64,000 bases of DNA, taken from NCBI RefSeq assembly GCF_003991155.1, contig NZ_CP031293.1; one strand, written 5' to 3'. Below, one piece after another: positions 1-64,000 of this stretch. The DNA comes from Escherichia coli. GTDB lineage: Bacteria; Pseudomonadota; Gammaproteobacteria; Enterobacterales; Enterobacteriaceae. Both the position numbers and the translations under genes were made by a program. The notes under the pieces were generated by a model. That model saw only the letters and a list, made by a program, of their open reading frames with translations. It was not told the origin of the DNA and did not search any database. Positions within the stretch are counted from its first letter, which is position 1. The number at the start of each line of letters is the position of its first letter.

Positions 1-223
1 TCTGCAGGCTATAAAAATTGTGATGCCTGGCATCGGTGTCCTTTTATTGTCCGGGATTAACGTTGCCCATGATAATACAGTGAATCCTGTTCTGTGGTAA
101 GACGTTGAGTTATTGAATGAGAACCTCAGCCTGGCTGATGGTTCCGCCGGCATAAAAAAGAAATTGATTGAGGCGGGTGCTCTTCCCCTTAAGAGGAAGA
201 GCATGTGTGTAAATGGTGTTCAG

Positions 224-1489
224 TCACCTTTTCAGTGGATTGTTAACTTTTGCATATTCAAACGGACTGATACCCTTATCTCTGTTTGCATCCAGAAAAT
301 CTGCCCACCATTGCAGCATAAGCCGACGTTCTTCCAGATGTTCTGCTTTATGAATATACGCGGCACGTACTCCGTTGCGCTCCTGATGACTCATCTGACG
401 TTCAACCGCATCTCTTGACCATAAACCGGATTCAATCAATGCACTGCACGCCATCGCCCGGAATCCATGGCCACAGACTTCCTTGGTTGTGTCATACCCC
501 ATCACTCTGAGGGCCTTATTTACGGTATTTTCACTGATTGGTTTACGCGGGTCATGTGCTCCCGTAAAGATCAGACCATTTTCACCAGCCCATGTCTGAA
601 GTTCTGTCAGTATGGCTACAGCCTGTTTGCTGAGTGGCACAAGATGTGGTGTTCGCATCTTGGAGCCCCGGTGTGAGAATTTTACCCCTGGCAGAGGTTT
701 GCGTTCGGCTGGAATAGTCCACATGGCATTGTCAATATCAATTTCAGACCAGCGGGCGTATCTGAGTTCACTGGAACGAATAAAAACCAGTAAATTCAGC
801 ATAACGGCAAGCCGGGTGACAGGCTGACCTTTATAACTGTTAATACGCGACAGAAGTTCAGGCAGACGTGAAAGATCAAGAGCGGGGCGATGCTGGCGTT
901 TTACCGTAGTCAATGCGCCAGCCATATCCAGAGCAGGATTATATCTGATGATGCCAGACTGTACGGCATAACGCATTACGGCAGATATTCTTTGCTGCAG
1001 ACGACTGGCGATTTCATAAATTTGTTTAGCTTCTGCAGCACGAACAGGGATAAGCAGATCCGGGGTATTGAGTGTTGTGATATCCCGGTTGCCGATAAAG
1101 GGGAAAACGTGTGTTTCGAGGCTTTTGAGTACTTTATCGCTGTGTGATTGTGCCCATTGTTTATTACTGGCATGCCAGCGTCGTGCAATATGTTCAAAAG
1201 AGAGCTGTAAATCAGGGACTACTTTTTTAGCTCTTTTCTGTTCGCAAGGGTCAATCCCCTCCGAAATCAGTTTTCGGGCCTCATCCCGTTTTGTACGAGC
1301 TTCGGAGAGAGAAACTTCTGGATACACACCAAGTGCCAGAGTCTTCTCCTTACCCAGAATACGATAACGGAGACGCCAGTAACGGGAACCATTAGGATGT
1401 ACCAGCAGGAACATGCCAGCCCCGTCAGTGAGTTTATAAGCCTTGTCAGTGGGCTTTGCAGCCCGGATTTTTGCGTCAGTCAGTGCCAT
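224..1489 (-). CDS. int: P4-type tyrosine integrase at the edge of a pheV-associated genomic island
   Basis: 421-aa ORF; N-terminus 'MALTDAKIRAAKPTDKAYKLTDGAGMFLLVHPNGSRYWRLRY' is typical of P4-family integrases; C-terminal catalytic region with 'HGFRAMA' and 'RAAYIH' (His-x-x-Arg, Tyr); lies directly 3' of tRNA-Phe. Confidence 0.9.
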   Translation of the reverse strand: MALTDAKIRAAKPTDKAYKLTDGAGMFLLVHPNGSRYWRLRYRILGKEKTLALGVYPEVSLSEARTKRDEARKLISEGIDPCEQKRAKKVVPDLQLSFEHIARRWHASNKQWAQSHSDKVLKSLETHVFPFIGNRDITTLNTPDLLIPVRAAEAKQIYEIASRLQQRISAVMRYAVQSGIIRYNPALDMAGALTTVKRQHRPALDLSRLPELLSRINSYKGQPVTRLAVMLNLLVFIRSSELRYARWSEIDIDNAMWTIPAERKPLPGVKFSHRGSKMRTPHLVPLSKQAVAILTELQTWAGENGLIFTGAHDPRKPISENTVNKALRVMGYDTTKEVCGHGFRAMACSALIESGLWSRDAVERQMSHQERNGVRAAYIHKAEHLEERRLMLQWWADFLDANRDKGISPFEYAKVNNPLKR

Positions 1490-1645
1490 AGTTCAGCCTT
1501 CTGAATGCGTTAAAGAGGGTACAAATTCTGTCGAACTGGGGTATACCCGCAATTATACCCACACAATGGGGTTGATGTGGGGGGAATCTGGTTGAGTTCG
1601 GTAGAATTGATTTGTAGGCAGAACGCTTAAATCGTGGTGTTCTGA

Positions 1646-1678
1646 AACGAAAAACGGACCTCCGTGGAGGTCCGTTTA
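1646..1678 (-). terminator. Intrinsic terminator downstream of tRNA-Phe
   Basis: Inverted repeat 'acggacct...aggtccgt' with an A-run on the plus strand (U-run on the minus strand), just 3' of the tRNA. Confidence 0.55.
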
Positions 1679-1686
1679 TATGAATT

Positions 1687-1762
1687 TGGTGCCCGGACTC
1701 GGAATCGAACCAAGGACACGGGGATTTTCAATCCCCTGCTCTACCGACTGAGCTATCCGGGC
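1687..1762 (-). tRNA. pheV: tRNA-Phe
   Basis: Reverse complement reads GCCCGGATAGCTCAGTCGGTAGAGCAGGGGATTGAAAATCCCCGTGTCCTTGGTTCGATTCCGAGTCCGGGCACCA, 76 nt with GAA anticodon and encoded CCA. Confidence 0.95.
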
Positions 1763-1867
1763 AACGGGGCGCATTAAACCTGATTCGCCTCGTCTCGTCA
1801 ATCAAATTTCTTCAATTTACTGCAGACTGCACAATCTATCATCACTTTGCCGCTATTGCACGCATTG

Positions 1868-2575
1868 TCAGGCAAACCAGGCGGTCCAGGCGGCGGAAAG
1901 CGGCATTGCCAGAAGGAGTGCTGGAAGCATGTTGACCACCGGGAACATTTTAATGCCACAGATGCGTAATCCGGTTGCCAGCAGCAATAAACCGCCTACG
2001 GCGCTGAAGTCTGCCATCATCGACGGTGTGGTCAGCGGTAATATCAGCGCGGCAGCCCACGCCAGTGTTAACTGGATGATCAGTAATGGAATGCTAATCA
2101 CCGACACCGCAATACCCAGCGAGCAGGCGAAGATCATCGCCGTAAAGAAATCAAGAAATGACTTGGCGATTAAAATACTCGGATCGCCGGTCATCCCTTC
2201 GTTCATCGCCCCGAAGATTCCGGTGCCGCTGGCGCAAAACAGGACAATAATCGCGACAAAATTCTGAATAAAAGATTCATGCGCTGGCTTCTTACGCGAG
2301 TGGTGAAACAGATTATGCGCTTTGGCGACCACTGTATTGACGCCTTTTTCCAGCAGACAAATTTCGCCGATTAATGCTCCGAGTAAGGTTGCTAAAACCA
2401 TCGCCGGAAGGTTGGCGCATTTCACCACCAGTAAAATACCAATCCCCAGCGATGCCAGACCAAAAATTGATGTCATGGAGACGCGGATACGTTCCGGTAA
2501 GCGTTGGCTAAGGAGTGCGCCGAAAACGCCACCCAGTAAGACTGCACTTGCGTTGATAAAAGGGCCGATGACCAC
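1868..2575 (-). CDS. yqgA: DUF554 inner-membrane protein YqgA
   Basis: 235-aa polytopic membrane ORF between tRNA-Phe and speC, the position of yqgA in K-12. Confidence 0.85.
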
Positions 2576-2982
2576 AAGAGTTCCTGTTAGCTGTATTGTT
2601 TGATTTTCTTATTATGAACTTTTGGCGCCGTCGATGGCTTGTTTGTTCGCAAAGTCCTGGCTTGCACGCTTTAGCGAAAGGTGCCATGATTGCGCGAATT
2701 TTCTCCTCTCTGTACGGAGTTTGCCCGATGCACGCCACCTCCTTACATTCTCTCGCTTATCGCCGTTTCGCGCGAAACTCTTCTCTTTTTATGCTACTGC
2801 TCATGCGGTGAAGTTAACGCACGCTCACTGCAGGACAACAGTAAAATCAGAGCGTTTCTGCTTTTACTGATGTCTGGTGGTCGGAGCTGGTGACCAGTTT
2901 GCCCCATATCTCATGGGGCAGGGTTTTCCACCTTGTCCGGTATTCTTACTTCCCCTAAACGGGTTTTGCGCTTACGAAATCA

Positions 2983-5109
2983 ATGAATATTGCCGCCAGT
3001 AGTGAACTGGTATCCCGACTTTCTACTCATCGCCGCGTGGTGGCGTTGGGAGATACTGATTTTACGGACGTCGCGGCAGTCGTCATTACCGCTGCGGATA
3101 GTCGCAGTGGCATTCTTGCGTTGCTTAAGCGCACCGGTTTTCATCTACCGGTGTTTTTGTATTCCGAACATACTGTTGAATTACCTGCGGGCGTTACGGC
3201 GGTAATCAACGGCAACGAGCAGCAGTGGCTGGAGCTGGAATCCGCAGCCTGTCAGTATGAAGAGAATTTGCTGCCACCGTTTTATGACACGCTGACGCAG
3301 TACGTTGAGATGGGTAATAGCACCTTTGCTTGCCCTGGACATCAACATGGTGCGTTCTTTAAAAAGCATCCTGCCGGACGCCATTTTTACGATTTCTTTG
3401 GCGAGAACATCTTTCGCGCCGATATGTGTAACGCTGACGTAAAATTGGGCGATCTGCTTATTCATGAAGGATCGGCGAAAGATGCGCAGAAATTTGCAGC
3501 CAAAGTCTTTCATGCCGATAAAACCTATTTTGTGCTGAACGGCACATCGGCAGCGAATAAAGTGGTGACGAATGCGCTGTTAACGCGTGGCGATCTGGTG
3601 CTCTTCGACCGTAACAACCATAAGTCGAATCATCACGGCGCGTTGATTCAGGCGGGGGCGACGCCGGTCTATCTGGAAGCTTCACGTAACCCGTTTGGTT
3701 TCATTGGCGGTATTGATGCGCACTGTTTTAATGAAGAGTATCTGCGCCAGCAAATTCGCGACGTTGCGCCAGAAAAAGCCGACCTGCCGCGCCCGTTTCG
3801 CCTGGCGATTATTCAGCTGGGAACCTATGACGGCACTGTCTATAACGCCCGTCAGGTGATCGATACCGTTGGGCATCTGTGTGATTACATTCTGTTTGAT
3901 TCCGCGTGGGTCGGTTACGAACAGTTTATCCCGATGATGGCGGATAGCTCGCCGCTGCTGTTAGAACTTAACGAAAACGATCCGGGGATCTTTGTGACCC
4001 AGTCGGTGCACAAACAGCAGGCGGGATTCTCACAGACGTCGCAGATCCATAAAAAAGATAACCATATCCGTGGACAGGCGCGTTTTTGCCCGCATAAGCG
4101 TTTGAATAATGCCTTTATGCTCCATGCTTCTACCAGCCCGTTCTATCCGCTGTTCGCCGCCCTGGACGTTAACGCCAAAATTCATGAAGGGGAGAGTGGG
4201 CGTCGGCTGTGGGCTGAGTGCGTTGAGTTGGGTATTGAGTCGCGCAAGGCTATTCTTGCGCGCTGTAAGCTGTTCCGCCCGTTTATCCCGCCTGTTGTTG
4301 ATGGCAAATTGTGGCAGGATTATCCGACGTCAGTGTTAGCCAGCGACCGCCGTTTTTTCAGTTTTGAGCCGGGGGCGAAGTGGCACGGCTTTGAAGGATA
4401 TGCCGCGGATCAGTATTTTGTTGATCCGTGCAAGCTGTTACTCACCACGCCGGGTATCGATGCCGAAACCGGCGAATATAGCGATTTTGGCGTTCCAGCG
4501 ACGATTCTGGCGCACTATCTGCGTGAGAACGGCATTGTGCCGGAGAAGTGCGATCTCAACTCCATTCTGTTCTTATTAACTCCGGCGGAAAGCCACGAGA
4601 AGCTGGCACAACTGGTGGCGATGCTGGTGCAGTTTGAACAGCATATTGAGGATGATTCGCCGCTGGCTGAGGTGTTGCCGAGCGTTTATAACAAATATCC
4701 GGTGCGCTATCGCGACTACACCCTGCGCCAGTTGTGTCAGGAGATGCACGATTTGTATGTCAGTTTCGACGTCAAAGACCTACAAAAAGCGATGTTCCGC
4801 CAGCAGAGTTTCCCGTCAGTGGTGATGAATCCCCAGGATGCGCATAGCGCTTATATTCGCGGTGAAGTGGAGTTGGTGCGGATTCGTGATGCCGAAGGGC
4901 GAATTGCGGCAGAAGGGGCGTTGCCTTATCCACCTGGCGTGCTTTGCGTGGTACCCGGGGAAGTCTGGGGTGGGGCGGTTCAACGTTATTTCCTTGCGCT
5001 GGAAGAAGGCGTGAATTTGTTGCCGGGATTTTCGCCGGAGTTGCAAGGTGTCTATAGCGAAACCGATGCGAATGGCATGAAACGGTTGTACGGTTATGTG
5101 TTGAAGTAA
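2983..5109 (+). CDS. speC: Ornithine decarboxylase, constitutive
   Basis: 708-aa ORF; full-length match to the Orn/Lys/Arg decarboxylase (fold I PLP) family, ending '...GMKRLYGYVLK'. Confidence 0.93.
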   Translation: MNIAASSELVSRLSTHRRVVALGDTDFTDVAAVVITAADSRSGILALLKRTGFHLPVFLYSEHTVELPAGVTAVINGNEQQWLELESAACQYEENLLPPFYDTLTQYVEMGNSTFACPGHQHGAFFKKHPAGRHFYDFFGENIFRADMCNADVKLGDLLIHEGSAKDAQKFAAKVFHADKTYFVLNGTSAANKVVTNALLTRGDLVLFDRNNHKSNHHGALIQAGATPVYLEASRNPFGFIGGIDAHCFNEEYLRQQIRDVAPEKADLPRPFRLAIIQLGTYDGTVYNARQVIDTVGHLCDYILFDSAWVGYEQFIPMMADSSPLLLELNENDPGIFVTQSVHKQQAGFSQTSQIHKKDNHIRGQARFCPHKRLNNAFMLHASTSPFYPLFAALDVNAKIHEGESGRRLWAECVELGIESRKAILARCKLFRPFIPPVVDGKLWQDYPTSVLASDRRFFSFEPGAKWHGFEGYAADQYFVDPCKLLLTTPGIDAETGEYSDFGVPATILAHYLRENGIVPEKCDLNSILFLLTPAESHEKLAQLVAMLVQFEQHIEDDSPLAEVLPSVYNKYPVRYRDYTLRQLCQEMHDLYVSFDVKDLQKAMFRQQSFPSVVMNPQDAHSAYIRGEVELVRIRDAEGRIAAEGALPYPPGVLCVVPGEVWGGAVQRYFLALEEGVNLLPGFSPELQGVYSETDANGMKRLYGYVLK

Positions 5110-5112
5110 GAA

Positions 5113-5149
5113 TAAAAAAACGGGTCACCTTCTGGCGACCCGTTTTTCT
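5113..5149. terminator. Bidirectional intrinsic terminator between convergent speC and nupG
   Basis: 'aaaaaaacgggtcacc ttctg gcgacccgtttttc': GC stem flanked by an A-run and a T-run. Confidence 0.65.
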
Positions 5150-5157
5150 TTGCGTAA

Positions 5158-6414
5158 TTAGTGGCTAACCGTCTGTGTACCTGTCGGGACACGAACGTGT
5201 TTATATTTGAACATCGCCATGAACGCGAAGGCCAGAACCACGGAGTAACCTGCGAAAATCAGCCATACGGTCTGCCAGTCGGTAATGCCGTTTTGGGTGT
5301 ACATCTCAACCACTTTACCGCTCACGATGCCGCCGAGGATACAGCCGAAGCCGTTGGTCATCATCAGGAACATCCCCTGCGCGCTGGCGCGAATTGCCGG
5401 GCTAACTTCTTTTTCGACAAACACCGAACCAGAGATGTTGAAGAAGTCGAATGCGCAACCGTAAACGATCATCGACAGTACCAGCAGTACAGTACCGAAC
5501 GGAGTCGGGTCGCCGTAAGCAAACAGAGCAAAACGCAGGATCCACGCCACAATACTGATCATCATTACGTTCTTAATACCGTAGCGGCTTAAGAAGAACG
5601 GGATGGTCAGAATGAACAGGGTTTCAGAGATCTGCGAAATCGACATGATGATTGACGCATGCTGCACGATGAAGCTGCTGGCAAACATCGGATCTTTGTC
5701 GAAGCTGTGCAGGAAGGTATTACCGAACATGTTGGTAATCTGCAGTTCCGCGCCCAGCAGCATTGAGAAGATGAAGAAGATTGCCATACGCTTGTTTTTA
5801 AACAGAGCGAATGCATCGAGGCCCAGCAGGGTTGTCCAGCTCTGATTCGCTTGCTGTTTAGCAACCGGAATATGCGGCAGAGTCAGGGTAAACAGAACCA
5901 GAATGGCGGAAAGCGCTGCGCCAATATACAGCTGCATGTGGCTTAATTCGAAGCCGGACAGGCTCACCACCCACATTGCCATGATAAAGCCGATGGTGCC
6001 CCAGATACGGATTGGCGGGAAGTCAGTAACGATATCCATCCCGGCATTTTGCAGGCGATAGTAAGAGATGGTGTTGATTAACCCAAGCGTTGGCATATAA
6101 GCAAACGAGTTAATCAATATCACAAGGAACATCGCCTCCGGCGTAGTGACCTCTGCCGCCATGAACAGCGTGATAGCGCCAATGGTGTGGCAAATGGCAT
6201 AGACCCATTTCGCACTTAACCATTTGTCGGCCACAATCCCCAGCAGCGCAGGCATAAAGACCGCGGCGATACCCAGTGAACTATAAACTGCGCCAATAGA
6301 AGCACCGTCAAACTTCAGGGTAACAAACATATAGGAGCCGAGGGTCGTCAGCCAACTTCCCCACAGACAGAACTGCAGAAAAGAGAGGATTTTCAGCTGC
6401 AGCTTAAGATTCAT
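5158..6414 (-). CDS. nupG: Nucleoside:H+ symporter NupG
   Basis: Translation from the internal ATG begins 'MNLKLQLKILSFLQFCLWGSWLTTLGSYMF' (418 aa); MFS transporter. Confidence 0.93.
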   Translation of the reverse strand: MNLKLQLKILSFLQFCLWGSWLTTLGSYMFVTLKFDGASIGAVYSSLGIAAVFMPALLGIVADKWLSAKWVYAICHTIGAITLFMAAEVTTPEAMFLVILINSFAYMPTLGLINTISYYRLQNAGMDIVTDFPPIRIWGTIGFIMAMWVVSLSGFELSHMQLYIGAALSAILVLFTLTLPHIPVAKQQANQSWTTLLGLDAFALFKNKRMAIFFIFSMLLGAELQITNMFGNTFLHSFDKDPMFASSFIVQHASIIMSISQISETLFILTIPFFLSRYGIKNVMMISIVAWILRFALFAYGDPTPFGTVLLVLSMIVYGCAFDFFNISGSVFVEKEVSPAIRASAQGMFLMMTNGFGCILGGIVSGKVVEMYTQNGITDWQTVWLIFAGYSVVLAFAFMAMFKYKHVRVPTGTQTVSH

Positions 6415-6615
6415 GTTAATTTCCTCACATCGTGATGCGGATGAGTGTTTGAAAAAGCACATTTGACCGTGCGAGATGATGGGATTCTATCAACTTCGCG
6501 GACTGGTTTTTTGTTACCTGTGGCAAATAATTGCAAACATTCCCAATTTGCAAAACGAAATTGTGATGTGGATAACATTTTTGCCCCTGAGCATCGTCAG
6601 GGGCGGTTAGTGGAA

Positions 6616-7722
<1,107 letters not shown>

Positions 7723-7759
7723 TTATGCAAGTTGCCGGAGGCGTGCTCCGGCACTGTTT

Positions 7760-8038
<279 letters not shown>

Positions 8039-8062
8039 TCATCCTCTTTATCGACTCACGCG

Positions 8063-9115
8063 CTAAACCGGCGCGCCAGTGCGTAACTGCTGTAACAAAC
8101 GCTCCACGGGAGCCGCCAGGCCAACTGACGGCGGTTGCGCTAAGTTATACCAGAGCGCATTGTCTTCATCCATGCAGCCGGTGAATGACGACACGGGAAG
8201 CCACATAGGCACAATATCTAAGTGGAAATGGCTGAAGGTATGCCGAAACGCGGTCAGCTGCGTCAGGTTATCGGCAGCAATCTGTCGTTGCGCCAGCCAC
8301 TGCCGCAAACTTTCTTCATCGGCAAACTGCGGGAAACAGTATAAACCGCCCCACAATCCACTCGGCGGACGCTGCGCCAGCAATACTTCATCTTCGTGCT
8401 GTAACAGCAAAAAGTAGCCGGTGCGCTCTGGCAGCGTCTGTTTCGGTTTTTTGCCCGGATAAAGCGACCAGCTATTGTTGGCGGCGGCAATACATCCGTT
8501 TTGTAGCGGACAGAGCGAACATTTCGGCTTAGAGCGCGTACAAATCATCGCGCCCAAATCCATCATCGCCTGATTAAACCGTTCCACGCCAACCGCGGGC
8601 GTCACCTGCTCGCTCAAACTCCATAGTTTATTCTCGACCTCTTTTTTCCCAGGCCAGCCGCTTACAGCATAGCAGCGCGCCAGCACGCGTTTGACGTTAC
8701 CGTCGAGAATCGGAAAGTGCTTACCCAGAGAAAGCGAGAGAATCGCGCCTGCGGTGGAACGCCCGACGCCCGGCAGTGCTGCAACTTCCTCAAAGGTTTC
8801 CGGGAATTTACCGCCGTGTAGGGCCGCCACTTGTTGTGCCGCTTTATGTAGGTTGCGCGCGCGGGCGTAATAGCCAAGCCCGGTCCACAAGTGGAGAACT
8901 TCGTCGAGCGGCGCATTGGCGAGATCGGTCACCGTTGGGAAGCGCGCCATAAAGCGTTCAAAATAGGGGATAACGGTCGCAACCTGAGTTTGTTGCAACA
9001 TCACTTCTGAGAGCCATACTTTGTAGGGCGTCTTGTCAATTTGCCAGGGCAGCGTTTTCCGCCCGTATTTATCGTACCAGTCCAGAACCTGGGCTGAAAA
9101 TTGCGACGCTTGCAT
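8063..9115 (-). CDS. mutY: Adenine DNA glycosylase MutY
   Basis: 350 aa from the internal ATG '[25 protein letters not shown]'; HhH-GPD fold and Cys cluster. Confidence 0.93.
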
Positions 9116-9275
9116 GGTCACCGAATTCACTGTTGTTGGGGGCAAGATTGCAGCACAGCGACGGCAGGGTGTAAACCGGAACTTTCCGCAGCCACGGCCT
9201 TATCATGCTTGCATCCGGCAACTAACTTTGGATAATGCCCGTTTTCAGAACACTTTCACAAGCGACTAAATCTTT

Positions 9276-9995
9276 ATGAAAAACGACGTCATCTCACCGG
9301 AATTTGATGAAAACGGCCGCCCGCTGCGCCGTATCCGTAGTTTTGTGCGCCGCCAGGGGCGACTGACCAAAGGCCAGGAACATGCGCTGGAAAACTACTG
9401 GCCGGTGATGGGCGTTGAGTTCAGCGAAGATATGCTGGATTTCCCTGCGCTTTTTGGCCGTGAAGCGCCGGTGACGCTTGAGATTGGTTTTGGCATGGGC
9501 GCGTCGCTGGTGGCAATGGCTAAAGATCGCCCCGAGCAGGACTTCCTCGGCATTGAAGTGCATTCACCGGGTGTTGGTGCGTGCCTGTCTTCTGCGCATG
9601 AAGAGGGCTTAAGCAACCTGCGCGTGATGTGTCACGATGCGGTTGAAGTGCTGCATAAAATGATTCCTGACAATTCATTGCGCATGGTGCAGCTCTTTTT
9701 CCCTGACCCGTGGCACAAAGCGCGCCATAATAAACGCCGTATCGTTCAGGTGCCGTTTGCCGAGCTGGTAAAAAGCAAACTGCAGCTGGGGGGCATATTC
9801 CATATGGCGACCGACTGGGAACCTTATGCGGAACATATGCTTGAAGTGATGTCTTCTATTGACGGTTATAAAAACCTGTCAGAGAGCAATGATTACGTAC
9901 CGCGTCCGGCATCACGTCCGGTGACGAAATTTGAACAACGTGGTCATCGTCTTGGTCACGGAGTATGGGACTTAATGTTCGAGAGGGTGAAATAA
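9276..9995 (+). CDS. trmB: tRNA (guanine46-N7)-methyltransferase
   Basis: 239-aa ORF '[31 protein letters not shown]...'; SAM methyltransferase motif 'LEIGFGMG'. Confidence 0.92.
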
Positions 9996-10321
9996 TGGCA
10001 AAGAACCGTAGCCGTCGTCTGCGTAAAAAAATGCACATCGACGAATTCCAGGAATTAGGATTTTCGGTGGCATGGCGATTCCCGGAAGGTACATCGGAAG
10101 AACAGATTGATAAAACCGTTGATGACTTTATTAACGAGGTTATCGAACCGAACAAACTGGCCTTTGACGGCAGCGGATATCTGGCCTGGGAAGGTTTGAT
10201 CTGCATGCAGGAAATCGGCAAATGCACCGAAGAGCATCAGGCGGTTGTGCGTAAGTGGCTGGAAGAACGCAAACTGGAAGAGGTACGCACCAGCGAACTT
10301 TTCGACGTTTGGTGGGACTAA
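9995..10321 (+). CDS. yggL: DUF469 protein YggL
   Basis: Starts '[18 protein letters not shown]...'; overlaps the trmB stop by 1 nt. Confidence 0.85.
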   Translation: MAKNRSRRLRKKMHIDEFQELGFSVAWRFPEGTSEEQIDKTVDDFINEVIEPNKLAFDGSGYLAWEGLICMQEIGKCTEEHQAVVRKWLEERKLEEVRTSELFDVWWD

Positions 10322-10353
10322 GAAAGCATACGGGCGATGACAAATGCAAAACT

Positions 10354-10436
10354 GCCTGATGTGCTACGCTTATCAGGCCTATAAAGATGCACGATCGAGT
10401 AGGCTGGATAAGGCGTTTACGCCGCATCCGGCATGG
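10354..10436. repeat. REP/BIME cluster (repetitive extragenic palindromes)
   Basis: 'gcctgatgtgctacgcttatcaggcctat' and 'gtaggctggataaggcgtttacgccgcatccggc' are canonical REP palindromes. Confidence 0.8.
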
Positions 10437-10504
10437 AAAACGCGCACTTTGTTATCAATCTGGGGCCAGCAAATGCTGGCCTGATTTGTTCTTGAGGGAA
10501 GACT

Positions 10505-11224
10505 ATGATGCGCAAAATGCTGCTGGCGGCAGCACTTTCAGTGACGGCAATGACCGCTCACGCCGACTACCAGTGCAGCGTCACGCCGCGTGACGATGTG
10601 ATTGTCAGCCCGCAAACCGTGCAGGTGGAGGGCGAAAACGGCAATCTGGTGATCACGCCAGACGGCAACGTGATGTATAACGGTAAGCAATATTCCCTGA
10701 ATGCCGCCCAGCGCGAGCAGGCGAAGGATTATCAGGCTGAACTACGTAGCACCCTGCCGTGGATTGATGAAGGCGCGAAAAGCCGCGTCGAGAAAGCCCG
10801 TATTGCGCTGGATAAAATTATCGTTCAGGAGATGGGCGAAAGCAGCAAAATGCGCAGCCGTCTGACCAAACTTGATGCGCAGCTGAAAGAGCAGATGAAC
10901 CGCATTATCGAAACGCGCAGCGATGGCCTGACGTTTCACTATAAAGCCATTGATCAGGTTCGTGCCGAAGGCCAGCAATTAGTGAATCAGGCAATGGGCG
11001 GAATTTTACAGGACAGCATTAATGAAATGGGCGCGAAAGCGGTGCTGAAAAGCGGCGGTAACCCATTACAGAACGTGCTGGGAAGCCTGGGCGGTCTGCA
11101 ATCCTCAATCCAAACCGAGTGGAAAAAGCAGGAAAAAGATTTCCAGCAGTTTGGCAAAGATGTTTGTAGCCGCGTTGTGACTCTGGAAGATAGCCGCAAA
11201 GCCCTGGTCGGGAATTTAAAATAA
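10505..11224 (+). CDS. yggN: DUF2884 periplasmic protein YggN
   Basis: 239-aa ORF with signal peptide 'MMRKMLLAAALSVTAMTAHA'. Confidence 0.85.
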   Translation: MMRKMLLAAALSVTAMTAHADYQCSVTPRDDVIVSPQTVQVEGENGNLVITPDGNVMYNGKQYSLNAAQREQAKDYQAELRSTLPWIDEGAKSRVEKARIALDKIIVQEMGESSKMRSRLTKLDAQLKEQMNRIIETRSDGLTFHYKAIDQVRAEGQQLVNQAMGGILQDSINEMGAKAVLKSGGNPLQNVLGSLGGLQSSIQTEWKKQEKDFQQFGKDVCSRVVTLEDSRKALVGNLK

Positions 11225-11237
11225 TCCTCTATTTTAA

Positions 11238-11270
11238 GACGGCATAATACTTTTTTATGCCGTTTAATTC
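11238..11270 (+). terminator. Intrinsic terminator after yggN
   Basis: 'gacggcataatacttttttatgccgtttaattc' hairpin followed by a T-rich tract. Confidence 0.5.
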
Positions 11271-11399
11271 TTCGTTTTGTTACCTGCCTCTAACTTTGTA
11301 GATCTCCAAAATATATTCACGTTGTAAATTGTTTAACGTCAAATTTCCCATGCAAAGCTAAGGGATAATGCGTAGCGTTCACGTAACTGGAGGAATGAA

Positions 11400-12446
11400 A
11401 TGGAGTTTTTCAAAAAGACGGCACTTGCCGCACTGGTTATGGGTTTTAGTGGTGCAGCATTGGCATTACCCAATATCACCATTTTAGCAACCGGCGGGAC
11501 CATTGCCGGTGGTGGTGACTCCGCAACCAAATCTAACTACACAGCGGGTAAAGTTGGCGTAGAAAATCTGGTTAATGCGGTGCCGCAACTGAAGGACATT
11601 GCGAACGTTAAAGGCGAGCAGGTAGTGAATATTGGCTCCCAGGACATGAACGATGATGTCTGGCTGACACTGGCGAAAAAAATTAACACCGACTGCGATA
11701 AAACTGACGGCTTCGTCATTACCCACGGTACCGACACGATGGAAGAAACCGCTTACTTCCTCGACCTGACGGTGAAATGCGACAAACCGGTGGTGATGGT
11801 CGGTGCAATGCGCCCGTCCACGTCTATGAGCGCAGACGGTCCATTCAACCTGTATAACGCGGTAGTGACCGCAGCTGATAAAGCCTCCGCTAATCGTGGC
11901 GTACTGGTAGTGATGAACGACACCGTGCTTGATGGCCGTGATGTCACCAAAACCAACACCACCGATGTAGCGACCTTCAAGTCTGTTAACTACGGTCCTC
12001 TGGGTTACATTCACAACGGTAAGATTGACTACCAACGTACCCCGGCACGTAAGCACACCAGCGACACGCCGTTCGATGTCTCTAAGCTGAATGAACTGCC
12101 GAAAGTCGGCATTGTTTATAACTACGCTAACGCATCCGATCTTCCGGCTAAAGCACTGGTAGATGCGGGCTATGATGGCATCGTTAGCGCTGGCGTGGGT
12201 AACGGCAACCTGTATAAAACCGTATTTGACACCCTTGCAACCGCTGCGAAAAACGGCACTGCAGTAGTGCGTTCTTCCCGCGTACCGACGGGCGCTACCA
12301 CTCAGGATGCCGAAGTGGATGATGCGAAATACGGCTTCGTCGCCTCTGGCACGTTGAACCCGCAAAAAGCGCGCGTTCTGCTGCAACTGGCTCTGACGCA
12401 AACTAAAGATCCGCAGCAGATCCAGCAGATCTTCAATCAGTACTAA
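11400..12446 (+). CDS. ansB: L-asparaginase II (periplasmic)
   Basis: 348 aa; signal peptide followed by 'LPNITILATGGTIAGGGDSATKSNYT' (asparaginase active-site Thr motif). Confidence 0.95.
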   Translation: MEFFKKTALAALVMGFSGAALALPNITILATGGTIAGGGDSATKSNYTAGKVGVENLVNAVPQLKDIANVKGEQVVNIGSQDMNDDVWLTLAKKINTDCDKTDGFVITHGTDTMEETAYFLDLTVKCDKPVVMVGAMRPSTSMSADGPFNLYNAVVTAADKASANRGVLVVMNDTVLDGRDVTKTNTTDVATFKSVNYGPLGYIHNGKIDYQRTPARKHTSDTPFDVSKLNELPKVGIVYNYANASDLPAKALVDAGYDGIVSAGVGNGNLYKTVFDTLATAAKNGTAVVRSSRVPTGATTQDAEVDDAKYGFVASGTLNPQKARVLLQLALTQTKDPQQIQQIFNQY

Positions 12447-12451
12447 TCACT

Positions 12452-12480
12452 TCGCCCCGGTATCGTGCCGGGGCTTATTC
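12452..12480 (+). terminator. Intrinsic terminator after ansB
   Basis: 'ttcgccccggtatcgtgccggggcttattc' hairpin. Confidence 0.5.
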
Positions 12481-12562
12481 ACTTCAGACTCACGTCCATT
12501 GCCAATTTTTATTACCCTAATGATAATCACCGGAATAAATTATTCCGCGCGAGGGTTTTCGG

Positions 12563-13570
12563 GTGAAAAAGCAATGGATTGTTGGTACGGCGCTGCTTAT
12601 GTTGATGACTGGTAATGTCCGGGCAGATGGTGAACCGCCAACTGAAAATATCTTAAAAGATCAATTCAAAAAGCAGTATCACGGCATTCTCAAGCTTGAT
12701 GCCATCACCTTAAAAAATCTTGATGCTAAGGGTAATCAGGCCACCTGGTCAGCGGAAGGCGATGTCTCTTCCAGTGACGATCTCTATACCTGGGTCGGTC
12801 AGTTGGCAGATTACGAGCTGCTCGAACAGACCTGGACGAAAGATAAACCGGTGAAATTCTCGGCGATGTTAACCAGTAAAGGAACGCCCGCGTCTGGCTG
12901 GTCGGTGAACTTTTACTCTTTTCAGGCGGCAGCCAGCGATCGTGGGCGGGTGGTTGACGATATCAAAACCAATAATAAATATCTGATCGTGAATAGCGAA
13001 GATTTCAATTATCGCTTTAGTCAGCTTGAGTCTGCATTGAATAACCAGAATAACTCGATTCCTGCACTGAAAAAGGATGTAAAAGCGCTTGATAAGCAAA
13101 TGGTGGCGGCGCAGAAAGCAGCGGATGCATATTGGGGAAAAGATGCAAACGGTAAGCAAATGACCCGCGAAGACGCCTTTAAAAAAATTCACCAACAGCG
13201 TGATGATTTTAATAAACAGAACGATAGCGAGGCGTTCGCGGTTAAATATGACAAAGAGGTTTATCAACCGGCGATTGCGGCATGTCATAAACAGAGTGAA
13301 GAGTGTTATGAAGTGCCGATTCAGCAGAAGCGAGATTTCGATATCAACGAACAACGGCGACAGACTTTTCTGCAATCACAAAAACTTAGCCGTAAATTGC
13401 AGGATGACTGGATAACGCTCGAGAAAGGGCAATATCCGTTAACGATGAAAGTTTCAGAAATAAACAGTAAAAAAGTCGCGATTTTGATGAAAATTGACGA
13501 TATCAACCAGGCTAATGAACGCTGGAAAAAAGATACCGAACAACTGCGGCGCAATGGGGTGATTAAGTAA
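12563..13570 (+). CDS. yggM: DUF1202 protein YggM (secreted)
   Basis: 335-aa ORF with signal peptide 'MKKQWIVGTALLMLMTGNVRA'. Confidence 0.82.
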   Translation: MKKQWIVGTALLMLMTGNVRADGEPPTENILKDQFKKQYHGILKLDAITLKNLDAKGNQATWSAEGDVSSSDDLYTWVGQLADYELLEQTWTKDKPVKFSAMLTSKGTPASGWSVNFYSFQAAASDRGRVVDDIKTNNKYLIVNSEDFNYRFSQLESALNNQNNSIPALKKDVKALDKQMVAAQKAADAYWGKDANGKQMTREDAFKKIHQQRDDFNKQNDSEAFAVKYDKEVYQPAIAACHKQSEECYEVPIQQKRDFDINEQRRQTFLQSQKLSRKLQDDWITLEKGQYPLTMKVSEINSKKVAILMKIDDINQANERWKKDTEQLRRNGVIK

Positions 13571-13592
13571 TTTTTGCGATGACGCAAGAGTT

Positions 13593-13630
13593 GTAGCCGG
13601 ATGTTGCGTACACGCCGCATCCGGCAATAC
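13593..13630. repeat. REP element
   Basis: 'gtagccggatgttgcgtacacgccgcatccggcaatac' palindromic REP unit. Confidence 0.7.
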
Positions 13631-13634
13631 AAAT

Positions 13635-14771
13635 TTACTCAGCCAGAAAAAGCTCCAGCAGCGAATTTAAAAACAACTTCCCATGTTCCGTTATCTGCCA
13701 GTAATCCGCACATTCTGTGAGATAACCCTGAGCGATAGCCTCGTCTAACTGTGGGCGAATAACCTCTTCTGAAAGGCCAGTATACTGGCTAAACTCCACG
13801 CGCGGCGCAGGTTCCAGCAAACGGAAGCGATTCATAAAGAACTCAAATGGTTTATCTGCGGCTTCGACATCACGCTGGCTTTCCAGATACCGCCCCTGCA
13901 TAAAACCACGTGGATGACGCGTTTTGGTGGTACGCAGAATGCGCCCATCCGGGAAGGTCACTTTGCCATGCGCGCCGCAGCCAATACCGATGTAGTCACC
14001 AAAGCGCCAGTAGTTGAGATTGTGCTGGCACTGATAACCGGGTTTGGCGTAAGCGGAAGTTTCATATTGCTGATAACCCGCTGCGGTTAATAACTGATGC
14101 CCCTGTTCGAAAATGTCCCACAGCGCGTCATCGTCCGGCAGTACAGGAGGGCGCGAGCCAAACAGCGTATTGGGTTCGATGGTCAGTTGATACCAGGAAA
14201 GATGCGGCGGATTCAGTTCAATAGCCTGGCGCAGATCGCCTAGCGCCTCTTCCAGTGATTGATCCGGCAGCCCATGCATCAAATCGAGGTTAAAGCTACG
14301 TAACCCTAAACCGCTCGCCAGATTTGCCGCTCGTTTCGCTTCTTGCGGGCCATGAATGCGCCCAAGTCGTTTCAGCTTTTCTTCGCTAAAACTCTGTACG
14401 CCAATGGAGATGCGGTTCACACCAGCACGCTGATAATCAACAAAGCGATCGGCTTCAACCGTACCAGGATTCGCTTCCATCGTAATTTCTGCATCCGCTG
14501 CCAGCGGCAAACGCGCACGTACGCCGTCCAGCAGCGTTTGCATCGCCGGGCCGGAAAGCAGGCTCGGCGTACCACCGCCAATAAAGATTGTCTTTACTTC
14601 ACGGCCCTGAGCGTAAGCCACATCGTTGTTCAGATCGTTAAGCAGATGCTGAACATAATCGTCGTGCGGCACTTCTCCTTTCAACGCGTGAGAGTTGAAA
14701 TCGCAGTACGGGCATTTCTGCACGCACCACGGGATGTGAATGTAGAGACTCAGCGGCGGTAATTTAACCAT
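13635..14771 (-). CDS. hemW: Radical-SAM heme chaperone HemW (YggW)
   Basis: 378 aa; '[10 protein letters not shown]' CxxxCxxC radical-SAM motif. Confidence 0.9.
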
Positions 14772-15357
14772 TACGTAAAGCGTCCAGCAGCAGTTTCAAC
14801 GCCTGACCACGGTGGGAAATGGCGCTCTTTTCTTCGCGAGTCAGTTCGGCAGCGGTTTTCCCTTCGGAAGGTACGAAGAAGATTGGATCATAACCAAAGC
14901 CGCCAGTACCCGCAGGTTCACGAGTAATCACGCCTGGCCAGCTACCGTGGCACACCAGCGGAGTCGGATCTTCCGCGTGACGCAGATATACCAGCACGCA
15001 GTGGAAACGCGCCTGACGTTGGTCGTCCGGTACGTCTTTCATTGTTTCCAGCAGTTTTTGCAGATTCTTTTGATCGGTCGCGTCTTCACCGGAATAACGC
15101 GCGGAGTAAATACCCGGCGCGCCACCCAGCGCATCTACCGCCAGACCGGAGTCGTCGGCAATTGCCGGTAAACCGGTCACTTTTGCCGCATGGCGCGCTT
15201 TCAGAATCGCGTTTTCGATAAAGGTCAGGCCGGTTTCTTCAGCGGAATCTACGCCGAGGTCTGTTTGGGCAACGATATCAAGACCGAAGTCGCTAAGCAG
15301 CGACGCCAGCTCACGCACTTTACCGGCATTGCCGGTTGCGAGGACAACTTTTTGCAT
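14764..15357 (-). CDS. rdgB: dITP/XTP pyrophosphatase (Ham1 family)
   Basis: 197 aa '[21 protein letters not shown]...'; overlaps the hemW start. Confidence 0.92.
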
Positions 15358-15364
15358 AGGATAC

Positions 15365-15655
15365 CTAATTAATTAACGCCGCGATTTCTGGCGGGATTTG
15401 TTGCGGATTAATGATTTTAATTTGTTTGTGGCGGCCAAGTTCGCCTTTTTCAATCACCACCTGGCTTTTGGCAACCCGGAATTGCTTACCGAGAAACTTC
15501 ACCAGATGGCTGTTGGCCTGGCCGTCAACCGGCGGCGCGGTAATGGCGACTTTTACCTCGTCGCCATGTAAACCGACAATAGAATCACGGCTGGCTTTCG
15601 GCTGAATATAGAGCCGTAAAACCAGACCGTCATCATTAACTGTTACGGCACTCAT
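15365..15655 (-). CDS. yggU: DUF167 protein YggU
   Basis: 96 aa from '[24 protein letters not shown]'. Confidence 0.85.
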
Positions 15656-16218
15656 AACGCCATCCACAGCCCCGGCAGCAGCATATTTCCGGTCGCCTGC
15701 AAGACTTCTGCGACACCCATATTGATGACATACAGCAGCAGAACGAGGATCATCGGCGAGAAATCAATCCCACCCATTGCCGGTAGCAAGCGGCGAATCG
15801 GGCGCAGCAGCGGATCGGCCAGCTGAATCAGCACGTATTCAATCGGGCTACGACCCTGGCTTACCCAGCTCATAATCGCCATCACCAGCAGGACCCAGAA
15901 AATCAGCAGGCCGATGGTTTTCAGCAGAATCAATAAACCGGCAATCCAAATGATTGGCAGGAAGGTCACCACTTTAAACAGCACGATGGCTTTAATGAAA
16001 CTGAGAATATAGGCAACCAGCAGCGAGGCGCTATCAATGGGGCCCATTGCCGGAATAACGCGGCGCAGTGGCCCGATAATCGGCTGCGTTACCTTCACTA
16101 CAAACTGTGAGAAGGGGTTGTAAAAATCACAATGAGCCCACTGCATCCAGATGCGTAATAACAGCACCATGGTATACAGCTCAATGACCGTTGAAAGCAG
16201 GAAAGTCAACGTATTCAT
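15652..16218 (-). CDS. yggT: YggT-family integral membrane protein
   Basis: 188-aa multi-pass membrane ORF in the yggS-yggT-yggU-rdgB-hemW operon. Confidence 0.88.
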
Positions 16219-16235
16219 GGCGTTCCTTTAATTCC

Positions 16236-16940
16236 TTATTTTTTAGAGTAACCACGCGCACCAAAAATTGCAGTGCCGATACGAACCATCGTGCTACCTG
16301 CCGCAATGGCGGCTTCCATATCGTCCGACATTCCCAGAGAGAGCGTGTCGATATGCGGGTAGCGCGTTTTCAGTCCGGCAAATGCTACAGCCATTTGGCG
16401 TGCAACTTCAAACTGCCTTACATATTCTGACTCAGGCGCAGGGATTGCCATCAGCCCGCGCAGACGTAAACGCGGTAGTTCAGCGACCGCAGCTGCCAGC
16501 TCGTCCAGTTCAGCCAGTTGAATCCCGGACTTACTGTTTTCATCACTAATGTTAATTTGAATCAGTACGTTAAGAGGGGGAAGTTCTGCCGGGCGCTGGT
16601 CGTTCAGGCGGGTAGCGATGCGCAAACGGTCGATGGTATGACACCAGTCGAAATGCTCTGCCACCAGGCGGCTTTTATTAGACTGCAACGGGCCAATAAA
16701 ATGCCATTCTAATCCTGTTACGCTCAGTTCCTGAAAGTGGCGAATTTTATCTACCCCTTCCTGAACGTAGTTTTCACCAAATTGACGCTGCCCGGCATCA
16801 ATGGCTTCTGCGATGGCGCTCGCAGGTTTTGTTTTACTGACTGCAAGCAGCGTAATTTCTTCTGGAGAACGGCCGCAACGCGTTGCAGCCGCTGAGATTT
16901 TGTCCCGGACCTGTGCCAGGTTATGCGCAATATCGTTCAT
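16236..16940 (-). CDS. yggS: PLP-homeostasis protein (YggS/PLPBP family)
   Basis: 234 aa; 'LLAVSKTKP' contains the PLP-binding Lys. Confidence 0.9.
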   Translation of the reverse strand: MNDIAHNLAQVRDKISAAATRCGRSPEEITLLAVSKTKPASAIAEAIDAGQRQFGENYVQEGVDKIRHFQELSVTGLEWHFIGPLQSNKSRLVAEHFDWCHTIDRLRIATRLNDQRPAELPPLNVLIQINISDENSKSGIQLAELDELAAAVAELPRLRLRGLMAIPAPESEYVRQFEVARQMAVAFAGLKTRYPHIDTLSLGMSDDMEAAIAAGSTMVRIGTAIFGARGYSKK

Positions 16941-16957
16941 TTTCCGAGGATCTTAGT

Positions 16958-17938
16958 ATGAATATGGAAGAAATTGTGGCCCTTAGTGTAAAGCATAACG
17001 TCTCGGATCTACACCTGTGCAGCGCCTGGCCCGCACGATGGCGTATTCGCGGGAGAATGGAAGCTGCGCCGTTTGACGCGCCGGACGTCGAAGAGCTACT
17101 GCGGGAGTGGCTGGATGACGATCAGCGGGCAATATTGCTGGAGAATGGTCAGCTGGATTTTGCTGTGTCGCTGGCGGAAAACCAGCGATTGCGCGGCAGT
17201 GCGTTCGCACAACGGCAAGGTATTTCTCTGGCGTTACGGCTGTTACCTTCGCACTGCCCGCAGCTCGAACAGCTTGGCGCACCACCGGTATTGCCGGAAT
17301 TACTCAAGAGCGAGAATGGCCTGATTCTGGTGACGGGGGCGACGGGGAGCGGCAAATCTACCACGCTGGCGGCGATGGTTGGCTATCTCAATCAACATGC
17401 CGATGCGCATATTCTGACGCTGGAAGATCCTGTGGAATATCTCTATACCAGTCAGCGATGTTTGATCCAGCAGCGGGAGATTGGTTTGCACTGTATGACT
17501 TTCGCATCGGGATTGCGGGCTGCATTGCGGGAAGATCCTGATATGATTTTGCTCGGAGAGCTGCGTGATAGCGAGACAATCCGTCTGGCGCTGACGGCGG
17601 CAGAAACCGGGCATCTGGTGCTGGCGACATTACACACGCGCGGCGCAGCGCAGGCAGTTGAGCGACTGGTGGATTCATTTCCTGCGCAGGAAAAAGATCC
17701 CGTGCGTAATCAACTGGCAGGGAGTTTACGGGCAGTGTTGTCACAAAAACTGGAAGTGGATAAACAGGAAGGACGCGTGGCGCTGTTTGAATTACTGATT
17801 AACACACCCGCGGTGGGGAATTTGATTCGTGAAGGGAAAACCCACCAGTTACCGCATGTTATTCAAACCGGGCAGCAGGTGGGGATGATAACGTTTCAGC
17901 AGAGTTATCAGCAGCGGGTGGGGGAAGGGCGTTTGTGA
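16958..17938 (+). CDS. yggR: PilT-like type IV pilus retraction ATPase homolog
   Basis: 326 aa from 'MNMEEIVALSVKHNVSDLHL'; Walker A 'GATGSGKSTT'. Confidence 0.88.
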   Translation: MNMEEIVALSVKHNVSDLHLCSAWPARWRIRGRMEAAPFDAPDVEELLREWLDDDQRAILLENGQLDFAVSLAENQRLRGSAFAQRQGISLALRLLPSHCPQLEQLGAPPVLPELLKSENGLILVTGATGSGKSTTLAAMVGYLNQHADAHILTLEDPVEYLYTSQRCLIQQREIGLHCMTFASGLRAALREDPDMILLGELRDSETIRLALTAAETGHLVLATLHTRGAAQAVERLVDSFPAQEKDPVRNQLAGSLRAVLSQKLEVDKQEGRVALFELLINTPAVGNLIREGKTHQLPHVIQTGQQVGMITFQQSYQQRVGEGRL

Positions 17939-17969
17939 CGTTGCTGTGTCTGATACGAATTGTAAATAT

Positions 17970-18068
17970 GCCCGATGCGCAAGCTTATCGGGCCTACAAG
18001 GGAAGCGTAACTTTGAATTCGCACTCACTGTAGGTTGGATAAGGCGTTTACGCCGCATCCAACATGAA
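17970..18068. repeat. REP/BIME cluster
   Basis: 'gcgcaagcttatcgggcctacaag' and 'gtaggttggataaggcgtttacgccgcatccaac'. Confidence 0.8.
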
Positions 18069-18111
18069 ACAACGAGCACATTGTCAGAAATCTGTGCGCT
18101 AGTAAATCGCC

Positions 18112-18528
18112 TTAATATCCCTGCTCGAAATAGCTTTCGAGAATAATAACCGCAGAGGCAGAGTCGACTTTGCCTTTGTTGAGCGCCCGATAGCCGCCCT
18201 GTTCAAACAGACCGGAACGTGCCTCCACGGTGCTAAGACGCTCGTCATGGAGCTTTACTTCAACACCGAAACGACCATGAATACGGTTGGCAAATTTACG
18301 CGCTCTGGCGGTTAACGGCTGTTCGGTGCCGTCCATATTCAGCGGCAAACCGACGATGATTTCGTCCGGCTGCCACTCTTTCAGTAAACGCTCGATAATG
18401 TTCCAGTCCGGCGTACCGTCCTGCGCTTTAATTGCAGGCAAAGGGCGAGCGGTGCCGGTAATGCGTTGGCCGACCGCTACGCCAATGCTTTTGGTGCCGA
18501 AGTCGAAGGCGAGTAAGGTTCCACTCAT
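18112..18528 (-). CDS. ruvX: Pre-16S rRNA nuclease / Holliday-junction-resolvase-like protein RuvX (YqgF)
   Basis: 138 aa from '[21 protein letters not shown]'. Confidence 0.9.
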
Positions 18529-19091
18529 CAGGCGTGTCCTGCCACACCAGGCATGGTGAGAATATCCACACCAATCAGTTTTGCCGCCTCGCGCCAGCGG
18601 TCCGCAATCGGCGTTTTGAACAGAATATTCAGATCTGCCGGGGCCGTTAGCCACGCGTTATCGAGAATTTCTTGTTCCAGTTGACCTTTCTCCCAGGAGG
18701 CATAACCCAGAGCCACCAATACGTCAGACGGTTGTTTATCGGTGCCGAGCGTTTCCAGCACATCGCGGGAAGTGGTCATCACTGTGTTGTCTGAAATGCG
18801 AATGCTGGAAGCAAAATTGGAGGGCGGAGTATGCAAAATAAACCCGCGATCTTCAGCCAGCGGACCGCCGAGCATAACCGGTTTATCCAGACGGATTGAT
18901 TCATCACGCGGCTCCGGCGTGATCTTCAGCTTTTCCAGAATCCCTTCAATTTTGAGATTTTCCAGCGGCTTGTTGACGATGATCCCCATTGCACCATTGG
19001 TATTATGTTCGCAAATGTAGACCACGGAACGACGGAAAATCGGATCCTGGAGAGCAGGCATGGCAATAAGAAAGTGATGCTGTAAATTCAT
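18528..19091 (-). CDS. yqgE: UPF0301 protein YqgE
   Basis: 187 aa from '[30 protein letters not shown]'. Confidence 0.88.
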
Positions 19092-19199
19092 TGTCAGAGG
19101 TTCTGTTTCCTGGTTCAAAAAAGCAACAGCGCCCAGTATGCGTGGAAAGAAGGGCGCTGTCACTCAGAGTCTCAACGAGATCCTTCTCGCTAAGGTGGG

Positions 19200-20150
19200 T
19201 TACTGCTGCTGTAAACGTGCTTCGATGGCATCCATTAACATTCCGGTAATCGACACCGGAAACTCTGCTTCAATCTCACGAATACAGGTTGGGCTGGTGA
19301 CGTTAATTTCAGTCAGACGGTCGCCGATGATATCCAGACCAACAAAAATCAGCCCTTTTTCTTTCAGCGTCGGCCCAATCTGACGGGCGATTTTCCAGTC
19401 ACTTTCCGTCAGCGGACGAGGTTCACCGCGACCACCGGCAGCCAGATTGCCACGGGTTTCGCCCCCCTGCGGAATACGCGCCAGGCAATACGGCACCGGC
19501 TCGCCATCCACTACCAGCACGCGTTTGTCGCCATCTTTAATGGCTGGCAGGTAATTTTGCGCCATGCAGTAGCGAGTGCCATGCTCAGTCAGGGTTTCGG
19601 CAATCACGCCGAGGTTTGGATCACCTTCTTTCACGCGGAAAATCGACGCGCCGCCCATACCGTCCAGCGGCTTAAGAATGATGTCGCTGTGTTTTTCCCA
19701 GAAAGCTTTTAGCTGCGCTTTATTGCGTGTGACCAGCGTTTCTGGTGTTAAGTCAGAGAACCAGGCAGTGAACAGTTTTTCGTTACAATCGCGCAGGCTC
19801 TGCGGCTTGTTAACGATCAGCGTCCCTTTATCTTCGGCACGTTCCAGAATATAGGTCGCGTAGATAAACTCGGTATCAAACGGCGGGTCTTTACGCATCA
19901 GGATCACATCGAGATCGGCCAGCGGCAGATCCTGCTCACCCGTGAACTCGTACCATTTATCGTAGTTCTGTTCGACGCTCAAAGTACGGGTACGAGCGCG
20001 AGCCTCACCATTGATCAAATAGAGATCGGCCATCTCCATATAGTGAAGTTCGTAACCACGACGCTGTGCTTCCAGCAACATAGCGAAACTGGAATCTTTC
20101 TTGATGTTGATGTTTGCGATGGGGTCCATCACGATGCCGAGCTTGATCAT
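19200..20150 (-). CDS. gshB: Glutathione synthetase
   Basis: 316 aa 'MIKLGIVMDPIANINIKKDSSFAMLLEAQRRGYELHYMEM...'; ATP-grasp fold. Confidence 0.95.
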   Translation of the reverse strand: MIKLGIVMDPIANINIKKDSSFAMLLEAQRRGYELHYMEMADLYLINGEARARTRTLSVEQNYDKWYEFTGEQDLPLADLDVILMRKDPPFDTEFIYATYILERAEDKGTLIVNKPQSLRDCNEKLFTAWFSDLTPETLVTRNKAQLKAFWEKHSDIILKPLDGMGGASIFRVKEGDPNLGVIAETLTEHGTRYCMAQNYLPAIKDGDKRVLVVDGEPVPYCLARIPQGGETRGNLAAGGRGEPRPLTESDWKIARQIGPTLKEKGLIFVGLDIIGDRLTEINVTSPTCIREIEAEFPVSITGMLMDAIEARLQQQ

Positions 20151-20162
20151 TATTCTTCTCCG

Positions 20163-20894
20163 TTAGCCCAAATCGCCAAAACGCACTTGTAGCGCGGTAA
20201 TGGCGGTGAGCGCAGTTGTCTCAGTACGCAAAACGCGAGGTCCCAACAGGATATCAGTAAATTGATAGCGGGCAGTCATGGCAATTTCATCTGCCGATAA
20301 ACCGCCTTCCGGGCCAATCAGCAGGCGGACGCGTTCGACCGGTAACGGCAACGTATTGATGCTGTTACTGGCGCGCGGGTGAAGATTCAGTTTCAGTCCT
20401 TCATCCTGCTCTGCACACCAGGCTTCCAGATCCATCGCTGGACGGATTTCCGGCACCCGGTTACGGCCACACTGCTCACAGGCAGCAATTGCAATCTTCT
20501 GCCACTGCTGGAGCTTCTTGTTCAGACGTTCACTATCCAGTTTAACGCCGCAGCGCTCAGAAAAAAGTGGCGTAATGAGGCTTACACCGAGTTCGATCGA
20601 TTTCTGGATAGTAAATTCCATTTTTTCACCACGCGACATCACCTGACCGAGGTGAATATGCAGCGGAGATTCGCGATCGTCGATCTGGCCTTCCAGCACC
20701 TTCACTTCCACGCTTTTTTTGCTGGCGCTGGTAATTTCGGCGTCAAAGACCTGGTTGCTGCCGTCAAACAATTGCAGCGCCTGTCCCGGCCCCATACGCA
20801 GTACGCGCCCGATATGGTTGGCGGCATCTTCGCAAAGCGCGATGTGAGAATGGCTGGTCAGTGGTTCAGGATGATAAATGCGGGGGATACGCAT
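20163..20894 (-). CDS. rsmE: 16S rRNA m3U1498 methyltransferase
   Basis: 243 aa from '[20 protein letters not shown]'. Confidence 0.9.
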
Positions 20895-20973
20895 AGTTAA
20901 AAATCCGCGTCGTCTCCCCACGCGGTTGTACGCGTGGGGTAGGGGTTAACAAAAAGAATCCCGCTAGTGTAGG

Positions 20974-21681
20974 TTAGCTCTTTCGCGCCTGGCAAGCGCG
21001 TTGCACATACGGGTTATGATTGCCCTGCACCTTCGCGATGCGTTCATCACGCTCGCACTCCCAGTCGGTAACTGGATACATCTTGTCCCATGCGTTGAAC
21101 AGCTGCGTTTGCTGACGAGAGAGTGTCAGGTTGTATTGGTCACGCATATAGAAGTAGGTGCGCGCAATGGCACCGCGTGCACGCGCTGGTGGCTCGGCAA
21201 CTTTTTCTTTGAAATCGACCTTCATGGCGCATTGACCGTACTGGCCTTCACCGCCATTCCACTGGCTGTACATAAAGTTGCCGCGATCGCCATTCACCTC
21301 ACCGACTGACGGCTGCAGGTTATGCATATCGCTTTCCATCTTGCGATAGACCGGATCTTTGGCGCAATTTTTACGTCCACCGTCCTGCCAGCACTGGCGC
21401 TGGTGACCGAATTGCCAGGCAGGAACGACGTGTTCCCACTCTACGCGGCTGGCACGGTTTTCATTTTTTCGCACCTGATAGCCGCACGATTGCAGATCAA
21501 CAACGCCTTTTTTGCCCTGCCAGTTAATTTTACATCCGCAATAAAACGTACCGGGCGCGTCAGCGTGGACTTTTACCGCCGCGGCTTTCGCTTGAGAAAA
21601 ACTATTGATACCTTCGGCCAATGCCGGGCCGGAAAATGCTGCGCTCAGTACCACCGCAGCAATAGACAAATAACGGTACAT
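20974..21681 (-). CDS. endA: Periplasmic endonuclease I
   Basis: 235 aa '[22 protein letters not shown]' signal peptide; 'EWEHVVP' nuclease motif. Confidence 0.92.
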
Positions 21682-21775
21682 CACTTACTCCGTGTTAAAA
21701 CGAGCCAGCAACGTAGCGAAAGTTGTTTTGGTATGCAATCAGCCAGATCAGGAAAGTTCCTGATAGTTCAGGTGG

Positions 21776-22273
21776 TTATTTCGCAACCAGCTGTTCGCCG
21801 CAGTGAACACAGCGATAGACGGCTTCGCCACGAACTACGCGATTATGACGGCGTACGGTAAGCTGATGCTCCTGGCACTTGCAGCGGTAGGGGAAGGTGT
21901 TGCGGCGCACGGATTGCAGTTCGAACTGATGCGTACGGCGGGCGGGAACGCCCAGCACGCTTTCCATCATCCACTTCCACTCTTTGCCATGTGGCGCTAC
22001 GCGGCCGAAATGTTTCCATACCAGCAAATGTGCCAGTTCGTGCGGCACCACTTCTTCAATAAAGGCTTCACTGTTTTCCAACAGCAAAACGGGATTGAGA
22101 CGAATTTCATAGCTTTCCAGCCAGGCTGTTCCGGCAGAGGTTCCGCGCTGGGTGTAAGAGAGTTTTGGCTCCGGGTAGTTACGCCCTAGCTTCAGGTTGG
22201 CCTGGGCGAGTTTTTCCCGCAGGCGACGCATAACGGCCTGTTGGATGGCGATAGGGAGACGGGATGTTTTCAT
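21776..22273 (-). CDS. sprT: SprT-family zinc metalloprotease-like protein
   Basis: 165 aa from '[18 protein letters not shown]'; 'HELAHL' zinc motif and a C-terminal Cys4 cluster. Confidence 0.88.
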
Positions 22274-22349
22274 AGCGGCAGAGGATAGAGCGAAGAAAAG
22301 ATGACTGCAAGAGGTGGCTTCCTCCATGATGGGAGGAAGCCTGAGGAGA

Positions 22350-23744
22350 TTAATCGTGAGCGCCGATTTCGCGCAGTTTACGACCTTTCATCAGATTACG
22401 TTCAATATGTTCCAGCGAAACGTGTTTGGTTTCCGGTACCAGCCACAATGTCAGCAGGATAAACAGTACGTTCAGAGCAGCATACACCCAGAAGGTGTTG
22501 GCGTTACCCAGCGTGTTGAGCATGGTCAGGAACGTTGCGCCAACGATCATGTTGGCAATCCAGTTGGTGGCAGTGGAGCAGGTGATGCCAAAATCGCGGC
22601 CTTTCAGCGGCTGAATTTCGGAGCACAGTACCCAAATCAGCGGACCGGCACTCATGGCAAAACCGACAATAAACATCAGCAGCATGGCGATGGCGAAATA
22701 CTGCGCCGACGAAGAGTGGATACCGATATGCATCATTGTACCGAGTACGCCCATACCAGCAGCCATCACCAGGAAGCCCAGCGTTAGCGTTGGTTTACGT
22801 CCCCAGCGGTCAACAAGGCCGATTGCGATAAAGGTGGCAAGTACGTTGGTCAGGCCGACAATCACTGTCCCCCACATTTGCTCGGTGGTGTTGGTATAAC
22901 CCGCCAGTTCGAAGATTTTCGGCGCGTAATACATGATGACGTTCATCCCGGTGAATTGCTGCATTACCTGCAATAGTACGCCAAGGAACACCGCGCGGCG
23001 GAAGTTGCTGTTCTCTTTAAACAGCGCCCAGCCACTCTGTTTAACCTGCAAACTTTCACGGATTTCATCCAGTTCGCGTTTCGCTTCCGCGCTGGTGTCA
23101 CGCAGGCGTAGCAGCACGCGTTCGGCATCAACAAAACGGCGTTTGGCGGCAAACCAACGTGGGCTGTCTGGCAGGAAGAAGACACCAATCAGCAGCAAAA
23201 TTGCCGGGATGATAATCACACCCAGCATCCAGCGCCATGCACCGGTGTAGCTGAAGGCGGTATCAGAAAGATAAGCGCCGAGGATCCCGATAGTGATCAT
23301 CAACTGATACATCGAGATCATACTGCCGCGAATTTTTTCCGGCGCAATTTCAGAGAGGTACAGCGGTGCGGTATAAGAGGCCACACCCACCGCCAGCCCC
23401 AGCAGAACGCGGGAAAGAATCAGTACTTCAACGTTTGGCGCAGCCGCAGAGAACAGTGAACCGGCAACAAACAGGATTGCGCCGATCATCAGGCTCTTTT
23501 TGCGCCCGAGTTTAAAGGAGAGCCAGCCGCTGCCCACCGCACCGACTGCCGCACCGAACATCATGGAGCTTACGACCCATTCTTGCGTGTGCGAAGTAAT
23601 CTGGAATTCATCTGCAATAAACGGCAGTGCGCCAGCAATTACACCGATATCCAGGCCAAAGAGTAATCCCGCCAGAGCGGCAAGGAAGCAGACGAAAAAC
23701 GTCATTGCCTTGTTTGACCGCCCCTGTTTTTTAGCGTCAGGCAT
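22350..23744 (-). CDS. galP: Galactose:H+ symporter
   Basis: 464 aa from '[42 protein letters not shown]'; MFS sugar porter. Confidence 0.95.
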
Positions 23745-23827
23745 GATGCCCTCCAATATGGTTATTTTTTATTGTGAATTAAGATAGGTGAGTACGACGT
23801 AAAAAGATGTGAAGCAAATCACATCAG

Positions 23828-23843
23828 TGTAATCGCTTACACT
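23828..23843. promoter_or_regulatory. Putative GalR/GalS operator in the galP promoter region
   Basis: Near-perfect palindrome 'GTGTAATCGCTTACAC' about 85 bp upstream of the galP start, in an AT-rich region. Confidence 0.5.
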
Positions 23844-24127
23844 AACATTTATCTTAGTTATGATTTAAGTGCATGAAAATAATTGAGTTATATCATCATA
23901 GATTAAAGGTTGTTATCTGCAATTAAGACTTTACTGAAAAGAAATGTAACAACTGTGAAGGCTGAATAATAATATGAAAATATTACAAATATTTGGCTGG
24001 CGTGGTTGGTGTAATCGGTTTCAGTAGTGATGATAATTTGCGGTAAAACGTGTTGAGGAAGAATGATGTTATTGTGCGGTCGGTTTTTTTGCCGGATGCG
24101 GCGTGAATGCCTGTCCACCGCGGTGAG

Positions 24128-24160
24128 GTAAAAGAAAAAGGCCAGCGCGAGGCTGGCCTT
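24128..24160 (-). terminator. Intrinsic terminator after metK
   Basis: 'aggccagcgcgaggctggcct' hairpin followed on the minus strand by a U-run (plus-strand 'aaagaaaaa'). Confidence 0.65.
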
Positions 24161-24180
24161 TGAAAGCAGGTGAAGAAAGA

Positions 24181-25335
24181 TTACTTCAGACCGGCAGCAT
24201 CACGCAGCAGCTGCGCTTTGTCGGTTTTTTCCCACGGGAAATGTTCACGACCAAAGTGACCGTATGCTGCGGTTTCTTTGTAGATCGGGTGCAGCAGATC
24301 CAGCATCTGAATCAGACCGTATGGGCGCAGGTCGAAGAATTCACGTACCAGCAGAGTCAGTTGTTCAGAAGGCACTTTCTCAGTACCGAAAGTTTCTACC
24401 ATGATGGAAGTCGGTTCAGCCACGCCGATTGCGTAGGAAACCTGAATTTCACAACGATCGGCCAGGCCAGCAGCAACAATGTTTTTCGCGACATAACGTG
24501 CTGCGTAGGCTGCGGAACGGTCCACTTTTGATGGATCTTTACCAGAGAATGCACCGCCACCGTGACGCGCCATGCCGCCGTAGGTATCAACGATGATTTT
24601 ACGACCAGTCAGACCGCAGTCACCCATCGGGCCACCGATAACGAAACGACCGGTCGGGTTGATGAAGAATTTGGTGGCAGAAGTCAGCCATTCAGCGGGC
24701 AGAATCGGCTTGATGATCTCTTCCATTACCGCTTCTTGCAGCGATTTCTGGTCGATCTCTTCAGAGTGCTGAGTGGAAAGCACGACAGCATCAATGCCAA
24801 CGATTTTGCCGTCGTCATACTGGAAAGTCACCTGGCTTTTCGCGTCCGGGCGCAGCCACGGCAGAGTGCCGTTTTTACGCACTTCAGCCTGACGCTGTAC
24901 CAGACGGTGTGCATAAGTGATAGGTGCTGGCATCAGCACGTCGGTTTCATTAGTTGCGTAGCCAAACATCAGACCCTGGTCACCTGCGCCCTGTTCCAGC
25001 GGATCGGCACGGTCAACGCCCTGGTTGATGTCAGGAGACTGTTTACCGATGGCGCTCAGAACCGCACAGGAGTTAGCGTCAAAGCCCATGTCGGAATGCA
25101 CATAGCCAATTTCGCGAACGGTATTACGGGTGATCTCTTCGATGTCTACCCAGGCGCTGGTGGTGATTTCGCCGCCAACTAAAACCATGCCGGTTTTTAC
25201 GTAGGTTTCGCAAGCAACGCGTGCTTTCGGATCCTGTTCGAGGATCGCGTCTAAAACGGCATCAGAGATTTGGTCAGCAATTTTGTCAGGATGCCCTTCA
25301 GAGACGGACTCGGACGTAAAAAGGTGTTTTGCCAT
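24181..25335 (-). CDS. metK: S-adenosylmethionine synthetase
   Basis: 384 aa from '[32 protein letters not shown]'. Confidence 0.97.
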
Positions 25336-25375
25336 ATTTAATATCACCTAAAGAGAATTTGGTTAGCTCAAACTG

Positions 25376-25642
25376 TTGTGTGGATTTTCTGTGGTAGCGG
25401 ATCCTACCACGACTCTGCAGGTTAAAAACACTGGCAGTCTGAGTGTTAATCGGTATGGATGGATTAACATCTGGATGGCTATTTTAGGTCAGTTCTTCAC
25501 CCAATTTCCACTTTTTTTTGAATCGTGTCTCATTCTGTTAAAAACGTGGCTGGAAATTTTTCCTGACAATGCTGGCATTCTGCGTATTTATCTTTTGCAA
25601 TTTTCTGCCATTGTGGGGTATAAAACGCGGCGCGCGGCTTAA
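25376..25642 (+). CDS. Small ORF of unknown function in the metK-speA divergent region (positional equivalent of yqgD; uncertain)
   Basis: 88-codon ORF in the ORF track; no recognisable domain; could be non-coding promoter DNA. Confidence 0.25.
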
Positions 25643-25854
25643 ATAAAAAGCACACGACGTTTCTTTCGTGTTGCCACTTCCAGCCGGGTTGAAAACAGAG
25701 TTTTGGCTTGTGGGTTCGTCTTAACAGGCGGCCGTGGAGGTGATACGAAATAATGAACCGTTGTCTGCTGCTTAACCTGTCTCACCGTTCTGGTGAAGAT
25801 TCGTTCCCCGCACTCTGCATCTCTGCTTTGCATACCTGCCGATGTTATACCCAT
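25639..25854 (-). CDS. Small ORF of unknown function (71 aa; positional and length equivalent of yqgC; uncertain)
   Basis: 71-codon ORF; the length matches the small K-12 gene annotated at this position, but the sequence is not independently recognisable. Confidence 0.25.
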
Positions 25855-25989
25855 CTCGGCGCTTCTCAGGATTCAAGAGCTGGTTACAGCTACTGAGGAC
25901 TGAACAAGGGCGCTCTTGTAAAAACAAGAGTTTTCTCGTGGTTTCGCCGAACTGTCACACTTACGTTCGGTTATGTGCTTAATAATGTT

Positions 25990-26121
25990 ATGAAAAAGAA
26001 ACCGGTTGCGCAGTTGGAGCGTCAGCATTCACTGCTGGAAAATCCATGTGCTTATGGGTTGTTATCGCAGTTCCAGGCTGCGATAGTCGTTAACTGTTTT
26101 ACACTTAATAAAATAATTTGA
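25990..26121 (+). CDS. yqgB: Small acid-stress protein YqgB (43 aa), immediately upstream of speA
   Basis: Manual translation: [43 protein letters not shown]; not in the ORF track (below the length cutoff). Confidence 0.8.
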
Positions 26122-26129
26122 GGTTCGCT

Positions 26130-28106
26130 ATGTCTGACGACATGTCTATGGGTTTGCCTTCGTCAGCGGGCGAACACGGTGTACTACGCTCCATGCAGGA
26201 GGTTGCAATGAGCTCCCAGGAAGCCAGCAAGATGCTGCGTACTTACAATATTGCCTGGTGGGGCAATAACTACTATGACGTTAACGAGCTGGGCCACATC
26301 AGCGTGTGCCCGGACCCGGACGTCCCGGAAGCTCGCGTCGATCTCGCGCAGTTAGTGAAAACTCGCGAAGCACAGGGTCAGCGTCTGCCTGCACTGTTCT
26401 GTTTCCCACAGATCCTGCAGCACCGTTTGCGTTCCATTAACGCCGCGTTCAAACGAGCGCGGGAATCCTACGGCTATAACGGCGATTACTTCCTCGTTTA
26501 TCCGATCAAAGTTAACCAGCACCGCCGCGTGATTGAGTCCCTGATTCATTCGGGCGAACCGCTGGGCCTGGAAGCCGGTTCCAAAGCCGAGTTGATGGCG
26601 GTGCTGGCACATGCTGGCATGACCCGTAGCGTCATCGTCTGCAACGGTTATAAGGACCGCGAATATATCCGCCTGGCATTAATTGGCGAGAAGATGGGCC
26701 ACAAGGTCTATCTGGTCATTGAGAAGATGTCAGAAATTGCCATTGTGCTGGATGAAGCAGAACGTCTGAATGTCGTTCCTCGTCTGGGCGTGCGTGCACG
26801 TCTGGCGTCGCAAGGCTCGGGTAAATGGCAGTCCTCCGGCGGGGAAAAATCGAAGTTTGGCCTGGCGGCGACTCAAGTACTGCAACTGGTTGAAACGCTG
26901 CGTGAAGCCGGGCGTCTCGACAGCCTGCAACTGCTGCACTTCCACCTCGGTTCGCAGATGGCGAATATTCGCGATATCGCGACAGGCGTTCGTGAATCCG
27001 CGCGTTTCTATGTGGAACTGCACAAGCTGGGCGTCAATATTCAGTGCTTCGACGTCGGCGGCGGTCTGGGCGTGGACTATGAAGGCACCCGTTCTCAGTC
27101 TGACTGCTCCGTAAACTACGGCCTCAATGAATACGCCAACAACATCATCTGGGCGATTGGTGATGCGTGTGAAGAAAATGGTCTGCCACATCCGACGGTA
27201 ATCACCGAATCGGGTCGTGCGGTGACTGCGCATCACACCGTGCTGGTGTCGAATATCATCGGCGTGGAACGTAACGAATACACGGTGCCGACCGCGCCTG
27301 CAGAAGATGCACCGCGCGCCCTGCAAAGCATGTGGGAAACCTGGCAGGAAATGCACGAACCGGGAACTCGCCGTTCTCTGCGTGAATGGTTACACGACAG
27401 CCAGATGGATCTGCACGACATTCATATCGGCTACTCTTCCGGCACCTTTAGCCTGCAAGAACGCGCATGGGCTGAGCAGCTTTATTTGAGCATGTGCCAT
27501 GAAGTGCAAAAGCAGCTGGATCCGCAAAACCGTGCTCATCGTCCGATTATCGACGAGCTGCAGGAACGTATGGCGGACAAAATGTACGTCAACTTCTCGC
27601 TGTTCCAGTCGATGCCGGATGCGTGGGGGATCGACCAGTTGTTCCCGGTTCTGCCGCTGGAAGGGCTGGATCAAGTGCCGGAACGCCGCGCTGTGCTGCT
27701 GGATATTACCTGTGACTCAGACGGTGCTATCGACCACTATATTGATGGTGACGGTATTGCCACGACAATGCCTATGCCGGAGTACGATCCGGAGAATCCG
27801 CCGATGCTCGGTTTCTTTATGGTCGGCGCATATCAGGAGATCCTCGGCAACATGCACAACCTGTTCGGTGATACCGAAGCGGTTGACGTGTTCGTCTTCC
27901 CTGATGGTAGCGTAGAGGTAGAACTGTCTGACGAAGGCGATACCGTGGCGGACATGCTGCAATATGTGCAGCTCGATCCGAAAACGCTGTTAACCCAGTT
28001 CCGCGATCAGGTGAAGAAAACCGATCTTGATGCTGAACTGCAACAACAGTTCCTTGAAGAGTTCGAGGCAGGTTTGTACGGTTATACCTATCTTGAAGAT
28101 GAATAA
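26130..28106 (+). CDS. speA: Biosynthetic arginine decarboxylase
   Basis: 658 aa from '[49 protein letters not shown]'. Confidence 0.96.
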
Positions 28107-28122
28107 TTAAGATTATTCCGCT

Positions 28123-28165
28123 GGCGGGGCGATTTATTTACGTAAATCGGCCCGCTTTTTTTTTA
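28123..28165 (+). terminator. Intrinsic terminator after speA
   Basis: 'gcggggcgatttatttacgtaaatcggcccgc' stem followed by a T9 run. Confidence 0.65.
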
Positions 28166-28251
28166 TATATTCTTAAAAATAATTTAGCTGCTTTTCTTAT
28201 TAAATAATCTCCCTACAATCGCTGCATTAATTAAATGCAGAGGGAACGGTT

Positions 28252-28983
28252 ATGAAAAAATGGAAAGTACGTAACGCGTTGATAGCATTAGCCGTGCTGC
28301 TGGCCGGTTGTTCCAGTAATGCGCAGTATAATAGCAGTGCATCGGGTAATGTCGGCACCGCCTGGGGTGGGGATGTGCACTCAACGGTTCAGGGCGTATC
28401 TGCTGAACGAGCCTGGCGCGATCCGGCAGAGATGATCGTTATTAGTTATTCGACTAATGTTCCTTCCGGCTACGACCGCGTTTATAGCATTCGTATTAAC
28501 GAACTGGAATATGCTATTCGCGATGGTAATTTTAAATCTCTACCAATTACGCGGGTTTATGATTCATCCAATAATGAACCACGCTATATTGTCCATGCCA
28601 GAGTCGGAATGAATTATCAATTATATGTCCGTAATTACAGTCGTAACACCAACTACGAGATCGTTGCTACGGTTGATGGCCTGGATGTGCTGAACGGCAA
28701 GCAAGGTTCGCTGAATAACAACGGTTATATTGTGAATGCCGGAGATTCGTTAGCGATTAAAGGATTCCGCAAAGATAAACATACCGAAGCGGCTTTTCAG
28801 TTCGCCAACGTTGCTGATTCCTACGCAGCCAATTCGGCGCAAGGCGATGTGCGTAATACCGGTGTAATCGGCTTTGCCGCCTTTGAATTACAAGGCCCGG
28901 CGAAAAACGCGCTGCCGCCGTGCTCTGGACAAGCCTTTCCGGCAGATAACAATGGCTATGCGCCGCCACCGTGTCGGAAATAG
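28252..28983 (+). CDS. Hypothetical lipoprotein (strain-variable gene between speA and speB)
   Basis: 243-aa ORF with signal peptide plus lipobox 'LLAGCSS'; Asn/Tyr-rich; C-terminal 'PPCSGQ...PPPCRK' Cys pair; good SD-to-ATG context; no gene at this position in K-12 as far as I recall. Confidence 0.7.
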   Translation: MKKWKVRNALIALAVLLAGCSSNAQYNSSASGNVGTAWGGDVHSTVQGVSAERAWRDPAEMIVISYSTNVPSGYDRVYSIRINELEYAIRDGNFKSLPITRVYDSSNNEPRYIVHARVGMNYQLYVRNYSRNTNYEIVATVDGLDVLNGKQGSLNNNGYIVNAGDSLAIKGFRKDKHTEAAFQFANVADSYAANSAQGDVRNTGVIGFAAFELQGPAKNALPPCSGQAFPADNNGYAPPPCRK

Positions 28984-29118
28984 CAACCTCGCTTGATGCC
29001 TCGCCCATTTAAGGCGATAATTAGCACAAACTTGTGTTTCGCAAATCCAACCCTTCCTCGTCGGGCCTAACGACGCGGAAGGGTTTTTTTATATCGACTT
29101 TGTAATAGGAGTCCATCC

Positions 29119-30039
29119 ATGAGCACCTTAGGTCATCAATACGATAACTCACTGGTTTCCAACGCCTTTGGTTTTTTACGCCTGCCGATGAACTTCCAGC
29201 CGTATGACAGCGATGCTGACTGGGTGATTACTGGCGTGCCGTTCGATATGGCCACTTCTGGCCGTGCGGGGGGGCGCCACGGTCCGGCAGCGATCCGTCA
29301 GGTTTCGACGAATCTGGCCTGGGAACACAATCGCTTCCCGTGGAATTTCGACATGCGTGAGCGCCTGAACGTCGTGGACTGCGGCGATCTGGTATATGCC
29401 TTCGGAGATGCCCGTGAGATGAGCGAGAAGCTGCAGGCGCACGCCGAGAAGCTGCTGGCTGCCGGTAAGCGTATGCTCTCCTTCGGTGGTGACCACTTTG
29501 TGACGCTGCCACTGCTGCGCGCTCATGCGAAGCATTTCGGCAAAATGGCGTTGGTACACTTTGATGCCCACACCGATACCTATGCGAACGGTTGTGAATT
29601 TGACCACGGCACCATGTTCTATACCGCGCCGAAAGAAGGTCTGATCGACCCGAATCATTCTGTGCAGATTGGTATTCGTACCGAGTTTGATAAAGACAAC
29701 GGCTTTACCGTGCTGGACGCCTGCCAGGTGAACGATCGCAGCGTGGATGACATTATCGCCCAGGTGAAACAGATTGTGGGTGATATGCCGGTTTACCTGA
29801 CCTTTGATATCGACTGCCTGGATCCTGCTTTTGCACCAGGCACCGGTACGCCGGTAATTGGCGGCCTGACCTCCGATCGCGCCATTAAACTGGTACGCGG
29901 CTTGAAAGATCTCAACATCGTTGGGATGGACGTAGTGGAGGTGGCTCCGGCATACGATCAGTCGGAAATCACCGCTCTGGCTGCGGCGACGCTGGCGCTG
30001 GAGATGCTGTATATCCAGGCGGCGAAAAAGGGCGAGTAA
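29119..30039 (+). CDS. speB: Agmatinase
   Basis: 306 aa '[56 protein letters not shown]'; ureohydrolase Mn-binding motifs 'GGDHFVT' and 'DAHTDT'. Confidence 0.96.
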
Positions 30040-30076
30040 GCGCCAGATAAGAGGCGCGCGGGTGATGTGCCATTAA

Positions 30077-30113
<37 letters not shown>

Positions 30114-30129
30114 TCGGCACTACCTGGCT

Positions 30130-30888
30130 TTACTTAACTCCATCCGCGCTCATACGATCGCGAATATGCTGGGCGCGTTCGGCGGATGCAGGATGGTCGT
30201 CAAACATTGAGCTTTGGCGGCCTTCTTCTAGTTTCGCCAGTTTTTCAAAGCTGGTGGCAAGACCTGCCGGGCTGATACCGCGTTGGCGCAGCAAATCGTA
30301 GGAGTAATCATCGGCCTCTGATTCCTGACGTTGGGTAAATTGCGAATTGACTAGCTTTTCGCCCAGGTCTCCCAGTTGTGATTGTGACAAACTGCCGACA
30401 ATTCCGCCTGCAGAGGCCGCCGCAACGCGAATTGCGTTTGTACCAAGTGCTACCTGCATTCCTTTCTTCACATGGCCTAATGCCACGTGCCCCATTTCGT
30501 GACCGAGCACCGCTTCGACTTCGTTATCCGTCATCATATCCATCAGCCCGCTATAGACGCGGATACAGCCGTTAGCCATTGCAAAGGCGTTCACATTCTT
30601 CGCCATATACACTTTGTAATTCACCGGCTGACCGTTGATGTTATCGCCTAACGCGCGAGAAATTGTCGTCAGACGTCTAGCATATTCGCTATTGGCTGGC
30701 GCAATCGTCGCTTTGCTGTCCATCTCCTGGCATGCCTGATCGCTCAGTTTTTTCACCTGCGCATCACTCAAACTGTAAGCCTGAAAAGCTTCCGCTCCTG
30801 ATGAGAGCAGTCCACTGGAGTCCATATTCTGGCAACCGGTCAGCACCGTAGCCACGCTCATTGCTACCAATAAGGCGCGAATTTTCAT
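30130..30888 (-). CDS. loiP: Outer-membrane M48 metalloprotease lipoprotein LoiP (YggG)
   Basis: 252 aa from 'MKIRALLVAMSVATVLTGCQN'; 'HEMGHVALGH' HExxH zinc motif. Confidence 0.9.
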   Translation of the reverse strand: MKIRALLVAMSVATVLTGCQNMDSSGLLSSGAEAFQAYSLSDAQVKKLSDQACQEMDSKATIAPANSEYARRLTTISRALGDNINGQPVNYKVYMAKNVNAFAMANGCIRVYSGLMDMMTDNEVEAVLGHEMGHVALGHVKKGMQVALGTNAIRVAAASAGGIVGSLSQSQLGDLGEKLVNSQFTQRQESEADDYSYDLLRQRGISPAGLATSFEKLAKLEEGRQSSMFDDHPASAERAQHIRDRMSADGVK

Positions 30889-31165
30889 GTTTTCTCTTCC
30901 GCACAAGGTCAGGATTATTCTAAAAATGCGCCGTTTGCAGGTGAATCGACGCTCAGTCTCAGTATAAGGAAAAGCGCAGCGGACGGGCGAGTGGATTGCG
31001 CAACATGCGAGCATGATCCAGAGATTTCTGAAGCGGCAAAAGGATGTTCCATGTACATGACGAGCGGCTTGCGGTAAATTGTTGGCAAATTTTCCGGCGT
31101 AGCCCAAAACGCGCTGTCGTCAAGTCGTTAAGGGCGTGCCCTTCATCATCCGATCTGGAGTCAAA

Positions 31166-33157
31166 ATGTCCTCACGTAAAGAGCTTGCCAATGCTATTCG
31201 TGCGCTGAGCATGGACGCAGTACAGAAAGCCAAATCCGGTCACCCGGGTGCCCCTATGGGTATGGCTGACATTGCCGAAGTCCTGTGGCGTGATTTCCTG
31301 AAACACAACCCGCAGAATCCGTCCTGGGCTGACCGTGACCGCTTCGTGCTGTCCAACGGCCACGGCTCCATGCTGATCTACAGCCTGCTGCACCTCACCG
31401 GTTACGATCTGCCGATGGAAGAACTGAAAAACTTCCGTCAGCTGCACTCTAAAACTCCGGGTCACCCGGAAGTGGGTTACACCGCAGGTGTAGAAACCAC
31501 CACCGGTCCGCTGGGTCAGGGTATTGCCAACGCAGTCGGTATGGCGATTGCAGAAAAAACGCTGGCGGCGCAGTTTAACCGTCCGGGCCACGACATCGTC
31601 GACCACTACACCTACGCCTTCATGGGCGACGGCTGCATGATGGAAGGCATCTCCCACGAAGTTTGCTCTCTGGCGGGTACGCTGAAGCTGGGTAAACTGA
31701 TTGCGTTCTACGATGACAACGGTATTTCTATCGATGGTCACGTTGAAGGCTGGTTTACCGACGACACCGCAATGCGTTTCGAAGCTTACGGCTGGCACGT
31801 TATTCGCGATATCGACGGTCATGACGCGGCATCCATCAAACGCGCAGTAGAAGAAGCGCGCGCAGTGACTGACAAACCGTCCCTGCTGATGTGCAAAACC
31901 ATCATCGGTTTCGGTTCCCCGAACAAAGCCGGTACCCACGACTCCCACGGTGCGCCGCTGGGCGACGCTGAAATTGCCCTGACCCGCGAACAGCTGGGCT
32001 GGAAATACGCGCCGTTCGAAATCCCGTCTGAAATCTATGCTCAGTGGGATGCGAAAGAAGCAGGCCAGGCGAAAGAGTCCGCATGGAACGAGAAATTCGC
32101 TGCTTACGCGAAAGCTTATCCGCAGGAAGCCGCTGAATTTACCCGCCGTATGAAAGGCGAAATGCCGTCTGACTTCGACGCGAAAGCGAAAGAGTTCATT
32201 GCTAAACTTCAGGCTAATCCGGCGAAAATCGCCAGCCGTAAAGCGTCTCAGAATGCTATCGAAGCGTTCGGTCCGCTGTTGCCGGAATTCCTCGGCGGCT
32301 CCGCTGACCTTGCTCCGTCTAACCTGACCCTGTGGTCTGGTTCTAAAGCAATCAACGAAGATGCTGCAGGTAACTACATCCACTACGGTGTTCGCGAGTT
32401 CGGTATGACCGCGATTGCTAACGGTATCTCCCTGCACGGTGGTTTCCTGCCGTATACCTCAACCTTCCTGATGTTCGTGGAATACGCACGTAATGCCGTA
32501 CGTATGGCTGCGCTGATGAAACAGCGTCAGGTGATGGTTTACACCCACGACTCCATCGGTCTGGGCGAAGATGGCCCGACTCACCAGCCGGTAGAACAGA
32601 TCGCTTCTCTGCGCGTGACCCCGAACATGTCTACATGGCGTCCGTGTGACCAGGTTGAATCCGCAGTAGCGTGGAAATACGGCGTTGAGCGTCAGGACGG
32701 CCCGACTGCGCTTATCCTCTCCCGTCAGAACCTGGCGCAGCAGGAACGTACTGAAGAGCAGCTGGCAAACATCGCGCGCGGTGGTTATGTGCTGAAAGAC
32801 TGTGCTGGTCAGCCGGAACTGATCTTCATCGCGACCGGTTCTGAAGTTGAACTGGCTGTTGCCGCCTACGAAAAACTGACTGCCGAAGGCGTGAAAGCGC
32901 GCGTGGTTTCCATGCCGTCTACCGACGCATTCGACAAGCAGGACGCGGCTTACCGTGAATCCGTACTGCCGAAAGCGGTTACCGCTCGTGTTGCGGTGGA
33001 AGCTGGCATTGCTGACTACTGGTACAAGTATGTTGGCCTGAACGGTGCTATCGTCGGCATGACCACCTTCGGTGAATCTGCTCCGGCAGAGCAGCTGTTT
33101 GAAGAGTTCGGCTTCACCGTTGACAACGTTGTTGCGAAAGCAAAAGCGCTGCTGTAA
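31166..33157 (+). CDS. tktA: Transketolase 1
   Basis: 663 aa from '[41 protein letters not shown]'; TPP-binding motif 'GDGCMMEG'. Confidence 0.97.
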
Positions 33158-33176
33158 TCGGTAAGATGTTTTGTGA

Positions 33177-33198
33177 GAAGGGCCGCAAATGCGGCCCT
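33177..33198 (+). terminator. Stem-loop after the tktA stop (probable terminator)
   Basis: 'agggccgcaaatgcggccct'; weak downstream T-tract. Confidence 0.45.
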
Positions 33199-33229
33199 TC
33201 AGATTGTTGGCAAAGTGCGCGTTGTTTAT

Positions 33230-33266
33230 GCCGGATGCGGCGTGAACGCCTTATCCGTCCTACAAG
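33230..33266. repeat. REP element (left partner of the BIME that carries the IS insertion)
   Basis: 'gccggatgcggcgtgaacgccttatccgtcctacaag'. Confidence 0.8.
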
Positions 33267-33297
33267 ATTTTGCAAATTCAACATATTGCAGGAAGTA

Positions 33298-33357
<60 letters not shown>

Positions 33358-33386
33358 GCCAGACACAGCGCCGTCAGGCGCTGTTG

Positions 33387-34606
<1,220 letters not shown>

Positions 34607-34631
34607 AGTTTTGTCTTTGCTATCAGTCTCA

Positions 34632-34660
34632 AGGGCCGCGAAAGCGGCCCTTTTTTTACT
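34632..34660 (+). terminator. Intrinsic terminator (plus-strand T-tract) between the REP and the convergent SPFH gene
   Basis: 'gggccgcgaaagcggccc' stem followed by 'ttttttt'. Confidence 0.6.
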
Positions 34661-35564
34661 TAGTAGAGATAAACGGAACTGTGCTGCCGGGGATCATGGT
34701 ATCGGGCAGTTTACCGTCCCAACGCTCAGCAGTGGTGAGGGCAACAAGTCCGGGATTCTCCCGCAGAGCTTCACCGCGCAGGCGGATAGCTTCTGCTTCA
34801 GCCGCACTTTTTAAACGAATAGTTTCAGCCTCTGCCGCGCCTCTTACGCGAATAGTTTCCGCTTCTGCTTTGGCTGCCGCTAGTTTACTGTCTGCTTCCG
34901 CCTGGGCCTGAGTTACCGCTATTTGCGCCTGGATTTTCTCCGTTTCCAGATTTTGCTTACGCGTGGCAATGGCGACTTCTGCTTTCATTCGGTCTTCAAT
35001 CGACTTTTCATAAGCGTCAGAAAAATCAATATTTTCAATCTGGACCCCGTCAATTACCACTGGCCCAACAACGGCTTTGCGCATGGCATTTTGCAGATCC
35101 TGAACCAGTTTTGTGCGATCCTGTACGGCGCTGATGGCGGTATATTGTCCGAAAACGTTCTCCAGTTGAGTTGGCAACTGACGGACAATCAGACGATCTT
35201 TTAATGCTTCAATGGTGTTGTAGGTGGTATAAACCGCGCCTGCTTCTGAAGGTTTAATGTGGAAGCTGACTGATACTGTCATTTGTGCCGGTTGCTGGTC
35301 GCGGCTGTAGGCCTGTAATCCCTGATAGACCACAGCCTGATTACGCGTGGAAATTTTCTCTACGCTTTCCATAAAAGGGATCTTAAAACCCAGCCCCGGC
35401 TCGGCAACTTTTACGATTTTTCCGTAGCGCAGCAAAATGCCGCGTTCACCTTCATTAACGGTGTAATACGAGAGAAATGGCAGCACAACCACGGCAAGCA
35501 CGCCAATGGCGATAGCAAGAGATTTTTGTGGGCGAAATGAGGTTAATGAAACAGGTGCTTTCAT
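34656..35564 (-). CDS. SPFH/band-7 (prohibitin/flotillin-like) membrane protein
   Basis: 302 aa; N-terminal TM helix 'LAIAIGVLAVVVLPFLSYY', SPFH core, then an Ala/Glu-rich coiled-coil with repeats 'AEAETIRVRGAAEAETIRLKSAAEAEAIRLRGEA'. Not one of the four K-12 SPFH proteins (HflK, HflC, QmcA, YqiK) as far as I recall. Confidence 0.85.
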   Translation of the reverse strand: MKAPVSLTSFRPQKSLAIAIGVLAVVVLPFLSYYTVNEGERGILLRYGKIVKVAEPGLGFKIPFMESVEKISTRNQAVVYQGLQAYSRDQQPAQMTVSVSFHIKPSEAGAVYTTYNTIEALKDRLIVRQLPTQLENVFGQYTAISAVQDRTKLVQDLQNAMRKAVVGPVVIDGVQIENIDFSDAYEKSIEDRMKAEVAIATRKQNLETEKIQAQIAVTQAQAEADSKLAAAKAEAETIRVRGAAEAETIRLKSAAEAEAIRLRGEALRENPGLVALTTAERWDGKLPDTMIPGSTVPFISTK

Positions 35565-35941
35565 ATGAATCTTCCTTGAGTAAAGTATAGGAATATGTCA
35601 CATGGGGTGATGAGAAAACAGACAACAGCCGATAATTCAGAATTTATAAAGGGGATGAGCGAAAAAATAATAAACGTAATAAGTATGTTTTCGAACATTC
35701 AATAAGAAAATAGAGATGTGTATCACAAATATAGTGATGAATAATTTGTTGATTTTGTAGTTTACTTAACAGATTTATAATTGACTTTTTAAAAGCTTAT
35801 TTCATGTTGTTGTTATTTAATATTTTGTTATTTTTGCTCGTGGAGTTTCTCCTTTCATGTGTCCAATTGCTTTCGTTAATTTGTACGCGTATTTTATTTT
35901 TACCGCCGGACTGTACCCTAAAAATAAAATAAGGATAATTT

Positions 35942-36385
35942 ATGCGGCTTATTGATTATTTTCCAGAGTCATCAATCTCAGTTATACATTCAGCAAAAGA
36001 TTGGCAGGAAGCTATCGATTTCTCGATGGTATCATTGCTGGATAAAAACTATATCAGCGAGAATTACATTCAGGCAATTAAAGGTTCCACCATTAACAAT
36101 GGCCCTTATTATATTCTCGCACCAGGCGTGGCAATGCCTCATGCACGACCGGAATGTGGGGCGCTTAAAACCGGGATGTCTTTGACATTACTTAAACAAG
36201 GTGTTTATTTTCCGGGGAATGACGAACCAATTAAATTACTCATCGGGCTTTCTGCTGCCGATGCCGATTCGCACATTGGCGCTATTCAGGCGTTAAGTGA
36301 ATTACTGTGCGAAGAAGAAATACTCGAACAACTCTTAACAGCATCATCAGAAAAACAATTAGCGGGCATTATCAGCCGCGGATAA
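35942..36385 (+). CDS. cmtB: PTS mannitol-type EIIA component (cryptic)
   Basis: 147 aa 'MRLIDYFPESSISVIHSAKDWQEAIDF...'; EIIA(Mtl/Fru) His motif 'GVAMPHARP'. Confidence 0.88.
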   Translation: MRLIDYFPESSISVIHSAKDWQEAIDFSMVSLLDKNYISENYIQAIKGSTINNGPYYILAPGVAMPHARPECGALKTGMSLTLLKQGVYFPGNDEPIKLLIGLSAADADSHIGAIQALSELLCEEEILEQLLTASSEKQLAGIISRG

Positions 36386-36412
36386 TTACTCTCTCCTCTA
36401 CAGGATAATATT

Positions 36413-46433: not shown

Positions 46434-47513
46434 ATGTCTAAGATTTTTGATTTCGTAAAACCTGGCGTAATCACTGGTGATGACGTACAGAAAGTTTTCC
46501 AGGTAGCAAAAGAAAACAACTTCGCACTGCCAGCAGTAAACTGCGTCGGTACTGACTCCATCAACGCCGTGCTGGAAACCGCTGCTAAAGTTAAAGCGCC
46601 GGTTATCGTTCAGTTCTCCAACGGTGGTGCTTCCTTTATCGCTGGTAAAGGCGTGAAATCTGACGTTCCGCAGGGTGCTGCTATCCTGGGCGCGATCTCT
46701 GGTGCGCATCACGTTCACCAGATGGCTGAACATTATGGTGTTCCGGTTATCCTGCACACCGACCACTGCGCTAAGAAACTGCTGCCGTGGATCGACGGTC
46801 TGCTGGACGCGGGTGAAAAACACTTCGCAGCTACCGGCAAGCCGCTGTTCTCTTCTCACATGATCGACCTGTCTGAAGAATCTCTGCAAGAGAACATCGA
46901 AATCTGCTCTAAATACCTGGAGCGCATGTCCAAAATCGGCATGACTCTGGAAATCGAACTGGGTTGCACCGGTGGTGAAGAAGACGGCGTGGACAACAGC
47001 CACATGGACGCTTCTGCACTGTACACCCAGCCGGAAGACGTTGATTATGCGTATACCGAGCTGAGCAAAATCAGCCCGCGTTTCACCATCGCTGCGTCCT
47101 TCGGTAACGTACACGGTGTTTACAAGCCGGGTAACGTTGTTCTGACTCCGACCATCCTGCGCGACTCTCAGGAATATGTTTCTAAGAAACACAACCTGCC
47201 GCACAACAGCCTGAACTTCGTATTCCACGGTGGTTCCGGTTCTACTGCTCAGGAAATCAAAGACTCCGTAAGCTACGGCGTAGTGAAAATGAACATCGAT
47301 ACCGATACCCAATGGGCAACCTGGGAAGGTGTTCTGAACTACTACAAAGAAAACGAAGCTTACCTGCAAGGCCAGCTGGGCAACCCGAAAGGCGAAGATC
47401 AGCCGAACAAGAAATACTACGATCCGCGCGTATGGCTGCGTGCCGGTCAGACTTCGATGATCGCTCGTCTGGAAAAAGCATTCCAGGAACTGAACGCGAT
47501 CGACGTTCTGTAA
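46434..47513 (+). CDS. fbaA: Fructose-bisphosphate aldolase class II
   Basis: 359 aa from 'MSKIFDFVKPGVITGDDVQKVFQVAKENNFALPAVNCVG'. Confidence 0.97.
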   Translation: MSKIFDFVKPGVITGDDVQKVFQVAKENNFALPAVNCVGTDSINAVLETAAKVKAPVIVQFSNGGASFIAGKGVKSDVPQGAAILGAISGAHHVHQMAEHYGVPVILHTDHCAKKLLPWIDGLLDAGEKHFAATGKPLFSSHMIDLSEESLQENIEICSKYLERMSKIGMTLEIELGCTGGEEDGVDNSHMDASALYTQPEDVDYAYTELSKISPRFTIAASFGNVHGVYKPGNVVLTPTILRDSQEYVSKKHNLPHNSLNFVFHGGSGSTAQEIKDSVSYGVVKMNIDTDTQWATWEGVLNYYKENEAYLQGQLGNPKGEDQPNKKYYDPRVWLRAGQTSMIARLEKAFQELNAIDVL

Positions 47514-47536
47514 GATATTCCTTTCTGCTTATCTCA

Positions 47537-47562
47537 AGGCCCGCTCTGCGGGTCTTTTTTTC
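47537..47562 (+). terminator. Intrinsic terminator after fbaA
   Basis: 'aggcccgctctgcgggtctttttttc'. Confidence 0.65.
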
Positions 47563-47703
47563 GCCAAAAGCAAGGTGATACAGATGAGAAATCTGTGATC
47601 TATTTGGCAAAATTATGCTTTATTGTTTACCCTTGTCAGACTGCCCGTCATAAGGCGGCGGAGTGTATTTCTCCATTTTGAGTCAGTTGAAAAGGAATAT
47701 TGA

Positions 47704-48564
<861 letters not shown>

Positions 48565-48702
48565 TCAACGCTGAGGCCAGATAATACTCTCTGGCCTCTC
48601 TCTTATTAGTTTTTCTGATTGCCAATTAATATTATCAATTTCCGCTAATAACAATCCCGCGATATAGTCTCTGCATCAGATACTTAATTCGGAATATCCA
48701 AC

Positions 48703-49338
48703 GTGTTTTCTTATTACTTTCAAGGTCTTGCACTTGGCGCAGCTATGATCCTACCGCTCGGTCCACAAAATGCTTTTGTGATGAATCAGGGCATTCGTCG
48801 TCAGTACCACATTATGATTGCCTTACTTTGTGCTATCAGCGATTTGGTCCTGATTTGTGCGGGGATTTTTGGTGGCAGCGCGTTATTGATGCAGTCGCCG
48901 TGGTTGCTGGCGCTGGTCACCTGGGGCGGCGTAGCCTTCTTGCTGTGGTATGGTTTTGGCGCTTTTAAAACAGCAATGAGCAGTAACATTGAGTTAGCCA
49001 GTGCCGAAGTCCTGAAACAAGGCAGATGGAAAATTATCGCCACCATGTTGGCAGTGACCTGGCTGAATCCGCATGTTTACCTGGATACTTTTGTTGTGCT
49101 GGGCAGCCCTGGCGGGCAACTTGATGTGGAACCAAAACGTTGGTTTGCGCTCGGAACAATTAGCGCCTCTTTCCTGTGGTTCTTTGGTCTGGCTATTCTC
49201 GCAGCCTGGCTGGCACCGCGCCTGCGCACGGCAAAATCACAGCGCATTATCAATCTGGTAGTGGGATGTGTTATGTGGTTTATTGCCTTGCAGCTGGCGA
49301 GAGACGGTATTGCTCATGCACAAGCCTTGTTCAGTTAG
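48703..49338 (+). CDS. argO: Arginine exporter (LysE family)
   Basis: 211 aa from a GTG start '[34 protein letters not shown]'. Confidence 0.93.
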
Positions 49339-49430
49339 GCGCTATCTGATGGAAAAATAAAACAGAGGCGCTAAGCTTGCCTCCAGAGGTCCTGAATTTT
49401 GGGCAAGTCAATTAACACGGAGAGACTAAC

Positions 49431-50171
49431 GTGAAGTTCAAAGTTATCGCCCTGGCGGCATTAATGGGTATTAGCGGGATGGCAGCGCAGGCTAACGAAT
49501 TGCCGGATGGACCGCATATTGTCACCTCCGGTACGGCAAGCGTGGATGCGGTGCCAGACATTGCCACTCTTGCGATTGAAGTTAACGTGGCCGCGAAGGA
49601 TGCCGCTACTGCCAAGAAACAGGCAGATGAGCGCGTCGCACAATACATTTCCTTCCTTGAGCTCAATCAGATCGCGAAAAAAGATATCAGCTCAGCGAAC
49701 TTACGCACTCAGCCAGATTATGATTATCAGGATGGTAAAAGTATCCTGAAAGGCTACCGCGCAGTGAGAACGGTGGAAGTCACGCTCCGTCAGTTAGACA
49801 AACTGAATTCCTTGCTGGACGGCGCGCTAAAGGCGGGTCTTAACGAAATTCGTTCTGTGTCGCTGGGCGTGGCGCAGCCGGATGCCTATAAAGACAAAGC
49901 GCGTAAGGCAGCGATTGATAACGCGATTCATCAGGCGCAGGAACTGGCGAATGGCTTTAATCGCAAACTCGGGCCGGTATATAGCGTGCGTTATCATGTT
50001 TCCAACTATCAGCCCAGCCCAATGGTGCGGATGATGAAAGCTGATGCTGCACCGGTGTCCGCACAGGAAACTTACGAGCAGGCCGCTATTCAGTTTGATG
50101 ATCAGGTCGATGTAGTCTTCCAGTTAGAACCTGTGGATCAACCCCCCGCTAAAACACCTGCTGCACATTAA
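49431..50171 (+). CDS. yggE: DUF541/SIMPL-family periplasmic protein YggE
   Basis: 246 aa with signal peptide 'MKFKVIALAALMGISGMAAQA' (GTG start). Confidence 0.88.
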   Translation: MKFKVIALAALMGISGMAAQANELPDGPHIVTSGTASVDAVPDIATLAIEVNVAAKDAATAKKQADERVAQYISFLELNQIAKKDISSANLRTQPDYDYQDGKSILKGYRAVRTVEVTLRQLDKLNSLLDGALKAGLNEIRSVSLGVAQPDAYKDKARKAAIDNAIHQAQELANGFNRKLGPVYSVRYHVSNYQPSPMVRMMKADAAPVSAQETYEQAAIQFDDQVDVVFQLEPVDQPPAKTPAAH

Positions 50172-50328
50172 TACTTGTAGCCCGACGTATTCGTCGGGCT
50201 AATGTCTTTACCCGATATTGTCTCCTTTTTCTGTAAAACCATGACGTAATCACCTATCTTTGCTCGCGGTTTCATCAAGGATAGGCTGACTGAAACGGTT
50301 AAGCGGACAAGGATGCGGGAGAGGGGGG

Positions 50329-51219
50329 ATGGACATTTTTATTTCGAAAAAGATGCGCAATTTCATTTTATTAGCGCAAACCAATAATATTGCCCGGGCG
50401 GCAGAAAAAATCCATATGACGGCTTCGCGATTTGGCAAAAGCATTGCCGCGCTGGAAGAACAAATTGGCTATACGCTATTTACCCGCAAAGATAATAATA
50501 TCAGCCTCAATAAAGCCGGACAGGAACTGTATCAAAAACTGTTCCCGGTTTATCAACGACTTTCTGCGATTGATAATGAAATCCATAACTCAGGACGTCG
50601 TTCACGAGAAATTGTGATAGGCATAGATAATACTTATCCGACCATTATTTTTGATCAGTTGATTAGTCTCGGAGATAAGTACGAAGGCGTGACCGCCCAG
50701 CCAGTTGAGTTCAGCGAAAATGGCGTTATCGATAATCTTTTTGACCGTCAGTTAGATTTTAATATCTCCCCACAGCATGTATCTGCACGAGTTCAGGAAC
50801 TGGAAAACCTGACTATCAGTGAACTACCGCCGCTGCGATTGGGCTTTCTCGTTTCTCGCCGTTATGAAGAGCGACAAGAGCTGCTTCAGGAGCTGCCCTG
50901 GCTACAAATGCGCTTTCAGAATCGGGCCAATTTCGAAGCAATGATTGATGCGAATATGCGTCCTTGTGGGATCAATCCCACCATTATTTATCGTCCCTAC
51001 AGTTTTATGGCCAAAATCAGCGCCGTGGAGCGGGAACATTTTCTGACGGTGATCCCGCATTTTGCCTGGCGACTGGTGAATCCGGCAACGCTGAAATATT
51101 TTGATGCGCTGCACAGACCGATGTATATGCAGGAATATCTTTATTCAATCAGAAATCATCGTTATACCGCCACGATGCTTCAGCATATTGCTGAAGATCG
51201 TGACGGGACAAACCATTAA
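50329..51219 (+). CDS. ygfI: LysR-family transcriptional regulator
   Basis: 296 aa; N-terminal wHTH '[32 protein letters not shown]'. Confidence 0.8.
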
Positions 51220-52310
51220 CCCAGCATCGATCCGGTTGCAATTAAATTACGGTGTAAGTCGAAGACGTGGCTAAGATCGTGGTGAATATGTCCGCCGGAC
51301 GCATTTTCCAGATAGCGATGCAGATAATCCCGACACATAGGATGTGCACAATGATCAATGGTGGTGCGGATAACGTTGTTATACGGATCCTGTGCGCCAA
51401 ATCCACTGACCGCTTCGCTCCATAAATAACGTGCCGCACGCAACATGGCGGCGTTCATAAACAGATCCATGCCAATGCCGAAGAAAAACGACAGGCGAGG
51501 GACGAAGCCATCAATTTTCAGCCCGGCGGAGATTGCTGCTTTGATGTACTCAATCCTATCGGCGAGCGTAAATGCTACCTGCTGCACGCAGTTGGCACCC
51601 GCTTCACCCATGTGGTAACTGCTGATACTGATGGTATTAAATCGCGGCATGTTGCCGGAACACCAGGCGATGATGTCTGCGATAATACGCATTGACGGTT
51701 TTGGCGGGTAAATATAGGTATTGCGGCAGAGGTACTCTTTGAGGATATCGTTCTGAATGGTGCCGGTCAGTTTATCGGATGTAACACCTTGCTCTTCTGC
51801 GGCGACGATATAAAACGCCAGTACTGGTAGCACTGCGCCATTCATGGTCATAGAAACCGACATTTTATCCAGCGGGATCTGGTCGAACAGGACTTTCATA
51901 TCTTCCACGGTGTCGATAGCGACGCCCGCTTTGCCGACGTCGCCCGCCACGCGTGGGTTATCGGAGTCGTAGCCTCGGTGGGCGGCAAGGTCAAACGCAA
52001 CGGAAAGACCTTTTTGCCCGGCGGCCAGGTTACGGCGATAAAAAGCGTTGGACTCTTTTGCTGTCGAGAAACCAGCATACTGACGGATGGTCCACGGTTG
52101 GGTGGTATACATAGTGGCACGCGGGCCACGAACGTAGGGTGGCAAACCAGGAAGAGTACCCGTCACCTCCAGATTATCGAGATCGGCTTCGGTATACAGC
52201 GGCTTGATAGCGATCCCTTCCGCGGTTTGCTGAACCAGCGAGTCGACAGTTTTCTCCCGACGGCTCAATTCATTGTTGGCAAGCTGTTGCCACACCAGCA
52301 CGTTAGACAT
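51216..52310 (-). pseudogene. scpA: Methylmalonyl-CoA mutase (ScpA/Sbm) 5' fragment fused to a short non-mutase tail; remnant of a deleted scpA-argK-scpB-scpC operon
   Basis: From '[44 protein letters not shown]...' through '...[11 protein letters not shown]' the ORF follows the MCM N-terminal barrel; it then switches to '...[46 protein letters not shown]' and stops 3 bp inside the convergent ygfI stop. Only about 320 of roughly 714 mutase codons are present, and no argK/scpB/scpC ORFs exist. Confidence 0.75.
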
Positions 52311-52512
52311 TATTTGCTCCGTAAAACGCAATCAAAGTGAGGGTATTTGCGCTTACGGTGAGCTTTTTACGTGGGTTTGTCGCCAGCAAAAAAATGCATT
52401 CAGACGTCGTTTTTTGCCGCCTGAGATTTGTCTATTTTGTAATGTGATTCAAGGAATACAAAAAGAAGTGAGGATAACGCCTGATATGTGCTATCAGGCA
52501 TTATTTGATGGA

Positions 52513-53406
52513 TTAATCCTGACGAAGAACTTTGTGACCATAATCGAGCAACGCATCAGTGACTTTACGCATCATGCGGCTTTCAGGAGCAAAGCGGTGC
52601 CAGTAGAGCATCCGGCGTTGGAATAGCCCTGGCGTTAAGTCAATCAGTTCGCCGCTGGCCAGCTCTTTCTCGATTTGCAGGTGCGGGATCATACAGCAGG
52701 TGGTGCCCTGACGAGCAAGTTGCACGAACGCTTCCGAAGAATTAACGATATGGCAGGGTACGCTGCCAGGAGGCAGATCGAAATTTTGCTGCAAAAAGGC
52801 CTGGTGCATATCGTCAAGATGGTCAAACGCGACCACTGGCGCTTTCAGTAATGCCGAACGCGTTACGCCGTTAGGGAAATATTTTTCGGCAAAAGGTTTT
52901 GAGCTGACGAACAGATAGTCGAGCGCACCGAGTTTATCGACAAGACAACTCGGCAGCGCCTGATGTTGAATACTCACTGCGCCGACCACTTCGCCGCGAC
53001 GCAGACGTTCCTGAGTGCGGGTTTCATCTTCTACCTGCAAGTTGAGGCGGATGGGCGAATCAGCCAACACAGGAGCCAGTGCCGGAAGCAACCACGTCGC
53101 CAGACTGTCGGCGTTGACCGCCAGTGAAAGCAGCAGCGGAGTCGAACCGGTTTGTTCATCGCCCAGCCACTCTTCTTCCAGCAGCTCCACCTGGCGTAGT
53201 AGCGCCAACAGTTTTTGCCCTTGTTCCGTCGGGCGCGGCGGTACGGTACGCACTAACAACGGCTGCCCGAACATATTTTCCAGTTGCTTAATGCGCTGTG
53301 AGACGGCTGATTGTGTAATGCACAGCTTTTGTGCCGCGCGCTCAAATCCTCGTTCACGTATCACCGCATCCAGTGCCTGTAATGTTCTGTAGTCCGGGCG
53401 TTTCAT
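52513..53406 (-). CDS. argP: LysR-family regulator ArgP (IciA)
   Basis: 297 aa from '[43 protein letters not shown]'. Confidence 0.95.
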
Positions 53407-53498
53407 TGCTGTTGTCTGCTCCTGGTAAATGCTTTTTCCTGCACTATGACACAATTTTGTGTCGGGTTGCATATACCGAAGCCGTTGGTGGGTAACAT

Positions 53499-53777
53499 TT
53501 GTATCAGTGGTTAACGCGCAGCTTAAAAGATCAGGGATTTGCGCTAATGCATTTCGCTCAGCGAGTTCGCGCCCTGGTTGTGTTGAATGGCGTGGCGTTA
53601 TTGCCTCAGTTTGCCTGTAAACAGGGGCTTGCGAACGGGGAACTGGTGCGCCTGTTTGCACCGTGGAGCGGCATACCCAGACCGTTGTATGCTTTACTTG
53701 CGGGGCGAAAGGGGATGCCCGCCATTGCGCGATATTTTATGGATGAGTTAACCACGCGGCTTGCCAACGGGGTCTGA
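53499..53777 (+). pseudogene. yqfE: LysR-family regulator C-terminal fragment (yqfE-like pseudogene)
   Basis: 92-codon ORF resembling only the C-terminal effector domain of a LysR regulator; no HTH; K-12 carries a pseudogene at this position. Confidence 0.4.
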
Positions 53778-53832
53778 ATCGCTTTTTTTGTATATAATGC
53801 GTGTGAAATTTCATACCACAGGCGAAACGATC

Positions 53833-54492
53833 ATGACGCAGGATGAATTGAAAAAAGCAGTAGGATGGGCGGCACTTCAGTATGTTCAGCTCGGCACCAT
53901 TGTTGGTGTAGGTACAGGTTCCACCGCCGCACACTTTATTGACGCACTCGGTACAATGAAAGGCCAGATTGAAGGGGCCGTTTCCAGTTCAGATGCTTCC
54001 ACTGAAAAACTGAAAAGCCTCGGCATTCACGTTTTTGATCTCAACGAAGTCGACAGCCTTGGCATCTACGTTGATGGCGCAGATGAAATCAACGGCCACA
54101 TGCAAATGATCAAAGGCGGCGGCGCGGCGCTGACCCGTGAAAAAATCATTGCTTCGGTTGCGGAAAAATTTATCTGTATTGCAGACGCTTCCAAGCAGGT
54201 TGATATTCTGGGCAAATTCCCGCTGCCAGTAGAAGTTATCCCGATGGCACGTAGTGCAGTGGCGCGCCAGCTGGTGAAACTGGGCGGTCGTCCGGAATAC
54301 CGTCAGGGCGTAGTGACCGATAACGGCAACGTGATCCTCGACGTCCACGGCATGGAAATCCTTGACCCGATAGCGATGGAAAACGCCATAAATGCGATTC
54401 CTGGCGTGGTGACTGTTGGTTTGTTTGCTAACCGTGGCGCGGACGTTGCGCTGATTGGCACACCTGACGGTGTCAAAACTATTGTGAAATGA
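53833..54492 (+). CDS. rpiA: Ribose-5-phosphate isomerase A
   Basis: 219 aa from '[39 protein letters not shown]'; a 'tatataat' -10-like element lies about 35 bp upstream. Confidence 0.96.
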
Positions 54493-54747
54493 TCTGACGG
54501 GGGAACCTCCCCCGTTAAAAAAATTCTCTTCATTAAATTTGGTGACATGTGTCACGTTTTTACCTGGCAATTGTCGATTGCTCTAAATAAATCCTCTAAA
54601 CCAGCATATTCATCCAAGAAATACTTTTGCGTGATATTTCCTCAACATAGCGACGCAAACGTTCATATTGCCGCAATATTATTTTTTGATATGTTGAAAG
54701 GCGGATGCAAATCCGCACACAACATTTCAAAAGACAGGATTGGGTAA

Positions 54748-55980
54748 ATGGCAAAGGTATCGCTGGAGAAAGACAAGATTAAGTTTCTGCTGGTAGAAGG
54801 CGTGCACCAAAAGGCGCTGGAAAGCCTTCGTGCAGCTGGTTACACCAACATCGAATTTCACAAAGGCGCGCTGGATGATGAACAATTAAAAGAATCCATC
54901 CGCGATGCCCACTTCATCGGCCTGCGATCCCGTACCCATCTGACTGAAGACGTGATCAACGCCGCAGAAAAACTGGTCGCTATTGGCTGTTTCTGTATAG
55001 GAACAAACCAGGTTGATCTGGATGCGGCGGCAAAGCGCGGGATCCCGGTATTTAACGCACCGTTCTCAAATACGCGCTCTGTTGCGGAGCTGGTGATTGG
55101 CGAACTGCTGCTGCTATTGCGCGGCGTGCCGGAAGCCAATGCTAAAGCGCATCGTGGCGTGTGGAACAAACTGGCGGCGGGTTCTTTTGAAGCGCGCGGC
55201 AAAAAGCTGGGTATCATCGGCTACGGTCATATTGGTACGCAATTGGGCATTCTGGCTGAATCGCTGGGAATGTATGTTTACTTTTATGATATTGAAAACA
55301 AACTGCCGCTGGGCAACGCCACTCAGGTACAGCATCTTTCTGACCTGCTGAATATGAGCGATGTGGTGAGTCTGCATGTACCAGAGAATCCGTCCACCAA
55401 AAATATGATGGGCGCGAAAGAGATTTCGCTAATGAAACCCGGCTCGCTGCTGATTAATGCTTCGCGCGGTACTGTGGTGGATATTCCAGCGCTGTGTGAC
55501 GCGCTGGCGAGCAAACATCTGGCAGGGGCGGCAATCGACGTATTCCCGACGGAACCGGCGACCAATAGCGATCCATTTACCTCTCCGCTGTGTGAATTCG
55601 ACAATGTCCTTCTGACGCCACACATTGGTGGTTCGACTCAGGAAGCGCAGGAGAATATCGGTCTGGAAGTTGCGGGTAAATTGATCAAGTATTCTGATAA
55701 TGGTTCAACGCTCTCTGCGGTGAACTTCCCGGAAGTCTCGCTGCCACTGCACGGTGGTCGTCGTCTGATGCACATCCACGAAAACCGTCCGGGTGTGCTG
55801 ACTGCGCTCAACAAAATTTTTGCCGAGCAGGGCGTCAACATCGCCGCGCAATATCTGCAAACTTCCGCCCAGATGGGTTATGTAGTTATTGATATTGAAG
55901 CCGACGAAGACGTTGCCGAAAAAGCGCTGCAGGCAATGAAAGCTATTCCGGGTACCATTCGCGCCCGTCTGCTGTACTAA
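54748..55980 (+). CDS. serA: D-3-phosphoglycerate dehydrogenase
   Basis: 410 aa 'MAKVSLEKDKIKFLLVEGVHQKALESLRAAGYTNIEFHKGALDDEQL'. Confidence 0.97.
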   Translation: MAKVSLEKDKIKFLLVEGVHQKALESLRAAGYTNIEFHKGALDDEQLKESIRDAHFIGLRSRTHLTEDVINAAEKLVAIGCFCIGTNQVDLDAAAKRGIPVFNAPFSNTRSVAELVIGELLLLLRGVPEANAKAHRGVWNKLAAGSFEARGKKLGIIGYGHIGTQLGILAESLGMYVYFYDIENKLPLGNATQVQHLSDLLNMSDVVSLHVPENPSTKNMMGAKEISLMKPGSLLINASRGTVVDIPALCDALASKHLAGAAIDVFPTEPATNSDPFTSPLCEFDNVLLTPHIGGSTQEAQENIGLEVAGKLIKYSDNGSTLSAVNFPEVSLPLHGGRRLMHIHENRPGVLTALNKIFAEQGVNIAAQYLQTSAQMGYVVIDIEADEDVAEKALQAMKAIPGTIRARLLY

Positions 55981-56000
55981 ATCCCCTTCTCTGAAAATCA

Positions 56001-56032
56001 ACGGGCAGGTCACTGACTTGCCCGTTTTTTTA
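56001..56032 (+). terminator. Intrinsic terminator after serA
   Basis: 'acgggcaggtcactgacttgcccgttttttta'. Confidence 0.65.
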
Positions 56033-56174
56033 TCCCTTCTCCACACCGTTGCCGCATTGCGCATTCTACTTTGCGAGTCTGCTCCAGAAAATAAATCAAA
56101 GTCAGATCAATGCGTTGTGTTTATTTAATGGGGATTTACGATGGCAGGGCAGCATGGGGCTGTAACGGTAAAGC

Positions 56175-56320
56175 CCTCACCGAAGCGAGGGCTTGAAGGA
56201 GAAGGGTTATGATGCGACTTGTCATCATACTGATTGTACTGTTACTCATAAGTTTCCCAGCTTATTAACAGTCAGTCTCAGGGGAGGAGTCATCCTCCCT
56301 TACCCTTACTCACTAAATTA
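56175..56320 (-). ncRNA. sibC: SibC antisense RNA (antitoxin of ibsC); approximate boundaries
   Basis: Inferred from the ibsC toxin ORF on the opposite strand and the flanking hairpins 'aagccctcaccgaagcgagggctt' and 'gggaggagtcatcctccc'; ends not determined. Confidence 0.4.
56209..56268 (+). CDS. ibsC: Type I toxin IbsC (19-aa hydrophobic peptide)
   Basis: Manual translation after SD 'aggaga': MMRLVIILIVLLLISFPAY*; lies in the serA-fau intergenic region where the K-12 ibsC/sibC locus sits. Confidence 0.75.
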   Translation: MMRLVIILIVLLLISFPAY

Positions 56321-56368
56321 GGTTAAAGAATCAACGATGTCAATCAGGGCGATGCAGGTGTGTCGCCC

Positions 56369-56917
56369 TCACCACTCCCAGACTTTCGACGGTGTAACCA
56401 CCGCAGGAAGAGGGATATCCCACTCTTCAACGGGGAGTTTTTCCACCAACTGACAATCATGCGCATAACCCACCGGTTGCATTTTATAGTGCTGCCAGTT
56501 TTGTAAGGTCCGATCATAAAAACCACCGCCCATTCCCAGGCGCTGACCGTACTCATCAAAGGCGACCAGCGGTGTGATCAACACGTCTAATCGGGAAAGG
56601 GGTAGCACGTCACGCACATCCAGTTTTGGCTCATGGATCTTCAACCTGTTCATCACCAGTTCGCTTTGCGGATGGTAGTTCAGGAACAGCAAATTACCGG
56701 CACTAAAGGGATGCAAAACTGGAAGATATACGCGCTTACCGGCGCGCCAGAGTTGTTCTATGAGTGGCTGGGTGTCGAGTTCGCCATCAAAAGAGAGGAA
56801 TACAGCGACCATATGTGCCATCACCACCGGAGGATAAGTCATCATCCGGGTAGCGGCTTGTTGACCCATTTCCTGCTGTTGTTCCGGCGTTAACGCACGA
56901 CGACGTTGCCGAATCAT
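56369..56917 (-). CDS. fau: 5-formyltetrahydrofolate cyclo-ligase
   Basis: 182 aa from 'MIRQRRRALTPEQQQEMGQQAATRMMTYPP'; directly downstream of ssrS on the same strand. Confidence 0.9.
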   Translation of the reverse strand: MIRQRRRALTPEQQQEMGQQAATRMMTYPPVVMAHMVAVFLSFDGELDTQPLIEQLWRAGKRVYLPVLHPFSAGNLLFLNYHPQSELVMNRLKIHEPKLDVRDVLPLSRLDVLITPLVAFDEYGQRLGMGGGFYDRTLQNWQHYKMQPVGYAHDCQLVEKLPVEEWDIPLPAVVTPSKVWEW

Positions 56918-56989
56918 TTTGCGGATTTCTTGTCGGGATAATGTCAGTGGAAGTTCTGGTAGTTGCGTCATGGCTGGTGCCAGATAAGA

Positions 56990-57175
56990 AGGGAATCTCC
57001 GAGATGCCGCCGCAGGCTGTAACCCTTGAACCCTTGGTTCAAGGTGAATGTGTCGTCGCAGTTTTAAGGCTTCTCGGACGGACCGAGCATGCTCACCAAC
57101 CGCGGAGCGCCACATTCTTGTGGTATGAAATATCGGCTCAGGGGACTGGCCCGCTTGCGAACATCTCAGAGAAAT
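56990..57175 (-). ncRNA. ssrS: 6S RNA
   Basis: Minus strand reads ATTTCTCTGAGATGTTCGCAAGCGGGCCAGTCCCCTGAGCCGATATTTCATACCACAAGAATGTGGCGCTCCGCGG...GGCGGCATCTCGGAGATTCCCT, the canonical 6S RNA. Confidence 0.93.
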
Positions 57176-57228
57176 TTTGTCTTCACGGTTACTCTACCAC
57201 AGTAAACCGAAAAGTGTCATTCAAAGTT

Positions 57229-57612
<384 letters not shown>

Positions 57613-57713
57613 CTATAGCTACCCTGATGAGAAGAGACAAGCCCTTTTCTGGTCCACCAGGGCCCAAAGTGGTAGCATATCATGAATATTCCTCCCTTTG
57701 ACGACGAATGCTT

Positions 57714-58292
57714 ATGTCTATACAGAACGAAATGCCTGGTTACAACGAAATGAACCAGTATCTGAACCAACAAGGGACGGGTCTGACCCCTGCTGAGATG
57801 CATGGTTTAATCAGTGGGATGATATGTGGCGGTAACGATGACAGCTCATGGCTGCCGCTACTTCACGACCTGACGAACGAAGGCATGGCTTTCGGTCATG
57901 AGCTGGCACAGGCACTGCGCAAAATGCACTCTGCCACCAGCGATGCCCTGCAGGATGACGGCTTCCTTTTTCAGCTTTATCTGCCTGATGGCGATGATGT
58001 CAGCGTTTTCGATCGGGCTGATGCGCTGGCTGGTTGGGTCAATCACTTCCTGCTTGGTATTGGCGTTACGCAACCGAAGCTGGACAAAGTGACCGGCGAA
58101 ACCGGTGAAGCCATCGACGATCTGCGTAACATCGCGCAGTTGGGTTACGACGAAGACGAAGATCAGGAAGAGCTTGAAATGTCGCTTGAAGAGATCATCG
58201 AGTACGTCCGTGTTGCCGCGCTGTTATGCCACGACACCTTTACTCATCCGCAACCGACCGCGCCAGAAGTACAAAAACCGACTCTACACTAA
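57714..58292 (+). CDS. ygfB: UPF0149 protein YgfB
   Basis: From '[40 protein letters not shown]'. Confidence 0.88.
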
Positions 58293-58317
58293 AAACAAAA
58301 AACGTAAGGAGAGTGTT

Positions 58318-59643
58318 ATGAGTGATATATCCCGGCAAGAATTTCAGCGTCGCCGTCAGGCCCTGGTAGAGCAAATGCAACCCGGCAGCGCCGCGCTGAT
58401 TTTTGCTGCACCAGAAGTAACACGTAGCGCCGACAGCGAATACCCCTATCGTCAGAACAGTGACTTCTGGTACTTCACCGGCTTTAACGAACCGGAAGCG
58501 GTGCTGGTGCTGATTAAAAGCGATGACACTCATAACCACAGCGTTTTGTTTAACCGCGTTCGCGACCTGACGGCAGAGATCTGGTTTGGTCGTCGCTTAG
58601 GCCAGGATGCCGCGCCAGAGAAACTGGGCGTTGACCGCGCACTGGCATTCAGCGAAATCAATCAGCAACTTTATCAACTACTTAATGGTCTGGATGTGGT
58701 TTACCACGCTCAGGGCGAATATGCATATGCTGATGAAATCGTGAACAGCGCGCTTGAGAAACTGCGTAAAGGTTCGCGGCAAAATCTCACCGCACCGGCA
58801 ACGATGATCGACTGGCGTCCTGTTGTTCATGAAATGCGCCTGTTCAAATCACCAGAAGAGATTGCCGTACTTCGCCGCGCGGGTGAAATCACCGCACTGG
58901 CGCATACACGGGCGATGGAAAAATGCCGTCCGGGGATGTTCGAGTACCATCTGGAAGGCGAAATTCACCACGAATTTAACCGCCACGGTGCGCGTTACCC
59001 TTCCTATAACACCATTGTTGGCAGCGGTGAAAACGGCTGCATTTTGCACTACACCGAAAACGAGTGTGAACTGCGTGACGGTGACCTGGTGTTGATTGAC
59101 GCGGGTTGTGAATACAAAGGTTACGCTGGCGACATTACCCGCACCTTCCCGGTCAACGGCAAATTCACTCAGGCTCAGCGTGAAATCTATGACATTGTGC
59201 TGGAGTCTCTTGAAACCAGCCTGCGCCTGTATCGTCCGGGAACTTCCATTCAGGAAGTCACTGGTGAAGTGGTGCGCATCATGGTTAGCGGTCTGGTAAA
59301 ACTCGGCATCCTGAAAGGTGAAGTTGATGAACTGATCGCTCAGAACGCCCATCGTCCTTTCTTTATGCATGGCCTTAGCCACTGGTTAGGACTGGATGTT
59401 CATGACGTTGGTGTTTATGGTCAGGATCGCTCGCGTATTCTGGAACCGGGTATGGTTCTGACCGTAGAACCAGGGCTGTATATTGCGCCGGATGCAGAAG
59501 TGCCAGAACAGTATCGCGGTATCGGCATTCGTATTGAAGACGATATTGTGATTACCGAAACCGGTAATGAAAACCTCACCGCCAGCGTGGTGAAAAAGCC
59601 GGAAGAAATCGAAGCGTTGATGGCAGCTGCGAGAAAGCAATGA
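58318..59643 (+). CDS. pepP: Xaa-Pro aminopeptidase (aminopeptidase P II)
   Basis: 441 aa from 'MSDISRQEFQRRRQALVEQMQPGSAALIFAAPEV'; M24 metal ligands 'HGLSHWLGLDVHD'. Confidence 0.95.
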   Translation: MSDISRQEFQRRRQALVEQMQPGSAALIFAAPEVTRSADSEYPYRQNSDFWYFTGFNEPEAVLVLIKSDDTHNHSVLFNRVRDLTAEIWFGRRLGQDAAPEKLGVDRALAFSEINQQLYQLLNGLDVVYHAQGEYAYADEIVNSALEKLRKGSRQNLTAPATMIDWRPVVHEMRLFKSPEEIAVLRRAGEITALAHTRAMEKCRPGMFEYHLEGEIHHEFNRHGARYPSYNTIVGSGENGCILHYTENECELRDGDLVLIDAGCEYKGYAGDITRTFPVNGKFTQAQREIYDIVLESLETSLRLYRPGTSIQEVTGEVVRIMVSGLVKLGILKGEVDELIAQNAHRPFFMHGLSHWLGLDVHDVGVYGQDRSRILEPGMVLTVEPGLYIAPDAEVPEQYRGIGIRIEDDIVITETGNENLTASVVKKPEEIEALMAAARKQ

Positions 59644-60818
59644 GCGTAATCATCGTCGGTGGCGGCATGGCGGGCGCGACGCTGGCGCTGGCTATTTCCC
59701 GGTTAAGTCACGGGGCGCTGCCAGTACATTTGATTGAAGCGACCGCGCCAGAGTCACATGCGCATCCGGGCTTTGATGGACGAGCTATTGCGCTGGCGGC
59801 GGGTACCTGTCAGCAACTGGCGCGCATCGGCGTCTGGCAATCTCTGGCTGATTGCGCAACTGCCATCACCACAGTGCATGTCAGCGATCGTGGTCACGCT
59901 GGATTTGTCACCCTCGCCGCAGAAGATTACCAACTGGCGGCGCTGGGGCAGGTTGTCGAATTGCACAATGTCGGGCAACGGCTGTTTGCATTGCTGCGCA
60001 AAGCACCTGGCGTAACGCTGCATTGCCCTGATCGCGTGGCTAACGTTGCCCGTACTCAGAGCCTCGTTGAAGTGACGCTGGAGAGTGGCGAGACGCTGAC
60101 GGGCCGCGTGCTGGTAGCCGCTGATGGCACCCATTCAGCGTTAGCCACCGTGTGCGGCGTTGACTGGCAGCAGGAGCCTTACGAACAACTGGCTGTGATT
60201 GCCAACGTTGCGACTTCCGTTGCGCATGAAGGGCGCGCTTTTGAACGCTTTACACAATATGGCCCGCTGGCGATGTTGCCGATGTCTGACGGACGCTGTT
60301 CGCTGGTCTGGTGTCATCCACTGGAACGGCGCGAAGAGGTGCTGTCGTGGAATGACGAGAAGTTTTGCCGTGAACTCCAGTCGGCCTTTGGCTGGCGACT
60401 TGGGAAAATTACTCACGCCGGTAAGCGCAGTGCTTATCCGCTGGCGTTAACCCGCGCCGCCAGACCTATTACCCATCGTACCGTGCTGGTGGGCAATGCG
60501 GCGCAAACTCTGCACCCCATCGCCGGGCAAGGATTTAACCTCGGTATGCGTGATGTGATGAGCCTTGCAGAAACCCTGACTCAGGCGCAGGAGCGCGGAG
60601 AAGACATGGGTGATTACGGCGTATTGTGCCGTTATCAGCAGCGTCGACAGAGCGATCGCGAAGCAACCATCGGCGTCACGGACAGCCTTGTACATCTTTT
60701 TGCCAACCGTTGGACGCCGCTGGTTGTCGGGCGCAACATCGGGCTGATGACGATGGAATTATTTACCCCGGCACGCGATGTGCTGGCGCAGCGCACTCTT
60801 GGTTGGGTGGCGCGTTGA
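59640..60818 (+). CDS. ubiH: 2-octaprenyl-6-methoxyphenol hydroxylase
   Basis: 392 aa; FAD motif 'MSVIIVGGGMAGATLALAI'; overlaps the pepP stop. Confidence 0.93.
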   Translation: MSVIIVGGGMAGATLALAISRLSHGALPVHLIEATAPESHAHPGFDGRAIALAAGTCQQLARIGVWQSLADCATAITTVHVSDRGHAGFVTLAAEDYQLAALGQVVELHNVGQRLFALLRKAPGVTLHCPDRVANVARTQSLVEVTLESGETLTGRVLVAADGTHSALATVCGVDWQQEPYEQLAVIANVATSVAHEGRAFERFTQYGPLAMLPMSDGRCSLVWCHPLERREEVLSWNDEKFCRELQSAFGWRLGKITHAGKRSAYPLALTRAARPITHRTVLVGNAAQTLHPIAGQGFNLGMRDVMSLAETLTQAQERGEDMGDYGVLCRYQQRRQSDREATIGVTDSLVHLFANRWTPLVVGRNIGLMTMELFTPARDVLAQRTLGWVAR

Positions 60819-60840
60819 AGGCGGTTTTAAGGAATAAACA

Positions 60841-62043
60841 ATGCAAAGTGTTGATGTAGCCATTGTTGGCGGCGGCATGGTCGGGCTGGCGGTTGCCTGC
60901 GGATTACAGGGTAGCGGCTTACGCGTTGCCGTACTGGAGCAGCGCGTACCGGAACCTCTGGCGGCGGATGCACCACCACAACTGCGCGTTTCGGCTATCA
61001 ATGCCGCCAGCGAAAAATTACTCACCCGTCTTGGCGTCTGGCAGGACATTCTCTCTCGTAGGGCCTGTTGCTATCACGGTATGGAAGTGTGGGATAAAGA
61101 CAGTTTTGGTCACATCTCGTTTGACGATCAAAGCATGGGCTATAGCCATCTTGGGCATATCGTTGAAAACTCAGTGATTCACTACGCGCTGTGGAACAAA
61201 GCGCAGCAGTCGTCAGATATCACTCTGTTGGCCCCCGCAGAATTACAGCAGGTCGCCTGGGGAGAAAATGAAACCTTCCTGACGTTGAAAGATGGCAGCA
61301 TGTTAACGGCGCGTCTGGTGATTGGCGCAGACGGCGCTAATTCCTGGTTGCGCAACAAAGCCGATATTCCGCTGACTTTCTGGGATTATCAGCATCACGC
61401 GCTGGTGGCGACCATTCGCACGGAAGAACCGCATGATGCGGTGGCGCGGCAGGTTTTCCATGGCGAAGGCATTCTGGCCTTTTTACCGCTTAGCGATCCG
61501 TATCTTTGCTCGATTGTCTGGTCACTGTCGCCAGAGGAAGCGCTGCGGATGCAGCAGGCTAGTGAAGACGAATTTAATCGCGCGTTAAATATCGCTTTTG
61601 ATAATCGCCTGGGCTTATGCAAGGTTGAAAGTGAGCGCCTGGTGTTCCCGCTAACGGGGCGTTATGCGCGCCAGTTTGCCGCGCACCGTCTGGCGCTGGT
61701 GGGCGACGCCGCGCATACCATTCACCCGTTGGCGGGGCAGGGGGTAAATCTCGGCTTTATGGATGCTGCAGAGCTGATTGCTGAACTGAAACGGTTGCAT
61801 CGTCAGGGTAAAGACATCGGGCAGTACATTTACCTGCGTCGCTATGAGCGTAGCCGCAAGCACAGCGCGGCGCTGATGCTGGCTGGTATGCAGGGATTCC
61901 GCGATCTGTTTTCCGGGGCTAATCCGGCGAAAAAATTGCTGCGTGATATTGGTCTGAAACTGGCTGATACGCTTCCTGGCGTTAAGCCACAACTTATTCG
62001 TCAGGCAATGGGATTAAACGATTTGCCTGAATGGCTGCGTTAA
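60841..62043 (+). CDS. ubiI: 2-octaprenylphenol hydroxylase (VisC)
   Basis: 400 aa; FAD motif 'VDVAIVGGGMVGLAVACGL'. Confidence 0.93.
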   Translation: MQSVDVAIVGGGMVGLAVACGLQGSGLRVAVLEQRVPEPLAADAPPQLRVSAINAASEKLLTRLGVWQDILSRRACCYHGMEVWDKDSFGHISFDDQSMGYSHLGHIVENSVIHYALWNKAQQSSDITLLAPAELQQVAWGENETFLTLKDGSMLTARLVIGADGANSWLRNKADIPLTFWDYQHHALVATIRTEEPHDAVARQVFHGEGILAFLPLSDPYLCSIVWSLSPEEALRMQQASEDEFNRALNIAFDNRLGLCKVESERLVFPLTGRYARQFAAHRLALVGDAAHTIHPLAGQGVNLGFMDAAELIAELKRLHRQGKDIGQYIYLRRYERSRKHSAALMLAGMQGFRDLFSGANPAKKLLRDIGLKLADTLPGVKPQLIRQAMGLNDLPEWLR

Positions 62044-62086
62044 ATATTTCTCTTCTGCTGTTTATTTGATACCCATCACACTTTCA

Positions 62087-62116
62087 TCTCCCGGTTTTTT
62101 CGCCGGGAGATTTTCC
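62087..62116 (+). terminator. Intrinsic terminator after ubiI
   Basis: 'tctcccggttttttcgccgggagattttcc'. Confidence 0.6.
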
Positions 62117-62490
62117 TCATTTGAAATAAACTAATTTCACCTGCGATTTCGCATTATATTTTCTAATGCCACGAATTTTTGATTTAGTGTTTTTTGACAT
62201 TTTTTTAGTTCTTAATGTTGTCTTATTCAAATTAACTTTCTCATCTATTTATCTTTATATAGAGATTTGTTCATTTTTTGGTTTTTTATTCTGTTACGAT
62301 TTTGGCGTTTTTTAACCATAAGCTAATGTGATGATCAATTTTACCTTATGGTTAACAGTCTGTTTCGGTGGTAAGTTCAGGCAAAAGAGAACGATTGCGT
62401 TGGGGACCGGGAGTGGCTCCGATGCTGGGTTTCGTGGTGATAATTTCGCCATGGAAAAGTTGTCAGCCCCGCTTATTCAATGAGGACAAG

Positions 62491-63585
62491 ATGGCACAAC
62501 AGACTCCTTTGTACGAACAACACACGCTTTGCGGCGCTCGCATGGTGGATTTCCACGGCTGGATGATGCCGCTGCATTACGGTTCGCAAATCGACGAACA
62601 TCATGCGGTACGTACCGATGCCGGAATGTTTGATGTGTCACATATGACCATCGTCGATCTTCGCGGCAGCCGCACCCGGGAGTTTTTGCGTTATCTGCTG
62701 GCGAACGATGTGGCGAAACTCACCAAAAGCGGCAAAGCCCTTTACTCGGGGATGTTGAATGCCTCTGGCGGTGTGATAGATGACCTCATCGTCTACTACT
62801 TTACTGAAGATTTCTTCCGCCTCGTTGTTAACTCCGCCACCCGCGAAAAAGACCTCTCCTGGATTACCCAACACGCTGAACCTTTCGGCATCGAAATTAC
62901 CGTTCGTGATGACCTTTCCATGATTGCCGTGCAAGGGCCGAATGCGCAGGCAAAAGCTGCCACACTGTTTAATGACGCTCAGCGTCATGCGGTGGAAGGG
63001 ATGAAACCGTTCTTTGGCGTGCAGGCGGGCGATCTGTTTATTGCCACCACCGGTTACACCGGTGAAGCGGGCTACGAAATTGCGCTGCCCAATGAAAAAG
63101 CGGCCGATTTCTGGCGCGCGCTGGTGGAAGCGGGCGTTAAGCCATGCGGTCTGGGCGCGCGTGACACGCTGCGTCTGGAAGCGGGCATGAATCTTTATGG
63201 TCAGGAGATGGACGAAACCATCTCTCCGTTAGCCGCCAACATGGGCTGGACTATCGCCTGGGAACCGGCAGATCGTGACTTCATCGGTCGTGAAGCCCTG
63301 GAAGTGCAGCGTGAACATGGCACAGAAAAACTGGTTGGTCTGGTGATGACTGAAAAAGGCGTGCTGCGTAATGAACTGCCGGTACGTTTTACTGATGCGC
63401 AGGGCAACCAGCATGAAGGCATTATCACCAGCGGTACTTTCTCCCCGACGCTGGGTTACAGCATTGCGCTGGCGCGTGTGCCGGAAGGTATTGGTGAAAC
63501 GGCGATTGTGCAAATTCGCAACCGTGAAATGCCGGTTAAAGTGACGAAACCTGTTTTTGTGCGTAACGGTAAAGCCGTCGCGTGA
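62491..63585 (+). CDS. gcvT: Glycine cleavage system T protein (aminomethyltransferase)
   Basis: 364 aa from '[41 protein letters not shown]'; preceded by a roughly 450-bp AT-rich control region. Confidence 0.96.
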
Positions 63586-63608
63586 TTTACTTTTTTGGAG
63601 ATTGATTG

Positions 63609-63998
63609 ATGAGCAACGTACCAGCAGAACTGAAATACAGCAAAGAACACGAATGGCTGCGTAAAGAAGCCGACGGCACTTACACCGTTGGTATCACCGA
63701 ACATGCCCAGGAGCTGTTAGGCGATATGGTGTTTGTTGACCTGCCGGAAGTGGGCGCAACGGTTAGCGCGGGCGATGACTGCGCGGTTGCCGAATCGGTA
63801 AAAGCGGCGTCAGACATTTATGCGCCAGTAAGCGGTGAAATCGTGGCGGTAAACGACGCACTGAGCGATTCCCCGGAACTGGTGAACAGCGAACCGTATG
63901 CAGGCGGCTGGATCTTTAAAATCAAAGCCAGCGATGAAAGCGAACTGGAATCACTGCTGGATGCGACCGCATACGAAGCATTGTTAGAAGACGAGTAA
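63609..63998 (+). CDS. gcvH: Glycine cleavage system H protein (lipoyl carrier)
   Basis: 129 aa '[49 protein letters not shown]'; lipoyl-Lys motif 'ESVKAASD'. Confidence 0.96.
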
Positions 63999-64000
63999 CG

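Follow-up and report, generated by a model that had tools for sequence, protein, structure and literature searches.

At one end of the Escherichia coli DNA analysed here, a stretch of 64 kb referred to below as the window, a tRNA gene, a phage-type integrase gene and the short segment that separates them form a compact arrangement, which is bordered on one side by genes of the core chromosome. Specifically, the following features are recognised, given with their coordinates in the window and their strand:

1..223, strand not assigned: island DNA past the stop codon of the integrase gene, intergenic, the next cargo gene lying just beyond the window
224..1489, minus strand: intP4, coding for the intact P4-type tyrosine integrase (Int) of GI-pheV, 421 aa, identified by its open reading frame, Pfam domains and comparison with P4 Int
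1490..1686, minus strand: island-side attL arm (P' arm), consisting of the int upstream region with its candidate arm-type sites, recognised by the conserved spacer and a cluster of GGGTAYA motifs
1512..1525, plus strand: inverted candidate arm-type site, AAAGAGGGTACAAA (also given as AGAGGGTACAAA), upstream of the int start codon by 23-36 nt
1540..1563, minus strand: two 12-mers in tandem, TGTGGGTATAAT and TGCGGGTATACC, at a distance of 124-147 nt from the core, candidate arm-type sites for the binding of Int
1652..1677, minus strand: island-supplied pheV terminator hairpin, whose 11-bp stem includes 6 G-C pairs and precedes a run of T
1687..1709, minus strand: attL core, formed by the 3'-terminal 23 nt of tRNA-Phe, TTCGATTCCGAGTCCGGGCACCA, repeated with a 1-nt deletion in the proxy genome described below
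1687..1762, minus strand: pheV, intact tRNA-Phe(GAA), called by ARAGORN and scoring 68.3 bits with the Rfam tRNA model
1868..2575, minus strand: yqgA, a flanking gene of the core chromosome by which the site is recognised as pheV

The tRNA-Phe(GAA) gene is the sole tRNA found by ARAGORN in the whole 64-kb window, and all of its 76 nt are identical to K-12 pheV. Since its flanks are yqgA and, beyond it, speC (2983..5109), which is the neighbourhood of pheV in K-12, the site is pheV and not pheU, as had been proposed from the sequence in the original prediction. The int reading frame starts with ATG and contains zero internal stops. Its start codon (1489) is separated from the 3' end of the tRNA (1687) by 197 nt, both genes lie on the minus strand, and int is located downstream of pheV and reads away from it; the description of an intact 421-aa integrase about 200 bp from tRNA-Phe and transcribed away from it is therefore accurate. 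The hairpin between pheV and int is graded as a strong terminator. In K-12 MG1655 yghD follows pheV after 148 nt, without an integrase in between, in agreement with what the original prediction said of that strain. Past the int stop codon the window holds just 223 bp, in which the open reading frame listing gives no convincing frame, so the cargo does lie beyond position 1.

The deduced protein has the three-domain architecture of P4-type integrases (Arm-DNA-bind_3/DUF4102). In particular, Pfam recognises an N-terminal arm-binding domain (Arm-DNA-bind_3, PF13356, residues 3-88, 7e-30), a central core-binding domain (Phage_int_M, PF22022, residues 98-192, 2e-27) and a C-terminal catalytic domain (Phage_integrase, PF00589, residues 208-383, 1.5e-17). 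By BLASTP, 226 of 410 positions (55%, E 3e-174) are identical to the integrase of phage P4, and residues R238, H341, R344, H368 and Y378 do not vary when the protein is aligned with P4 Int and with its pheV counterparts from CFT073, 536 and Sakai. The proposed membership of the P4 family is borne out by these domains, by the catalytic residues and by the identity to P4 Int. The structures matched in the PDB (3ju0, 3jtz and 2kkv) are isolated arm- or core-binding domains of CP4-like integrases. Against the more specific model NCBIfam NF007246 (PRK09692) the protein scores 252.7 bits (E 5e-75), below the curated cutoff of 434 bits. Because of this, it is filed under the broad P4 type: it is related to NF007246 at the domain level and is not a member of that model. 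Amino acid identity to the pheV integrases of CFT073, 536, APEC O1, 55989, H10407 and Sakai ranges from 96.7 to 98.1% (97.2% for strain 536). The P4-type tyrosine integrase is intact and probably functional.

As the window has only 223 bp past int, the cargo of the island, its attR and its excisionase were read from proxy genomes, selected by a megablast search of window positions 1..1700 against 5,426 complete E. coli genomes. A single 100% match was obtained, to E. coli FDAARGOS_1284 (NZ_CP070170.1), and only 108 records among the 5,426 genomes reach at least 99% identity over the same segment. The identity with FDAARGOS_1284, hereafter the proxy, extends base for base from position 1 to position 33302 of the window. 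After this point the window carries a 1,277-bp IS621 insertion that is absent in the proxy; past the IS621, there is one mismatch between the two sequences in 16.7 kb, and the final 12.7 kb contain 39 SNPs. FDAARGOS_1284 is a very close relative of the strain from which the window derives, and not the same strain. Window positions 1..223 correspond to 788751..788973 of NZ_CP070170.1 (100% identity), where the next gene, coding for a 347-aa hypothetical protein, ends at 788718. Behind int, the proxy carries an island of 79,677 bp, with a GC content of 49.0% as compared to 51.3% for the core chromosome of the window, a modest deviation. The window, as stated in the original prediction, begins inside an island.

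The distal boundary of this island is marked by the direct repeat of the tRNA 3' end that had been suggested as a check. An exact search for the 3' end of the tRNA (14-30 nt) in the 100 kb upstream in the proxy returned only the tRNA itself, because the distal repeat has a 1-nt deletion. Short-word BLAST detects it through a 17-nt exact match. The attR to which this match belongs, at positions 710737..710759 of NZ_CP070170.1, reads TTCGATTCCGAGTCCGG-CACCA, an imperfect 23/24 direct repeat in which one G is deleted. On its chromosomal side, 71 bp are 95.8% identical to the region downstream of K-12 pheV and include the native pheV terminator. The region from attR to yghD, which is outside the repeats, is occupied in the proxy by a remnant of IS110 and by the group-2 kps capsule locus, whose GC content is 42.3%.

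The segment between int and the tRNA shows the organisation expected of an attachment-site arm. Across six reference GI-pheV islands, conservation of the 197-nt spacer amounts to 95-98.5%. The GGGTAYA motif has 8 matches in the 64-kb window, 4 of which fall within 44 bp of the int-side arm, against about 0.006 expected. The tandem 12-mers at 1540..1563 would be bound by Int. The inverted candidate site at 1512..1525 is invariant in all 7 of the int-tRNA spacers compared, and, by analogy with P4, it is likely to serve in the autoregulation of Int. Moreover, the layout can be compared with that of attP of phage P4 (NC_001609). The int-side pair resembles the annotated P4 arm repeats at 3942-3965, likewise in tandem, at 113-136 nt from the core of P4. 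An inverted arm repeat is found at the start of int in P4 (3915-3926), and an inverted candidate site just upstream of int in the window. On the other side of P4 attP a tandem pair is located 54-77 nt from the core, and the far arm in the proxy is alike, with the tandem pair TGCGGGTACAAA and AGAGGGTACATA at 51-74 nt. The motif itself differs, being GnGGGTAYA in the island and GGGGGCAYA in P4; in strains 536 and 55989 one arm site reads GGGCATA, which bridges the two. The parallel extends to a possible excisionase, as a 68-aa AlpA-family protein encoded inside the proxy island has 36% identity to P4 Vis and matches the Pfam family Phage_AlpA (1e-8). This AlpA/Vis-type protein is a candidate excisionase, which may determine the directionality of recombination.

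These similarities could also be read as those of a P4-like satellite prophage in place of a pathogenicity island: Int shares 55% of its residues with that of P4, the att sites are laid out in the P4 manner, and the element has a homologue of Vis/AlpA. Phage P4 and the island have in common integration at the 3' end of a tRNA, the three Int domains, the catalytic residues and the Vis/AlpA excisionase homologue. The tRNA targeted by P4 is leuX, and that of the island is pheV or pheU. The content of the element argues against a satellite. P4 is an 11.6-kb satellite, whereas the proxy island spans 79.7 kb, with about 80 kb of virulence and fitness cargo, and genes for P4 replication and helper exploitation are unannotated there. 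In particular, its annotation contains no counterpart of the alpha primase of P4 or of sid, psu, delta, cI or epsilon, and what it does contain is fimbriae, contact-dependent inhibition (CDI) and transport genes and IS elements. Judged by this annotation, a satellite prophage is scarcely credible.

The extension upstream and the classification of the cargo that the original prediction called for were carried out in the proxy genomes, and revealed pap-GIII, pgt, cdi, nanXY, Ag43 and a yee module. Starting from int, the proxy island encodes the 347-aa hypothetical protein, a phosphoethanolamine (PEtN) transferase and an Adr/OmpW-like outer membrane protein (OMP), followed by a complete P-fimbrial operon (papIBA...papG-III, papX). 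After pap come an IS66 element and pgtP-pgtCBA, then orphan CdiA-CT toxin fragments, nanXY and a full cdiB-cdiA-cdiI locus, together with genes for a sugar PTS and for fucose and ribose. A zinc-ribbon/inovirus-Gp2/YfjI block contains the 68-aa AlpA-family gene, about 63 kb from int. The distal part carries Ag43 and a CP4-like "yee" module (antirestriction, RadC/JAB and the YeeU/CbtA toxin-antitoxin). Many IS and transposase fragments are scattered across the island; these abundant fragments and the 1-nt deletion in attR could reduce the mobility of the island. NCBIfam and Pfam provide no useful name for the 347-aa neighbour of int, which has weak TPR matches only, nor for three other island proteins. 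No relaxase, oriT or type IV secretion genes are annotated in the 79.7-kb proxy island, which does not qualify as an integrative conjugative or mobilisable element. The features that classically characterise pathogenicity islands are instead all found: a tRNA, direct repeats, int, the pap, cdi and Ag43 genes (in the proxy), absence from K-12 and deviant GC. A role of this cargo in virulence would be in line with its annotation and with the literature.

The one finding that would have overturned the original prediction, namely an integrase remnant with no island behind it, is not what the proxy genomes show. Int is full length and keeps all catalytic residues, and every inspected genome with this allele has tens of kilobases of foreign DNA behind int. 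Such a remnant is accordingly extremely improbable.

It is instead reasonable to ask whether the genome from which the window derives carries the cargo described in the proxies or a smaller, larger or differently composed island. GI-pheV islands vary from 9.7 to 110 kb and intP4 is their sole conserved gene (PMC11537424), window and proxy are not the same strain, and the int-proximal 25 kb of the proxy are covered to at least 80% in only 30 of the 5,426 genomes. A further point in favour of another cargo comes from PEC403. This genome was considered as a second proxy, being the closest match with an IS621 at the same site as the window, and was rejected as uninformative on the present cargo: although it shares this rare insertion, its pheV island is wholly different, with other integrases and IS26/Tn3/integron resistance genes. 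On the other side, window positions 1..1700, inclusive of the 223 bp past int, are 100% identical to the proxy, at a locus where at least 99% identity is reached in 108 records only. The genomes listed with the int-proximal 25 kb are also among the top int-allele matches (at least 99.5% over window 1..1700). In E50, with the island at pheV, and in L3Cip3, with the island at pheU, the int allele is 99.7% identical and the gene order of the proxy is kept for at least 20 kb. In fact, all 3 inspected genomes with an allele of at least 99.7% identity keep this order (hypothetical protein, PEtN transferase, OMP, pap-GIII) over at least 20 kb. Since E50 and L3Cip3 share the cargo and PEC403 differs, the cargo goes with the int allele, and not with the core genome. 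A different island in the window's genome is rather improbable, and this genome very probably carries essentially the island of the proxy.

Islands of this kind are common at pheV. An integrase beside pheV-yqgA is found in 3,054 of the 5,426 complete genomes (56%), when searched with a query running from the int 5' end through pheV into yqgA at a coverage of at least 80%. This frequency is close to the 52% of 2,383 complete genomes reported for GI-pheV, a class whose definition rests on pheV with intP4 and the conserved flank (Nhu et al. 2024, PMC11537424), and bears out the view of pheV as a hotspot. The pheV tRNA with intP4 adjacent and yqgA on its other side is found in the window itself; the other hallmark of the class, a distal pheV-derived attR followed by K-12-like backbone or by kps, is seen in the proxy genome. 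With PAI I-CFT073, PAI V-536 and EC958_GI-pheV the locus has in common pheV by yqgA, intP4 after the tRNA and the 197-nt spacer, as well as the 23-bp attL core and the imperfect attR TTCGATTCCGAGTCCGG-CACCA of window and proxy, respectively. The same imperfect attR is listed for 16 of 41 reference strains, strain 536 among them (PMC11537424, Table 1). Furthermore, GI-pheV cargo is modular and IS-separated (pap, pgt, flu/Ag43, yee), with kps just outside the repeat, as in the proxy; in the published definition, too, GI-pheV is ended before the kps locus (PMC11537424).

More distant relatives are the she PAI (SHI-1) of Shigella flexneri and the LEE and OI-122 (SpLE3) islands of EPEC and EHEC, which likewise use pheV or pheU sites and closely related integrases; the Int of Sakai SpLE3, for example, is 96.7% identical to that of the window. 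Excision of the she PAI was reportedly found by Sakellaris et al. in 2004 to be carried out by Int and Rox. The cargo of these islands (Pic/ShET1, LEE type III secretion, Efa1/LifA) is entirely unlike that of the proxy, and most islands of the OI-122 type are without a recognisable attR (PMC11537424). Taken together, the data indicate with high confidence that window positions 1..1762 are the tRNA-proximal (attL) end of a GI-pheV/PAI-pheV island of an E. coli of the extraintestinal pathogenic type. Detailed descriptions exist already of this class, of its integrase and att sites and of its distribution in the population, and the window is one more example of it.

The integrase allele adds some detail to this picture. 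The nearest reference allele is that of CFT073 (97.87% nucleotide identity, 27 of 1266 nt or 2.1% differing), and the remaining reference alleles diverge from the window int by 5-6%; this comparison employs one reference per presumed allele, with labels derived from the text of PMC11537424 and not from its tree. Five intP4 alleles are named in that study, with less than 1% divergence within an allele and CFT073 as the intP4.1 type, so that at 2.1% the window int falls outside the within-allele spread of intP4.1. The positions that differ from CFT073 match the 536/55989 or the Sakai alleles in patches, which suggests a mosaic allele, CFT073-like with 536/55989 and Sakai patches. In addition, islands with intP4.1 have a 19-bp attR, whereas the proxy island associated with the window allele has one of 23 bp, and the pap/pgt/OMP cargo of the proxy is tied in PMC11537424 to other alleles (intP4.3-like) and not to intP4.1. 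This pairing of allele, attR and cargo is a detail within a class known as mosaic, and fits the published picture of modular, recombining islands.

A further observation concerns the location of the island. One int allele with one proximal cargo is found at both tRNA-Phe genes, namely at pheV in E50 and at pheU, flanked by dicD/dsbD/cutA, in L3Cip3. As the same allele with the pap-GIII/PEtN-transferase/OMP cargo occurs at both sites, it can be tentatively proposed that int is a recombinant allele and that the island is still moving in nature between the identical pheV and pheU tRNAs, although this appears doubtful at present.

An opposite view is that the island is frozen, with int intact, Int having little present role and change occurring only through IS activity, deletion and homologous recombination. 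Several observations go in this direction: the attR core has a 1-nt deletion, the proxy island carries many IS and transposase fragments, the AlpA-like gene lies about 63 kb from int, and a simple scan upstream of int reveals no sigma-70-like promoter. Moreover, GI-pheV of ST131 is reported to have co-evolved with the core genome, by gain and loss of modules and not by exchange of whole islands (PMC11537424). Other evidence speaks against a frozen island. Purifying selection on Int is evident, as the gene is full length in all 7 strains compared and identity is 96.7-98.1% for the protein and 94-98% for the nucleotide sequence; the arm-type sites and the spacer are conserved as well, and the presence of the same allele and cargo at pheU and pheV suggests site-specific movement. 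In addition, PAI V536, which has the same imperfect attR and an Int 97.2% identical to that of the window, still deletes at a frequency of 1e-5 to 1e-6, a process catalysed by its own P4-like integrase, as stated in PMC3202238; integrase-catalysed deletion is described likewise for PAI I-VI of strain 536 (PMC7286903). A review dealing with cross-talk of the PAI V536 integrase (PMC7545054) was set aside, its wording being garbled. On the whole, an island of this kind with a largely idle integrase seems unlikely, though it deserves consideration.

Under the preferred interpretation of the locus as the attL end of a GI-pheV island, the following mechanism can be envisaged. Site-specific recombination of its attP with the final ~23 nt of pheV would have brought the island in. 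A complete tRNA would have been restored in this way, with a terminator supplied by the island, and a slightly damaged copy of the tRNA end would have remained as attR beside the native terminator, ~80 kb away. In this process, Int would attach through its N-terminal domain to the 12-bp GGGTAYA-type repeats of the two arms, and its core-binding and catalytic domains would cut and rejoin DNA within the 23-bp core, Y378 acting as the nucleophile. Int, the AlpA/Vis-type directionality factor of the island and host bending proteins could then promote low-frequency excision, giving rise to a non-replicating circle. The annotation of the proxy island includes neither transfer nor replication genes, so that to spread further the island would require a helper, or else homologous recombination of the adjoining chromosome. 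We infer the arm-site binding, the role of the recombination directionality factor and the present-day activity from the similarities with P4 and with related islands.

Many of the adhesins, toxins, iron uptake systems and capsule-linked genes by which pathogenic E. coli differ from commensal ones are carried on islands at pheV. The presence of an island edge at this position marks the strain of the window as ExPEC-like. From the point of view of genome annotation, position 1 lies inside the island, and the DNA upstream of it is consequently to be treated as accessory genome. Finally, if the island still moves between tRNA-Phe genes, this would mean that an attR lacking one nucleotide does not block recombination.

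The integrase gene adjoining pheV (positions 224 to 1489 of the window, minus strand) differs from that of CFT073 at 27 positions, which agree with other alleles in patches. Near nt 147-171 the window allele has the 536/55989 state, at nt 510-582 it has the Sakai state, and a few of the differences from CFT073, at nt 375, 804 and 1212, are unique to it. On sequence comparison, the allele appears to be a mosaic. Moreover, its association with pheV is not exclusive. In L3Cip3 (NZ_CP062211.1, stretch L014, 20001 to 21762) the same allele is found at 99.7% at pheU instead of pheV, as shown by the dicD/dsbD/cutA flank. The integrase-proximal cargo is the same there, consisting of a hypothetical protein, a PEtN transferase, an OMP and the pap-GIII operon, with the PEtN transferase gene broken by IS4.

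The island is probably represented by that of FDAARGOS_1284 (NZ_CP070170.1), which serves as proxy genome for the window. About 5 kb from its complete cdiBAI locus, the proxy island carries a row of orphan toxin fragments (L001, 16677 to 19863), which are CdiA C-termini with the VENN motif, and the small genes downstream of them are possible orphan immunity genes.

On the chromosomal side, the following features were located in the window:

33303 to 34579: IS621 (IS110-family) element, 1,277 bp, interrupting the REP sequence that separates tkt from a prohibitin-family gene
33407 to 34387, minus strand: IS621 transposase ORF
51280 to 64000: SNP-dense stretch, genes argP-serA-ssrS-ubiHI-gcvTH
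56193 to 56343: Sib antitoxin RNA, opposite ibsC (Rfam)
56992 to 57175: 6S RNA, ssrS (Rfam)

The proxy genome, though otherwise identical, is without the IS621 element, and an IS at this exact site is present in just seven of the 5,426 complete E. coli genomes searched. The SNP-dense stretch, with 39 SNPs in 12.7 kb relative to the proxy genome as against a single SNP (position 46772) in the preceding 50 kb, looks like a recombination tract. Between L003 49937 and L012 1031 (window ~51214 to 52310) the proxy annotation contains only truncated acetyl-CoA hydrolase and methylmalonyl-CoA mutase gene fragments, which suggests that the scpA-argK-scpBC (sbm) operon has been largely deleted in this lineage. 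The two small RNAs are ordinary core-genome features.

Other insertions are found at pheV. In the proxy genome, further DNA (42.3% GC in the capsule locus) lies between attR, the island's far boundary repeat, and yghD:

L002 3632 to 18540 (NZ_CP070170.1, 695632 to 710540): group-2 kps capsule locus and IS110 remnant

Both fall beyond the direct repeats that bound the island and are therefore the product of an older insertion, distinct from it, at this hotspot. The pheV island of PEC403 (L013, NZ_CM168009.1, 943000 to 992900) is unrelated. It encodes a DUF927 protein and two tyrosine integrases different from that of the window, and ~35 kb of it is taken up by resistance genes associated with IS26, Tn3 and a class-1 integron, namely:

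dfrA14, aph(3')-Ia, tet(A), aac(3)-IIe, erm(B), mph(A)

In PEC403, then, the tRNA gene used by the island of the window is occupied by a multidrug-resistance island on the chromosome.

What the first reader, a model, noticed from the sequence alone, without database searches (positions are those of the whole stretch)
17986..17996. Unoccupied candidate IS621 target sites in other REPs of the window
The REP between yggR and ruvX contains ATCGGGCCTAC (17986-17996, plus strand), an exact match to the target-like guide string in the leader plus the AC right arm. The REP between yggL and yggN has ATCAGGCCTAT (10372-10382), a 10/11 match to the occupied target. These are likely secondary insertion hotspots and would be natural empty-site controls.
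Basis: inference. Interest (0 to 1): 0.4.

Follow-up and report, generated by a model that had tools for sequence, protein, structure and literature searches.

The report
Empty IS621 landing sites in REPs
Two short repeats in this E. coli region look like landing sites for the RNA-guided jumping gene IS621 that sits nearby; one is a real, repeatedly used site, the other is almost never used, and all of this follows from published knowledge.

Summary
The sequences are real. ATCGGGCCTAC lies at 17987-17997 (+), one base off the stated coordinates, in the REP between yggR and ruvX. ATCAGGCCTAT lies at 10372-10382 (+), in the REP between yggL and yggN. The window holds an intact 1279-bp IS621 (33301-34579, minus strand) inserted at ATCAGGCCT|AC. 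Its bridge RNA carries the published guides ATCGGGCCU and GUAG.

The yggR-ruvX prediction is confirmed. 171 of 5,426 complete E. coli genomes have an IS621-family element in that REP, against 8 for the site occupied in the window. All seven junctions I read are at exactly the predicted phosphodiester. They carry four IS variants on several flank alleles, so there were probably at least four separate insertions. The window is the exact empty allele of strain CUVET20-416.

The yggL-yggN site is occupied in 0 of 5,426 genomes, although about 511 carry the identical empty 60-mer. It appears once in the natural-target list of Durrant et al. 2024, so it is a rare target, not a hotspot.

The speB-loiP REP (ATCCGACCTAC, 30101-30111) or a neighbouring REP of that spacer is occupied in 8 genomes.

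REP targeting by IS621, the guide rule and both 50-mers are already published. This is a correct but ordinary finding.

The parts
17987..17997 (+). Empty IS621 target ATCGGGCCTAC. Left target 17987-17993, CT core 17994-17995, right target AC 17996-17997. Predicted insertion point between 17995 and 17996.
   Evidence: the only 0-mismatch site in the window. Filled in 171 genomes. Junctions ...ATCGGGCCT|IS621|ACAAGGG... in L001 are identical to the window flanks. Listed as Durrant seq145.
17970..17997 (+). Short (Z2-like) REP that holds the target. The target forms its 3' stem arm plus the CTAC tail.
   Evidence: Compare the published REP query GCCTGATGCGCTACGCTTATCAGGCCTACG.
18030..18065 (-). 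Inverted Y-type partner REP of the same BIME. Its 11-mer is ATCCAACCTAC (18040-18030), three departures from the guide. Not used.
   Evidence: Junction query found 0 of 5,426 genomes.
10372..10382 (+). Weak candidate target ATCAGGCCTAT. A at position 4 and T at position 11 would both give rG:dT pairs with the guides.
   Evidence: 0 of 5,426 genomes filled. About 511 genomes have the identical empty 60-mer. One natural-target entry, seq457.
10354..10382 (+). Z2-type REP between yggL and yggN that holds the weak target.
   Evidence: The BL21(DE3) allele reads ATCAGGCCTGG here.
10399..10432 (-). Inverted Y-type partner REP. Its 11-mer is ATCCAGCCTAC. Not used.
   Evidence: Junction query found 0 of 5,426 genomes.
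33301..34579 (-). Resident IS621, 1279 bp counting one copy of the CT core. Its left end faces higher coordinates.
   Evidence: sequence; 100% identical copies annotated 'IS110-like element IS621 family transposase', and the family is present in 2,244 of 5,426 genomes.
33407..34387 (-). Recombinase ORF, 326 aa. D11, E60, D102, D105 and S241 are present.
   Evidence: PF01548 + PF02371; three substitutions (D220N, R238L, Y239H) against WP_000399648.1.
34388..34565 (-). Bridge RNA region. Left target guide AUCGGGCCU at 34516-34508, right target guide GUAG at 34488-34485, preceded by UGC. Donor guides are unchanged.
   Evidence: alignment to the published 177-nt bridge RNA taken. Guide positions follow Hiraizumi et al..
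34580..34606 (-). Left half of the occupied REP, ending ...ATCAGGCCT (34588-34580). The right half of the target (AC) is at 33300-33299.
   Evidence: The same junction is found in 8 of 5,426 genomes. Listed as Durrant seq224.
33230..33263 (+). Y-type partner REP of the occupied BIME. Its 11-mer is ATCCGTCCTAC. Not used.
   Evidence: Junction query found 0 of 5,426 genomes.
30078..30111 (+). Y-type REP between speB and loiP.
   Evidence: 8 genomes hold an element in this spacer. The one junction read at this REP, LD91-1 (L015), has a canonical IS621 at ATCCGACCT|AC. The one two-piece hit read, A7 (L016), is in a third REP that the window lacks.

Best explanation
The two 11-mers are the 3' arm and tail of ordinary E. 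coli REP elements. REPs of this class are what IS621 has evolved to recognise.

Mechanism (from the published work): IS621 excises as a circle. Its left-end transcript, the bridge RNA, pairs its left target guide AUCGGGCCU with the bottom strand of target positions 1-9. [quoted passage not shown] The DEDD/Ser recombinase then exchanges strands at the CT core, so the element lands between T9 and A10 with CT on both sides.

The yggR-ruvX REP (17987-17997) pairs at all 11 positions. It is a real, repeatedly used landing site that happens to be empty in this strain.

The yggL-yggN REP (10372-10382) would need two rG:dT pairs, at positions 4 and 11. The second of these falls in the 4-bp right guide. 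It is at best a rare target.

Shown here: the sequences, the intact guides, the exact natural junctions and their frequencies. Taken from the literature: the pairing and strand-exchange chemistry. Inferred: that the resident copy is active, and that the wobble at position 11 is what weakens site 2.
For: - The resident element is intact and its guides are identical to the published bridge RNA.
- Durrant et al. 2024: the target-binding loop specifies ATCGGGCCTAC. In BL21(DE3), 129 insertion sites were ATCAGGCCTAC and 2 were ATCGGGCCTAC, together 96.21% of insertions. Position 4 is tolerated as rG:dT. Hiraizumi et al.: left guide A50-U58 pairs with the bottom strand, right guide G77-G80 pairs with top-strand C11-C8, and there is a G53:dT pair.
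- Site 1 is filled in 171 of 5,426 genomes.
- Seven junctions were read. All lie at ...CCT|TGTAT...ACAGTATCT|A.., with elements of 1279-1280 bp.
- Those seven carry four IS variants that differ by 24-35 nt, on several flank alleles. This implies at least four insertion events.
- BL21(DE3) carries ATCGGGCCTAC at this REP.
- The exact window 50-mers of site 1, site 2 and the occupied site are seq145, seq457 and seq224 in Durrant's Supplementary Data 2.
- Site 2: 0 of 5,426 genomes filled, against about 511 identical empty alleles. In Durrant's list only 11 of 834 natural targets read ATCAGGCCTAT, against 596 ATCAGGCCTAC and 26 ATCGGGCCTAC.
Against: - Complementarity alone does not order the sites. 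ATCCGACCTAC (30101-30111) has a true mismatch at position 4 plus a wobble at position 6, yet its spacer is filled in 8 genomes. The double-wobble site 2 is filled in none.
- The canonical ATCAGGCCTAC site occupied in the window is filled in only 8 genomes.
- Genome counts are confounded by shared ancestry and by which lineages carry IS621. Most of the 171 carry the HS-like flank allele. Only two of the 30 rows listed have the window-like allele.
- T at position 11 flanks 3 of the 7 filled site-1 alleles, so T11 is not prohibitive by itself.
- Activity of the resident copy was not tested. It has three substitutions, including two next to S241.
Confidence: 0.88

Rival explanations
1. Both sites are equally good secondary hotspots. 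The absence of insertions at yggL-yggN only reflects sampling or lineage effects: strains with the TAT allele may rarely carry active IS621.
For: Site 2 is in Durrant's natural-target list (seq457). T at position 11 flanks 3 of 7 filled yggR-ruvX sites. Both departures from the guide are G:T-compatible. Genome counts are not phylogenetically independent.
Against: 0 of 5,426 genomes filled against about 511 identical and 1,057 similar empty alleles. Only 11 of 834 natural targets read ATCAGGCCTAT. Durrant's screen reports low tolerance for single mismatches and lower tolerance for double mismatches.
Confidence: 0.07
2. The resemblance is incidental. These are just REP/BIME elements with their own roles, and this strain's IS621 copy is inactive, so neither site is a live target here.
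For: The 11-mers are REP consensus sequence. The window copy has R238L and Y239H next to the catalytic S241, and D220N. Only one copy lies in the 64 kb.
Against: 100% identical copies occur in 5-10 places per genome in at least 37 genomes, which implies recent transposition of this variant. The catalytic residues and all four guides are intact. The same REP is filled in 171 genomes by several variants, including ones that share this copy's loop sequence (L003, L017).
Confidence: 0.05

Closest known systems
Natural and experimental IS621 target sites in E. coli REPs (Choi, Ohta & Ohtsubo 2003, cited; Durrant et al. 2024, PMC11208160)
   Same: The element, the guides (ATCGGGCCU/GUAG), the CT core, the REP context and the insertion point are all the same. 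The window's three 50-mers are literally entries seq145, seq457 and seq224 of the published natural-target list. ATCGGGCCTAC is named there as the sequence the loop encodes, and it was hit in BL21(DE3).
   Different: Nothing in kind. What this analysis adds is per-locus occupancy in 5,426 complete genomes (171 / 0 / 8 / 8 / 0 / 0 / 0 for the seven REP arms of the window) and evidence for at least four independent insertions at yggR-ruvX.
REP/BIME elements of E. coli (Y, Z1 and Z2 types)
   Same: Extragenic position, imperfect palindrome with a conserved ...CTTATC(N)GGCCTAC tail, and head-to-head pairs with a spacer. Close to the three REP sequences quoted by Durrant et al..
   Different: The yggR-ruvX copy is a variant: C for T in the stem, a compensating G for A, and a 1-nt shorter loop. 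That G is what makes it a perfect match to the guide instead of the usual G:T match.
Other REP-targeting IS110-family elements (ISPpu9/ISPpu10 of Pseudomonas putida; sibling IS621-family elements with loops ATCCGGCCTAC or ATCCGACCTAC)
   Same: RNA-guided insertion into REPs. The sibling loop classes in Durrant's data match the Y-type REPs that are also present in this window.
   Different: The guides and the REP families differ. The elements found at the window's loci all carry the ATCGGGCCU loop.

Membership tests
IS621 bridge-RNA target site | Positions 1-9 match the left target guide and positions 8-11 match the right target guide of the resident bridge RNA | tested here: met
   Site 1 matches 11/11 by Watson-Crick pairing. 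Site 2 matches 9/11 plus two G:T-compatible positions, 4 and 11.
IS621 bridge-RNA target site | CT core dinucleotide at positions 8-9 | tested here: met
   17994-17995 and 10379-10380 are both CT.
IS621 bridge-RNA target site | Natural insertions at exactly this phosphodiester, with CT on both sides (yggR-ruvX site) | tested here: met
   171 of 5,426 genomes. Seven junctions were read. Listed as Durrant seq144/145/148/150/153.
IS621 bridge-RNA target site | Natural insertions at exactly this phosphodiester (yggL-yggN site) | tested here: inconclusive
   0 of 5,426 complete genomes, but one entry (seq457) in the published natural-target list. The metagenome scan was uninformative.
IS621 bridge-RNA target site | Recombination with the cognate donor in an assay | not testable with these tools
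   Published only for the 11-mers ATCAGGCCTAC and ATCGGGCCTAC in BL21(DE3). The per-site table (Supplementary Table 3) is truncated in the held copy.
IS621 (IS110 family) element, resident copy | DEDD RuvC-like domain plus a Tnp domain with catalytic Ser. Left end encodes a bridge RNA with target and donor loops. 1279 bp, no inverted repeats, CT core at both ends. | tested here: met
   PF01548 + PF02371. D11, E60, D102, D105 and S241 present, and guides identical to the published bridge RNA. Ends TGTAT.../...ACAGTATCT. RefSeq names identical copies IS621.
REP/BIME | Extragenic imperfect palindrome of about 28-35 nt with a conserved tail, often in inverted pairs | tested here: met
   Similar to the published REP sequences. 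There are seven REP arms in four intergenic spacers of the window.

The most novel reading that the evidence does not exclude
Landing-site use in nature is not set by the 11-nt guide match alone.

Within one 25-kb stretch:
- The perfect-match REP is filled in 171 genomes, by probably at least four independent insertions.
- The canonical ATCAGGCCTAC REP is filled in 8.
- A spacer whose REP carries a true mismatch plus a wobble (ATCCGACCTAC) is filled in 8.
- A double-wobble REP is filled in none.

This would mean that local context adds a second layer to bridge-RNA targeting. Candidates are REP/BIME architecture, flanking bases, transcription, or selection on the neighbouring genes.
Probability: 0.3. 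Interest if true: 0.3.

Novelty: already known. Interest (0 to 1): 0.15.

Why it matters
It matters little beyond annotation. The analysis confirms, on 5,426 genomes, that the published guide rule predicts a real and repeatedly used IS621 landing site. It also gives a clean pair for assays: the window is the empty allele and CUVET20-416 is the filled one. The only mildly useful extra is the per-locus occupancy table. It shows that guide match alone does not rank the sites, which bears on off-target prediction for bridge recombinases. Shared ancestry among genomes limits what can be concluded from it.

Tried and rejected
- Metagenome scans. The site-2 right junction (ACAGTATCTAYAAAGATGCACG) gave 0 hits. 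The positive-control scan for the site-1 right junction gave 9 hits, all chance matches with no IS621 upstream. That collection cannot test either site.
- Experimental per-site insertion table for BL21(DE3). Supplementary Table 3 of Durrant et al. is truncated in the held copy, and no coordinates or gene names could be found. I could only show that BL21(DE3) has ATCGGGCCTAC at yggR-ruvX.
- Choi et al. 2003 (PMC166490) is not held.
- Rfam has no bridge-RNA family. There are only sub-threshold REP-derived sRNA matches next to the element.
- The non-REP 10/11 match ATCGGGCCTGC at 38365-38375 (-), inside a coding region, was considered. It is absent from Durrant's lists and was not pursued.
- The Y-type REP arms at 18030-18040 (-), 10399-10409 (-) and 33253-33263 (+) were tested as targets. 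Each gave 0 genomes. In one search, 15 records hit the piece limit, so that zero is slightly less secure.

Full report
**Observation**

The window is E. coli chromosome, running mutY-trmB-yggL-yggN ... yggR-ruvX ... metK-speA-speB-loiP-tktA.

- ATCGGGCCTAC occurs once, at 17987-17997 (+).
- ATCAGGCCTAT is at 10372-10382 (+), as stated.
- Each 11-mer is the 3' stem arm plus the CTAC/CTAT tail of a short REP (17970-17997 and 10354-10382). Each REP sits head-to-head with a Y-type REP on the other strand (18030-18065 and 10399-10432).
- An exact 11-mer is expected about 0.03 times in the window by arithmetic. The matches exist because these are REP family members, not by coincidence.

**The resident element**

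- A 1279-bp IS621 lies at 33301-34579 on the minus strand.
- Read on that strand, the junctions are ...GCTTATCAGGCCT|TGTATTATCC... and ...ACAGTATCT|ACATACTTCC... The occupied target is therefore ATCAGGCCTAC, inside a Z2-type REP whose Y-type partner is at 33230-33263.
- The ORF 33407-34387 encodes 326 aa, has the IS110 DEDD and Tnp domains, and keeps D11, E60, D102, D105 and S241.
- The left end aligns to the published 177-nt bridge RNA (sequence) with five differences. None of them falls in the left target guide AUCGGGCCU (34516-34508), the right target guide GUAG (34488-34485), the preceding UGC, or the donor guides.
- Identical copies are annotated as IS621 in RefSeq. The family is in 2,244 of 5,426 complete genomes, at 13,172 places.

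**What is already published**

- Durrant et al. 2024 state that the loop encodes ATCGGGCCTAC and that the common natural target is ATCAGGCCTAC.
- In BL21(DE3), 129 insertion sites had ATCAGGCCTAC and two had ATCGGGCCTAC, together 96.21% of insertions. 144 of the 173 sites were in REPs. The position-4 difference forms an rG:dT pair.
- Hiraizumi et al. give the pairing. Left guide A50-U58 pairs with the bottom strand. Right guide G77-G80 pairs with top-strand positions 11-8. G53 pairs with dT. A T at position 11 would therefore face G77 as another G:T pair (inference).
- Their Supplementary Data 2 lists 834 unique natural targets for this loop: 596 ATCAGGCCTAC, 26 ATCGGGCCTAC, 11 ATCAGGCCTAT and 3 ATCGGGCCTAT.
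- The list contains the window's own 50-mers verbatim. seq145 equals 17972-18021, seq457 equals 10356-10405, and seq224 is the reconstructed occupied site.
- These entries are flanks of real elements joined at the core (methods).

**Population test**

For each REP arm of the window I joined 200 bp of unique flank, ending at the CT core, to the first 200 bp of the IS621 left end. I then counted the complete E. coli genomes (of 5,426) in which one place covers at least 80% of that chimera.

| REP arm | 11-mer | Window coordinates | Genomes filled |
|---|---|---|---|
| yggR-ruvX | ATCGGGCCTAC | 17987-17997 (+) | 171 |
| yggL-yggN | ATCAGGCCTAT | 10372-10382 (+) | 0 |
| occupied site | ATCAGGCCTAC | 34588-34580 / 33300-33299 (-) | 8 |
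| speB-loiP | ATCCGACCTAC | 30101-30111 (+) | 8 |
| Y-type arm | ATCCAACCTAC | 18030-18040 (-) | 0 |
| Y-type arm | ATCCAGCCTAC | 10399-10409 (-) | 0 |
| Y-type arm | ATCCGTCCTAC | 33253-33263 (+) | 0 |

Empty-allele denominators, from 60-mers at 80% coverage or more:
- Site 1: 870 window-like genomes plus 2,552 HS/BL21-like genomes.
- Site 2: 1,057 genomes, of which 511 are at 99% identity or more.

**Junctions at yggR-ruvX**

I read seven filled loci.

- In every one, a 1279-1280-bp element sits exactly between the CT and the next base of this REP.
- In CUVET20-416 (L001), the 60 nt to the left and the 70 nt to the right are identical to the window. The window is therefore its precise empty allele.
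- The seven elements fall into four sequence variants that differ by 24-35 nt: canonical in L001, L002 (E. coli HS), L018 and L020, and one each in L003, L017 and L019.
- They sit on different flank alleles, with flanking 11-mers ATCGGGCCTAC, ATCGAGCCTAC, ATAGGGCCTAT and ATCGGGCCTAT.
- The simplest reading is at least four independent insertions, that is, a true recurrent landing site. Gene conversion between IS copies is the alternative and was not excluded.
- Strain RMDEC465 has both this site and the window's occupied site filled, on opposite strands about 17.5 kb apart.
- BL21(DE3) carries ATCGGGCCTAC at this REP (NZ_CP053602.1 2,926,219-2,926,229). At yggL-yggN it carries ATCAGGCCTGG.

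**The yggL-yggN site**

No complete genome has an element there, despite hundreds of identical empty alleles. If site 1's overall occupancy applied (about 171 of 3,590), some 25 filled copies would be expected among the 511. That comparison ignores shared ancestry, so it is only indicative. Together with its 1.3% share of natural targets and its single published entry, the site is best described as a rare, weak target and not a hotspot.

The Y-type REP between speB and loiP departs from the guide at position 4 (C, a true mismatch) and position 6 (A, G:T-compatible). Even so, strain LD91-1 has a canonical IS621 with the ATCGGGCCU guide inserted at ATCCGACCT|AC. The eight hits split into four single-piece and four two-piece matches. 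The one two-piece hit I read, A7 (L016), has the element in a third REP of that spacer (ATCTGACCT|AC), which the window's allele lacks. Guide match therefore does not fully rank the sites. The numbers are small, and lineage effects were not controlled.

**Mechanism and verdict**

The sites are REPs first, and IS621 exploits them. [quoted passage not shown] That would place the element co-directional with yggR, between the two REPs of the BIME, as seen in L001.

Its prediction is confirmed for one site, not for the other, and is incomplete. None of it is new: REP targeting has been known since 2003, the guide rule since 2024, and both loci are already in a published list.

**Dead ends**

- Two metagenome scans were uninformative.
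- The experimental per-site table was not available.
- Choi et al. 2003 is not held.
- Rfam has no bridge-RNA model.

Noticed in passing
window 30078-30111 (+); L015, L016: The speB-loiP Y-type REP (ATCCGACCTAC) is a natural IS621 landing site despite a true mismatch at position 4. The spacer has one REP in the window but three REPs in strains LD91-1 and A7, a REP copy-number polymorphism.
   Followed up: yes
window 33407-34387 (-) and 34388-34565 (-): The resident IS621 is a variant. The recombinase has D220N, R238L and Y239H (the last two next to the catalytic S241). The bridge RNA has changes in the non-guide part of the target loop (G59A, C64U, one inserted C, U84C). 100% identical copies sit in 5-10 places per genome in dozens of genomes, so the variant looks active.
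   Followed up: partly
L003 / NZ_CM177019.1 (strain RMDEC465): This genome has both the yggR-ruvX site and the window's occupied site filled, in inverted orientation about 17.5 kb apart, among roughly 26-31 IS621 left ends. This arrangement could allow inversion of the ruvX-tktA segment by homologous recombination.
   Followed up: no
Durrant et al. Supplementary Data 2: Sibling IS621-family elements exist with target loops ATCCGGCCTAC (245 natural targets) and ATCCGACCTAC. They match Y-type REPs, and the window's 30101-30111 equals the second loop exactly. None of the elements I read at the window's loci carried these loops.
   Followed up: partly
window 33224-33307: Sub-threshold Rfam matches to REP-derived sRNAs on the BIME that IS621 splits: ES036/CssrF at 33264-33307 (+), 35.5 bits against a gathering score of 37.6, and naRNA4 at 33224-33260 (-). 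The insertion point at 33300/33301 lies inside the ES036-like stretch.
   Followed up: no
window 38365-38375 (-): ATCGGGCCTGC is a 10/11 match to the guide with an intact CT core, inside the coding region 37816-39093 and not in a REP. It is absent from Durrant's natural-target lists.
   Followed up: partly
L017-L020 (filled yggR-ruvX sites): The 11-mers flanking resident elements at the same REP differ between strains: ATCGAGCCTAC, ATAGGGCCTAT and ATCGGGCCTAT. Either the targets were imperfect at insertion or they mutated afterwards. T at position 11 occurs in 3 of the 7.
   Followed up: partly
window 56992-57175 (-), 56193-56343 (-), 1690-1762 (-): Ordinary RNA genes found by the Rfam scan: 6S RNA (ssrS), a Sib antitoxin RNA and a tRNA.
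   Followed up: no

Follow-up and report, generated by a model that had tools for sequence, protein, structure and literature searches.

In Escherichia coli K-12 (strain J53), the genes for biosynthetic arginine decarboxylase (speA) and agmatinase (speB) are separated by a gene-free spacer of 137 bp. In the 64,000-nucleotide stretch of E. coli DNA analysed here (the window), the same spacer is 1012 bp long and holds an open reading frame (ORF) for a putative lipoprotein, hereafter X. An initial annotation took this ORF for an extra gene inside the polyamine operon. The locus raises the questions of whether X is a genuine gene, whether it is transcribed together with its neighbours, which of the two states of the spacer came first, and what kind of protein X may be.

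The spacer, its lipoprotein gene and the transcription signals

The gene order in the window is metK (−), small yqg genes, speA (+), the spacer, speB (+), loiP (−) and tktA (+). The upstream neighbour speA (26130..28106, + strand) was identified from its ORF, from RefSeq, which annotates O157 and K-12 with the identical arrangement, and from the 97.6% amino acid identity of its product to Salmonella SpeA. The downstream neighbour speB (29119..30039, + strand) was identified from its ORF and the RefSeq annotation in O157 and K-12. The piece singled out by the initial annotation, 28107-29118, coincides exactly with the spacer between the speA end (28106) and the speB start (29119), and the length of about 140 bp that it gave for K-12 was also correct. 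The spacer contains a single long ORF, X, at 28252..28983 on the + strand; the remaining ORFs are short, antisense or out of frame. Between speB and loiP, a stretch on the − strand (30067-30108) matched naRNA4/CssrE of Rfam below threshold, scoring 37.7 bits where the gathering score is 59.5, and is probably a REP-type element.

The ORF, the alignment of homologues, the predicted structure and the composition all indicated that X encodes a 243-aa lipoprotein precursor. Its translated N-terminus is MKKWKVRNALIALAVLLAGC. Residues 1-19, MKKWKVRNALIALAVLLAG, form a signal peptide with a positive n-region and a hydrophobic h-region, and a lipobox of the pattern [LVI][ASTVI][GAS]C is read directly as LLAG followed by Cys20 (L-A-G-C20). 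The codon of Cys20, the candidate for lipidation, is at 28309-28311, and Ser21 (the +2 position) and Ser22 follow it. A residue other than Asp after the lipidated Cys leads to Lol sorting to the outer membrane; thus, the Ser at +2 predicts outer-membrane sorting of X. By these features, X is predicted to be an outer-membrane lipoprotein processed by signal peptidase II. A Shine-Dalgarno sequence, GAGGG (28240..28244, + strand), was read directly 7 nt before the ATG, and a purine-rich AGGG or AGGA is kept at the same position in other genera. Behind the signal peptide, the protein consists of a short Ser/Asn-rich tether (residues 21-32), a beta-sandwich (residues 33-214) and a C-terminal AFPxD..GYAPPP motif between Cys224 and Cys241. 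Asn, Ser and Tyr make up 9.9%, 8.2% and 5.8% of the residues, respectively, and Cys is found at positions 20, 224 and 241. The initial annotation had described precisely such an ORF, with a signal peptide, a lipobox, a good ribosome-binding site, an Asn/Tyr/Ser-rich product and a C-terminal Cys pair.

It had also named no domain, and indeed a Pfam search of X gave nothing even at E ≤ 10. There was no match to PADLOC or to PDB sequence profiles, and the best matches to PHROGs had E ≥ 0.038 and lay mostly over the signal-peptide region. NCBIfam gave no match beyond the signal peptide; the sole one, ActS, covered residues 2-46 with 16.7 bits against a cut-off of 375. The same protein is present in RefSeq and UniProt (e.g., WP_000758914.1 and A0A1Q4PKQ4) at 97-100% identity from thousands of genomes, under the product names 'hypothetical protein', 'lipoprotein' or 'membrane protein', with no function, family name or literature attached. 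A literature search for X or any member of its family found no experiment or publication. The existence of X is no novelty, as public genomes have listed it for years as a hypothetical lipoprotein.

Subsequently, the transcription signals around X were examined. Directly downstream of speA, RNA folding and covariation identified a predicted intrinsic terminator, T1 (28123..28164, + strand), composed of a stem-loop (28123-28156) and a nine-T run (28156-28164), the first base of which is used in the final pair of the 14-bp stem. The fold has −23.7 kcal/mol (z −4.35), and none of 200 shuffled sequences was as stable. In 10 enterobacterial sequences, 92% of the cells were paired and compensatory changes were observed in 7 of the 14 pairs; the covariation score was matched by 0 of 500 shuffles, and slid controls fell to 27-55% pairing. 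On the strength of folding and covariation, we regard T1 as the genuine terminator of speA.

An A/T-rich tract (28156-28209) lies upstream of a −10-like hexamer, TACAAT (28214..28219, + strand), which was recognized as a putative X promoter element by its conservation across genera. T28214, A28215 and T28219 (TAnnnT) are invariant in 10 sequences from seven genera, in surroundings that vary, and sit 33 nt upstream of the X start codon. A search for a −35 element gave no convincing candidate, and a simple promoter scan did not report TACAAT. We infer that X has its own promoter, from which transcription would begin near 28226 and give a leader of about 26 nt. The AT-rich stretch that the initial annotation assigned to X is real and contains the conserved −10-like element. 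A palindrome, CTGCATTAATTAAATGCAG (28222-28240; perfect 7-bp arms CTGCATT and AATGCAG around AATTA), abuts the X Shine-Dalgarno sequence, and other genera have different G/C-rich complementary arms at this position. A 5'-UTR hairpin formed by the palindrome was considered and dropped, because RNAalifold found no consensus structure in 12 sequences and the predicted transcription start lies inside the 5' arm.

Between X and speB, RNA folding revealed a terminator-like hairpin, T2 (29049..29092, + strand), which also appears as inverted repeat I1 and consists of a hairpin (29049-29085) and a U7 run (29086-29092). Its fold has −26.4 kcal/mol (z −4.72); it is nearly nucleotide-invariant in Escherichia, Citrobacter and Klebsiella, with three variable stem positions, and is retained in K-12. 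The promoter scan also reported a promoter-like element upstream of speB, TTGATG-17-GATAAT (28993..29021, + strand). Its GATAAT is kept in Escherichia, Citrobacter and Klebsiella, its CTTGA in the first two of these genera, and the short allele of K-12 has both. Within 28993-29092, the promoter-like element is followed about 27 nt later by the T2 hairpin and U7, which end 26 nt before the speB ATG. This region had no Rfam match, and it is possibly more than a terminator, such as a speB leader or attenuator.

The initial annotation placed X inside the polyamine operon and considered co-transcription with speB, which these signals do not favour. X is bracketed by T1 and T2, and co-transcription with speB would accordingly need read-through of T2; terminators on both sides together with the conserved −10-like element do not support an obligatory coupling. 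Judged by its signals, X would not be a member of a speAB operon, as predicted terminators stand between the genes and X has a conserved −10-like element of its own. Terminators are rarely 100% efficient; hence, read-through from speA into X and speB is possible. On balance, X looks like a transcription unit of its own.

Distribution and evolution of the locus

When 5426 complete E. coli genomes were searched with the spacer by Megablast, 3550 of them (65%) contained it at full length, with X; the others matched only the last 77 nt before speB. The X coding sequence was found in 3556 genomes, 3550 of which had at least 80% coverage at 95-100% identity. The K-12-type short spacer was present at full length and approximately 100% identity in 1867 genomes. 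With 3550 long and 1867 short spacers among the 5426 genomes, the locus is thus essentially biallelic. Carriers of X include ST131, O157:H7 (EDL933), O111, O91:H21 and APEC strains, and non-carriers include K-12 derivatives and a BL21-type strain. The initial claim of a genuine lipoprotein gene missing from K-12 was thereby confirmed, the ORF being conserved and the K-12 spacer gene-free. Disrupted copies of X are rare in E. coli. A 'truncated' protein cluster (P0025) had raised the possibility of widespread pseudogenisation, which was rejected since the cluster consists mostly of partial ORFs at contig ends.

The short allele was then compared with the long one. The 60 bp after the speA stop codon in K-12 J53 (locus L002, 3441-3500) have their homologue in the 60 bp that follow X (window 28984-29041), and the two segments are diverged by roughly 40%, as estimated from an alignment by eye, sharing only the skeleton CTTGA...GATAAT...AAATCCA. 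The speA and speB flanks of the two alleles differ by about 2.5-3.5%. The short allele did not simply arise from the long E. coli allele by a recent deletion, since its 60 bp are so much more diverged than these flanks. An 11-mer, TTTTTTTATAT (repeat family D2), occurs directly after both terminators, at 28158-28168 and 29084-29094. A deletion between direct repeats was also rejected, because this sole flanking repeat predicts another junction. The divergence of the 60 bp relative to the flanks and the near identity of the short spacer in 1867 genomes point to a short allele that may be old or imported from another lineage.

Comparison with other genera indicated the direction of the change. 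The order speA-X-speB was observed in Escherichia, Citrobacter, Klebsiella, Kluyvera, Phytobacter, Kosakonia, an Enterobacter-labelled isolate and Intestinirhabdus. In Salmonella, X directly follows speA and is itself followed by a GntR/sugar island; in Entomohabitans, speB follows X and another ORF separates X from speA. Among the fetched loci, which cover about 10 enterobacterial genera, speA was immediately upstream of X in 19 and speB immediately downstream in 17. X was also found in E. whittamii, E. albertii, E. fergusonii and cryptic Escherichia lineages. The check across Escherichia and Salmonella that the initial annotation had proposed thus found X in both, and 'extra' has the wrong polarity for a gene that adjoins speA in 19 enterobacterial loci and is carried by other Escherichia species and by 65% of complete E. 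coli genomes. Because X stands at speA across genera and in other Escherichia species, the X-containing state is ancestral and K-12 represents a derived, gene-less state. Besides, Citrobacter sp. 18056 (loci L021/L022, 5001-5729) has a 63%-identical copy away from speA, between two unannotated ORFs; an identical twin of this contig is filed under Chryseobacterium, which suggests a mislabelled or contaminated assembly.

The reading frame of X is intact in all 10 genera examined. Pairwise dN/dS values (Nei-Gojobori) were 0.21 for O157, 0.07 for E. whittamii, 0.06 for Salmonella, and 0.11-0.14 for Kluyvera and Klebsiella. The protein shares 74% amino acid identity with that of Salmonella, whereas SpeA shares 97.6%, and SpeB is 98-99% identical to its counterparts in Citrobacter and Klebsiella. 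By these comparisons, X is clearly constrained and under purifying selection, yet it evolves much faster than speA and speB. In the history that we propose, X would have been placed downstream of speA in an ancestor of Enterobacteriaceae. The E. coli lineage including K-12 and the B strains would have lost it by way of one short allele, which later became widespread. Our confidence in this anatomy and evolution of the locus is high.

The protein family and its predicted fold

A word-indexed search yielded 289 homologues of X at E ≤ 1e-3, and no match listed carried a Pfam domain. Those from Enterobacteriaceae were 58-75% identical and the Providencia/Trabulsiella-type ones approximately 40%; Variovorax, Acidovorax and Paracoccus were also represented. 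A scan of species-representative genomes found the family in 276 species, including Proteus, Gilliamella, Neisseria, Kingella, P. aeruginosa PA7, Ralstonia, Burkholderia and Inquilinus. When a family profile was searched with HMMER against 1.84 billion representatives, 4183 clusters at 50% identity were obtained at E ≤ 1e-3 and 3257 at E ≤ 1e-10; among the 150 clusters listed of the 4183, almost all were single-domain proteins of 230-380 aa. Pfam searches of 64 family members found nothing beyond signal-peptide-level matches.

Cys20 is invariant in the 64 homologues, and its conservation is at least 90% across a diverse set of 117 representatives, whose average identity to X is about 34%. In these 117 sequences, R53, Y122, G143, G171, R173, F182 and G204 are invariant, and the nearly invariant residues include C20, T36, Y66, N128, E136, D142, D145, Y159, Y191, F229, P230 and P240. 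The Cys224/Cys241 pair is limited to Enterobacterales-type members and missing in most of the family. Tether length ranges among homologues from about 12 to more than 140 residues; in the longer members, Pro/Ala-rich linkers of up to about 140 residues separate the N-terminal signal/anchor region from the domain. Furthermore, three of the members listed (P0234, P0247 and P0250) are circular permutants. In these, the conserved core comes first and is followed by a basic linker, and the 'LGTxYGE...' segment, which is N-terminal in non-permuted members, lies directly beside the C-terminal 'AFPxE.RYAPPPP' motif.

Outside Enterobacteriaceae, where the neighbours were identified partly by eye from their sequences, without a family search, the gene context varied. 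The X homologue lies between metJ upstream and a beta-barrel OMP gene downstream in Providencia, and beside thrS and recO in Gilliamella, an MltG-like gene in Neisseria, phospholipase C in P. aeruginosa PA7, ahcY in Ralstonia and a Ctp protease gene in Saezia. In Variovorax it is situated in the histidine operon between hisD and hisC (L008, 6001-7205; L069, 5672-6028; and other loci). No recurrent partner gene and no immediately adjacent polyamine gene were found in the loci examined outside Enterobacteriaceae. The speA linkage, being confined to Enterobacteriaceae, argues for historical placement rather than functional coupling. In Trabulsiella guamensis, ynfD (DUF1161) and ynfC (UPF0257) flank a paralogue of 40% identity (L010, 6001-8096), and a speG-like acetyltransferase gene is two genes away, a second and possibly coincidental closeness to a polyamine gene.

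We also attempted to characterize the fold. An AlphaFold2 model of X built with an alignment of 64 sequences had a pLDDT of 83.2 and a pTM of 0.81, with a single all-beta domain of about 13 strands spanning residues 33-214. Confidence is low for the signal peptide and tether (residues 1-30) and for the C-terminal tail, with a pLDDT of 52-63 for the C-terminal motif. A Foldseek search against AFDB50 gave 336 matches; the best 50 listed were essentially all of the same unannotated '(outer membrane) lipoprotein' family, and the matches listed include members from Verrucomicrobia and Myxococcota.

On the predicted model, X also shares its fold with Pfam DUF7918, a fungal domain to which further beta-sandwich modules of fungi are related. 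The DUF7918 HMM matched neither X nor any of its 64 relatives in sequence, and the fungal DUF7918 proteins, unlike X, are no lipoproteins and frequently have RING or GRF zinc fingers as fusion partners. DUF7918 is itself without an assigned function; accordingly, the likeness yields a fold, not a mechanism. In addition, the peptide-binding MATH/TRAF domains of USP7, SPOP and TRAF3 have an antiparallel beta-sandwich topology that the model may share, and several MATH/TRAF entries recur among its top PDB and AFDB structural matches. As modelled, the fold of X is DUF7918-like with a topology that may be distantly MATH-like and gives no transferable biochemical activity, and a MATH/TRAF likeness would suggest a peptide-docking type of function.

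Possible roles of X

Taken together, we consider it probable that X is an ancestral, independently transcribed gene for an outer-membrane-tethered periplasmic lipoprotein of the binding or adaptor type; the binding or adaptor role as such is proposed tentatively, from the model. Signal peptidase II would cut the precursor, Cys20 would be lipidated, and Lol would sort the protein to the outer membrane, where the short flexible tether would hold the single beta-sandwich of about 180 residues in the periplasm. In enteric members, a Cys224-Cys241 disulfide probably brackets the proline-rich C-terminal motif. The sandwich would then be a non-catalytic module for an envelope protein or ligand, not a polyamine enzyme, and the candidate binding elements are a polar patch (R53, Y66, Y122, N128, E136, D142, D145, Y159, R173 and Y191) and the C-terminal motif. 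LpoA/LpoB, NlpD/ActS and RcsF are tethered outer-membrane lipoproteins that regulate envelope enzymes. They resemble X in having a lipobox, a non-Asp residue at +2, a variable low-complexity tether and a single small globular domain, but there is no homology between them and X.

The same polar patch could equally mark a catalytic site, with invariant Arg and Tyr (R53, Y122 and R173) and near-invariant Glu, Asp, Asn and Tyr among the 117 sequences. X would then be an enzyme of the periplasm that works through E136, D142 and D145, perhaps a hydrolase of some envelope polymer, for which the large, single-domain family also speaks. We consider an enzyme unlikely, and prefer the binding or adaptor module.

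A tie to the arginine-to-putrescine pathway, as an envelope factor that binds agmatine or putrescine or assists export and is made with SpeB by read-through, is quite unlikely. The place between speA and speB is conserved across Enterobacteriaceae, the Trabulsiella paralogue lies two genes from a speG-like gene, and the acidic E136, D142 and D145 could bind polycations. Nevertheless, X has terminators on both sides and its own −10-like element, no polyamine enzyme gene adjoins it in Providencia, Proteus, Gilliamella, Neisseria, Ralstonia, Paracoccus or Variovorax, and it diverges far faster than SpeA and SpeB. Moreover, the speA/speB pathway yields putrescine without X in K-12 and in a third of E. 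coli.

That dispensability in a third of E. coli would suit a protective protein, an inhibitor or of the immunity type, directed at enzymes that attack the envelope, such as lysozymes, proteases or type VI amidase effectors. So would a small secreted beta protein that is encoded by a singleton gene and changes more rapidly in sequence than the housekeeping proteins encoded on either side. The linear motif of highest conservation lies within the Cys224-Cys241 loop, which in such a protein would be disulfide-bracketed and insert into the target; this Cys pair, however, is absent from most of the family. In Variovorax, the X homologue is followed by a gene for a secreted two-Cys protein of 118-124 aa (118 aa in the case that bears on this reading) with a weak Pfam match to Rap1a (T6SS immunity), but this neighbour is confined to Variovorax and close relatives (Xenophilus). 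With no match to PADLOC or another defence or immunity family and no effector gene nearby, we judge an inhibitor improbable. Finally, the view that X is an island gene of recent acquisition or an ORF in decay and without function, as could be supposed from the GC content of X (48.5% against 55-56% for speA and speB), its absence from K-12 and the rare disrupted copies, is refuted by the synteny in about 10 enterobacterial genera, the intact frame and the dN/dS of 0.06-0.21, and only chance-level repeats and no mobility genes were found at X.

The binding or adaptor lipoprotein that we prefer is an uncharacterised member of a familiar class, the outer-membrane lipoproteins, and no new kind of system. 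What is new is that X is ancestral at this locus, that the locus is biallelic with a divergent short allele, and that predicted terminators bracket the gene; the very large family, its circular permutants and the link to the DUF7918 fold are also new. A more far-reaching reading makes X the founding, tractable member of a very large lipoprotein family (about 4000 clusters at 50% identity, no Pfam entry, some members permuted), with a sandwich possibly homologous to fungal DUF7918 and a specific envelope function, such as docking of a partner through AFPxD..YAPPP, that may be coupled to arginine/agmatine/putrescine metabolism in Enterobacteriaceae. This reading in full is a long shot, and if it were true, the natural presence/absence polymorphism in E. 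coli would make X directly testable.

X is carried by most Enterobacteriaceae, including pathogenic E. coli lineages (O157:H7, ST131 and O111) and Salmonella. It stands for a sizeable family that matches nothing in Pfam, NCBIfam or the PDB and has a confidently predicted fold. Because K-12 is without X, this lipoprotein has escaped classical E. coli envelope genetics, and the natural gene-plus and gene-minus alleles at one locus constitute a clean comparative system. The K-12-centred view of speA-speB is corrected as well: as far as the sequence signals indicate, the ancestral locus would consist of three units, each with its own terminator, and not of a compact speAB operon.

What the first reader, a model, noticed from the sequence alone, without database searches (positions are those of the whole stretch)
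34656..35941. Solitary SPFH/band-7 gene with an AT-rich upstream region next to the IS
A 302-aa SPFH protein (N-terminal TM helix, SPFH core, Ala/Glu-rich coiled-coil with AEAETIR-type repeats) sits between tktA and cmtB, where K-12 has no gene as far as I recall. It has no NfeD-like partner and is preceded by about 375 bp of strongly AT-rich DNA (35565-35941), which is typical of horizontally acquired and H-NS-silenced material. SPFH proteins organise membrane microdomains, and some are components of phage-defence or stress systems.
Basis: partly seen in the sequence, partly recalled or inferred. Interest (0 to 1): 0.5.

Follow-up and report, generated by a model that had tools for sequence, protein, structure and literature searches.

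The report
Ancestral prohibitin-like membrane gene lost in K-12
This is an intact but unstudied membrane-scaffold (SPFH/prohibitin-like) gene that has long sat next to tktA in Escherichia and its relatives; the K-12-type lineage deleted it, so it is an ordinary inherited gene and not a recently imported island.

Summary
ORF 34656-35564 (-) encodes a 302-aa SPFH/Band_7 protein (Pfam E=5.6e-32). It has one N-terminal membrane anchor, an 87-residue helix and three 11-aa AEAExIR repeats. It lies between tktA and cmtB, has no NfeD partner, and 377 bp of 29% GC DNA lies upstream.

The interpretation mostly fails.
- **Not imported.** The gene is in 1815 of 5426 complete E. coli genomes and in E. albertii and E. 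whittamii at this exact position. It is also convergent with tktA in Pseudocitrobacter and in a Kluyvera-like contig, and next to epd in a Klebsiella-like contig. CDS GC is 49.5% and dN/dS is 0.01-0.03.
- **K-12 lost it.** 3575 genomes share one near-identical junction without the gene.
- **The AT-rich DNA is older than the deletion.** Most of it is the cmtB regulatory region. K-12 keeps it, and CRP binds the K-12-type promoter in published data.
- **The IS is unrelated.** A 1279-bp IS621 later inserted into a REP.

The protein is most likely a periplasm-facing, HflC/prohibitin-like ring scaffold; this mechanism is inferred. No defence-system model matches it. Phages carry 40-53% identical homologues. 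Low-to-moderate interest.

The parts
34656..35564 (-). CDS of the 302-aa SPFH/Band_7 protein. RefSeq annotates it as 'prohibitin family protein'; the product is WP_000646942.1 in strain BH100N, whose DNA is identical across window 34600-35945.
   Evidence: ORF; Pfam Band_7 E=5.6e-32; RefSeq annotation of identical DNA; dN/dS 0.007-0.03 among Escherichia alleles.
35466..35522 (-). N-terminal signal-anchor, residues 15-33 (SLAIAIGVLAVVVLPFLSY). The preceding flank carries K2, R11 and K14.
   Evidence: Mean Kyte-Doolittle 2.33. The N flank has 3 basic and 0 acidic residues; the C flank has 2 basic and 2 acidic. AF2 places a helix at 12-32. The N-in/C-out topology is inferred from the positive-inside rule and from the HflC-like EGERG motif after the anchor.
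34935..35462 (-). SPFH (Band_7) core, residues 35-210.
   Evidence: Pfam match; AF2 alpha/beta domain with pLDDT above 90; best Foldseek PDB match is HflC 7vhq_G, E=1.7e-17.
34758..35018 (-). Long Ala/Glu-rich helix, residues 183-269. In solved SPFH cages the equivalent helix forms the wall.
   Evidence: AF2 helix 183-269. It aligns to the coiled-coil helices of HflC, HflK, prohibitin and erlin.
34770..34868 (-). Three tandem 11-aa units, residues 233-265 (AEAETIRVRGA / AEAETIRLKSA / AEAEAIRLRGE).
   Evidence: 33-nt periodic direct repeats D1/D2. Escherichia has three units, other genera have two, and one E. albertii variant has a 22-aa deletion.
34659..34757 (-). Conserved C-terminal tail, residues 270-302 (NPxLVxLTTAERWDGKLPxTMIPGxxVPFI).
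   Evidence: Nearly invariant across 46 homologues. pLDDT is low in the monomer model. It matches the separate phage family phrog_38808, E=1.8e-19. A role as the cage lid is inferred.
35565..35676 (-). 5' leader and core promoter region of the SPFH gene. This is the part of the intergenic DNA missing in K-12-type strains. It includes the SD at 35571-35577 and a block at 35636-35651 (TTCAGAATTTATAAAG on the + strand) that is conserved across genera.
   Evidence: Alignments A3 and A5; coordinates. No transcription start was mapped, and the simple sigma-70 scan gave nothing convincing.
35677..35941 (.). AT-rich (26% GC) cmtB upstream regulatory region. All Escherichia share it, including K-12.
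   Evidence: It aligns colinearly with the K-12 spacer through conserved blocks. GC values.
35712..35727 (.). CRP-like site AGAGATGTGTATCACA, at the position homologous to the K-12/ETEC cmtB CRP site TGTGATCTACAACACG.
   Evidence: Pattern hit with 2 mismatches; hits of this quality are not enriched in the window, so the match alone is weak. Positional homology from A3. CRP ChIP-seq peak at cmtB in ETEC H10407 (PMC4287617). SELEX and reporter data in K-12 (PMC3105977).
34631..34652 (.). GC-rich hairpin AAGGGCCGCGAAAGCGGCCCTT followed by T7. It lies directly 3' of the SPFH stop codon, and its T-run is oriented for transcripts coming from tktA.
   Evidence: Terminator scan. It has a 91%-identical second copy at 33178-33199 just after tktA. 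Pseudocitrobacter has a single such hairpin between the two convergent genes.
33178..33291 (.). The first hairpin copy (33178-33199) followed by a REP (33230-33263). Together with REP 34582-34606 this forms the REP cluster between tktA and the SPFH gene.
   Evidence: Sequence; repeats D3/I1; sub-threshold Rfam hits to the REP-derived families naRNA4 and ES036.
33303..34581 (-). IS621 (IS110 family), 1279 bp, with transposase at 33407-34387. It is inserted in the REP and is not part of the SPFH unit.
   Evidence: RefSeq annotates it as 'IS110-like element IS621 family transposase' at the same junction in about 8 complete genomes; the best is PEC403 at 99.9%. The empty site is seen in FCI17 and E. 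albertii (GTATGTAG|GCCTGATAAG).
31166..33157 (+). tktA, convergent with the SPFH gene.
35942..36385 (+). cmtB, divergent from the SPFH gene and the first gene of cmtBA-yggP.

Best explanation
**Identity and history (shown).** The ORF is a functional, vertically inherited gene for a single-pass inner-membrane SPFH protein of the HflC/prohibitin-like type. Its old position in Enterobacteriaceae is between epd and tktA, convergent with tktA. In Escherichia the cmt-ygg cluster lies between epd and this gene, so it shares a divergent, AT-rich, CRP-bound intergenic region with cmtB. One deletion or replacement removed the ORF, about 110 nt of its leader and the REP spacer. That allele now occupies about two thirds of E. 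coli, including K-12, B, HS and O157.

**Mechanism (inferred by homology).** The short basic N-terminus stays in the cytoplasm. Residues 15-33 anchor the protein in the membrane, and the SPFH domain and long helix face the periplasm. Many copies would assemble side by side into a closed ring or cage on the outer face of the inner membrane, as in solved HflK/C, prohibitin and erlin complexes. The cage would fence off a membrane patch and control access of client membrane proteins to quality-control machinery such as FtsH. The conserved C-terminal tail would close the cage or bind a partner.
For: **Identity.**
- Pfam Band_7, E=5.6e-32.
- The AF2 model shows a TM helix, an SPFH domain and an 87-residue helix.
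- Foldseek top hits are all cage-forming SPFH proteins: HflC 1.7e-17, erlin1/2, PHB2 2e-15, HflK, stomatin, QmcA.
- Sequence search of the PDB gives HflC 2e-13, HflK 1e-10, QmcA 1e-6 and prohibitin 4e-5.

**Topology.** The N flank has 3 basic and 0 acidic residues; the post-anchor flank has 2 basic and 2 acidic. The anchor-EGERG arrangement is like HflC.

**Functional constraint.**
- dN/dS is 0.007-0.03 across six Escherichia alleles, and dS reaches 0.72 against E. albertii.
- The family is 55-60% identical out to Pseudomonas and Shewanella.

**Ancestry.**
- Same slot in E. albertii, E. whittamii, Escherichia sp. MOD1-EC7003 and a second E. coli-like species representative.
- Convergent with tktA in Pseudocitrobacter through one shared hairpin.
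- The order epd | SPFH | tktA in a Kluyvera-like contig; a Klebsiella-like contig shows epd | SPFH before it ends.

**Loss.** 3575 genomes share one junction, 3076 of them at 99% identity or more; 1815 genomes carry the gene. K-12 keeps the cmtB-proximal AT-rich blocks.

**No conserved partner.** No flanking gene family recurs across genera among the related loci clustered (68 carried the gene). This fits the published absence of NfeD for the SPFH3 and SPFH4 subfamilies (PMC2636767).
Against: - No experiment on this protein was found in the searchable literature.
- Oligomer formation, orientation and any FtsH link are inferred only.
- In P. aeruginosa, deleting nine SPFH genes gave almost no phenotype (PMC13086221), so a clear quality-control role may not show up.
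- Hinderhofer et al. noted that prohibitin-like SPFH4 proteins rarely coexist with HflK/C. hflKC is core in E. coli (my knowledge), so SPFH-positive strains would have both, which argues against simple redundancy.
- Representative genomes of E. fergusonii, E. marmotae and E. ruysiae did not appear among the best 80 of 230 confirmed loci. More than one loss, or some recombinational spread, is therefore possible.
- The K-12-type junction carries a different tktA terminator, so it is a replacement and not a clean excision.
Confidence: 0.6

Rival explanations
1. One reading: a horizontally acquired islet, marked by AT-rich DNA and an adjacent IS, and silenced by H-NS.
For: - Presence is variable within E. 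coli: 33% of complete genomes.
- 377 bp of 29% GC DNA lies upstream.
- An IS is adjacent.
- Family members occur on prophages, phages and a plasmid.
Against: - The locus is the same in other Escherichia species, and the tktA adjacency extends to other genera.
- CDS GC is 49.5% against 51.3% for the window.
- dS scales with species distance, and dN/dS is about 0.02.
- K-12 also has the AT-rich DNA, where it serves cmtB and CRP occupies it in vivo in ETEC.
- The IS621 sits at this spot in only about 8 complete genomes; BH100N has IS1397 there and most genomes have nothing.
- There are no direct repeats, tRNA gene or integrase.
Confidence: 0.06
2. A phage-related function. The protein would be an anti-phage or superinfection-exclusion factor, or a domesticated phage gene that alters infection outcome, for example by acting on FtsH as HflK/C do for lambda CII.
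For: - 288 phage records encode relatives, and 123 of them cover at least 80% of the protein.
- Identity reaches 53% in jumbo phages (GAP32, fHe-Yen9-04, BF, CBB) and 45% in E. coli phage Skarpretter.
- PHROG 200 matches with E=6e-63.
- A 62%-identical Salmonella copy sits in a lambdoid prophage between a ParE-like gene and an Rrf2-family gene.
- The phage copies lie in early or replication regions.
- The HflK/C-FtsH-CII link is established knowledge (PMC1838920).
Against: - No PADLOC model matches.
- No defence or mobile genes are nearby.
- The chromosomal position has been fixed for a long time and the gene is under strong purifying selection, unlike typical defence islands.
- Presence in lytic jumbo phages points to a phage-beneficial membrane role, not a host defence.
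Confidence: 0.1
3. A functional partner of the cmt PTS operon. The two would be co-regulated from the shared CRP-bound divergent promoter region, and the scaffold would organise or stabilise the CmtA transporter.
For: - The divergent arrangement with cmtB is conserved in all Escherichia species examined.
- The CRP-like site at 35712-35727 lies between the two genes.
Against: - K-12-type strains keep cmtBA without the gene.
- Pseudocitrobacter and the Kluyvera-like and Klebsiella-like contigs have the gene without cmt.
- In other genera the neighbours are unrelated.
Confidence: 0.08
4. Same protein, opposite orientation: a cytoplasm-facing scaffold like QmcA.
For: QmcA is also a structural match (8z5g_A, E=5.9e-12) and a sequence match (E=1e-6).
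Against: - The basic N-terminus before the anchor and the acidic EGERG motif after it resemble HflC, whose bulk is periplasmic.
- There is no NfeD partner, whereas QmcA has YbbJ.
- HflC and HflK score much better than QmcA.
Confidence: 0.1

Closest known systems
HflC (with HflK) of E. coli, the FtsH-modulating SPFH cage (PDB 7VHP/7VHQ/7WI3)
   Same: - Best sequence match (E=2e-13) and best structure match (E=1.7e-17, 25% identity).
- Same layout: short basic N-terminus, single anchor followed by EGERG, SPFH domain, long helix.
- Same predicted periplasmic orientation.
   Different: - Scores fall far below the curated HflC and HflK family cut-offs: 59.9 against 134.4 bits, and 37.4 against 159.4 bits.
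- It is a single gene and not an hflK-hflC pair.
- It lacks HflC's insertions and is shorter (302 against 334 aa).
- It has a distinct conserved C-terminal motif, ERWDGKLP..PGxxVPFI.
Prokaryotic prohibitins (SPFH4 of Hinderhofer et al. 2009) and eukaryotic PHB1/PHB2
   Same: - RefSeq names it 'prohibitin family protein'.
- A phage homologue is annotated with the CDD SPFH_prohibitin domain.
- It is solitary with no NfeD, as reported for SPFH4.
- It matches the PHB1/2 cage subunits structurally (E=2e-15).
   Different: - Sequence similarity to eukaryotic prohibitin is weaker than to HflC (E=4e-5 and 3e-4).
- It coexists with HflK/C, which the 2009 survey called rare.
- Assignment to SPFH4 could not be tested with that paper's own subfamily models.
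QmcA-YbbJ (stomatin-like SPFH1 with NfeD) and YqiK (flotillin-like) of E. coli K-12
   Same: They belong to the same superfamily and share the overall cage-subunit architecture.
   Different: - No NfeD gene is adjacent.
- The predicted orientation is opposite to QmcA.
- The FloT family match is 17.5 bits against a cut-off of 700.
Phage-encoded SPFH proteins (PHROG 200), e.g. the Escherichia phage Skarpretter band 7 protein and Cronobacter phage GAP32 gp025
   Same: The match is full-length at 40-53% identity and includes the C-terminal tail; PHROG 200 E=6e-63.
   Different: - The phage copies sit in early or replication gene blocks.
- The window copy is a chromosomal gene at a fixed, syntenic site with no phage genes around it.

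Membership tests
SPFH / Band 7 superfamily (PF01145) | Band_7 domain detectable by the family profile | tested here: met
   E=5.6e-32 over residues 35-210, covering the whole model 2-176/176.
SPFH / Band 7 superfamily (PF01145) | Membrane anchor followed by the SPFH fold and a long C-terminal helix | tested here: met
   Hydropathy peak at residues 15-33. AF2 places a helix at 12-32, the domain at 33-181 and a helix at 183-269. Foldseek hits to solved SPFH cage subunits reach E=1e-17.
SPFH / Band 7 superfamily (PF01145) | Assembly into a large homo- or hetero-oligomeric ring or cage | not testable with these tools
   Only a monomer model could be made. This needs multimer prediction, BN-PAGE or cryo-EM.
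HflC / HflK (FtsH modulators) | Score above the curated equivalog cut-off | tested here: not met
   - TIGR01932: 59.9 bits against 134.4.
- NF008259: 53 against 427.
- TIGR01933: 37.4 against 159.4.
- NF008181: 35.7 against 660.
HflC / HflK (FtsH modulators) | Paired hflK-hflC genes | tested here: not met
   It is a single gene between tktA (plus the IS) and cmtB. No second SPFH gene recurs nearby among the related loci clustered.
HflC / HflK (FtsH modulators) | Physical and functional interaction with FtsH | not testable with these tools
   Needs pull-down or genetic tests.
Prokaryotic prohibitins (SPFH4) | Solitary gene without an NfeD partner | tested here: met
   RefSeq annotation of the identical region shows no NfeD-like gene nearby. 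No neighbour is conserved across genera. The published criterion is in PMC2636767.
Prokaryotic prohibitins (SPFH4) | Closer to prohibitins than to other SPFH subfamilies | tested here: inconclusive
   PDB sequence search gives HflC at 2e-13, clearly better than prohibitin at 4e-5. Foldseek places PHB2 and erlin just behind HflC. The subfamily models of the 2009 paper were not available.
Stomatin-NfeD operons (QmcA-YbbJ type) | Adjacent, co-oriented NfeD gene | tested here: not met
   Downstream is a hairpin, REPs, the IS and convergent tktA. Upstream is divergent cmtB.
Known anti-phage defence systems | Match to a PADLOC protein model, or a defence-gene neighbourhood | tested here: not met
   0 PADLOC families at E up to 0.01. 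All neighbours are metabolic genes.
Horizontally acquired genomic islet | Atypical composition of the gene itself | tested here: not met
   CDS GC is 49.5% against 51.3% for the window. Only the intergenic DNA is AT-rich, and K-12 shares it.
Horizontally acquired genomic islet | Absence from sister species at that locus | tested here: not met
   The gene is in the same slot in E. albertii, E. whittamii and Escherichia sp. MOD1-EC7003. It is adjacent to tktA in Pseudocitrobacter and in a Kluyvera-like contig.
Horizontally acquired genomic islet | Mobility genes or repeats that delimit the insert | tested here: not met
   The IS621 is a later insertion into a REP and is present here in about 8 complete genomes. 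The duplicated hairpins flank only the REP cluster, not the gene.

The most novel reading that the evidence does not exclude
About a third of E. coli strains (including the B2 archetype CFT073) and other Escherichia species keep a fifth SPFH assembly that K-12 lacks. It would be a periplasm-facing homo-oligomeric cage distinct from HflK/C. The same protein family has been taken up repeatedly by jumbo and temperate phages. On this reading it controls a membrane process that phages also need to manipulate, such as FtsH access, membrane-protein turnover or envelope integrity during infection. K-12-based work on bacterial SPFH biology would then have missed a whole component.
Probability: 0.12. 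Interest if true: 0.55.

Novelty: new member of a known kind. Interest (0 to 1): 0.27.

Why it matters
Work on E. coli SPFH proteins uses K-12, which has four of them (HflK, HflC, QmcA, YqiK). This locus shows that a third of sequenced E. coli, including the archetypal uropathogen CFT073, carry a fifth. That fifth protein is very strongly conserved, and the laboratory lineage deleted it. It is a clean natural presence/absence pair for testing what a solitary prohibitin-like cage does in a Gram-negative envelope. It also offers a host counterpart for the many phage-encoded homologues. Beyond that it is an annotated, ordinary accessory gene. The main practical result is a correction: neither the gene nor the AT-rich DNA is foreign.

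Tried and rejected
- **Promoter search.** The sigma-70 scan gave only two weak hits, fewer than in shuffled sequence, and the -10 of the minus-strand hit is not conserved between alleles. I also considered a sigma-E-type TCTGA element in the conserved block at 35636-35651. No GGAACTT-like -35 sits at the right distance, so I dropped it. No promoter is claimed.
- **CRP pattern search.** It found 30 hits against 26 expected, so the site at 35712-35727 counts only through positional homology and the published ChIP-seq.
- **Pairwise K-12 vs window alignment.** For the distal spacer it was only marginal: score 26 against 19.7 +/- 2.7 for shuffles, with a maximum of 31. Homology became clear only in the seven-allele alignment.
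- **Rfam on 33000-36100.** No RNA family matched the AT-rich region; there were only sub-threshold REP-derived hits near tktA.
- **Small ORFs in the intergenic region.** They are 20-45 aa and have no support.
- **Tandem Repeats Finder.** It missed the 33-nt repeats because their identity is too low; the repeat finder caught them.
- **Literature searches.** Searches on cmtB/tktA/band 7, on 'prohibitin family protein' with E. coli, and on guessed CFT073 locus tags found nothing on this protein.
- **PaFlo9 of P. aeruginosa.** It is monocistronic (PMC13086221) and may be an orthologue, but I had no sequence to test this.
- **Phylogroup assignment of the 1815 carriers.** This could not be done with these tools. 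Only CFT073 (B2) was checked as a carrier, and K-12, C41(DE3), HS, ECOR29 and O157:H7 as non-carriers.
Full report

Yes. The ORF runs from 35564 (ATG) to 34656 (TAA) on the minus strand and encodes 302 aa. An AAGGAAG ribosome-binding site lies 6 nt upstream at 35571-35577.

Pfam Band_7 covers residues 35-210 with E=5.6e-32. One strongly hydrophobic stretch, residues 15-33, follows a basic N-terminus with K2, R11 and K14. An AlphaFold2 model built on 46 homologues has mean pLDDT 84.9. It shows a helix at 12-32, an alpha/beta domain at 33-181, one 87-residue helix at 183-269 and a low-confidence tail.

The AEAETIR repeats are three 11-aa units at residues 233-265. They appear in DNA as 33-nt periodic direct repeats. 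Other genera have two units, and one E. albertii variant lacks two.

The upstream 377 bp (35565-35941) is 28.9% GC, against 49.5% for the CDS and 51.3% for the window. K-12 MG1655 has a 313-bp tktA-cmtB spacer with no gene.

**2. Distribution in E. coli**

A megablast of 34600-35945 against 5426 complete E. coli genomes found the full region in 1815 of them. It was always next to cmtB and was annotated 'prohibitin family protein'. In 461 genomes identity was 99% or more; in most of the rest it was 91-94%.

All other genomes match only the last ~82 nt before cmtB. A query across the K-12 junction is found in 3575 genomes, 3076 of them at 99% identity or more. The locus therefore has essentially two states, which together account for 5390 of 5426 genomes, and the gene-less state looks like a single event.

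CFT073 (phylogroup B2, my knowledge) carries the window's allele. K-12, C41(DE3), HS, ECOR29 and O157:H7 lack the gene.

**3. Gain or loss?**

A scan of one genome per bacterial species found the gene in the same cmtB | SPFH | tktA slot in four species representatives:
- E. albertii
- E. whittamii
- Escherichia sp. MOD1-EC7003
- a second E. coli-like species representative

In Pseudocitrobacter (85% identity) the gene is convergent with tktA. The two stop codons are separated only by one hairpin, GGGCCGCGAAAGCGGCCC. In Escherichia that hairpin is present twice, at 33178-33199 and 34631-34652. The two copies flank a REP cluster.

Two further contigs carry close homologues next to epd:
- The contig with the 83%-identical protein, named Kluyvera intermedia by one source, has the order fbaA-pgk-epd | SPFH | tktA-loiP-speB.
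- The contig with the protein named Klebsiella spallanzanii shows fbaA-pgk-epd | SPFH and then ends.

So the gene is an old resident between epd and tktA. What Escherichia has in addition is the cmt-ygg block.

Among six Escherichia alleles dN/dS is 0.007-0.03. dS grows with species distance: 0.11 within E. coli, 0.24-0.37 to the other clades, and 0.72 to E. albertii. This is the pattern of a vertically inherited gene under strong constraint. It does not look like a silenced import.

One caveat applies. Representative genomes of E. fergusonii, E. marmotae and E. ruysiae did not appear among the best loci. More than one loss, or recombinational spread of either allele, is therefore possible.

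The K-12-type allele is a replacement and not a clean excision. It diverges right after the tktA stop codon and carries a different terminator, AGGTCGCTTCGGCGACCT.

**4. The AT-rich DNA**

A seven-allele alignment shows that the K-12 spacer is colinear with the cmtB-proximal ~265 nt of the window's intergenic region (35677-35941, 26% GC). They share these conserved blocks:
- TTTxCGxAC..CAATA
- ATCACAAATA
- TTGAC
- TTGTTAT
- CAATTGCTTTCATTAAA, and everything from there to the cmtB start

K-12's own spacer is 33% GC.

The block at 35712-35727 (AGAGATGTGTATCACA) is the positional homologue of K-12/ETEC TGTGATCTACAACACG. That sequence is the site assigned to a CRP ChIP-seq peak at cmtB in ETEC H10407 (PMC4287617). 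cmtB was also a SELEX target and a CRP-activated promoter in K-12 (PMC3105977).

Most of the AT-rich DNA is therefore the cmtB regulatory region and predates the deletion. Only 35565-35676 (35% GC) is specific to the SPFH gene. It contains the SD and a block at 35636-35651 that is conserved as far as the Kluyvera-like and Klebsiella-like contigs.

I could not identify a promoter. H-NS binding is plausible for such DNA but was not tested.

**5. The IS**

Comparison with the empty sites in FCI17 and E. albertii puts a 1279-bp element at 33303-34581, inside a REP. The empty site is GTATGTAG|GCCTGATAAG, which reads ATCAGGC|CTAC on the other strand.

RefSeq calls it IS621 family. The same tkt-IS621-prohibitin junction occurs in only about 8 complete genomes, the best being PEC403 at 99.9%. 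Strain BH100N, identical in the SPFH region, has IS1397 at about the same place. FCI17 has nothing there.

The IS is a later event in a REP hotspot and has nothing to do with the origin of the SPFH gene.

**6. What kind of SPFH protein?**

NCBIfam gives only sub-threshold matches:

| Family | Score (bits) | Cut-off (bits) |
|---|---|---|
| HflC | 59.9 | 134.4 |
| HflK | 37.4 | 159.4 |
| FloT | 17.5 | 700 |

Sequence search of the PDB ranks HflC (2e-13), HflK (1e-10), QmcA (1e-6), prohibitin (4e-5) and PHB2 (3e-4). Foldseek ranks HflC 7vhq_G (1.7e-17) first, then erlin1/2, PHB2 and PHB1, HflK, stomatin and QmcA. All of these are subunits of solved ring or cage assemblies.

The family is well defined. 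It has 253 clusters at 50% identity with E of 1e-30 or better, nearly all 280-300 aa long. It reaches 55-60% identity in Pseudomonas, Shewanella and Cellvibrio.

Clustering the flanking ORFs of the related loci (68 of which carried the gene) found no neighbour conserved beyond a single genus. Hinderhofer et al. 2009 found no NfeD partner for the HflK/C (SPFH3) or prohibitin-like (SPFH4) subfamilies, and said no bacterial SPFH4 member had been studied (PMC2636767). 'Solitary' is therefore normal for this type.

**7. Most likely mechanism**

- *Shown:* the protein has the complete subunit architecture of SPFH cages and is under strong purifying selection.
- *Inferred from the positive-inside rule and the HflC-like anchor-EGERG arrangement:* the N-terminus is cytoplasmic and the bulk is periplasmic.
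- *Inferred from homology to HflK/C, prohibitin and erlin structures:* subunits assemble into a closed ring or cage on the periplasmic face of the inner membrane. The cage encloses a membrane patch and limits access of client proteins to quality-control factors such as FtsH. The invariant C-terminal tail would close the cage or bind a partner.

None of this was tested. The weak phenotypes of nine SPFH deletions in P. aeruginosa (PMC13086221) warn that the role may depend on conditions.

**8. The phage angle**

No PADLOC model matches, and the neighbourhood is metabolic. However, tblastn finds relatives in 288 phage records, 123 of them nearly full-length:
- 47-53% identity in jumbo phages of Cronobacter, Yersinia, Erwinia, Serratia and Pectobacterium
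- 45% identity in E. coli phage Skarpretter
- 40-47% identity in Rhizobium phages

PHROG 200 matches with E=6e-63. The phage copies sit in early or replication regions. A 62%-identical Salmonella copy lies in a lambdoid prophage.

The family clearly moves through phages. That keeps a phage-related role for the chromosomal copy open at low probability. It does not change the evidence that this copy was inherited vertically.

**9. Verdict**

The finding is a real, intact, annotated but uncharacterised SPFH gene. The inference of a foreign, H-NS-silenced islet next to an IS, possibly for defence, is not supported. It is a new member of a known kind. Its interest is modest and comes mainly from being a conserved fifth SPFH paralogue that the K-12 lineage lost.

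Noticed in passing
window 33303-34581 (-): A complete 1279-bp IS621 (IS110 family) with transposase at 33407-34387. It is inserted in a REP at ATCAGGC|CTAC, with the CT dinucleotide on both sides. From my knowledge this is the canonical IS621 target. The ~195-nt non-coding end at 34388-34581 is where the bridge RNA of this IS family is encoded. No Rfam family matched it.
   Followed up: partly
window 39090-39405: The class II fructose-bisphosphatase gene yggF (966 nt in K-12) survives only as two short overlapping fragments. RefSeq shows the same broken state in CFT073 and BH100N.
   Followed up: partly
window 28252-28983 (+): A 243-aa ORF with a lipoprotein-like N-terminus (…LLAGCSS) lies between speA and speB. 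It is annotated 'hypothetical protein' in CFT073 and BH100N. K-12 has only a short spacer there.
   Followed up: no
window 40618-43616 (-): Between yggC and epd there is a run of ORFs. It corresponds to the ECF-transporter cluster (S component, T component, two ATPases) plus a PPC-domain DNA-binding protein annotated in CFT073. K-12 lacks it.
   Followed up: no
window 35942-36385 and loci L003-L006, L011: cmtB is unusually variable: 85-97% protein identity among Escherichia, while the adjacent cmtA is 97-99%. The window's cmtB is closer to K-12's (98.2% DNA identity) than to that of another SPFH-positive strain (95.7%). This suggests a recombination mosaic around the intergenic region.
   Followed up: partly
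L089 23593-24496 (CFT073, NC_004431.1): RefSeq flags the CFT073 copy as 'frameshifted'. Compared with the window it differs by one substitution plus five single-base deletions clustered within 55 nt. That pattern looks like an error in the old assembly and not a real pseudogene.
   Followed up: partly
window 33178-33215 and 34615-34652: A 38-nt inverted repeat (79% complementary) includes two 91%-identical copies of a GC-rich hairpin and brackets the REP cluster between tktA and the SPFH gene. Pseudocitrobacter has a single hairpin and no REPs. The REP block therefore seems to have been inserted into, and to have duplicated, a shared terminator.
   Followed up: partly
L088 5001-5858 (Salmonella enterica contig JBSBGJ010000024.1): A 62%-identical homologue sits in a lambdoid prophage between a ParE-like gene and an Rrf2-family gene, upstream of the integrase. 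L081 (Microvirga, an alphaproteobacterium) has a 58%-identical copy; one flanking ORF begins with a DNA-methyltransferase-like motif (DPPY), and the rest were not identified. The family evidently travels on mobile elements.
   Followed up: no
window 33175-33307: Sub-threshold Rfam hits to the REP-derived sRNA families naRNA4/CssrE (32 bits, gathering score 59.5) and ES036/CssrF (35.5 bits, gathering score 37.6). The ES036 match runs across the left end of the IS.
   Followed up: no

Follow-up and report, generated by a model that had tools for sequence, protein, structure and literature searches.

The closest described system is the sbm ('sleeping beauty mutase') operon of Escherichia coli K-12, scpA-argK-scpB-scpC (b2917–b2920), which occupies the same locus, between argP and srsR (ygfI), as the open reading frame (ORF) analyzed here. 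In the window, by which we mean the whole stretch of 64,000 nucleotides that was analyzed, sequence identity to K-12 is ~96–97% over scpA nt 1–927 and over the ~139 nt at the 3' end of scpC, whereas scpA codons 310–330 and the stretch from scpA codon 340 to scpC codon 447 are missing, all of argK and scpB is gone, and no functional enzyme of the pathway is left. A second point of comparison is given by microhomology deletions that make in-frame fusions in the course of gene decay. As in those, one copy of a 10–15-bp repeat is kept at each junction, the locus is without mobile-element DNA, and nested deletions have recurred there. The mechanism is in no way unusual; all that stands out is that three successive deletions kept the frame, which is explained by a bias of the operon's repeats toward the same phase (see below). 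Finally, separate losses of the same operon, which also leave a truncated 'methylmalonyl-CoA mutase family protein', occur in MB51, in ES4 (a partial deletion), and in P0009 (NCBI, E. coli; longest contig 87,217 bp). These differ from the window's allele in having other breakpoints and in being rare (versus ~20% of genomes), and in MB51 the mechanism also differs, with an IS1 at the breakpoint.

The allele itself is genuine but unremarkable: it is common, and RefSeq already carries it as fragments of pseudogenes. Window positions 47300–56700 are identical to FDAARGOS_1284, in which PGAP annotates the sequence as two partial pseudogenes (I6K14_RS04015 and I6K14_RS24890), named 'methylmalonyl-CoA mutase family protein' and 'acetyl-CoA hydrolase', with equivalents in UTI89 and PMV-1. 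This RefSeq pair represents the same allele or junctions as the window (UTI89, PMV-1, and CFT073 share both junctions), treated as unrelated fragments, and the continuous in-frame ORF and a 63-bp deletion inside scpA are unrecorded. A full-text literature search found no published description of this deletion. The mention of 'methylmalonyl-CoA mutase' in a paper on canine ExPEC was discarded, since there it explains the gene name mcmA among listed virulence factors and does not concern this locus.

Positions 50300–53700 of the window were aligned to the K-12 MG1655 locus (NC_000913.3, 3058000–3069000). The alignment consists of three colinear pieces, with no residue left unassigned, and these define most of the features of the locus:

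50329–51219, plus strand: srsR (ygfI), convergent and intact, lacking one CAAGAG unit (6 bp, 2 aa) relative to K-12.
51216–52310, minus strand: fusion CDS, 364 aa plus stop (alignment to K-12, tblastn, Pfam).
51384–52310, minus strand: scpA codons 1–309 (K-12 numbering), colinear with K-12 (BLAST); piece i of the alignment runs from argP to scpA nt 927 and reaches down to 51384.
51384–51393, minus strand: junction 1, retained 10-bp direct-repeat copy ACAGGATCCG (three-track alignment).
51355–51393, minus strand: piece ii (window 51393–51355), a 39-nt scpA island between both deletions, K-12 scpA nt 981–1019 (BLAST, 100% over 39 nt).
51355–51369, minus strand: junction 2, retained copy of the 15-bp imperfect repeat CCGCACCACCATTGA (alignment to K-12).
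51216–51354, minus strand: scpC 3' end, last 46 codons plus stop, ~139 nt (BLAST, tblastn); with it begins piece iii, which runs from 51354 onward into srsR.
51981–52028, minus strand: repeats CTGGCCGCC (52020–52028) and CTTGCCGCC (51981–51989), bounding a 39-bp segment.
52311–52512, minus strand: region between argP and scpA, kept in the window and aligning colinearly with K-12 (BLAST).

The stretch from argP through scpA nt 927 aligns as one BLAST piece with 96.8% identity. In the program-made ORF list, the frame at 51216–52331 on the minus strand has 371 aa counted from a TTG, and these were the limits given in the preliminary description. The ORF does exist, but its true start is the K-12-equivalent ATG at 52310 (MSNV...) and not the TTG at 52331, which gives a product of 364 aa. 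Residues 1–318 of this product are ScpA (K-12 residues 1–309 plus 331–339), and residues 319–364 are the C-terminal 46 residues of ScpC (447–492), joined in frame. By tblastn, ScpA 1–343 matches window 52310–51345, and ScpC 443–492 matches 51368–51219 with 92% identity (E = 4.5e-26). The 46-aa tail (DHCAHPMC...SMLG) carries three substitutions relative to ScpC 447–492; its proposed derivation from the 3' end of scpC by an in-frame fusion agrees with the base-level alignment, and the boundary that had been placed at DHCAHPMC is exact. The ORF was also said to end inside the stop codon of the convergent ygfI, and such an overlap is indeed seen between its stop (TTA, plus strand 51216–51218) and that of srsR/ygfI (TAA, 51217–51219), as between scpC and ygfI in K-12. 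At the other end, the region upstream of the operon has been kept, with a putative promoter function.

The same alignment bears out the loss of most of the operon, which had been described as one deletion of about 4.5 kb. That figure was near in size, but there are two deletions, of 63 and 4,273 bp, with 4,336 bp missing, and the 63-bp deletion had been overlooked. At junction 1, the two copies in K-12 scpA, ACAGGACCCG and ACAGGATCCG, are 9/10 identical and 63 bp apart, and the deletion removes K-12 ScpA residues 310–330 (21 aa) in frame. At junction 2, the repeat CCGCACCACCATTGA in scpA and its counterpart CCGCACTATCATTGA in scpC are 13/15 identical, with CATTGA (51355–51360) as the exact shared core, and the 4,273-bp deletion leads from scpA codon 340 to scpC codon 447 with the frame kept. 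The breakpoints thus lie in direct repeats of which one copy is retained, as in short-direct-repeat deletions, and neither junction holds filler, IS sequence, or a target duplication, every base being that of K-12 scpA or scpC. With the full operon standing between argP and srsR in both K-12 and Ecol_545, and the breakpoints mapped, the ORF is a remnant derived by deletion.

Two other accounts of these junctions were considered. An assembly artefact or a deletion mediated by a mobile element is hardly credible: IS elements do figure in other sbm losses, as with the IS1 at the MB51 breakpoint, but here the same junctions recur in >1,100 independently finished genomes and are free of inserted DNA. 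We likewise give next to no weight to the reverse polarity, in which the short allele would be ancestral and the K-12-type operon would result from an insertion of argK-scpB-scpC together with an extension of the gene. The B2 lineage, to which the named carriers would belong, is usually seen as one of the early branches of E. coli, but no observation made here favours a gain. Truncated segments of two genes make up the ORF, and conservation of the full-length versions of these genes extends to human methylmalonyl-CoA mutase (MCM); the ORF is also missing domains essential to the family. Moreover, K-12 holds both repeat copies at both breakpoints, and full-length relatives of scpA are found in other genera.

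The distribution of the allele was surveyed in 5,426 complete E. coli genomes. Junction 1 (44-nt probe) was found in 1,110 of them and junction 2 (46-nt probe) in 1,108 (554 exact and 554 with one mismatch), the interior of the operon (K-12 locus 4000–8000) in 4,311, and a single place covering ≥80% of the 3.4-kb segment of the window in 1,140. The counts for junction 1 and the interior add up to 5,421, which is consistent with mutual exclusion, although as aggregate counts they are no per-genome proof. The allele is thereby present in about a fifth (~20%) of the complete genomes. Its carriers include 536, UTI89, CFT073, PMV-1, and, in a derivative form, E2348/69, and it is absent from K-12, O157, and Ecol_545. 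From their names, we take the five carriers to be phylogroup B2 strains. The allele appears to be lineage-specific, and it would have had a single origin. EV36, a laboratory K-12/K1 hybrid, carries it too. One of the ~1,110 junction-bearing places is on a record labelled as a plasmid, which may be a mislabelled replicon or a captured chromosomal segment.

The loss of coding content is extensive. K-12 ArgK and ScpB gave no tblastn match in the 64-kb window, and ScpA and ScpC gave none there beyond ScpA 1–343 and ScpC 443–492. This agrees with the earlier remark that no argK, scpB, or scpC ORFs are present (of scpC, only the last 50 residues are matched), and the missing genes are not found elsewhere within the 64-kb window, as they might be after a rearrangement. 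Nor is the ORF a complete gene under a different annotation, since Pfam covers only part of PF01642, at positions 1–291 of 512 (E = 1e-124) plus a 15-residue fragment (302–316). No match to the cobalamin-binding domain PF02310, and none for the ScpC tail, was found by Pfam in the 364-aa product. PF02310 is present in full-length relatives, and the equivalent region of K-12 ScpA is residues ~572–706. As to the acetyl-CoA hydrolase/transferase family of ScpC, the product holds only residues 447–492 of ~492 aa, without the N- and C-terminal CoA-transferase domains. Full-length K-12 ScpA aligns with human MCM over residues 6–707, and the junction-1 deletion takes its 21 residues from a stretch that is almost invariant between the two. 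The idea that the catalytic His of MCM is among these 21 residues was rejected, since by the 1req_A offset it would sit in the retained GYHMGE motif. With half of the catalytic barrel missing, no B12-binding domain, and no ArgK, scpB, or scpC partners, the fusion product is predicted, from its domain content, to be incapable of acting as a mutase. Because the barrel is truncated and the B12 domain, ArgK, the decarboxylase, and the CoA-transferase are missing, carriers would be unable to convert succinate to propionate by way of methylmalonyl-CoA.

The open frame could nevertheless be a retained, selected gene with a new structural, regulatory, or moonlighting role. This is suggested by an uninterrupted frame in the window as well as in each of the eight alleles read from complete genomes, by all three deletions (the two above and a 39-bp deletion found in most carriers) being in frame, by the upstream region being kept, and by PGAP treating a 351-aa form of the product, in at least one genome, as an ordinary protein (WP_000073273.1). 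The in-frame outcome, however, is to be expected. Among the short direct repeats of the K-12 operon (repeats of at least 9/10 or 13/15 identity), 65–76% are in phase versus 33%, an excess due to the repeats encoding the same peptide motifs with biased codons. Given this bias, the chance that three deletions all fall in frame is roughly 0.4, so there is no need to assume selection for an open frame. The same is illustrated by P0009, where an independent in-frame fusion joins ScpA residue 281 to ScpC residue 357 at the 9/10 repeat TCGGC(A/C)TGGA; since this junction differs from that of the window, in-frame scpA-scpC fusions arose at least twice.

Selective constraint was compared over 1,095 aligned nucleotides. 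The intact alleles of K-12 and Ecol_545 differ by 1 nonsynonymous and 18 synonymous changes (omega 0.02), whereas the window and K-12 differ by 15 and 24 (omega 0.18), and the omega values of five neighbouring genes between window and K-12 are 0–0.084. Pairs inside the deletion clade have dN/dS values of 0.17–0.76, which, as values below 1, speak for a retained gene. Against it, dN/dS is about ten-fold above that of intact alleles. Changes private to the deletion alleles comprise ~20 nonsynonymous to 24 synonymous, versus 1:18 in the intact ones (Fisher p = 0.0015), and those private to the window comprise 4–5 nonsynonymous to 1 synonymous. In addition, deletion and intact alleles have synonymous polymorphisms in common, with four-gamete patterns, which suggests that recombination imported already-purified variation into the deletion alleles. 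Constraint is thus clearly relaxed, with dN/dS several-fold to about ten-fold above intact alleles, although strict neutrality is not demonstrated and some residual selection may persist.

Further disabling mutations have accumulated among the carriers. The 39-bp segment at 51981–52019 is intact in the window and deleted in frame (13 aa) in ~85% of carriers. The deletion lies between CTGGCCGCC and CTTGCC(G/A)CC and occurs in two variants, with a GCCGCC junction in 417 genomes and a GCCACC junction in 528; the former count refers to matches at ≥80% coverage, which excludes 126 undeleted alleles that gave matches of 76%. UTI89, PMV-1, and CFT073 carry the deletion, and 536, D8, 8178, and E2348/69 retain the segment as the window does. 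The two junction variants, together with a Z135-like allele (P0010) that is without the deletion, suggest that it arose more than once. In E2348/69, an extra deletion has shortened both the scpC tail and srsR at their 3' ends. An isolate assembly (L012) carries a nonsense mutation, W73* (G218A), in an ORF otherwise identical to that of the window, and three assemblies (L015–L017) have a 1-bp frameshift in common. Only these four count as cases of a truncated protein, as two further ones (L013 and L014) are scaffolds with N-runs and were discarded.

The allele therefore combines relaxed constraint with further disabling mutations, as a pseudogene does, while omega is still <1. The natural nonsense and frameshift alleles, the removal of conserved sequence by the 39-bp and E2348/69 3' deletions, and a barrel that ends at position ~291 of 512 all weigh against a retained gene, and we judge a new role to be improbable. 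We place a similarly small chance on a related version, in which the 364/351-aa ScpA'-'ScpC product would be under partial purifying selection, either because the truncated barrel has taken on a new role or because its translation, as a spacer, affects the expression of the convergent regulator srsR, whose stop it overlaps; the points that can be cited for it are an ORF that is open in nearly all of the ~1,100 genomes and a clade omega of about 0.2–0.4. Our reading, held with high confidence, is that this ORF is a relic without function, left behind from the sbm operon by short-repeat deletions and now decaying.

On this relic reading, two deletions between short, in-phase direct repeats would have occurred in the ancestor of a large E. 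coli lineage, with the 63 bp inside scpA being removed either before or after the 4,273-bp scpA-scpC deletion. The anatomy of the junctions points to replication slippage or RecA-independent illegitimate recombination as the likely mechanism. Within each repeat pair, the two copies are translated in the same phase into the same short motif (QDP/QDP and RT(T/I)I(E/D)), and because of this the frame stays open across the two junctions as far as the native scpC stop. Of the mutase catalytic barrel, the resulting product keeps only the first ~57%, and it is without the B12-binding domain; the remnant is now decaying in different sublineages through in-frame deletions, nonsense and frameshift mutations, and an excess of amino-acid changes. 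With respect to the order of events, a contig from ENA (ERZ27238580, contig k111_23563, 3347–4752) has an scpA with the 63-bp deletion and without the 4,273-bp one, and the 137 bp that follow match common intact alleles exactly. It is possibly a natural intermediate or else a chimeric metagenome assembly; a form with junction 1 only was found in none of the 5,426 complete genomes.

The ORF is flanked by argO, yggE, and srsR (ygfI) on one side and by argP, rpiA, and serA on the other. In srsR, the indel near 50875 is the loss of one unit of the CAAGAG tandem duplication, and the gene has five amino-acid changes between window and K-12, with a dN/dS of 0.07 that is not above that of its neighbours. 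A decay of srsR along with the sbm operon was considered and is unsupported for the window strain, given this neighbour-like dN/dS. Elsewhere among carriers, srsR has two internal stops (pseudogene) in the Z135-7/C9 sublineage, as well as the 3' truncation in E2348/69. In the published work on SrsR/YgfI that was examined, scpA/sbm is not mentioned among its targets.

Some further observations concern the rest of the window. Window 1–33302 is identical to positions 1280–34581 of the FDAARGOS_1284 record (L018), so that a window coordinate there is the L018 coordinate minus 1,279. Relative to this otherwise identical genome, the window has an insertion of ~1,278 bp at 33303–34579, just downstream of tkt, which contains an ORF (33407–34387, minus strand, 326 aa) with a full-length match to the IS621 transposase 8wt6_A (E = 9.5e-218); we take IS621 to be an IS110-family 'bridge RNA' recombinase element. 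At ~39090–39263 (coordinates from L018, colinear after 34580), a partial 'fructose-bisphosphatase class II' pseudogene annotated by PGAP follows yggP, which suggests another deletion remnant in the cmtBA-yggP region. At window ~220–1760, a gene for a tyrosine-type integrase lies beside a tRNA-Phe gene in FDAARGOS_1284 (L018 1503–3041), and since the window is identical to that record there, its start probably lies at the margin of an island associated with tRNA-Phe.

The allele means that roughly one fifth of sequenced E. coli, including the extraintestinal pathogens CFT073, UTI89, and 536 and the EPEC strain E2348/69, would be without the cobalamin-dependent pathway from succinate to propionate. 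Metabolic models and propionate engineering based on K-12 would accordingly not be transferable to carrier strains. The two junctions provide a compact and easily assayed lineage marker, and the locus illustrates how a pseudogene can decay step by step through short-repeat deletions that stay in phase, and that an open in-frame fusion ORF need not mean selection.

Follow-up and report, generated by a model that had tools for sequence, protein, structure and literature searches.

The window analysed here is a 64,000-nt stretch of Escherichia coli chromosome; 1,251 bp of it were compared with strain D8 and showed 100% identity. The gene order in the relevant part of the window is mscS–argO–yggE–srsR(ygfI)–remnant–argP–(yqfE-like remnant)–rpiA–serA. 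Between argP and srsR, strains K-12 and SCU-313 have the operon scpA–argK(meaB)–scpB–scpC, whose place in the window is taken by a single minus-strand ORF (51216..52310) of 364 amino acids, counted from the scpA ATG. Its descent from scpA is evident from ≈97% DNA identity and from the same position between argP and srsR. The srsR gene is intact in the window and convergent with the remnant, and the two stop codons overlap by 4 bp. The features are listed in Table 1.

Table 1. Features of the scpA–scpC remnant and the adjoining regulator gene (window positions).
Feature	Position	Strand	Description and basis	RefSeq label
srsR (ygfI), LysR-family regulator	50323..51219	+	Annotated in D8; ORF listed 50329..51219	
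scpC-derived tail	51216..51354	-	Last ~46–50 codons and native scpC stop, in frame with the scpA part; match to L002 12384–12522 and K-12 ScpC C-terminus	acetyl-CoA hydrolase, incomplete, missing N-terminus
Microhomology CCGCACCACCATTGA	51355..51369	-	Encodes RTTI+; junction of the 4,273-bp scpA-to-scpC deletion	
Unique scpA sequence between both junctions, TATAACAACGTTAT	51370..51383	-	Part of YNNVI	
Retained 10-bp direct repeat copy ACAGGATCCG	51384..51393	-	Junction of the 63-bp deletion; alignment to SCU-313	
scpA-derived 5' part	51394..52310	-	Codons 1 to ~306, ends ...SGFGA; collinear with SCU-313 locus L002 7092–8008 and K-12 scpA, ~97% identity	methylmalonyl-CoA mutase family protein, incomplete

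The remnant is already known, being annotated as a pseudogene in RefSeq, and is nothing new in kind. In D8, which is identical over the compared stretch, RefSeq has two abutting partial pseudogenes at this place, named “methylmalonyl-CoA mutase family protein, missing C-terminus” and “acetyl-CoA hydrolase, missing N-terminus”. The RefSeq/PGAP annotation of remnant genomes records the same remnant at the same coordinates, but covers the truncation only; the internal 63-bp deletion described below, its repeat and the in-frame fusion are unannotated. A full-text literature search yielded no description of the remnant, and its matches to “sbm” were to sbmA, sbmC and SBML.

On the other side of argP, towards rpiA, the window has a 231-bp remnant of a LysR substrate-binding domain (≈53547–53777, plus strand), the equivalent of the K-12 pseudogene yqfE. 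At the yqfE-like position, SCU-313 has ≈4 kb encoding a full LysR regulator, an FMN azoreductase, a DUF1471 protein, a ferric-reductase-like protein and an FAD oxidoreductase, so that the window and K-12 appear to carry a second deletion scar beside argP. The ferric-reductase-like gene near argP in SCU-313 is itself interrupted by IS1.

The remnant was compared with the intact SCU-313 operon (locus L002) by BLAST and base by base, and proved to consist of three collinear pieces: scpA nucleotides 1 to ≈927, a 39-bp island, and the last ≈140 nt of scpC. The island is 100% identical to L002 8072–8110 and comprises the retained repeat copy, the unique scpA sequence and the microhomology of Table 1. 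The alignment offsets of the first and second pieces differ by exactly 63 bp, and both pieces include the 10-bp ACAGGATCCG, which occurs twice in intact SCU-313, 63 bp apart (L002 8009–8018 and 8072–8081), and once in the window. The undeleted allele thus has a direct repeat flanking the lost segment, of which exactly one copy is kept in the window, as in a slippage deletion.

A preliminary description of this DNA had suspected a small in-frame deletion in the scpA remnant at 51340–51420, with the loss of a conserved mutase block of roughly 19 residues. The gap falls inside that interval and is real, a clean 63-bp (21-codon) loss relative to intact operon DNA, although the size had been underestimated: alignment to intact scpA gives 21 residues. 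(The missing block can be written in two ways because QDP is repeated.) The missing residues are those of the block that had been named there, LRTH(S/C)QTSGWSLT(A/E)QD, which the window lacks and the enzymes of K-12, P. shermanii and human have; across the solved mutases (P. shermanii, human) it hardly varies. Alignment to K-12 Sbm, the check that had been proposed, showed that the K-12 and SCU-313 ScpA proteins both carry the block, whereas the window does not. The HMMER match of the remnant to 1REQ chain A likewise splits at the point of the 63-bp deletion.

The alignment offset jumps a second time, by 4,273 bp, at the 15-bp microhomology that lies 14 unique bases beyond the 63-bp junction. 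The two copies of this microhomology are CCGCACCACCATTGA in scpA (encoding RTTIE) and, in scpC, CCGCACCATCATTGA in SCU-313 and CCGCACTATCATTGA in K-12 (encoding RTIID); the window-type junction reads CCGCACCACCATTGATCATTG. This deletion took the 3' half of scpA, all of argK/meaB and scpB, and most of scpC, and joined the remains of scpA and scpC in frame, so that the ORF terminates at the native scpC stop.

Junction-specific queries were compared with 5,426 complete E. coli genomes. The query for the 63-bp junction was a 44-mer designed so that undeleted genomes cannot seed a match. It was found in 1,110 of the 5,426 genomes, exactly in 1,106 of them, and the large-deletion junction was found in 1,112. 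The 63-bp block was present in 4,284 genomes, so that block and junction together account for 5,394 of the 5,426. A synthetic query representing the 63-bp deletion in an otherwise intact scpA matched none of the 5,426 genomes, while one representing the large deletion with the block retained matched two, HH45 and HH97, which are exactly the difference between 1,112 and 1,110. The 63-bp deletion was accompanied by the 4,273-bp deletion in all 1,110 genomes, all matches listed for either junction sit in the context of the remnant, and none of the 5,426 was a genome of the window lineage with just one of the two deletions. The clade with the remnant includes the ST131 strain EC958, 536 and E2348/69, which we take to be phylogroup B2, and we presume the clade as a whole to be B2.

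Other states of the locus were seen in the same searches. Strain MB51 has a fragment of a “methylmalonyl-CoA mutase family protein” with 53% coverage, and ≈32 genomes lacked any match to the query for the 63-bp block; scpA may have been lost in further, independent ways in these strains. Each query also matched one record labelled as a plasmid, which may be a replicon with the wrong label, or else a plasmid that carries a piece of the chromosome.

The 63-bp gap is a real in-frame deletion and not an assembly artefact, since 1,110 complete genomes share the 44-nt junction and the window is identical to D8 over the stretch compared. The opposite reading, that nothing was deleted and that the local sequence is a natural variant of a functional Sbm or a product of alignment or assembly, has virtually no probability left. 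It is refuted by the presence of the block in K-12 and 4,284 genomes and by the junction in the complete genomes; an intact scpA lacking the block, the case that would have spoken against the preliminary description, was found in 0 of 5,426 genomes.

HH45 and HH97 carry the large deletion in the same register (4,273 bp) with the 63-bp block kept, but on a K-12-like allele (junction around positions 3079–3110 of the respective loci, L004 and L005). We considered these strains as a possible ancestral intermediate of the window lineage and rejected the idea, because their junction bases differ and their scpA part is K-12-like. In the HH45/HH97 junction both distinguishing bases are of the scpC type (CCGCACTATCATTGA; CCGCACTATCATTGAT-A), and in the window both are of the scpA type (CCGCACCACCATTGA; CCGCACCACCATTGAT-C). 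Over the 918 nt of the scpA part, HH97 and K-12 differ at 4 positions, compared with 34 between the window and K-12 and 30 between the window and HH97, and both the scpA part and the scpC tail of HH45 and HH97 resemble intact non-B2 alleles. Judging from these sequences, the two strains probably represent an independent recurrence that used the same microhomology and had its crossover at the opposite end. This suggests at least two independent origins for the 4.27-kb operon deletion in this register, and the RT(T/I)I microhomology may be a hotspot at which separate lineages repeatedly lose the sleeping-beauty-mutase operon by deletion. Since HH45 and HH97 have the large deletion alone, it can occur without the 63-bp one.

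The anatomy of the smaller lesion (a perfect 10-bp repeat, one copy kept, and a deletion length equal to the repeat spacing) points to slippage. Slipped-strand mispairing, or short-direct-repeat recombination, would have taken place between the two ACAGGATCCG copies in scpA, which encode the repeated peptide QDP, with loss of one copy and everything between them; this would have taken the conserved 21-residue block out of the substrate-binding domain of the mutase. A separate, microhomology-mediated deletion of 4,273 bp would have produced the non-functional chimeric remnant, and both lesions were fixed before the sampled clade diversified.

To see how the ACAGGATCCG pair ranks among the repeats of the locus, a virtual remnant of 1,158 nt was built from the SCU-313 allele with the large deletion only. 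In this sequence no other exact direct repeat is as long as the ACAGGATCCG pair, and no other repeat of 9 bp or more has its copies so close together; of the codon shuffles, 11% contained a repeat of 10 bp or more within 100 bp. The pair is a priori the most likely site for a slippage deletion, and its nearness to the large junction therefore needs no special explanation. For the repeat to be perfect the allele must have GAT at Asp-309, where K-12 and HH97 have GAC. An 80-mer with the perfect repeat was matched exactly in ≈1,480 of the block-bearing genomes. At the thresholds used, the search of K-12 detected no 10-bp repeat and no 15-bp microhomology: the left copy of the repeat has GAC in place of GAT there, and the scpC copy of the microhomology has two mismatches. 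Both repeats are allele-dependent.

Spontaneous lacI deletions in E. coli are reportedly the classic case of this kind of short-direct-repeat deletion. Like them, the segment lost from the remnant is bounded by repeats, one copy is kept, the length equals the repeat spacing, and a site has been used again independently, here for the 4,273-bp deletion. Unlike them, the events in the remnant are natural, fixed in a large clade and in frame; we saw no difference in mechanism. That they keep the frame simply follows from the repeats, which code for repeated peptide motifs.

The order in which the two deletions arose bears on how the smaller one is to be understood. The preliminary description had taken it for the continued decay of an already inactivated gene; decay of the remnant is borne out by the later deletions and substitutions described below, while its place as the second event is an order that we infer. 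We consider it probable, if only just, that the large deletion came first and that the 63-bp loss followed as neutral decay, at what would then have been the best slippage site in the remnant. The 63-bp deletion was never seen in an otherwise intact gene among the 5,426 genomes, although 4,284 of them keep the block and ≈1,480 of these have the perfect-repeat allele, which fits a lesion tolerated only in a dead gene. The remnant went on to collect similar repeat-flanked deletions, and the large deletion does occur alone, in HH45 and HH97. Against this order stand the lack of any single-deletion genome in the window lineage, the short stem of the clade, and the expectation that the small deletion is the more frequent event. 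The stem has 4 fixed differences (1 nonsynonymous, N, and 3 synonymous, S) in ≈1.1 kb, from a comparison of 10 sampled remnants with three outgroup sequences. A stem this short places both deletions, 14 unique bases apart, within a narrow interval, which also fits one complex event.

The reverse order, in which the 63-bp deletion inactivated scpA and what was left of a useless operon was lost later through the 4,273-bp deletion, is in our estimation rather unlikely. A block that is nearly invariant across the solved mutases could hardly be lost without killing the enzyme, so the small deletion alone should have sufficed, and slippage should be more frequent at a perfect 10-bp repeat with copies 63 bp apart than at an imperfect 15-bp repeat with copies 4.3 kb apart; the small deletion could thus have been the first if loss of function was neutral in the ancestor. 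The presence of both lesions in all 1,110 genomes is equally compatible with this order, but the small deletion on its own was found in 0 of 5,426 genomes, even though ≈1,480 of the block-bearing ones have the perfect repeat, whereas the large deletion is seen alone. We think it unlikely that a single complex replication event made both deletions, with the nascent strand slipping 63 bp forward, copying ≈29–39 nt, and then switching template 4,273 bp downstream at RT(T/I)I. Such an event would account for the closeness of the junctions, for a retained island of 39 bp that includes both microhomologies, and for the fixation of both deletions in all sampled members of a clade with a short stem. 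However, each type of deletion is seen separately elsewhere (the large one in HH45/HH97, and the repeat-flanked 39-bp and ≈80-bp ones later in the remnant), and proximity requires no coupling, since no other site in the remnant is as good a substrate for slippage as the 10-bp pair, whatever the position of the large junction.

On sequence grounds, the remnant is a fragment of an scpA orthologue and not a functional mutase, because a full-length mutase domain, the conserved block and a cobalamin-binding domain are all missing from it. The Pfam match to PF01642 (MM_CoA_mutase) covers profile positions 1–291 of 512 only, and the alignment to 1REQ chain A ends at about residue 326, with a small second stretch at 335–353. 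PF01642 was the only Pfam family found in the ORF, with no match to a cobalamin-binding domain, and RTTI is followed by ≈46 residues of ScpC. The remnant is orthologous to and syntenic with K-12 ScpA/Sbm (“sleeping beauty mutase”, b2917), to which the first ≈306 codons are ≈97% identical in DNA. Unlike the K-12 scpA–argK–scpB–scpC operon, it lacks the 21-residue block and everything of the barrel and the B12 domain after RTTI; the locus lacks argK, scpB and most of scpC, and conserved glycines have been substituted.

These substitutions, G231S in ISISGYH and G253R in TLADG (K-12 ScpA numbering), lie at positions where the solved mutases shown carry Gly. Strain E2348/69 has both deletions, yet retains the ancestral residues at most of the sites mutated in the window (T110, P177, G231, G253, D268, A270 and V287), and the substitutions in the window therefore post-date both deletions. 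Among the 10 sampled genomes of the remnant clade, the derived changes were 24 N and 19 S, compared to 0–1 N and 3–14 S between the intact alleles compared (including 1:14 and 0:11). The intact alleles are under strong purifying selection, which is relaxed in the remnant relative to these orthologues. The N/(N+S) ratio of 0.56 within the clade is far above the value for intact genes, but below the strict neutral expectation of 0.71–0.76 (P = 0.003–0.03). Any of three factors could explain the shortfall: recombination between remnant and intact alleles, the small size of the sample, or mild selection against products that do harm.

The same ratio might be taken as a sign that the ORF is in use. 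In that reading the in-frame ScpA'-'ScpC chimera of 364 residues is expressed and kept open by selection, which the in-frame 63-bp, 39-bp and fusion events then reflect; we find this hardly credible. The broader claim, that the fusion is an expressed chimeric protein whose frame is selected in about one fifth of sequenced E. coli and which was trimmed by the 63-bp and 39-bp deletions, is very improbable. No stop codon interrupts the ORF in the window, in any of the 10 sampled remnant genomes or in HH45 and HH97, and in one genome (Z135-2) it is annotated as a CDS (WP_000073273.1). Under neutrality, however, only ≈1.2–1.4 stop codons would be expected, with a probability of 0.24–0.31 of seeing none, so that their absence is unremarkable; in-frame deletions are expected when the repeats encode repeated peptides (QDP...QDP; RTTI/RTII); and recombination with intact alleles would raise synonymous polymorphism. 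The product would lack half of the barrel and the B12 domain, glycines conserved in all solved mutases shown are replaced (G231S, G253R), the 39-bp deletion takes a further 13 residues, and the ≈80-bp deletion alters the frame of the tail in E2348/69. We therefore considered selection for an open frame and judged the case for it weak. The remnant behaves like a textbook pseudogene under erosion by short-repeat deletions.

Two of these deletions were found in sub-lineages and share the repeat-flanked anatomy of the 63-bp one. At least 528 of the 1,110 remnant genomes have a 39-bp in-frame deletion (13 residues) between ACCTGGCCGCC and ACCTTGCCGCC; this number was obtained with the GCCACC variant of the junction query, since the GCCGCC 45-mer was confounded by two-piece matches in undeleted genomes. 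The deletion (L003 2371–2381) is absent from the window, where the equivalent position is ≈51992–52030. It occurs with both Ala and Thr at residue 110, and must therefore either have recurred or have been moved by recombination. A deletion of ≈80 bp between two copies of CACGATCTT, equivalent to ≈51190–51282 of the window, was found in E2348/69 and AB_24_S34. It takes the end of the scpC tail together with the 3' end of srsR, and it alone shifts the frame of the remnant, in these two strains. The srsR gene also has an internal stop in EC958, A42 and Z135-2, and is a pseudogene in several remnant-bearing genomes, which suggests that it decays once the operon is gone.

These findings have little import beyond bookkeeping: the scpA remnant has two lesions, not one, both with the anatomy of short-repeat deletions. 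The 44-nt junction provides a clean marker, found only together with the large deletion (1,110 of 5,426 complete genomes). The independent recurrence of the 4.27-kb deletion and the decay of srsR are mildly useful side results, and the decay of srsR in lineages without the operon hints that the role of this regulator is tied to the operon.

What the first reader, a model, noticed from the sequence alone, without database searches (positions are those of the whole stretch)
56165..56320. Type I toxin-antitoxin locus (ibsC/sibC) in the serA-fau spacer
A 19-codon ORF with a strong SD encodes the highly hydrophobic peptide MMRLVIILIVLLLISFPAY, flanked by hairpins, at the position of the K-12 ibsC/sibC locus. 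This is a small membrane toxin with a cis-antisense RNA antitoxin. It is invisible to length-filtered ORF callers.
Basis: partly seen in the sequence, partly recalled or inferred. Interest (0 to 1): 0.35.

Follow-up and report, generated by a model that had tools for sequence, protein, structure and literature searches.

The report
Known ibsC/sibC toxin–antitoxin locus
This is the well-studied E. coli ibsC/sibC module, a 19-residue membrane toxin gene fully overlapped by an antisense RNA that silences it; it is intact here and ordinary, differing from the K-12 copy mainly by a common Ser17→Pro allele.

Summary
The observation and the interpretation both hold. Window 56209..56268 (+) encodes MMRLVIILIVLLLISFPAY behind an AAGGAG Shine-Dalgarno sequence. 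It matches Pfam Ibs_toxin (47.3 bits, cutoff 27). The opposite strand matches Rfam SIB_RNA over the full model (136.5 bits, cutoff 56, E 5e-28). A gapless alignment to K-12 MG1655 places SibC at 56307→56167 (-), 141 nt, in the same serA–fau spacer. The spacer occurs in 5425 of 5426 complete E. coli genomes and is annotated ibsC there.

The two "flanking hairpins" are the SibC terminator and the SibC 5' stem-loop read on the other strand.

The only coding difference from K-12 is codon 17, AGC→CCA (Ser→Pro). It lies at SibC +49..+51, the TRD1 loop triplet that Han et al. 2010 showed sets target specificity. This triplet has three alleles in E. coli (CCA, AGC, GGA). The spacer also varies in copy number: none, one or two tandem modules.

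The mechanism is inferred from K-12 work. SibC pairs with ibsC mRNA through TRD1 and TRD2 and represses it; unrepressed IbsC depolarises the inner membrane.

Verdict: already known, low interest.

In passing: an IS621 (bridge-RNA recombinase) insertion at 33303..34579.

The parts
56000..56031 (+). serA intrinsic terminator (12-bp stem plus T-run); marks the upstream boundary of the module
   Evidence: Terminator scan; inverted repeat I1.
56115..56142 (+). Inferred ibsC promoter: -35 TTGTGT (56115-56120), 16-nt spacer, -10 TACGAT (56137-56142)
   Evidence: Read from the sequence. Position fits the start site deduced from Han et al. 2010 (PMC2943612). The region from 56057 through this promoter is identical to K-12. 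Inferred, weak consensus, not called by the scan.
56149..56307 (+). ibsC mRNA as defined in K-12 (159 nt; +1 = G56149)
   Evidence: Han et al. report a 159-nt ibsC RNA with an 18-nt 5' overhang beyond the SibC 3' end, mapped through alignment A1. Fold -63.1 kcal/mol, z -5.0. The 3' end is not well defined experimentally.
56171..56194 (-). SibC intrinsic terminator hairpin (P7), followed by UUUACC; on the + strand it is a 5'-UTR hairpin of ibsC mRNA.
   Evidence: compensatory changes among paralogues in this stem.
56196..56201 (+). Shine-Dalgarno AAGGAG, 7 nt before the ATG
   Evidence: Sequence.
56209..56268 (+). ibsC CDS, 19 codons plus stop: MMRLVIILIVLLLISFPAY
   Evidence: Pfam PF13956 47.3 bits; RefSeq WP_071525914.1 on identical DNA.
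56167..56307 (-). SibC antitoxin RNA, 141 nt (5' end 56307, 3' end 56167), complementary to the whole ibsC SD and ORF
   Evidence: Rfam RF00113 hit 56343..56193; ends mapped from K-12 b4446 through gapless alignment A1; fold -55.3 kcal/mol, z -4.9.
56240..56262 (-). TRD1 (SibC +46..+68, P5 loop). It contains the variable triplet 56257-56259: U49GG51 here, GCU in K-12.
   Evidence: TRD1 definition from Han et al. 2010; mapping; the triplet lies in the predicted loop.
56193..56209 (-). TRD2 (SibC +99..+115), complementary to the ibsC translation initiation region; identical to K-12
   Evidence: Han et al. 2010; alignment A1.
56282..56299 (-).
56315..56343 (-). sibC promoter: -35 TTGACA (56343-56338), 17-nt spacer, -10 TAATTT (56320-56315); +1 at 56307
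   Evidence: Sequence. The Rfam model starts at this TTGACA (alignment). One spacer base differs from K-12. An EsigmaS ChIP peak at sibC is reported in K-12 (PMC4447067).

Best explanation
This is the orthologue of the E. coli K-12 ibsC/sibC type I toxin-antitoxin module, present as a single intact copy in the serA-fau spacer. The plus strand gives a roughly 159-nt mRNA for the 19-residue hydrophobic peptide IbsC. The minus strand gives the 141-nt SibC RNA from a near-consensus sigma-70 promoter. SibC is perfectly complementary to the ibsC ribosome-binding site and the entire ORF. SibC first contacts the mRNA through two independent recognition elements: the TRD1 loop, which pairs inside the ORF around codon 17, and TRD2, which pairs over the SD and start codon. 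Pairing then spreads, translation is blocked, and the duplex becomes an RNase III substrate, so the toxin is kept off. If IbsC is made, it inserts into the inner membrane as a single helix, depolarises it and stops growth. Shown here: the presence, integrity, orthology and family membership of both genes, and the predicted RNA structures. Inferred from K-12 experiments: transcription, repression, RNase III cleavage and toxicity.
For: Rfam SIB_RNA full-length hit, 136.5 bits, E 5.4e-28. Pfam Ibs_toxin 47.3 bits, E 1.8e-12, covering all 19 residues. Gapless alignment to the K-12 spacer with 10 mismatches in 388 bp, mapping b4446 and b4665. Same flanking genes rpiA-serA | fau-ssrS-zapA. Spacer present in 5425/5426 complete genomes, 5421 at >=80% coverage, annotated ibsC. 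TTGACA-17-TAATTT promoter, SD, ATG, stop and terminator all intact. SibC and ibsC mRNA fold far better than shuffles, with the P1, TRD1-loop and terminator architecture that Han et al. describe. 10 of 44 consensus pairs show compensatory changes among the window and K-12 Sib sequences. Literature: two independent TRDs, RNase III digestion of the duplex, cognate specificity (PMC2943612); membrane depolarisation, alpha-helix, psp induction (review PMC8309996).
Against: Nothing here contradicts it. Caveats follow. No expression or toxicity data exist for this strain. The Pro17 peptide itself was not found tested in the papers I could read. The ibsC promoter is weak and only inferred. NCBIfam HMMs gave no hit, although PGAP still names the identical protein IbsC. 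The physiological role of chromosomal Ibs/Sib modules remains unsettled, and one genome (O157:H7 TR01) has lost the module cleanly, which suggests it is dispensable.
Confidence: 0.95

Rival explanations
1. The module is present, but the toxin acts by binding a specific protein target rather than by non-specific membrane damage. For example it could inhibit the Fo sector of ATP synthase, as reported for Salmonella IbsA, so its role would be metabolic down-shift or persistence rather than killing.
For: bioRxiv 10.1101/2025.05.26.656083 reports that the 19-aa Salmonella IbsA binds Fo subunits a and b, blocks proton translocation and lowers ATP. The window peptide shares nine invariant positions with the K-12 Ibs paralogues (M1, M2, I6, I7, L11, L12, S15, F16, Y19).
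Against: That work concerns a different paralogue in a different species and is a preprint. E. coli IbsC overexpression depolarises membranes within minutes (review PMC8309996). Nothing in the sequence distinguishes the two modes.
Confidence: 0.25
2. The locus is a decaying relic: the RNA and ORF are recognisable but no longer function as a toxin-antitoxin pair in this strain. For example, the helix-breaking Pro17 might inactivate the toxin.
For: Proline can disrupt helices. One genome has deleted the module, and copy number varies, which suggests weak constraint on any one copy.
Against: All signals are intact. Pro17 is the Ibs family consensus and is found in K-12 IbsB and IbsE. The CCA 41-mer occurs in 2790 genomes. 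Residue 17 is two residues from the C-terminus, outside the hydrophobic core. The Pfam score is well above cutoff.
Confidence: 0.04
3. The short ORF and hairpins are coincidental features of a terminator-rich convergent spacer (serA and fau 3' ends) with no gene of their own.
For: The spacer lies between two 3' ends, and hairpins are expected there. A 19-codon ORF is short enough to arise by chance.
Against: E-values of 5e-28 (RNA) and 2e-12 (protein) against curated family models. The serA terminator is a separate upstream element. The ORF is conserved across paralogues while third positions and loops vary.
Confidence: 0.01

Closest known systems
E. coli K-12 MG1655 ibsC (b4665) / sibC (b4446), formerly QUAD1c/RygC
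   Same: Same spacer (serA-fau), same orientation relative to neighbours, same lengths (19 codons; 141-nt RNA), gapless alignment with 10 mismatches in 388 bp, identical TRD2, SD, terminator and -35/-10 hexamers.
   Different: Codon 17 is CCA (Pro) instead of AGC (Ser), so SibC has U49GG51 instead of G49CU51 in the TRD1 loop. There are two changed bases in the loop of the SibC 5' hairpin and one base in the sibC promoter spacer.
Tandem ibsC-like pair in the serA-fau spacer of O157:H7, ST2350 and UK_Dog-type strains
   Same: Same spacer. The fau-side copy carries the same CCA (Pro17) triplet and the same promoter-spacer base as the window. The serA-side copy shares the window's upstream sequence and 5'-hairpin loop.
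   Different: Those genomes have two modules (Gly17/GGA plus Ala5,Pro17/CCA) and the window has one. The window copy is a mosaic of features of both and identical to neither.
Paralogous K-12 modules ibsA/sibA, ibsB/sibB, ibsD/sibD, ibsE/sibE
   Same: Same architecture and family. Peptides are 68-84% identical to the window's, with 9 of 19 positions invariant. The Sib RNA secondary structure is shared, with compensatory changes.
   Different: Different chromosomal sites (yegL-mdtA, yqiK-hldE) and different TRD1 and TRD2 sequences. The window's TRD1 loop is only one base from SibD's (UGG versus UGC), whereas K-12 SibC differs at all three bases.
Other E. coli type I toxin-antitoxin modules (hok/sok, ldr/rdl, tisB/istR-1, shoB/ohsC)
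   Same: A small hydrophobic inner-membrane toxin repressed by an antisense RNA (reviews).
   Different: In ibs/sib the antisense RNA spans the entire ORF and RBS. The toxin is much shorter (19 aa) and lacks the positively charged C-terminus of most others.

Membership tests
Rfam RF00113 SIB_RNA (Sib antitoxin RNAs) | Covariance-model score at or above the curated gathering score over the full model | tested here: met
   136.5 bits against a gathering score of 56, model positions 1-147/147, E 5.4e-28; reproduced in the local search.
Rfam RF00113 SIB_RNA (Sib antitoxin RNAs) | About 140-nt RNA with its own promoter and intrinsic terminator, folded into the multi-hairpin structure closed by the P1 stem | tested here: met
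   TTGACA-17-TAATTT, +1 at 56307, terminator hairpin 56194-56171 plus UUUACC. The MFE fold shows the P1 stem, 5' hairpin, TRD1 hairpin, AUGAUGA hairpin and terminator, z -4.9. 10 of 44 pairs show compensatory changes among paralogues.
Rfam RF00113 SIB_RNA (Sib antitoxin RNAs) | Encoded exactly antisense to an ibs ORF, covering both RBS and ORF | tested here: met
   SibC 56167-56307 (-) contains the SD 56196-56201 and the CDS 56209-56268 (+).
Rfam RF00113 SIB_RNA (Sib antitoxin RNAs) | Abundant transcript that represses the cognate ibs mRNA in vivo | not testable with these tools
   Shown for K-12 SibC (PMC2943612; PMC4447067). No expression data for this strain.
Pfam PF13956 Ibs_toxin | Profile HMM score above the gathering threshold over the full 19-residue model | tested here: met
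   47.3 bits against a cutoff of 27, E 1.8e-12, profile 1-19/19. One upstream in-frame residue was added only to satisfy the tool's 20-aa minimum.
Pfam PF13956 Ibs_toxin | 18-19 residue, highly hydrophobic peptide with the conserved MM...II...LL..SF..Y pattern and its own SD | tested here: met
   Invariant M1 M2 I6 I7 L11 L12 S15 F16 Y19 shared with all five K-12 paralogues; AAGGAG SD.
Pfam PF13956 Ibs_toxin | Toxic on overexpression (membrane depolarisation) | not testable with these tools
   Reported for K-12 IbsC, which is Ser17 (review PMC8309996). The Pro17 allele was not found tested.
Orthologue of K-12 ibsC/sibC specifically (not another paralogue) | Synteny between serA and fau, and highest identity to the K-12 C copy | tested here: met
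   Peptide 95% identical to IbsC against 68-84% to IbsA, B, D and E. TRD2 identical to SibC and unlike SibD.
Orthologue of K-12 ibsC/sibC specifically (not another paralogue) | SibC-type TRD1 discriminator G49CU51 | tested here: not met
   The window has U49GG51. This is allelic variation at the same locus (CCA, AGC and GGA alleles), so it does not affect orthology. It does mean that K-12 specificity data cannot be transferred unchanged.
NCBIfam models for Ibs toxins | HMM hit above cutoff | tested here: not met
   No NCBIfam family at E<=1. PGAP nevertheless names the identical protein WP_071525914.1 'toxin IbsC', presumably by a non-HMM rule.

The most novel reading that the evidence does not exclude
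The codon-17 / SibC +49..+51 triplet may be a hotspot under diversifying or gene-conversion-driven selection that keeps co-resident Sib RNAs insulated from each other's targets. At this one locus it has at least three alleles (CCA, AGC, GGA) that differ at 2-3 adjacent bases, in a transcript where only 9 of 159 columns vary among four haplotypes. The two tandem copies in about a third of genomes always differ there. In the window's lineage the single SibC (UGG) is one base from the resident SibD (UGC), so partial cross-repression of ibsD by SibC through TRD1 is conceivable. That would be a natural rewiring of specificity in a model antisense system.
Probability: 0.2. Interest if true: 0.3.

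Novelty: already known. Interest (0 to 1): 0.08.

Why it matters
It matters little as a discovery. ibsC/sibC has been characterised since 2008 and is in Rfam, Pfam, EcoCyc and RefSeq. The check does show that the first-stage reader can recover a 19-codon gene and its antisense RNA from raw sequence. It also documents that automated annotation of non-K-12 genomes lists the toxin but not the antitoxin RNA. The side result may interest people working on antisense-RNA specificity: the experimentally defined specificity triplet of SibC has three alleles, and the spacer holds none, one or two modules across E. coli. It is an elaboration of known biology, however, since strain-to-strain differences in Ibs gene number were already reported (seven Ibs genes in O157:H7 Sakai, Fozo et al. 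2010).

Tried and rejected
1. The sigma-70 consensus scan found no promoter in 55950-56420. On inspection the sibC -10 (TAATTT) has only 3 of 6 matches despite a perfect -35, as does the inferred ibsC -35 (TTGTGT), so the scan's threshold of 4 of 6 per hexamer missed both. The promoters are assigned from K-12 end mapping instead.

2. The NCBIfam scan gave nothing.

3. The founding paper, Fozo et al. 2008 (PMC2597788), is not held. I relied on Han 2010, Fozo 2010, a 2021 review and a 2015 ChIP-seq paper.

4. A weak sraA match on the serA terminator (21.8 bits against a gathering score of 56) was rejected as chance.

5. The allele 41-mer counts summed to more than the number of genomes. I first looked for a second sibC-like copy at yqiK-hldE and at yegL-mdtA in O157:H7. 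Neither carries it. It turned out to be a tandem second module inside the serA-fau spacer itself. The raw figure of 2790 genomes for the CCA allele therefore overstates window-like single copies. About 2790-1843 ≈ 950 genomes (~17%) is my estimate, consistent with 4 of 12 evenly sampled rows matching 41/41.

6. I considered whether the window copy is a simple deletion hybrid of the tandem pair. The pattern of differences is mosaic and not explained by a single crossover.

7. Alternative ORFs overlapping the site (42 aa on + at 56193-56321, 37 aa on - at 56136-56249) have no family support and were disregarded.

Full report
**Observation.** An ATG at 56209 opens a 19-codon frame ending in TAA at 56266-56268, and it translates to MMRLVIILIVLLLISFPAY. 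AAGGAG lies at 56196-56201, 7 nt upstream. Perfect inverted repeats flank the ORF: AAGCCCTC/GAGGGCTT at 56171-56194 and GGGAGGA/TCCTCCC at 56282-56299. Upstream is serA (54748-55980, +) with its own terminator at 56000-56031. Downstream on the minus strand are fau (from 56369), 6S RNA (56992-57175, Rfam 139.8 bits) and zapA.

**Identity.** An Rfam scan of the whole window returned three hits at gathering threshold. One is SIB_RNA (RF00113) on the minus strand at 56343..56193, with 136.5 bits against a gathering score of 56, E 5.4e-28, covering model positions 1-147 of 147. The peptide matches Pfam Ibs_toxin (PF13956) over all 19 profile positions, at 47.3 bits against a cutoff of 27, E 1.8e-12. 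NCBIfam HMMs gave nothing.

The 388-bp serA-fau spacer is found in 5425 of 5426 complete E. coli genomes, in 5421 at >=80% coverage, and is annotated 'type I toxin-antitoxin system toxin IbsC'. In K-12 MG1655 the same spacer carries sibC (b4446, 3056851-3056991) and ibsC (b4665, 3056890-3056949). A gapless alignment with 10 mismatches in 388 columns maps these onto the window as follows:
- SibC: 56307 (5') to 56167 (3'), minus strand, 141 nt.
- ibsC CDS: 56209-56268, plus strand.

**Anatomy.** On the minus strand, TTGACA (56343-56338), a 17-nt spacer and TAATTT (56320-56315) precede the mapped SibC +1 (A at 56307) by 7 nt. The Rfam seed model includes this promoter, which is why the hit starts at 56343. 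SibC folds at -55.3 kcal/mol, z -4.9 against shuffles, into these elements:
- a closing stem (nt 1-6 with 101-106);
- a long hairpin with an 8-nt loop;
- an AUGAUGA/UCAUCAU hairpin;

An alignment of the window SibC with the five K-12 Sib RNAs gives a consensus structure in which 10 of 44 pairs keep pairing through changes on both sides.

Han et al. 2010 (PMC2943612) determined the ibsC start site by primer extension. They used a 159-nt ibsC RNA whose 5' end overhangs the SibC 3' end by 18 nt. That puts ibsC +1 at G56149, 6 nt after a TACGAT hexamer (56137-56142), with TTGTGT 16 nt upstream. I infer this as the promoter. From 56057 through this promoter the spacer is identical to K-12. The 159-nt RNA folds at -63.1 kcal/mol, z -5.0.

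**Mechanism.** This section is inferred from K-12 experiments and was not tested here. Han et al. showed that SibC has two independent target-recognition domains. TRD1 (nt +46..+68, the P5 loop) pairs inside the ORF. TRD2 (+99..+115) pairs with the translation-initiation region. Either one suffices for repression, pairing spreads from these contacts, and the full duplex is digested by RNase III. In window coordinates TRD1 is 56262-56240 and TRD2 is 56209-56193.

Overproduced IbsC depolarises the membrane within minutes, forms an alpha-helix, needs residues 6-19, and induces the psp operon (review PMC8309996). EsigmaS binds at the sibC promoter in K-12, with temperature-dependent effects (PMC4447067). 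A 2025 preprint reports that Salmonella IbsA instead inhibits the Fo sector of ATP synthase. I keep that as a rival for the toxin's mode of action.

**What differs from K-12.** The only coding change is codon 17, AGC (Ser) to CCA (Pro), with all three bases changed. Position 17 is the most variable in the family: Pro in IbsB and IbsE, Gln in IbsA, Ala in IbsD. The window peptide in fact equals the family consensus at that position.

On the antisense strand the triplet is SibC +49..+51, in the predicted TRD1 loop. It is exactly the G49CU51 that Han et al. mutated to UGC to retarget SibC TRD1 to ibsD. The window has UGG.

The nearest complete genome is FDAARGOS_1284. It is 100% identical to window 1-33302 and 34580-40000, and differs at 40 positions over 40000-64000, none of them in the spacer. 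It has a single IbsD-identical module between yqiK and hldE, and that module's Sib RNA has UGC at the same place. In this lineage, therefore, SibC and SibD differ by one base in the TRD1 loop rather than three. TRD2 remains clearly different. Whether this permits cross-talk is untested.

**Population context.** Counts of 41-mers centred on the triplet are:

| Triplet | Residue 17 | Genomes |
|---|---|---|
| CCA | Pro | 2790 |
| AGC | Ser | 2165 |
| GGA | Gly | 1843 |

The sum exceeds 5426, which led me to look for a second copy. It is not at yqiK-hldE or yegL-mdtA in O157:H7. It is a tandem second module within the serA-fau spacer itself. ST2350 and UK_Dog_Liverpool carry serA - ibsC(Gly17) - ibs(Ala5,Pro17) - fau, and ST2350 has two full Rfam SIB_RNA hits there. 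The count of genomes with two matches to the spacer (7311 places in 5425 genomes) agrees with the GGA count.

Window-like single-copy Pro17 loci are thus roughly 950 genomes (~17%), K-12-like Ser17 about 40%, tandem pairs about 34%, and the rest other alleles. This split is my inference from the counts. One genome (O157:H7 TR01) has a clean ~181-bp deletion of the whole unit.

O157:H7 has 3+2+2 = 7 ibs genes by my tally, matching the 'seven Ibs genes' reported for Sakai by Fozo et al. 2010 (PMC2887945). Strain-to-strain differences in Ibs gene number were therefore already reported.

Among four haplotypes, 9 of the 159 transcript columns vary. Three of the nine are the adjacent TRD1 triplet and two are the adjacent loop bases of the 5' hairpin. 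By my own union-bound calculation, a run of three adjacent variable sites among nine random ones has probability <= 0.02. This is suggestive of loop-focused variation but is far from a proper test.

**Comparison and verdict.** The locus meets every testable defining feature of the Sib RNA family, the Ibs toxin family and orthology with K-12 ibsC/sibC. The one exception is the K-12-specific TRD1 triplet, which is an allelic difference. Transcription, repression and toxicity cannot be tested with these tools. The finding is real, correctly interpreted and already known, so interest is low. The most novel reading not excluded is that the TRD1 triplet is a selected specificity hotspot and that this lineage's SibC can partly recognise ibsD. 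I give that about 0.2 probability and modest interest.

**Things seen in passing.**
- The window carries a 1,279-bp insertion at about 33303-34579 that is absent from the otherwise identical FDAARGOS_1284. It encodes a 326-aa protein that matches the IS621 transposase of PDB 8wt6 over its full length at 724.7 bits. The insertion sits next to REP-derived sequence.
- The left end of the window holds a tyrosine integrase next to tRNA-Phe (pheV), at the edge of a large island.
- A 39-SNP patch at 62686-63965 marks a recombination tract in gcvT/gcvH.
- Further items are listed separately.

Noticed in passing
window 33303-34579 (ORF 33407-34387, minus strand): A 1,279-bp insertion absent from the otherwise 100%-identical genome FDAARGOS_1284. 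It encodes a 326-aa protein matching the IS621 transposase (PDB 8wt6_A, 724.7 bits, full length). This is an IS621 copy, the IS110-family element I recall as the bridge-RNA-guided recombinase. It lies between tkt and a prohibitin-family gene, next to REP-derived sRNA-like sequence (ES036 and naRNA4 hits, both below gathering score).
   Followed up: partly
window 56257-56259 and homologous positions in L002, L009, L010, L014: Codon 17 of ibsC, which is SibC +49..+51 (the TRD1 specificity triplet of Han et al. 2010), has three alleles in E. coli: CCA, AGC and GGA, giving Pro, Ser and Gly. Its flanks are almost invariant. The window's UGG is one base from SibD's UGC in the closest genome.
   Followed up: partly
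serA-fau spacer in L014 (ST2350) 2000-2780, L015 (UK_Dog), L011 (O157:H7 TR01): The spacer varies in copy number. About a third of complete E. coli genomes carry two tandem ibs/sib modules here (Gly17 copy plus Ala5/Pro17 copy). K-12 and the window carry one. One O157:H7 genome has a clean ~181-bp deletion of the module.
   Followed up: yes
window 224-1489 (-) and 1687-1762 (-): A tyrosine-type integrase lies immediately beside tRNA-Phe (GAA, pheV). In the closest genome the adjoining ~95 kb is an island with kps capsule genes, Ag43 and a CbtA/YeeU toxin-antitoxin pair. The window starts at the island edge.
   Followed up: partly
window ~51216-52311: Only pseudogene fragments ('methylmalonyl-CoA mutase', 'acetyl-CoA hydrolase') are annotated between srsR and argP in the closest genome. 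As I recall, K-12 has the scpA-argK-scpB-scpC operon at this position, so this would be a deletion; I did not compare with the K-12 region.
   Followed up: no
window ~40000-43620: An ECF-type transporter cluster lies upstream of epd: two ABC ATPases, T and S components, a PPC-domain DNA-binding protein and a nucleoside kinase. From memory this gene content differs from K-12 at this position; not checked here.
   Followed up: no
window 62686-63965: 39 of the 40 differences from FDAARGOS_1284 across window 40000-64000 cluster in 1.3 kb of gcvT/gcvH. This looks like a recombination tract in an otherwise identical background.
   Followed up: no
window 56347-56368 and 56992-57175: 6S RNA (ssrS) and fau lie on the same strand as sibC. 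A GGGCGA/TCGCCC hairpin lies between the fau stop codon (56369-56371) and the sibC -35, and no T-run follows it. Read-through from ssrS-fau into sibC may therefore be possible.
   Followed up: no
L001, L005 (RefSeq annotation of non-K-12 genomes): PGAP annotates the 19-aa ibsC CDS but not the sibC antitoxin RNA in non-K-12 genomes. PGAP also appears to name Ibs proteins by sequence rather than by locus, so allelic variants are labelled 'Ibs family toxin'.
   Followed up: partly
L007 3106-3290 (FDAARGOS_1284 yqiK-hldE spacer): The closest genome has only one ibs/sib module (IbsD-identical) between yqiK and hldE, where K-12 has two (D and E). Many B2-like genomes show the same shortened spacer.
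   Followed up: partly
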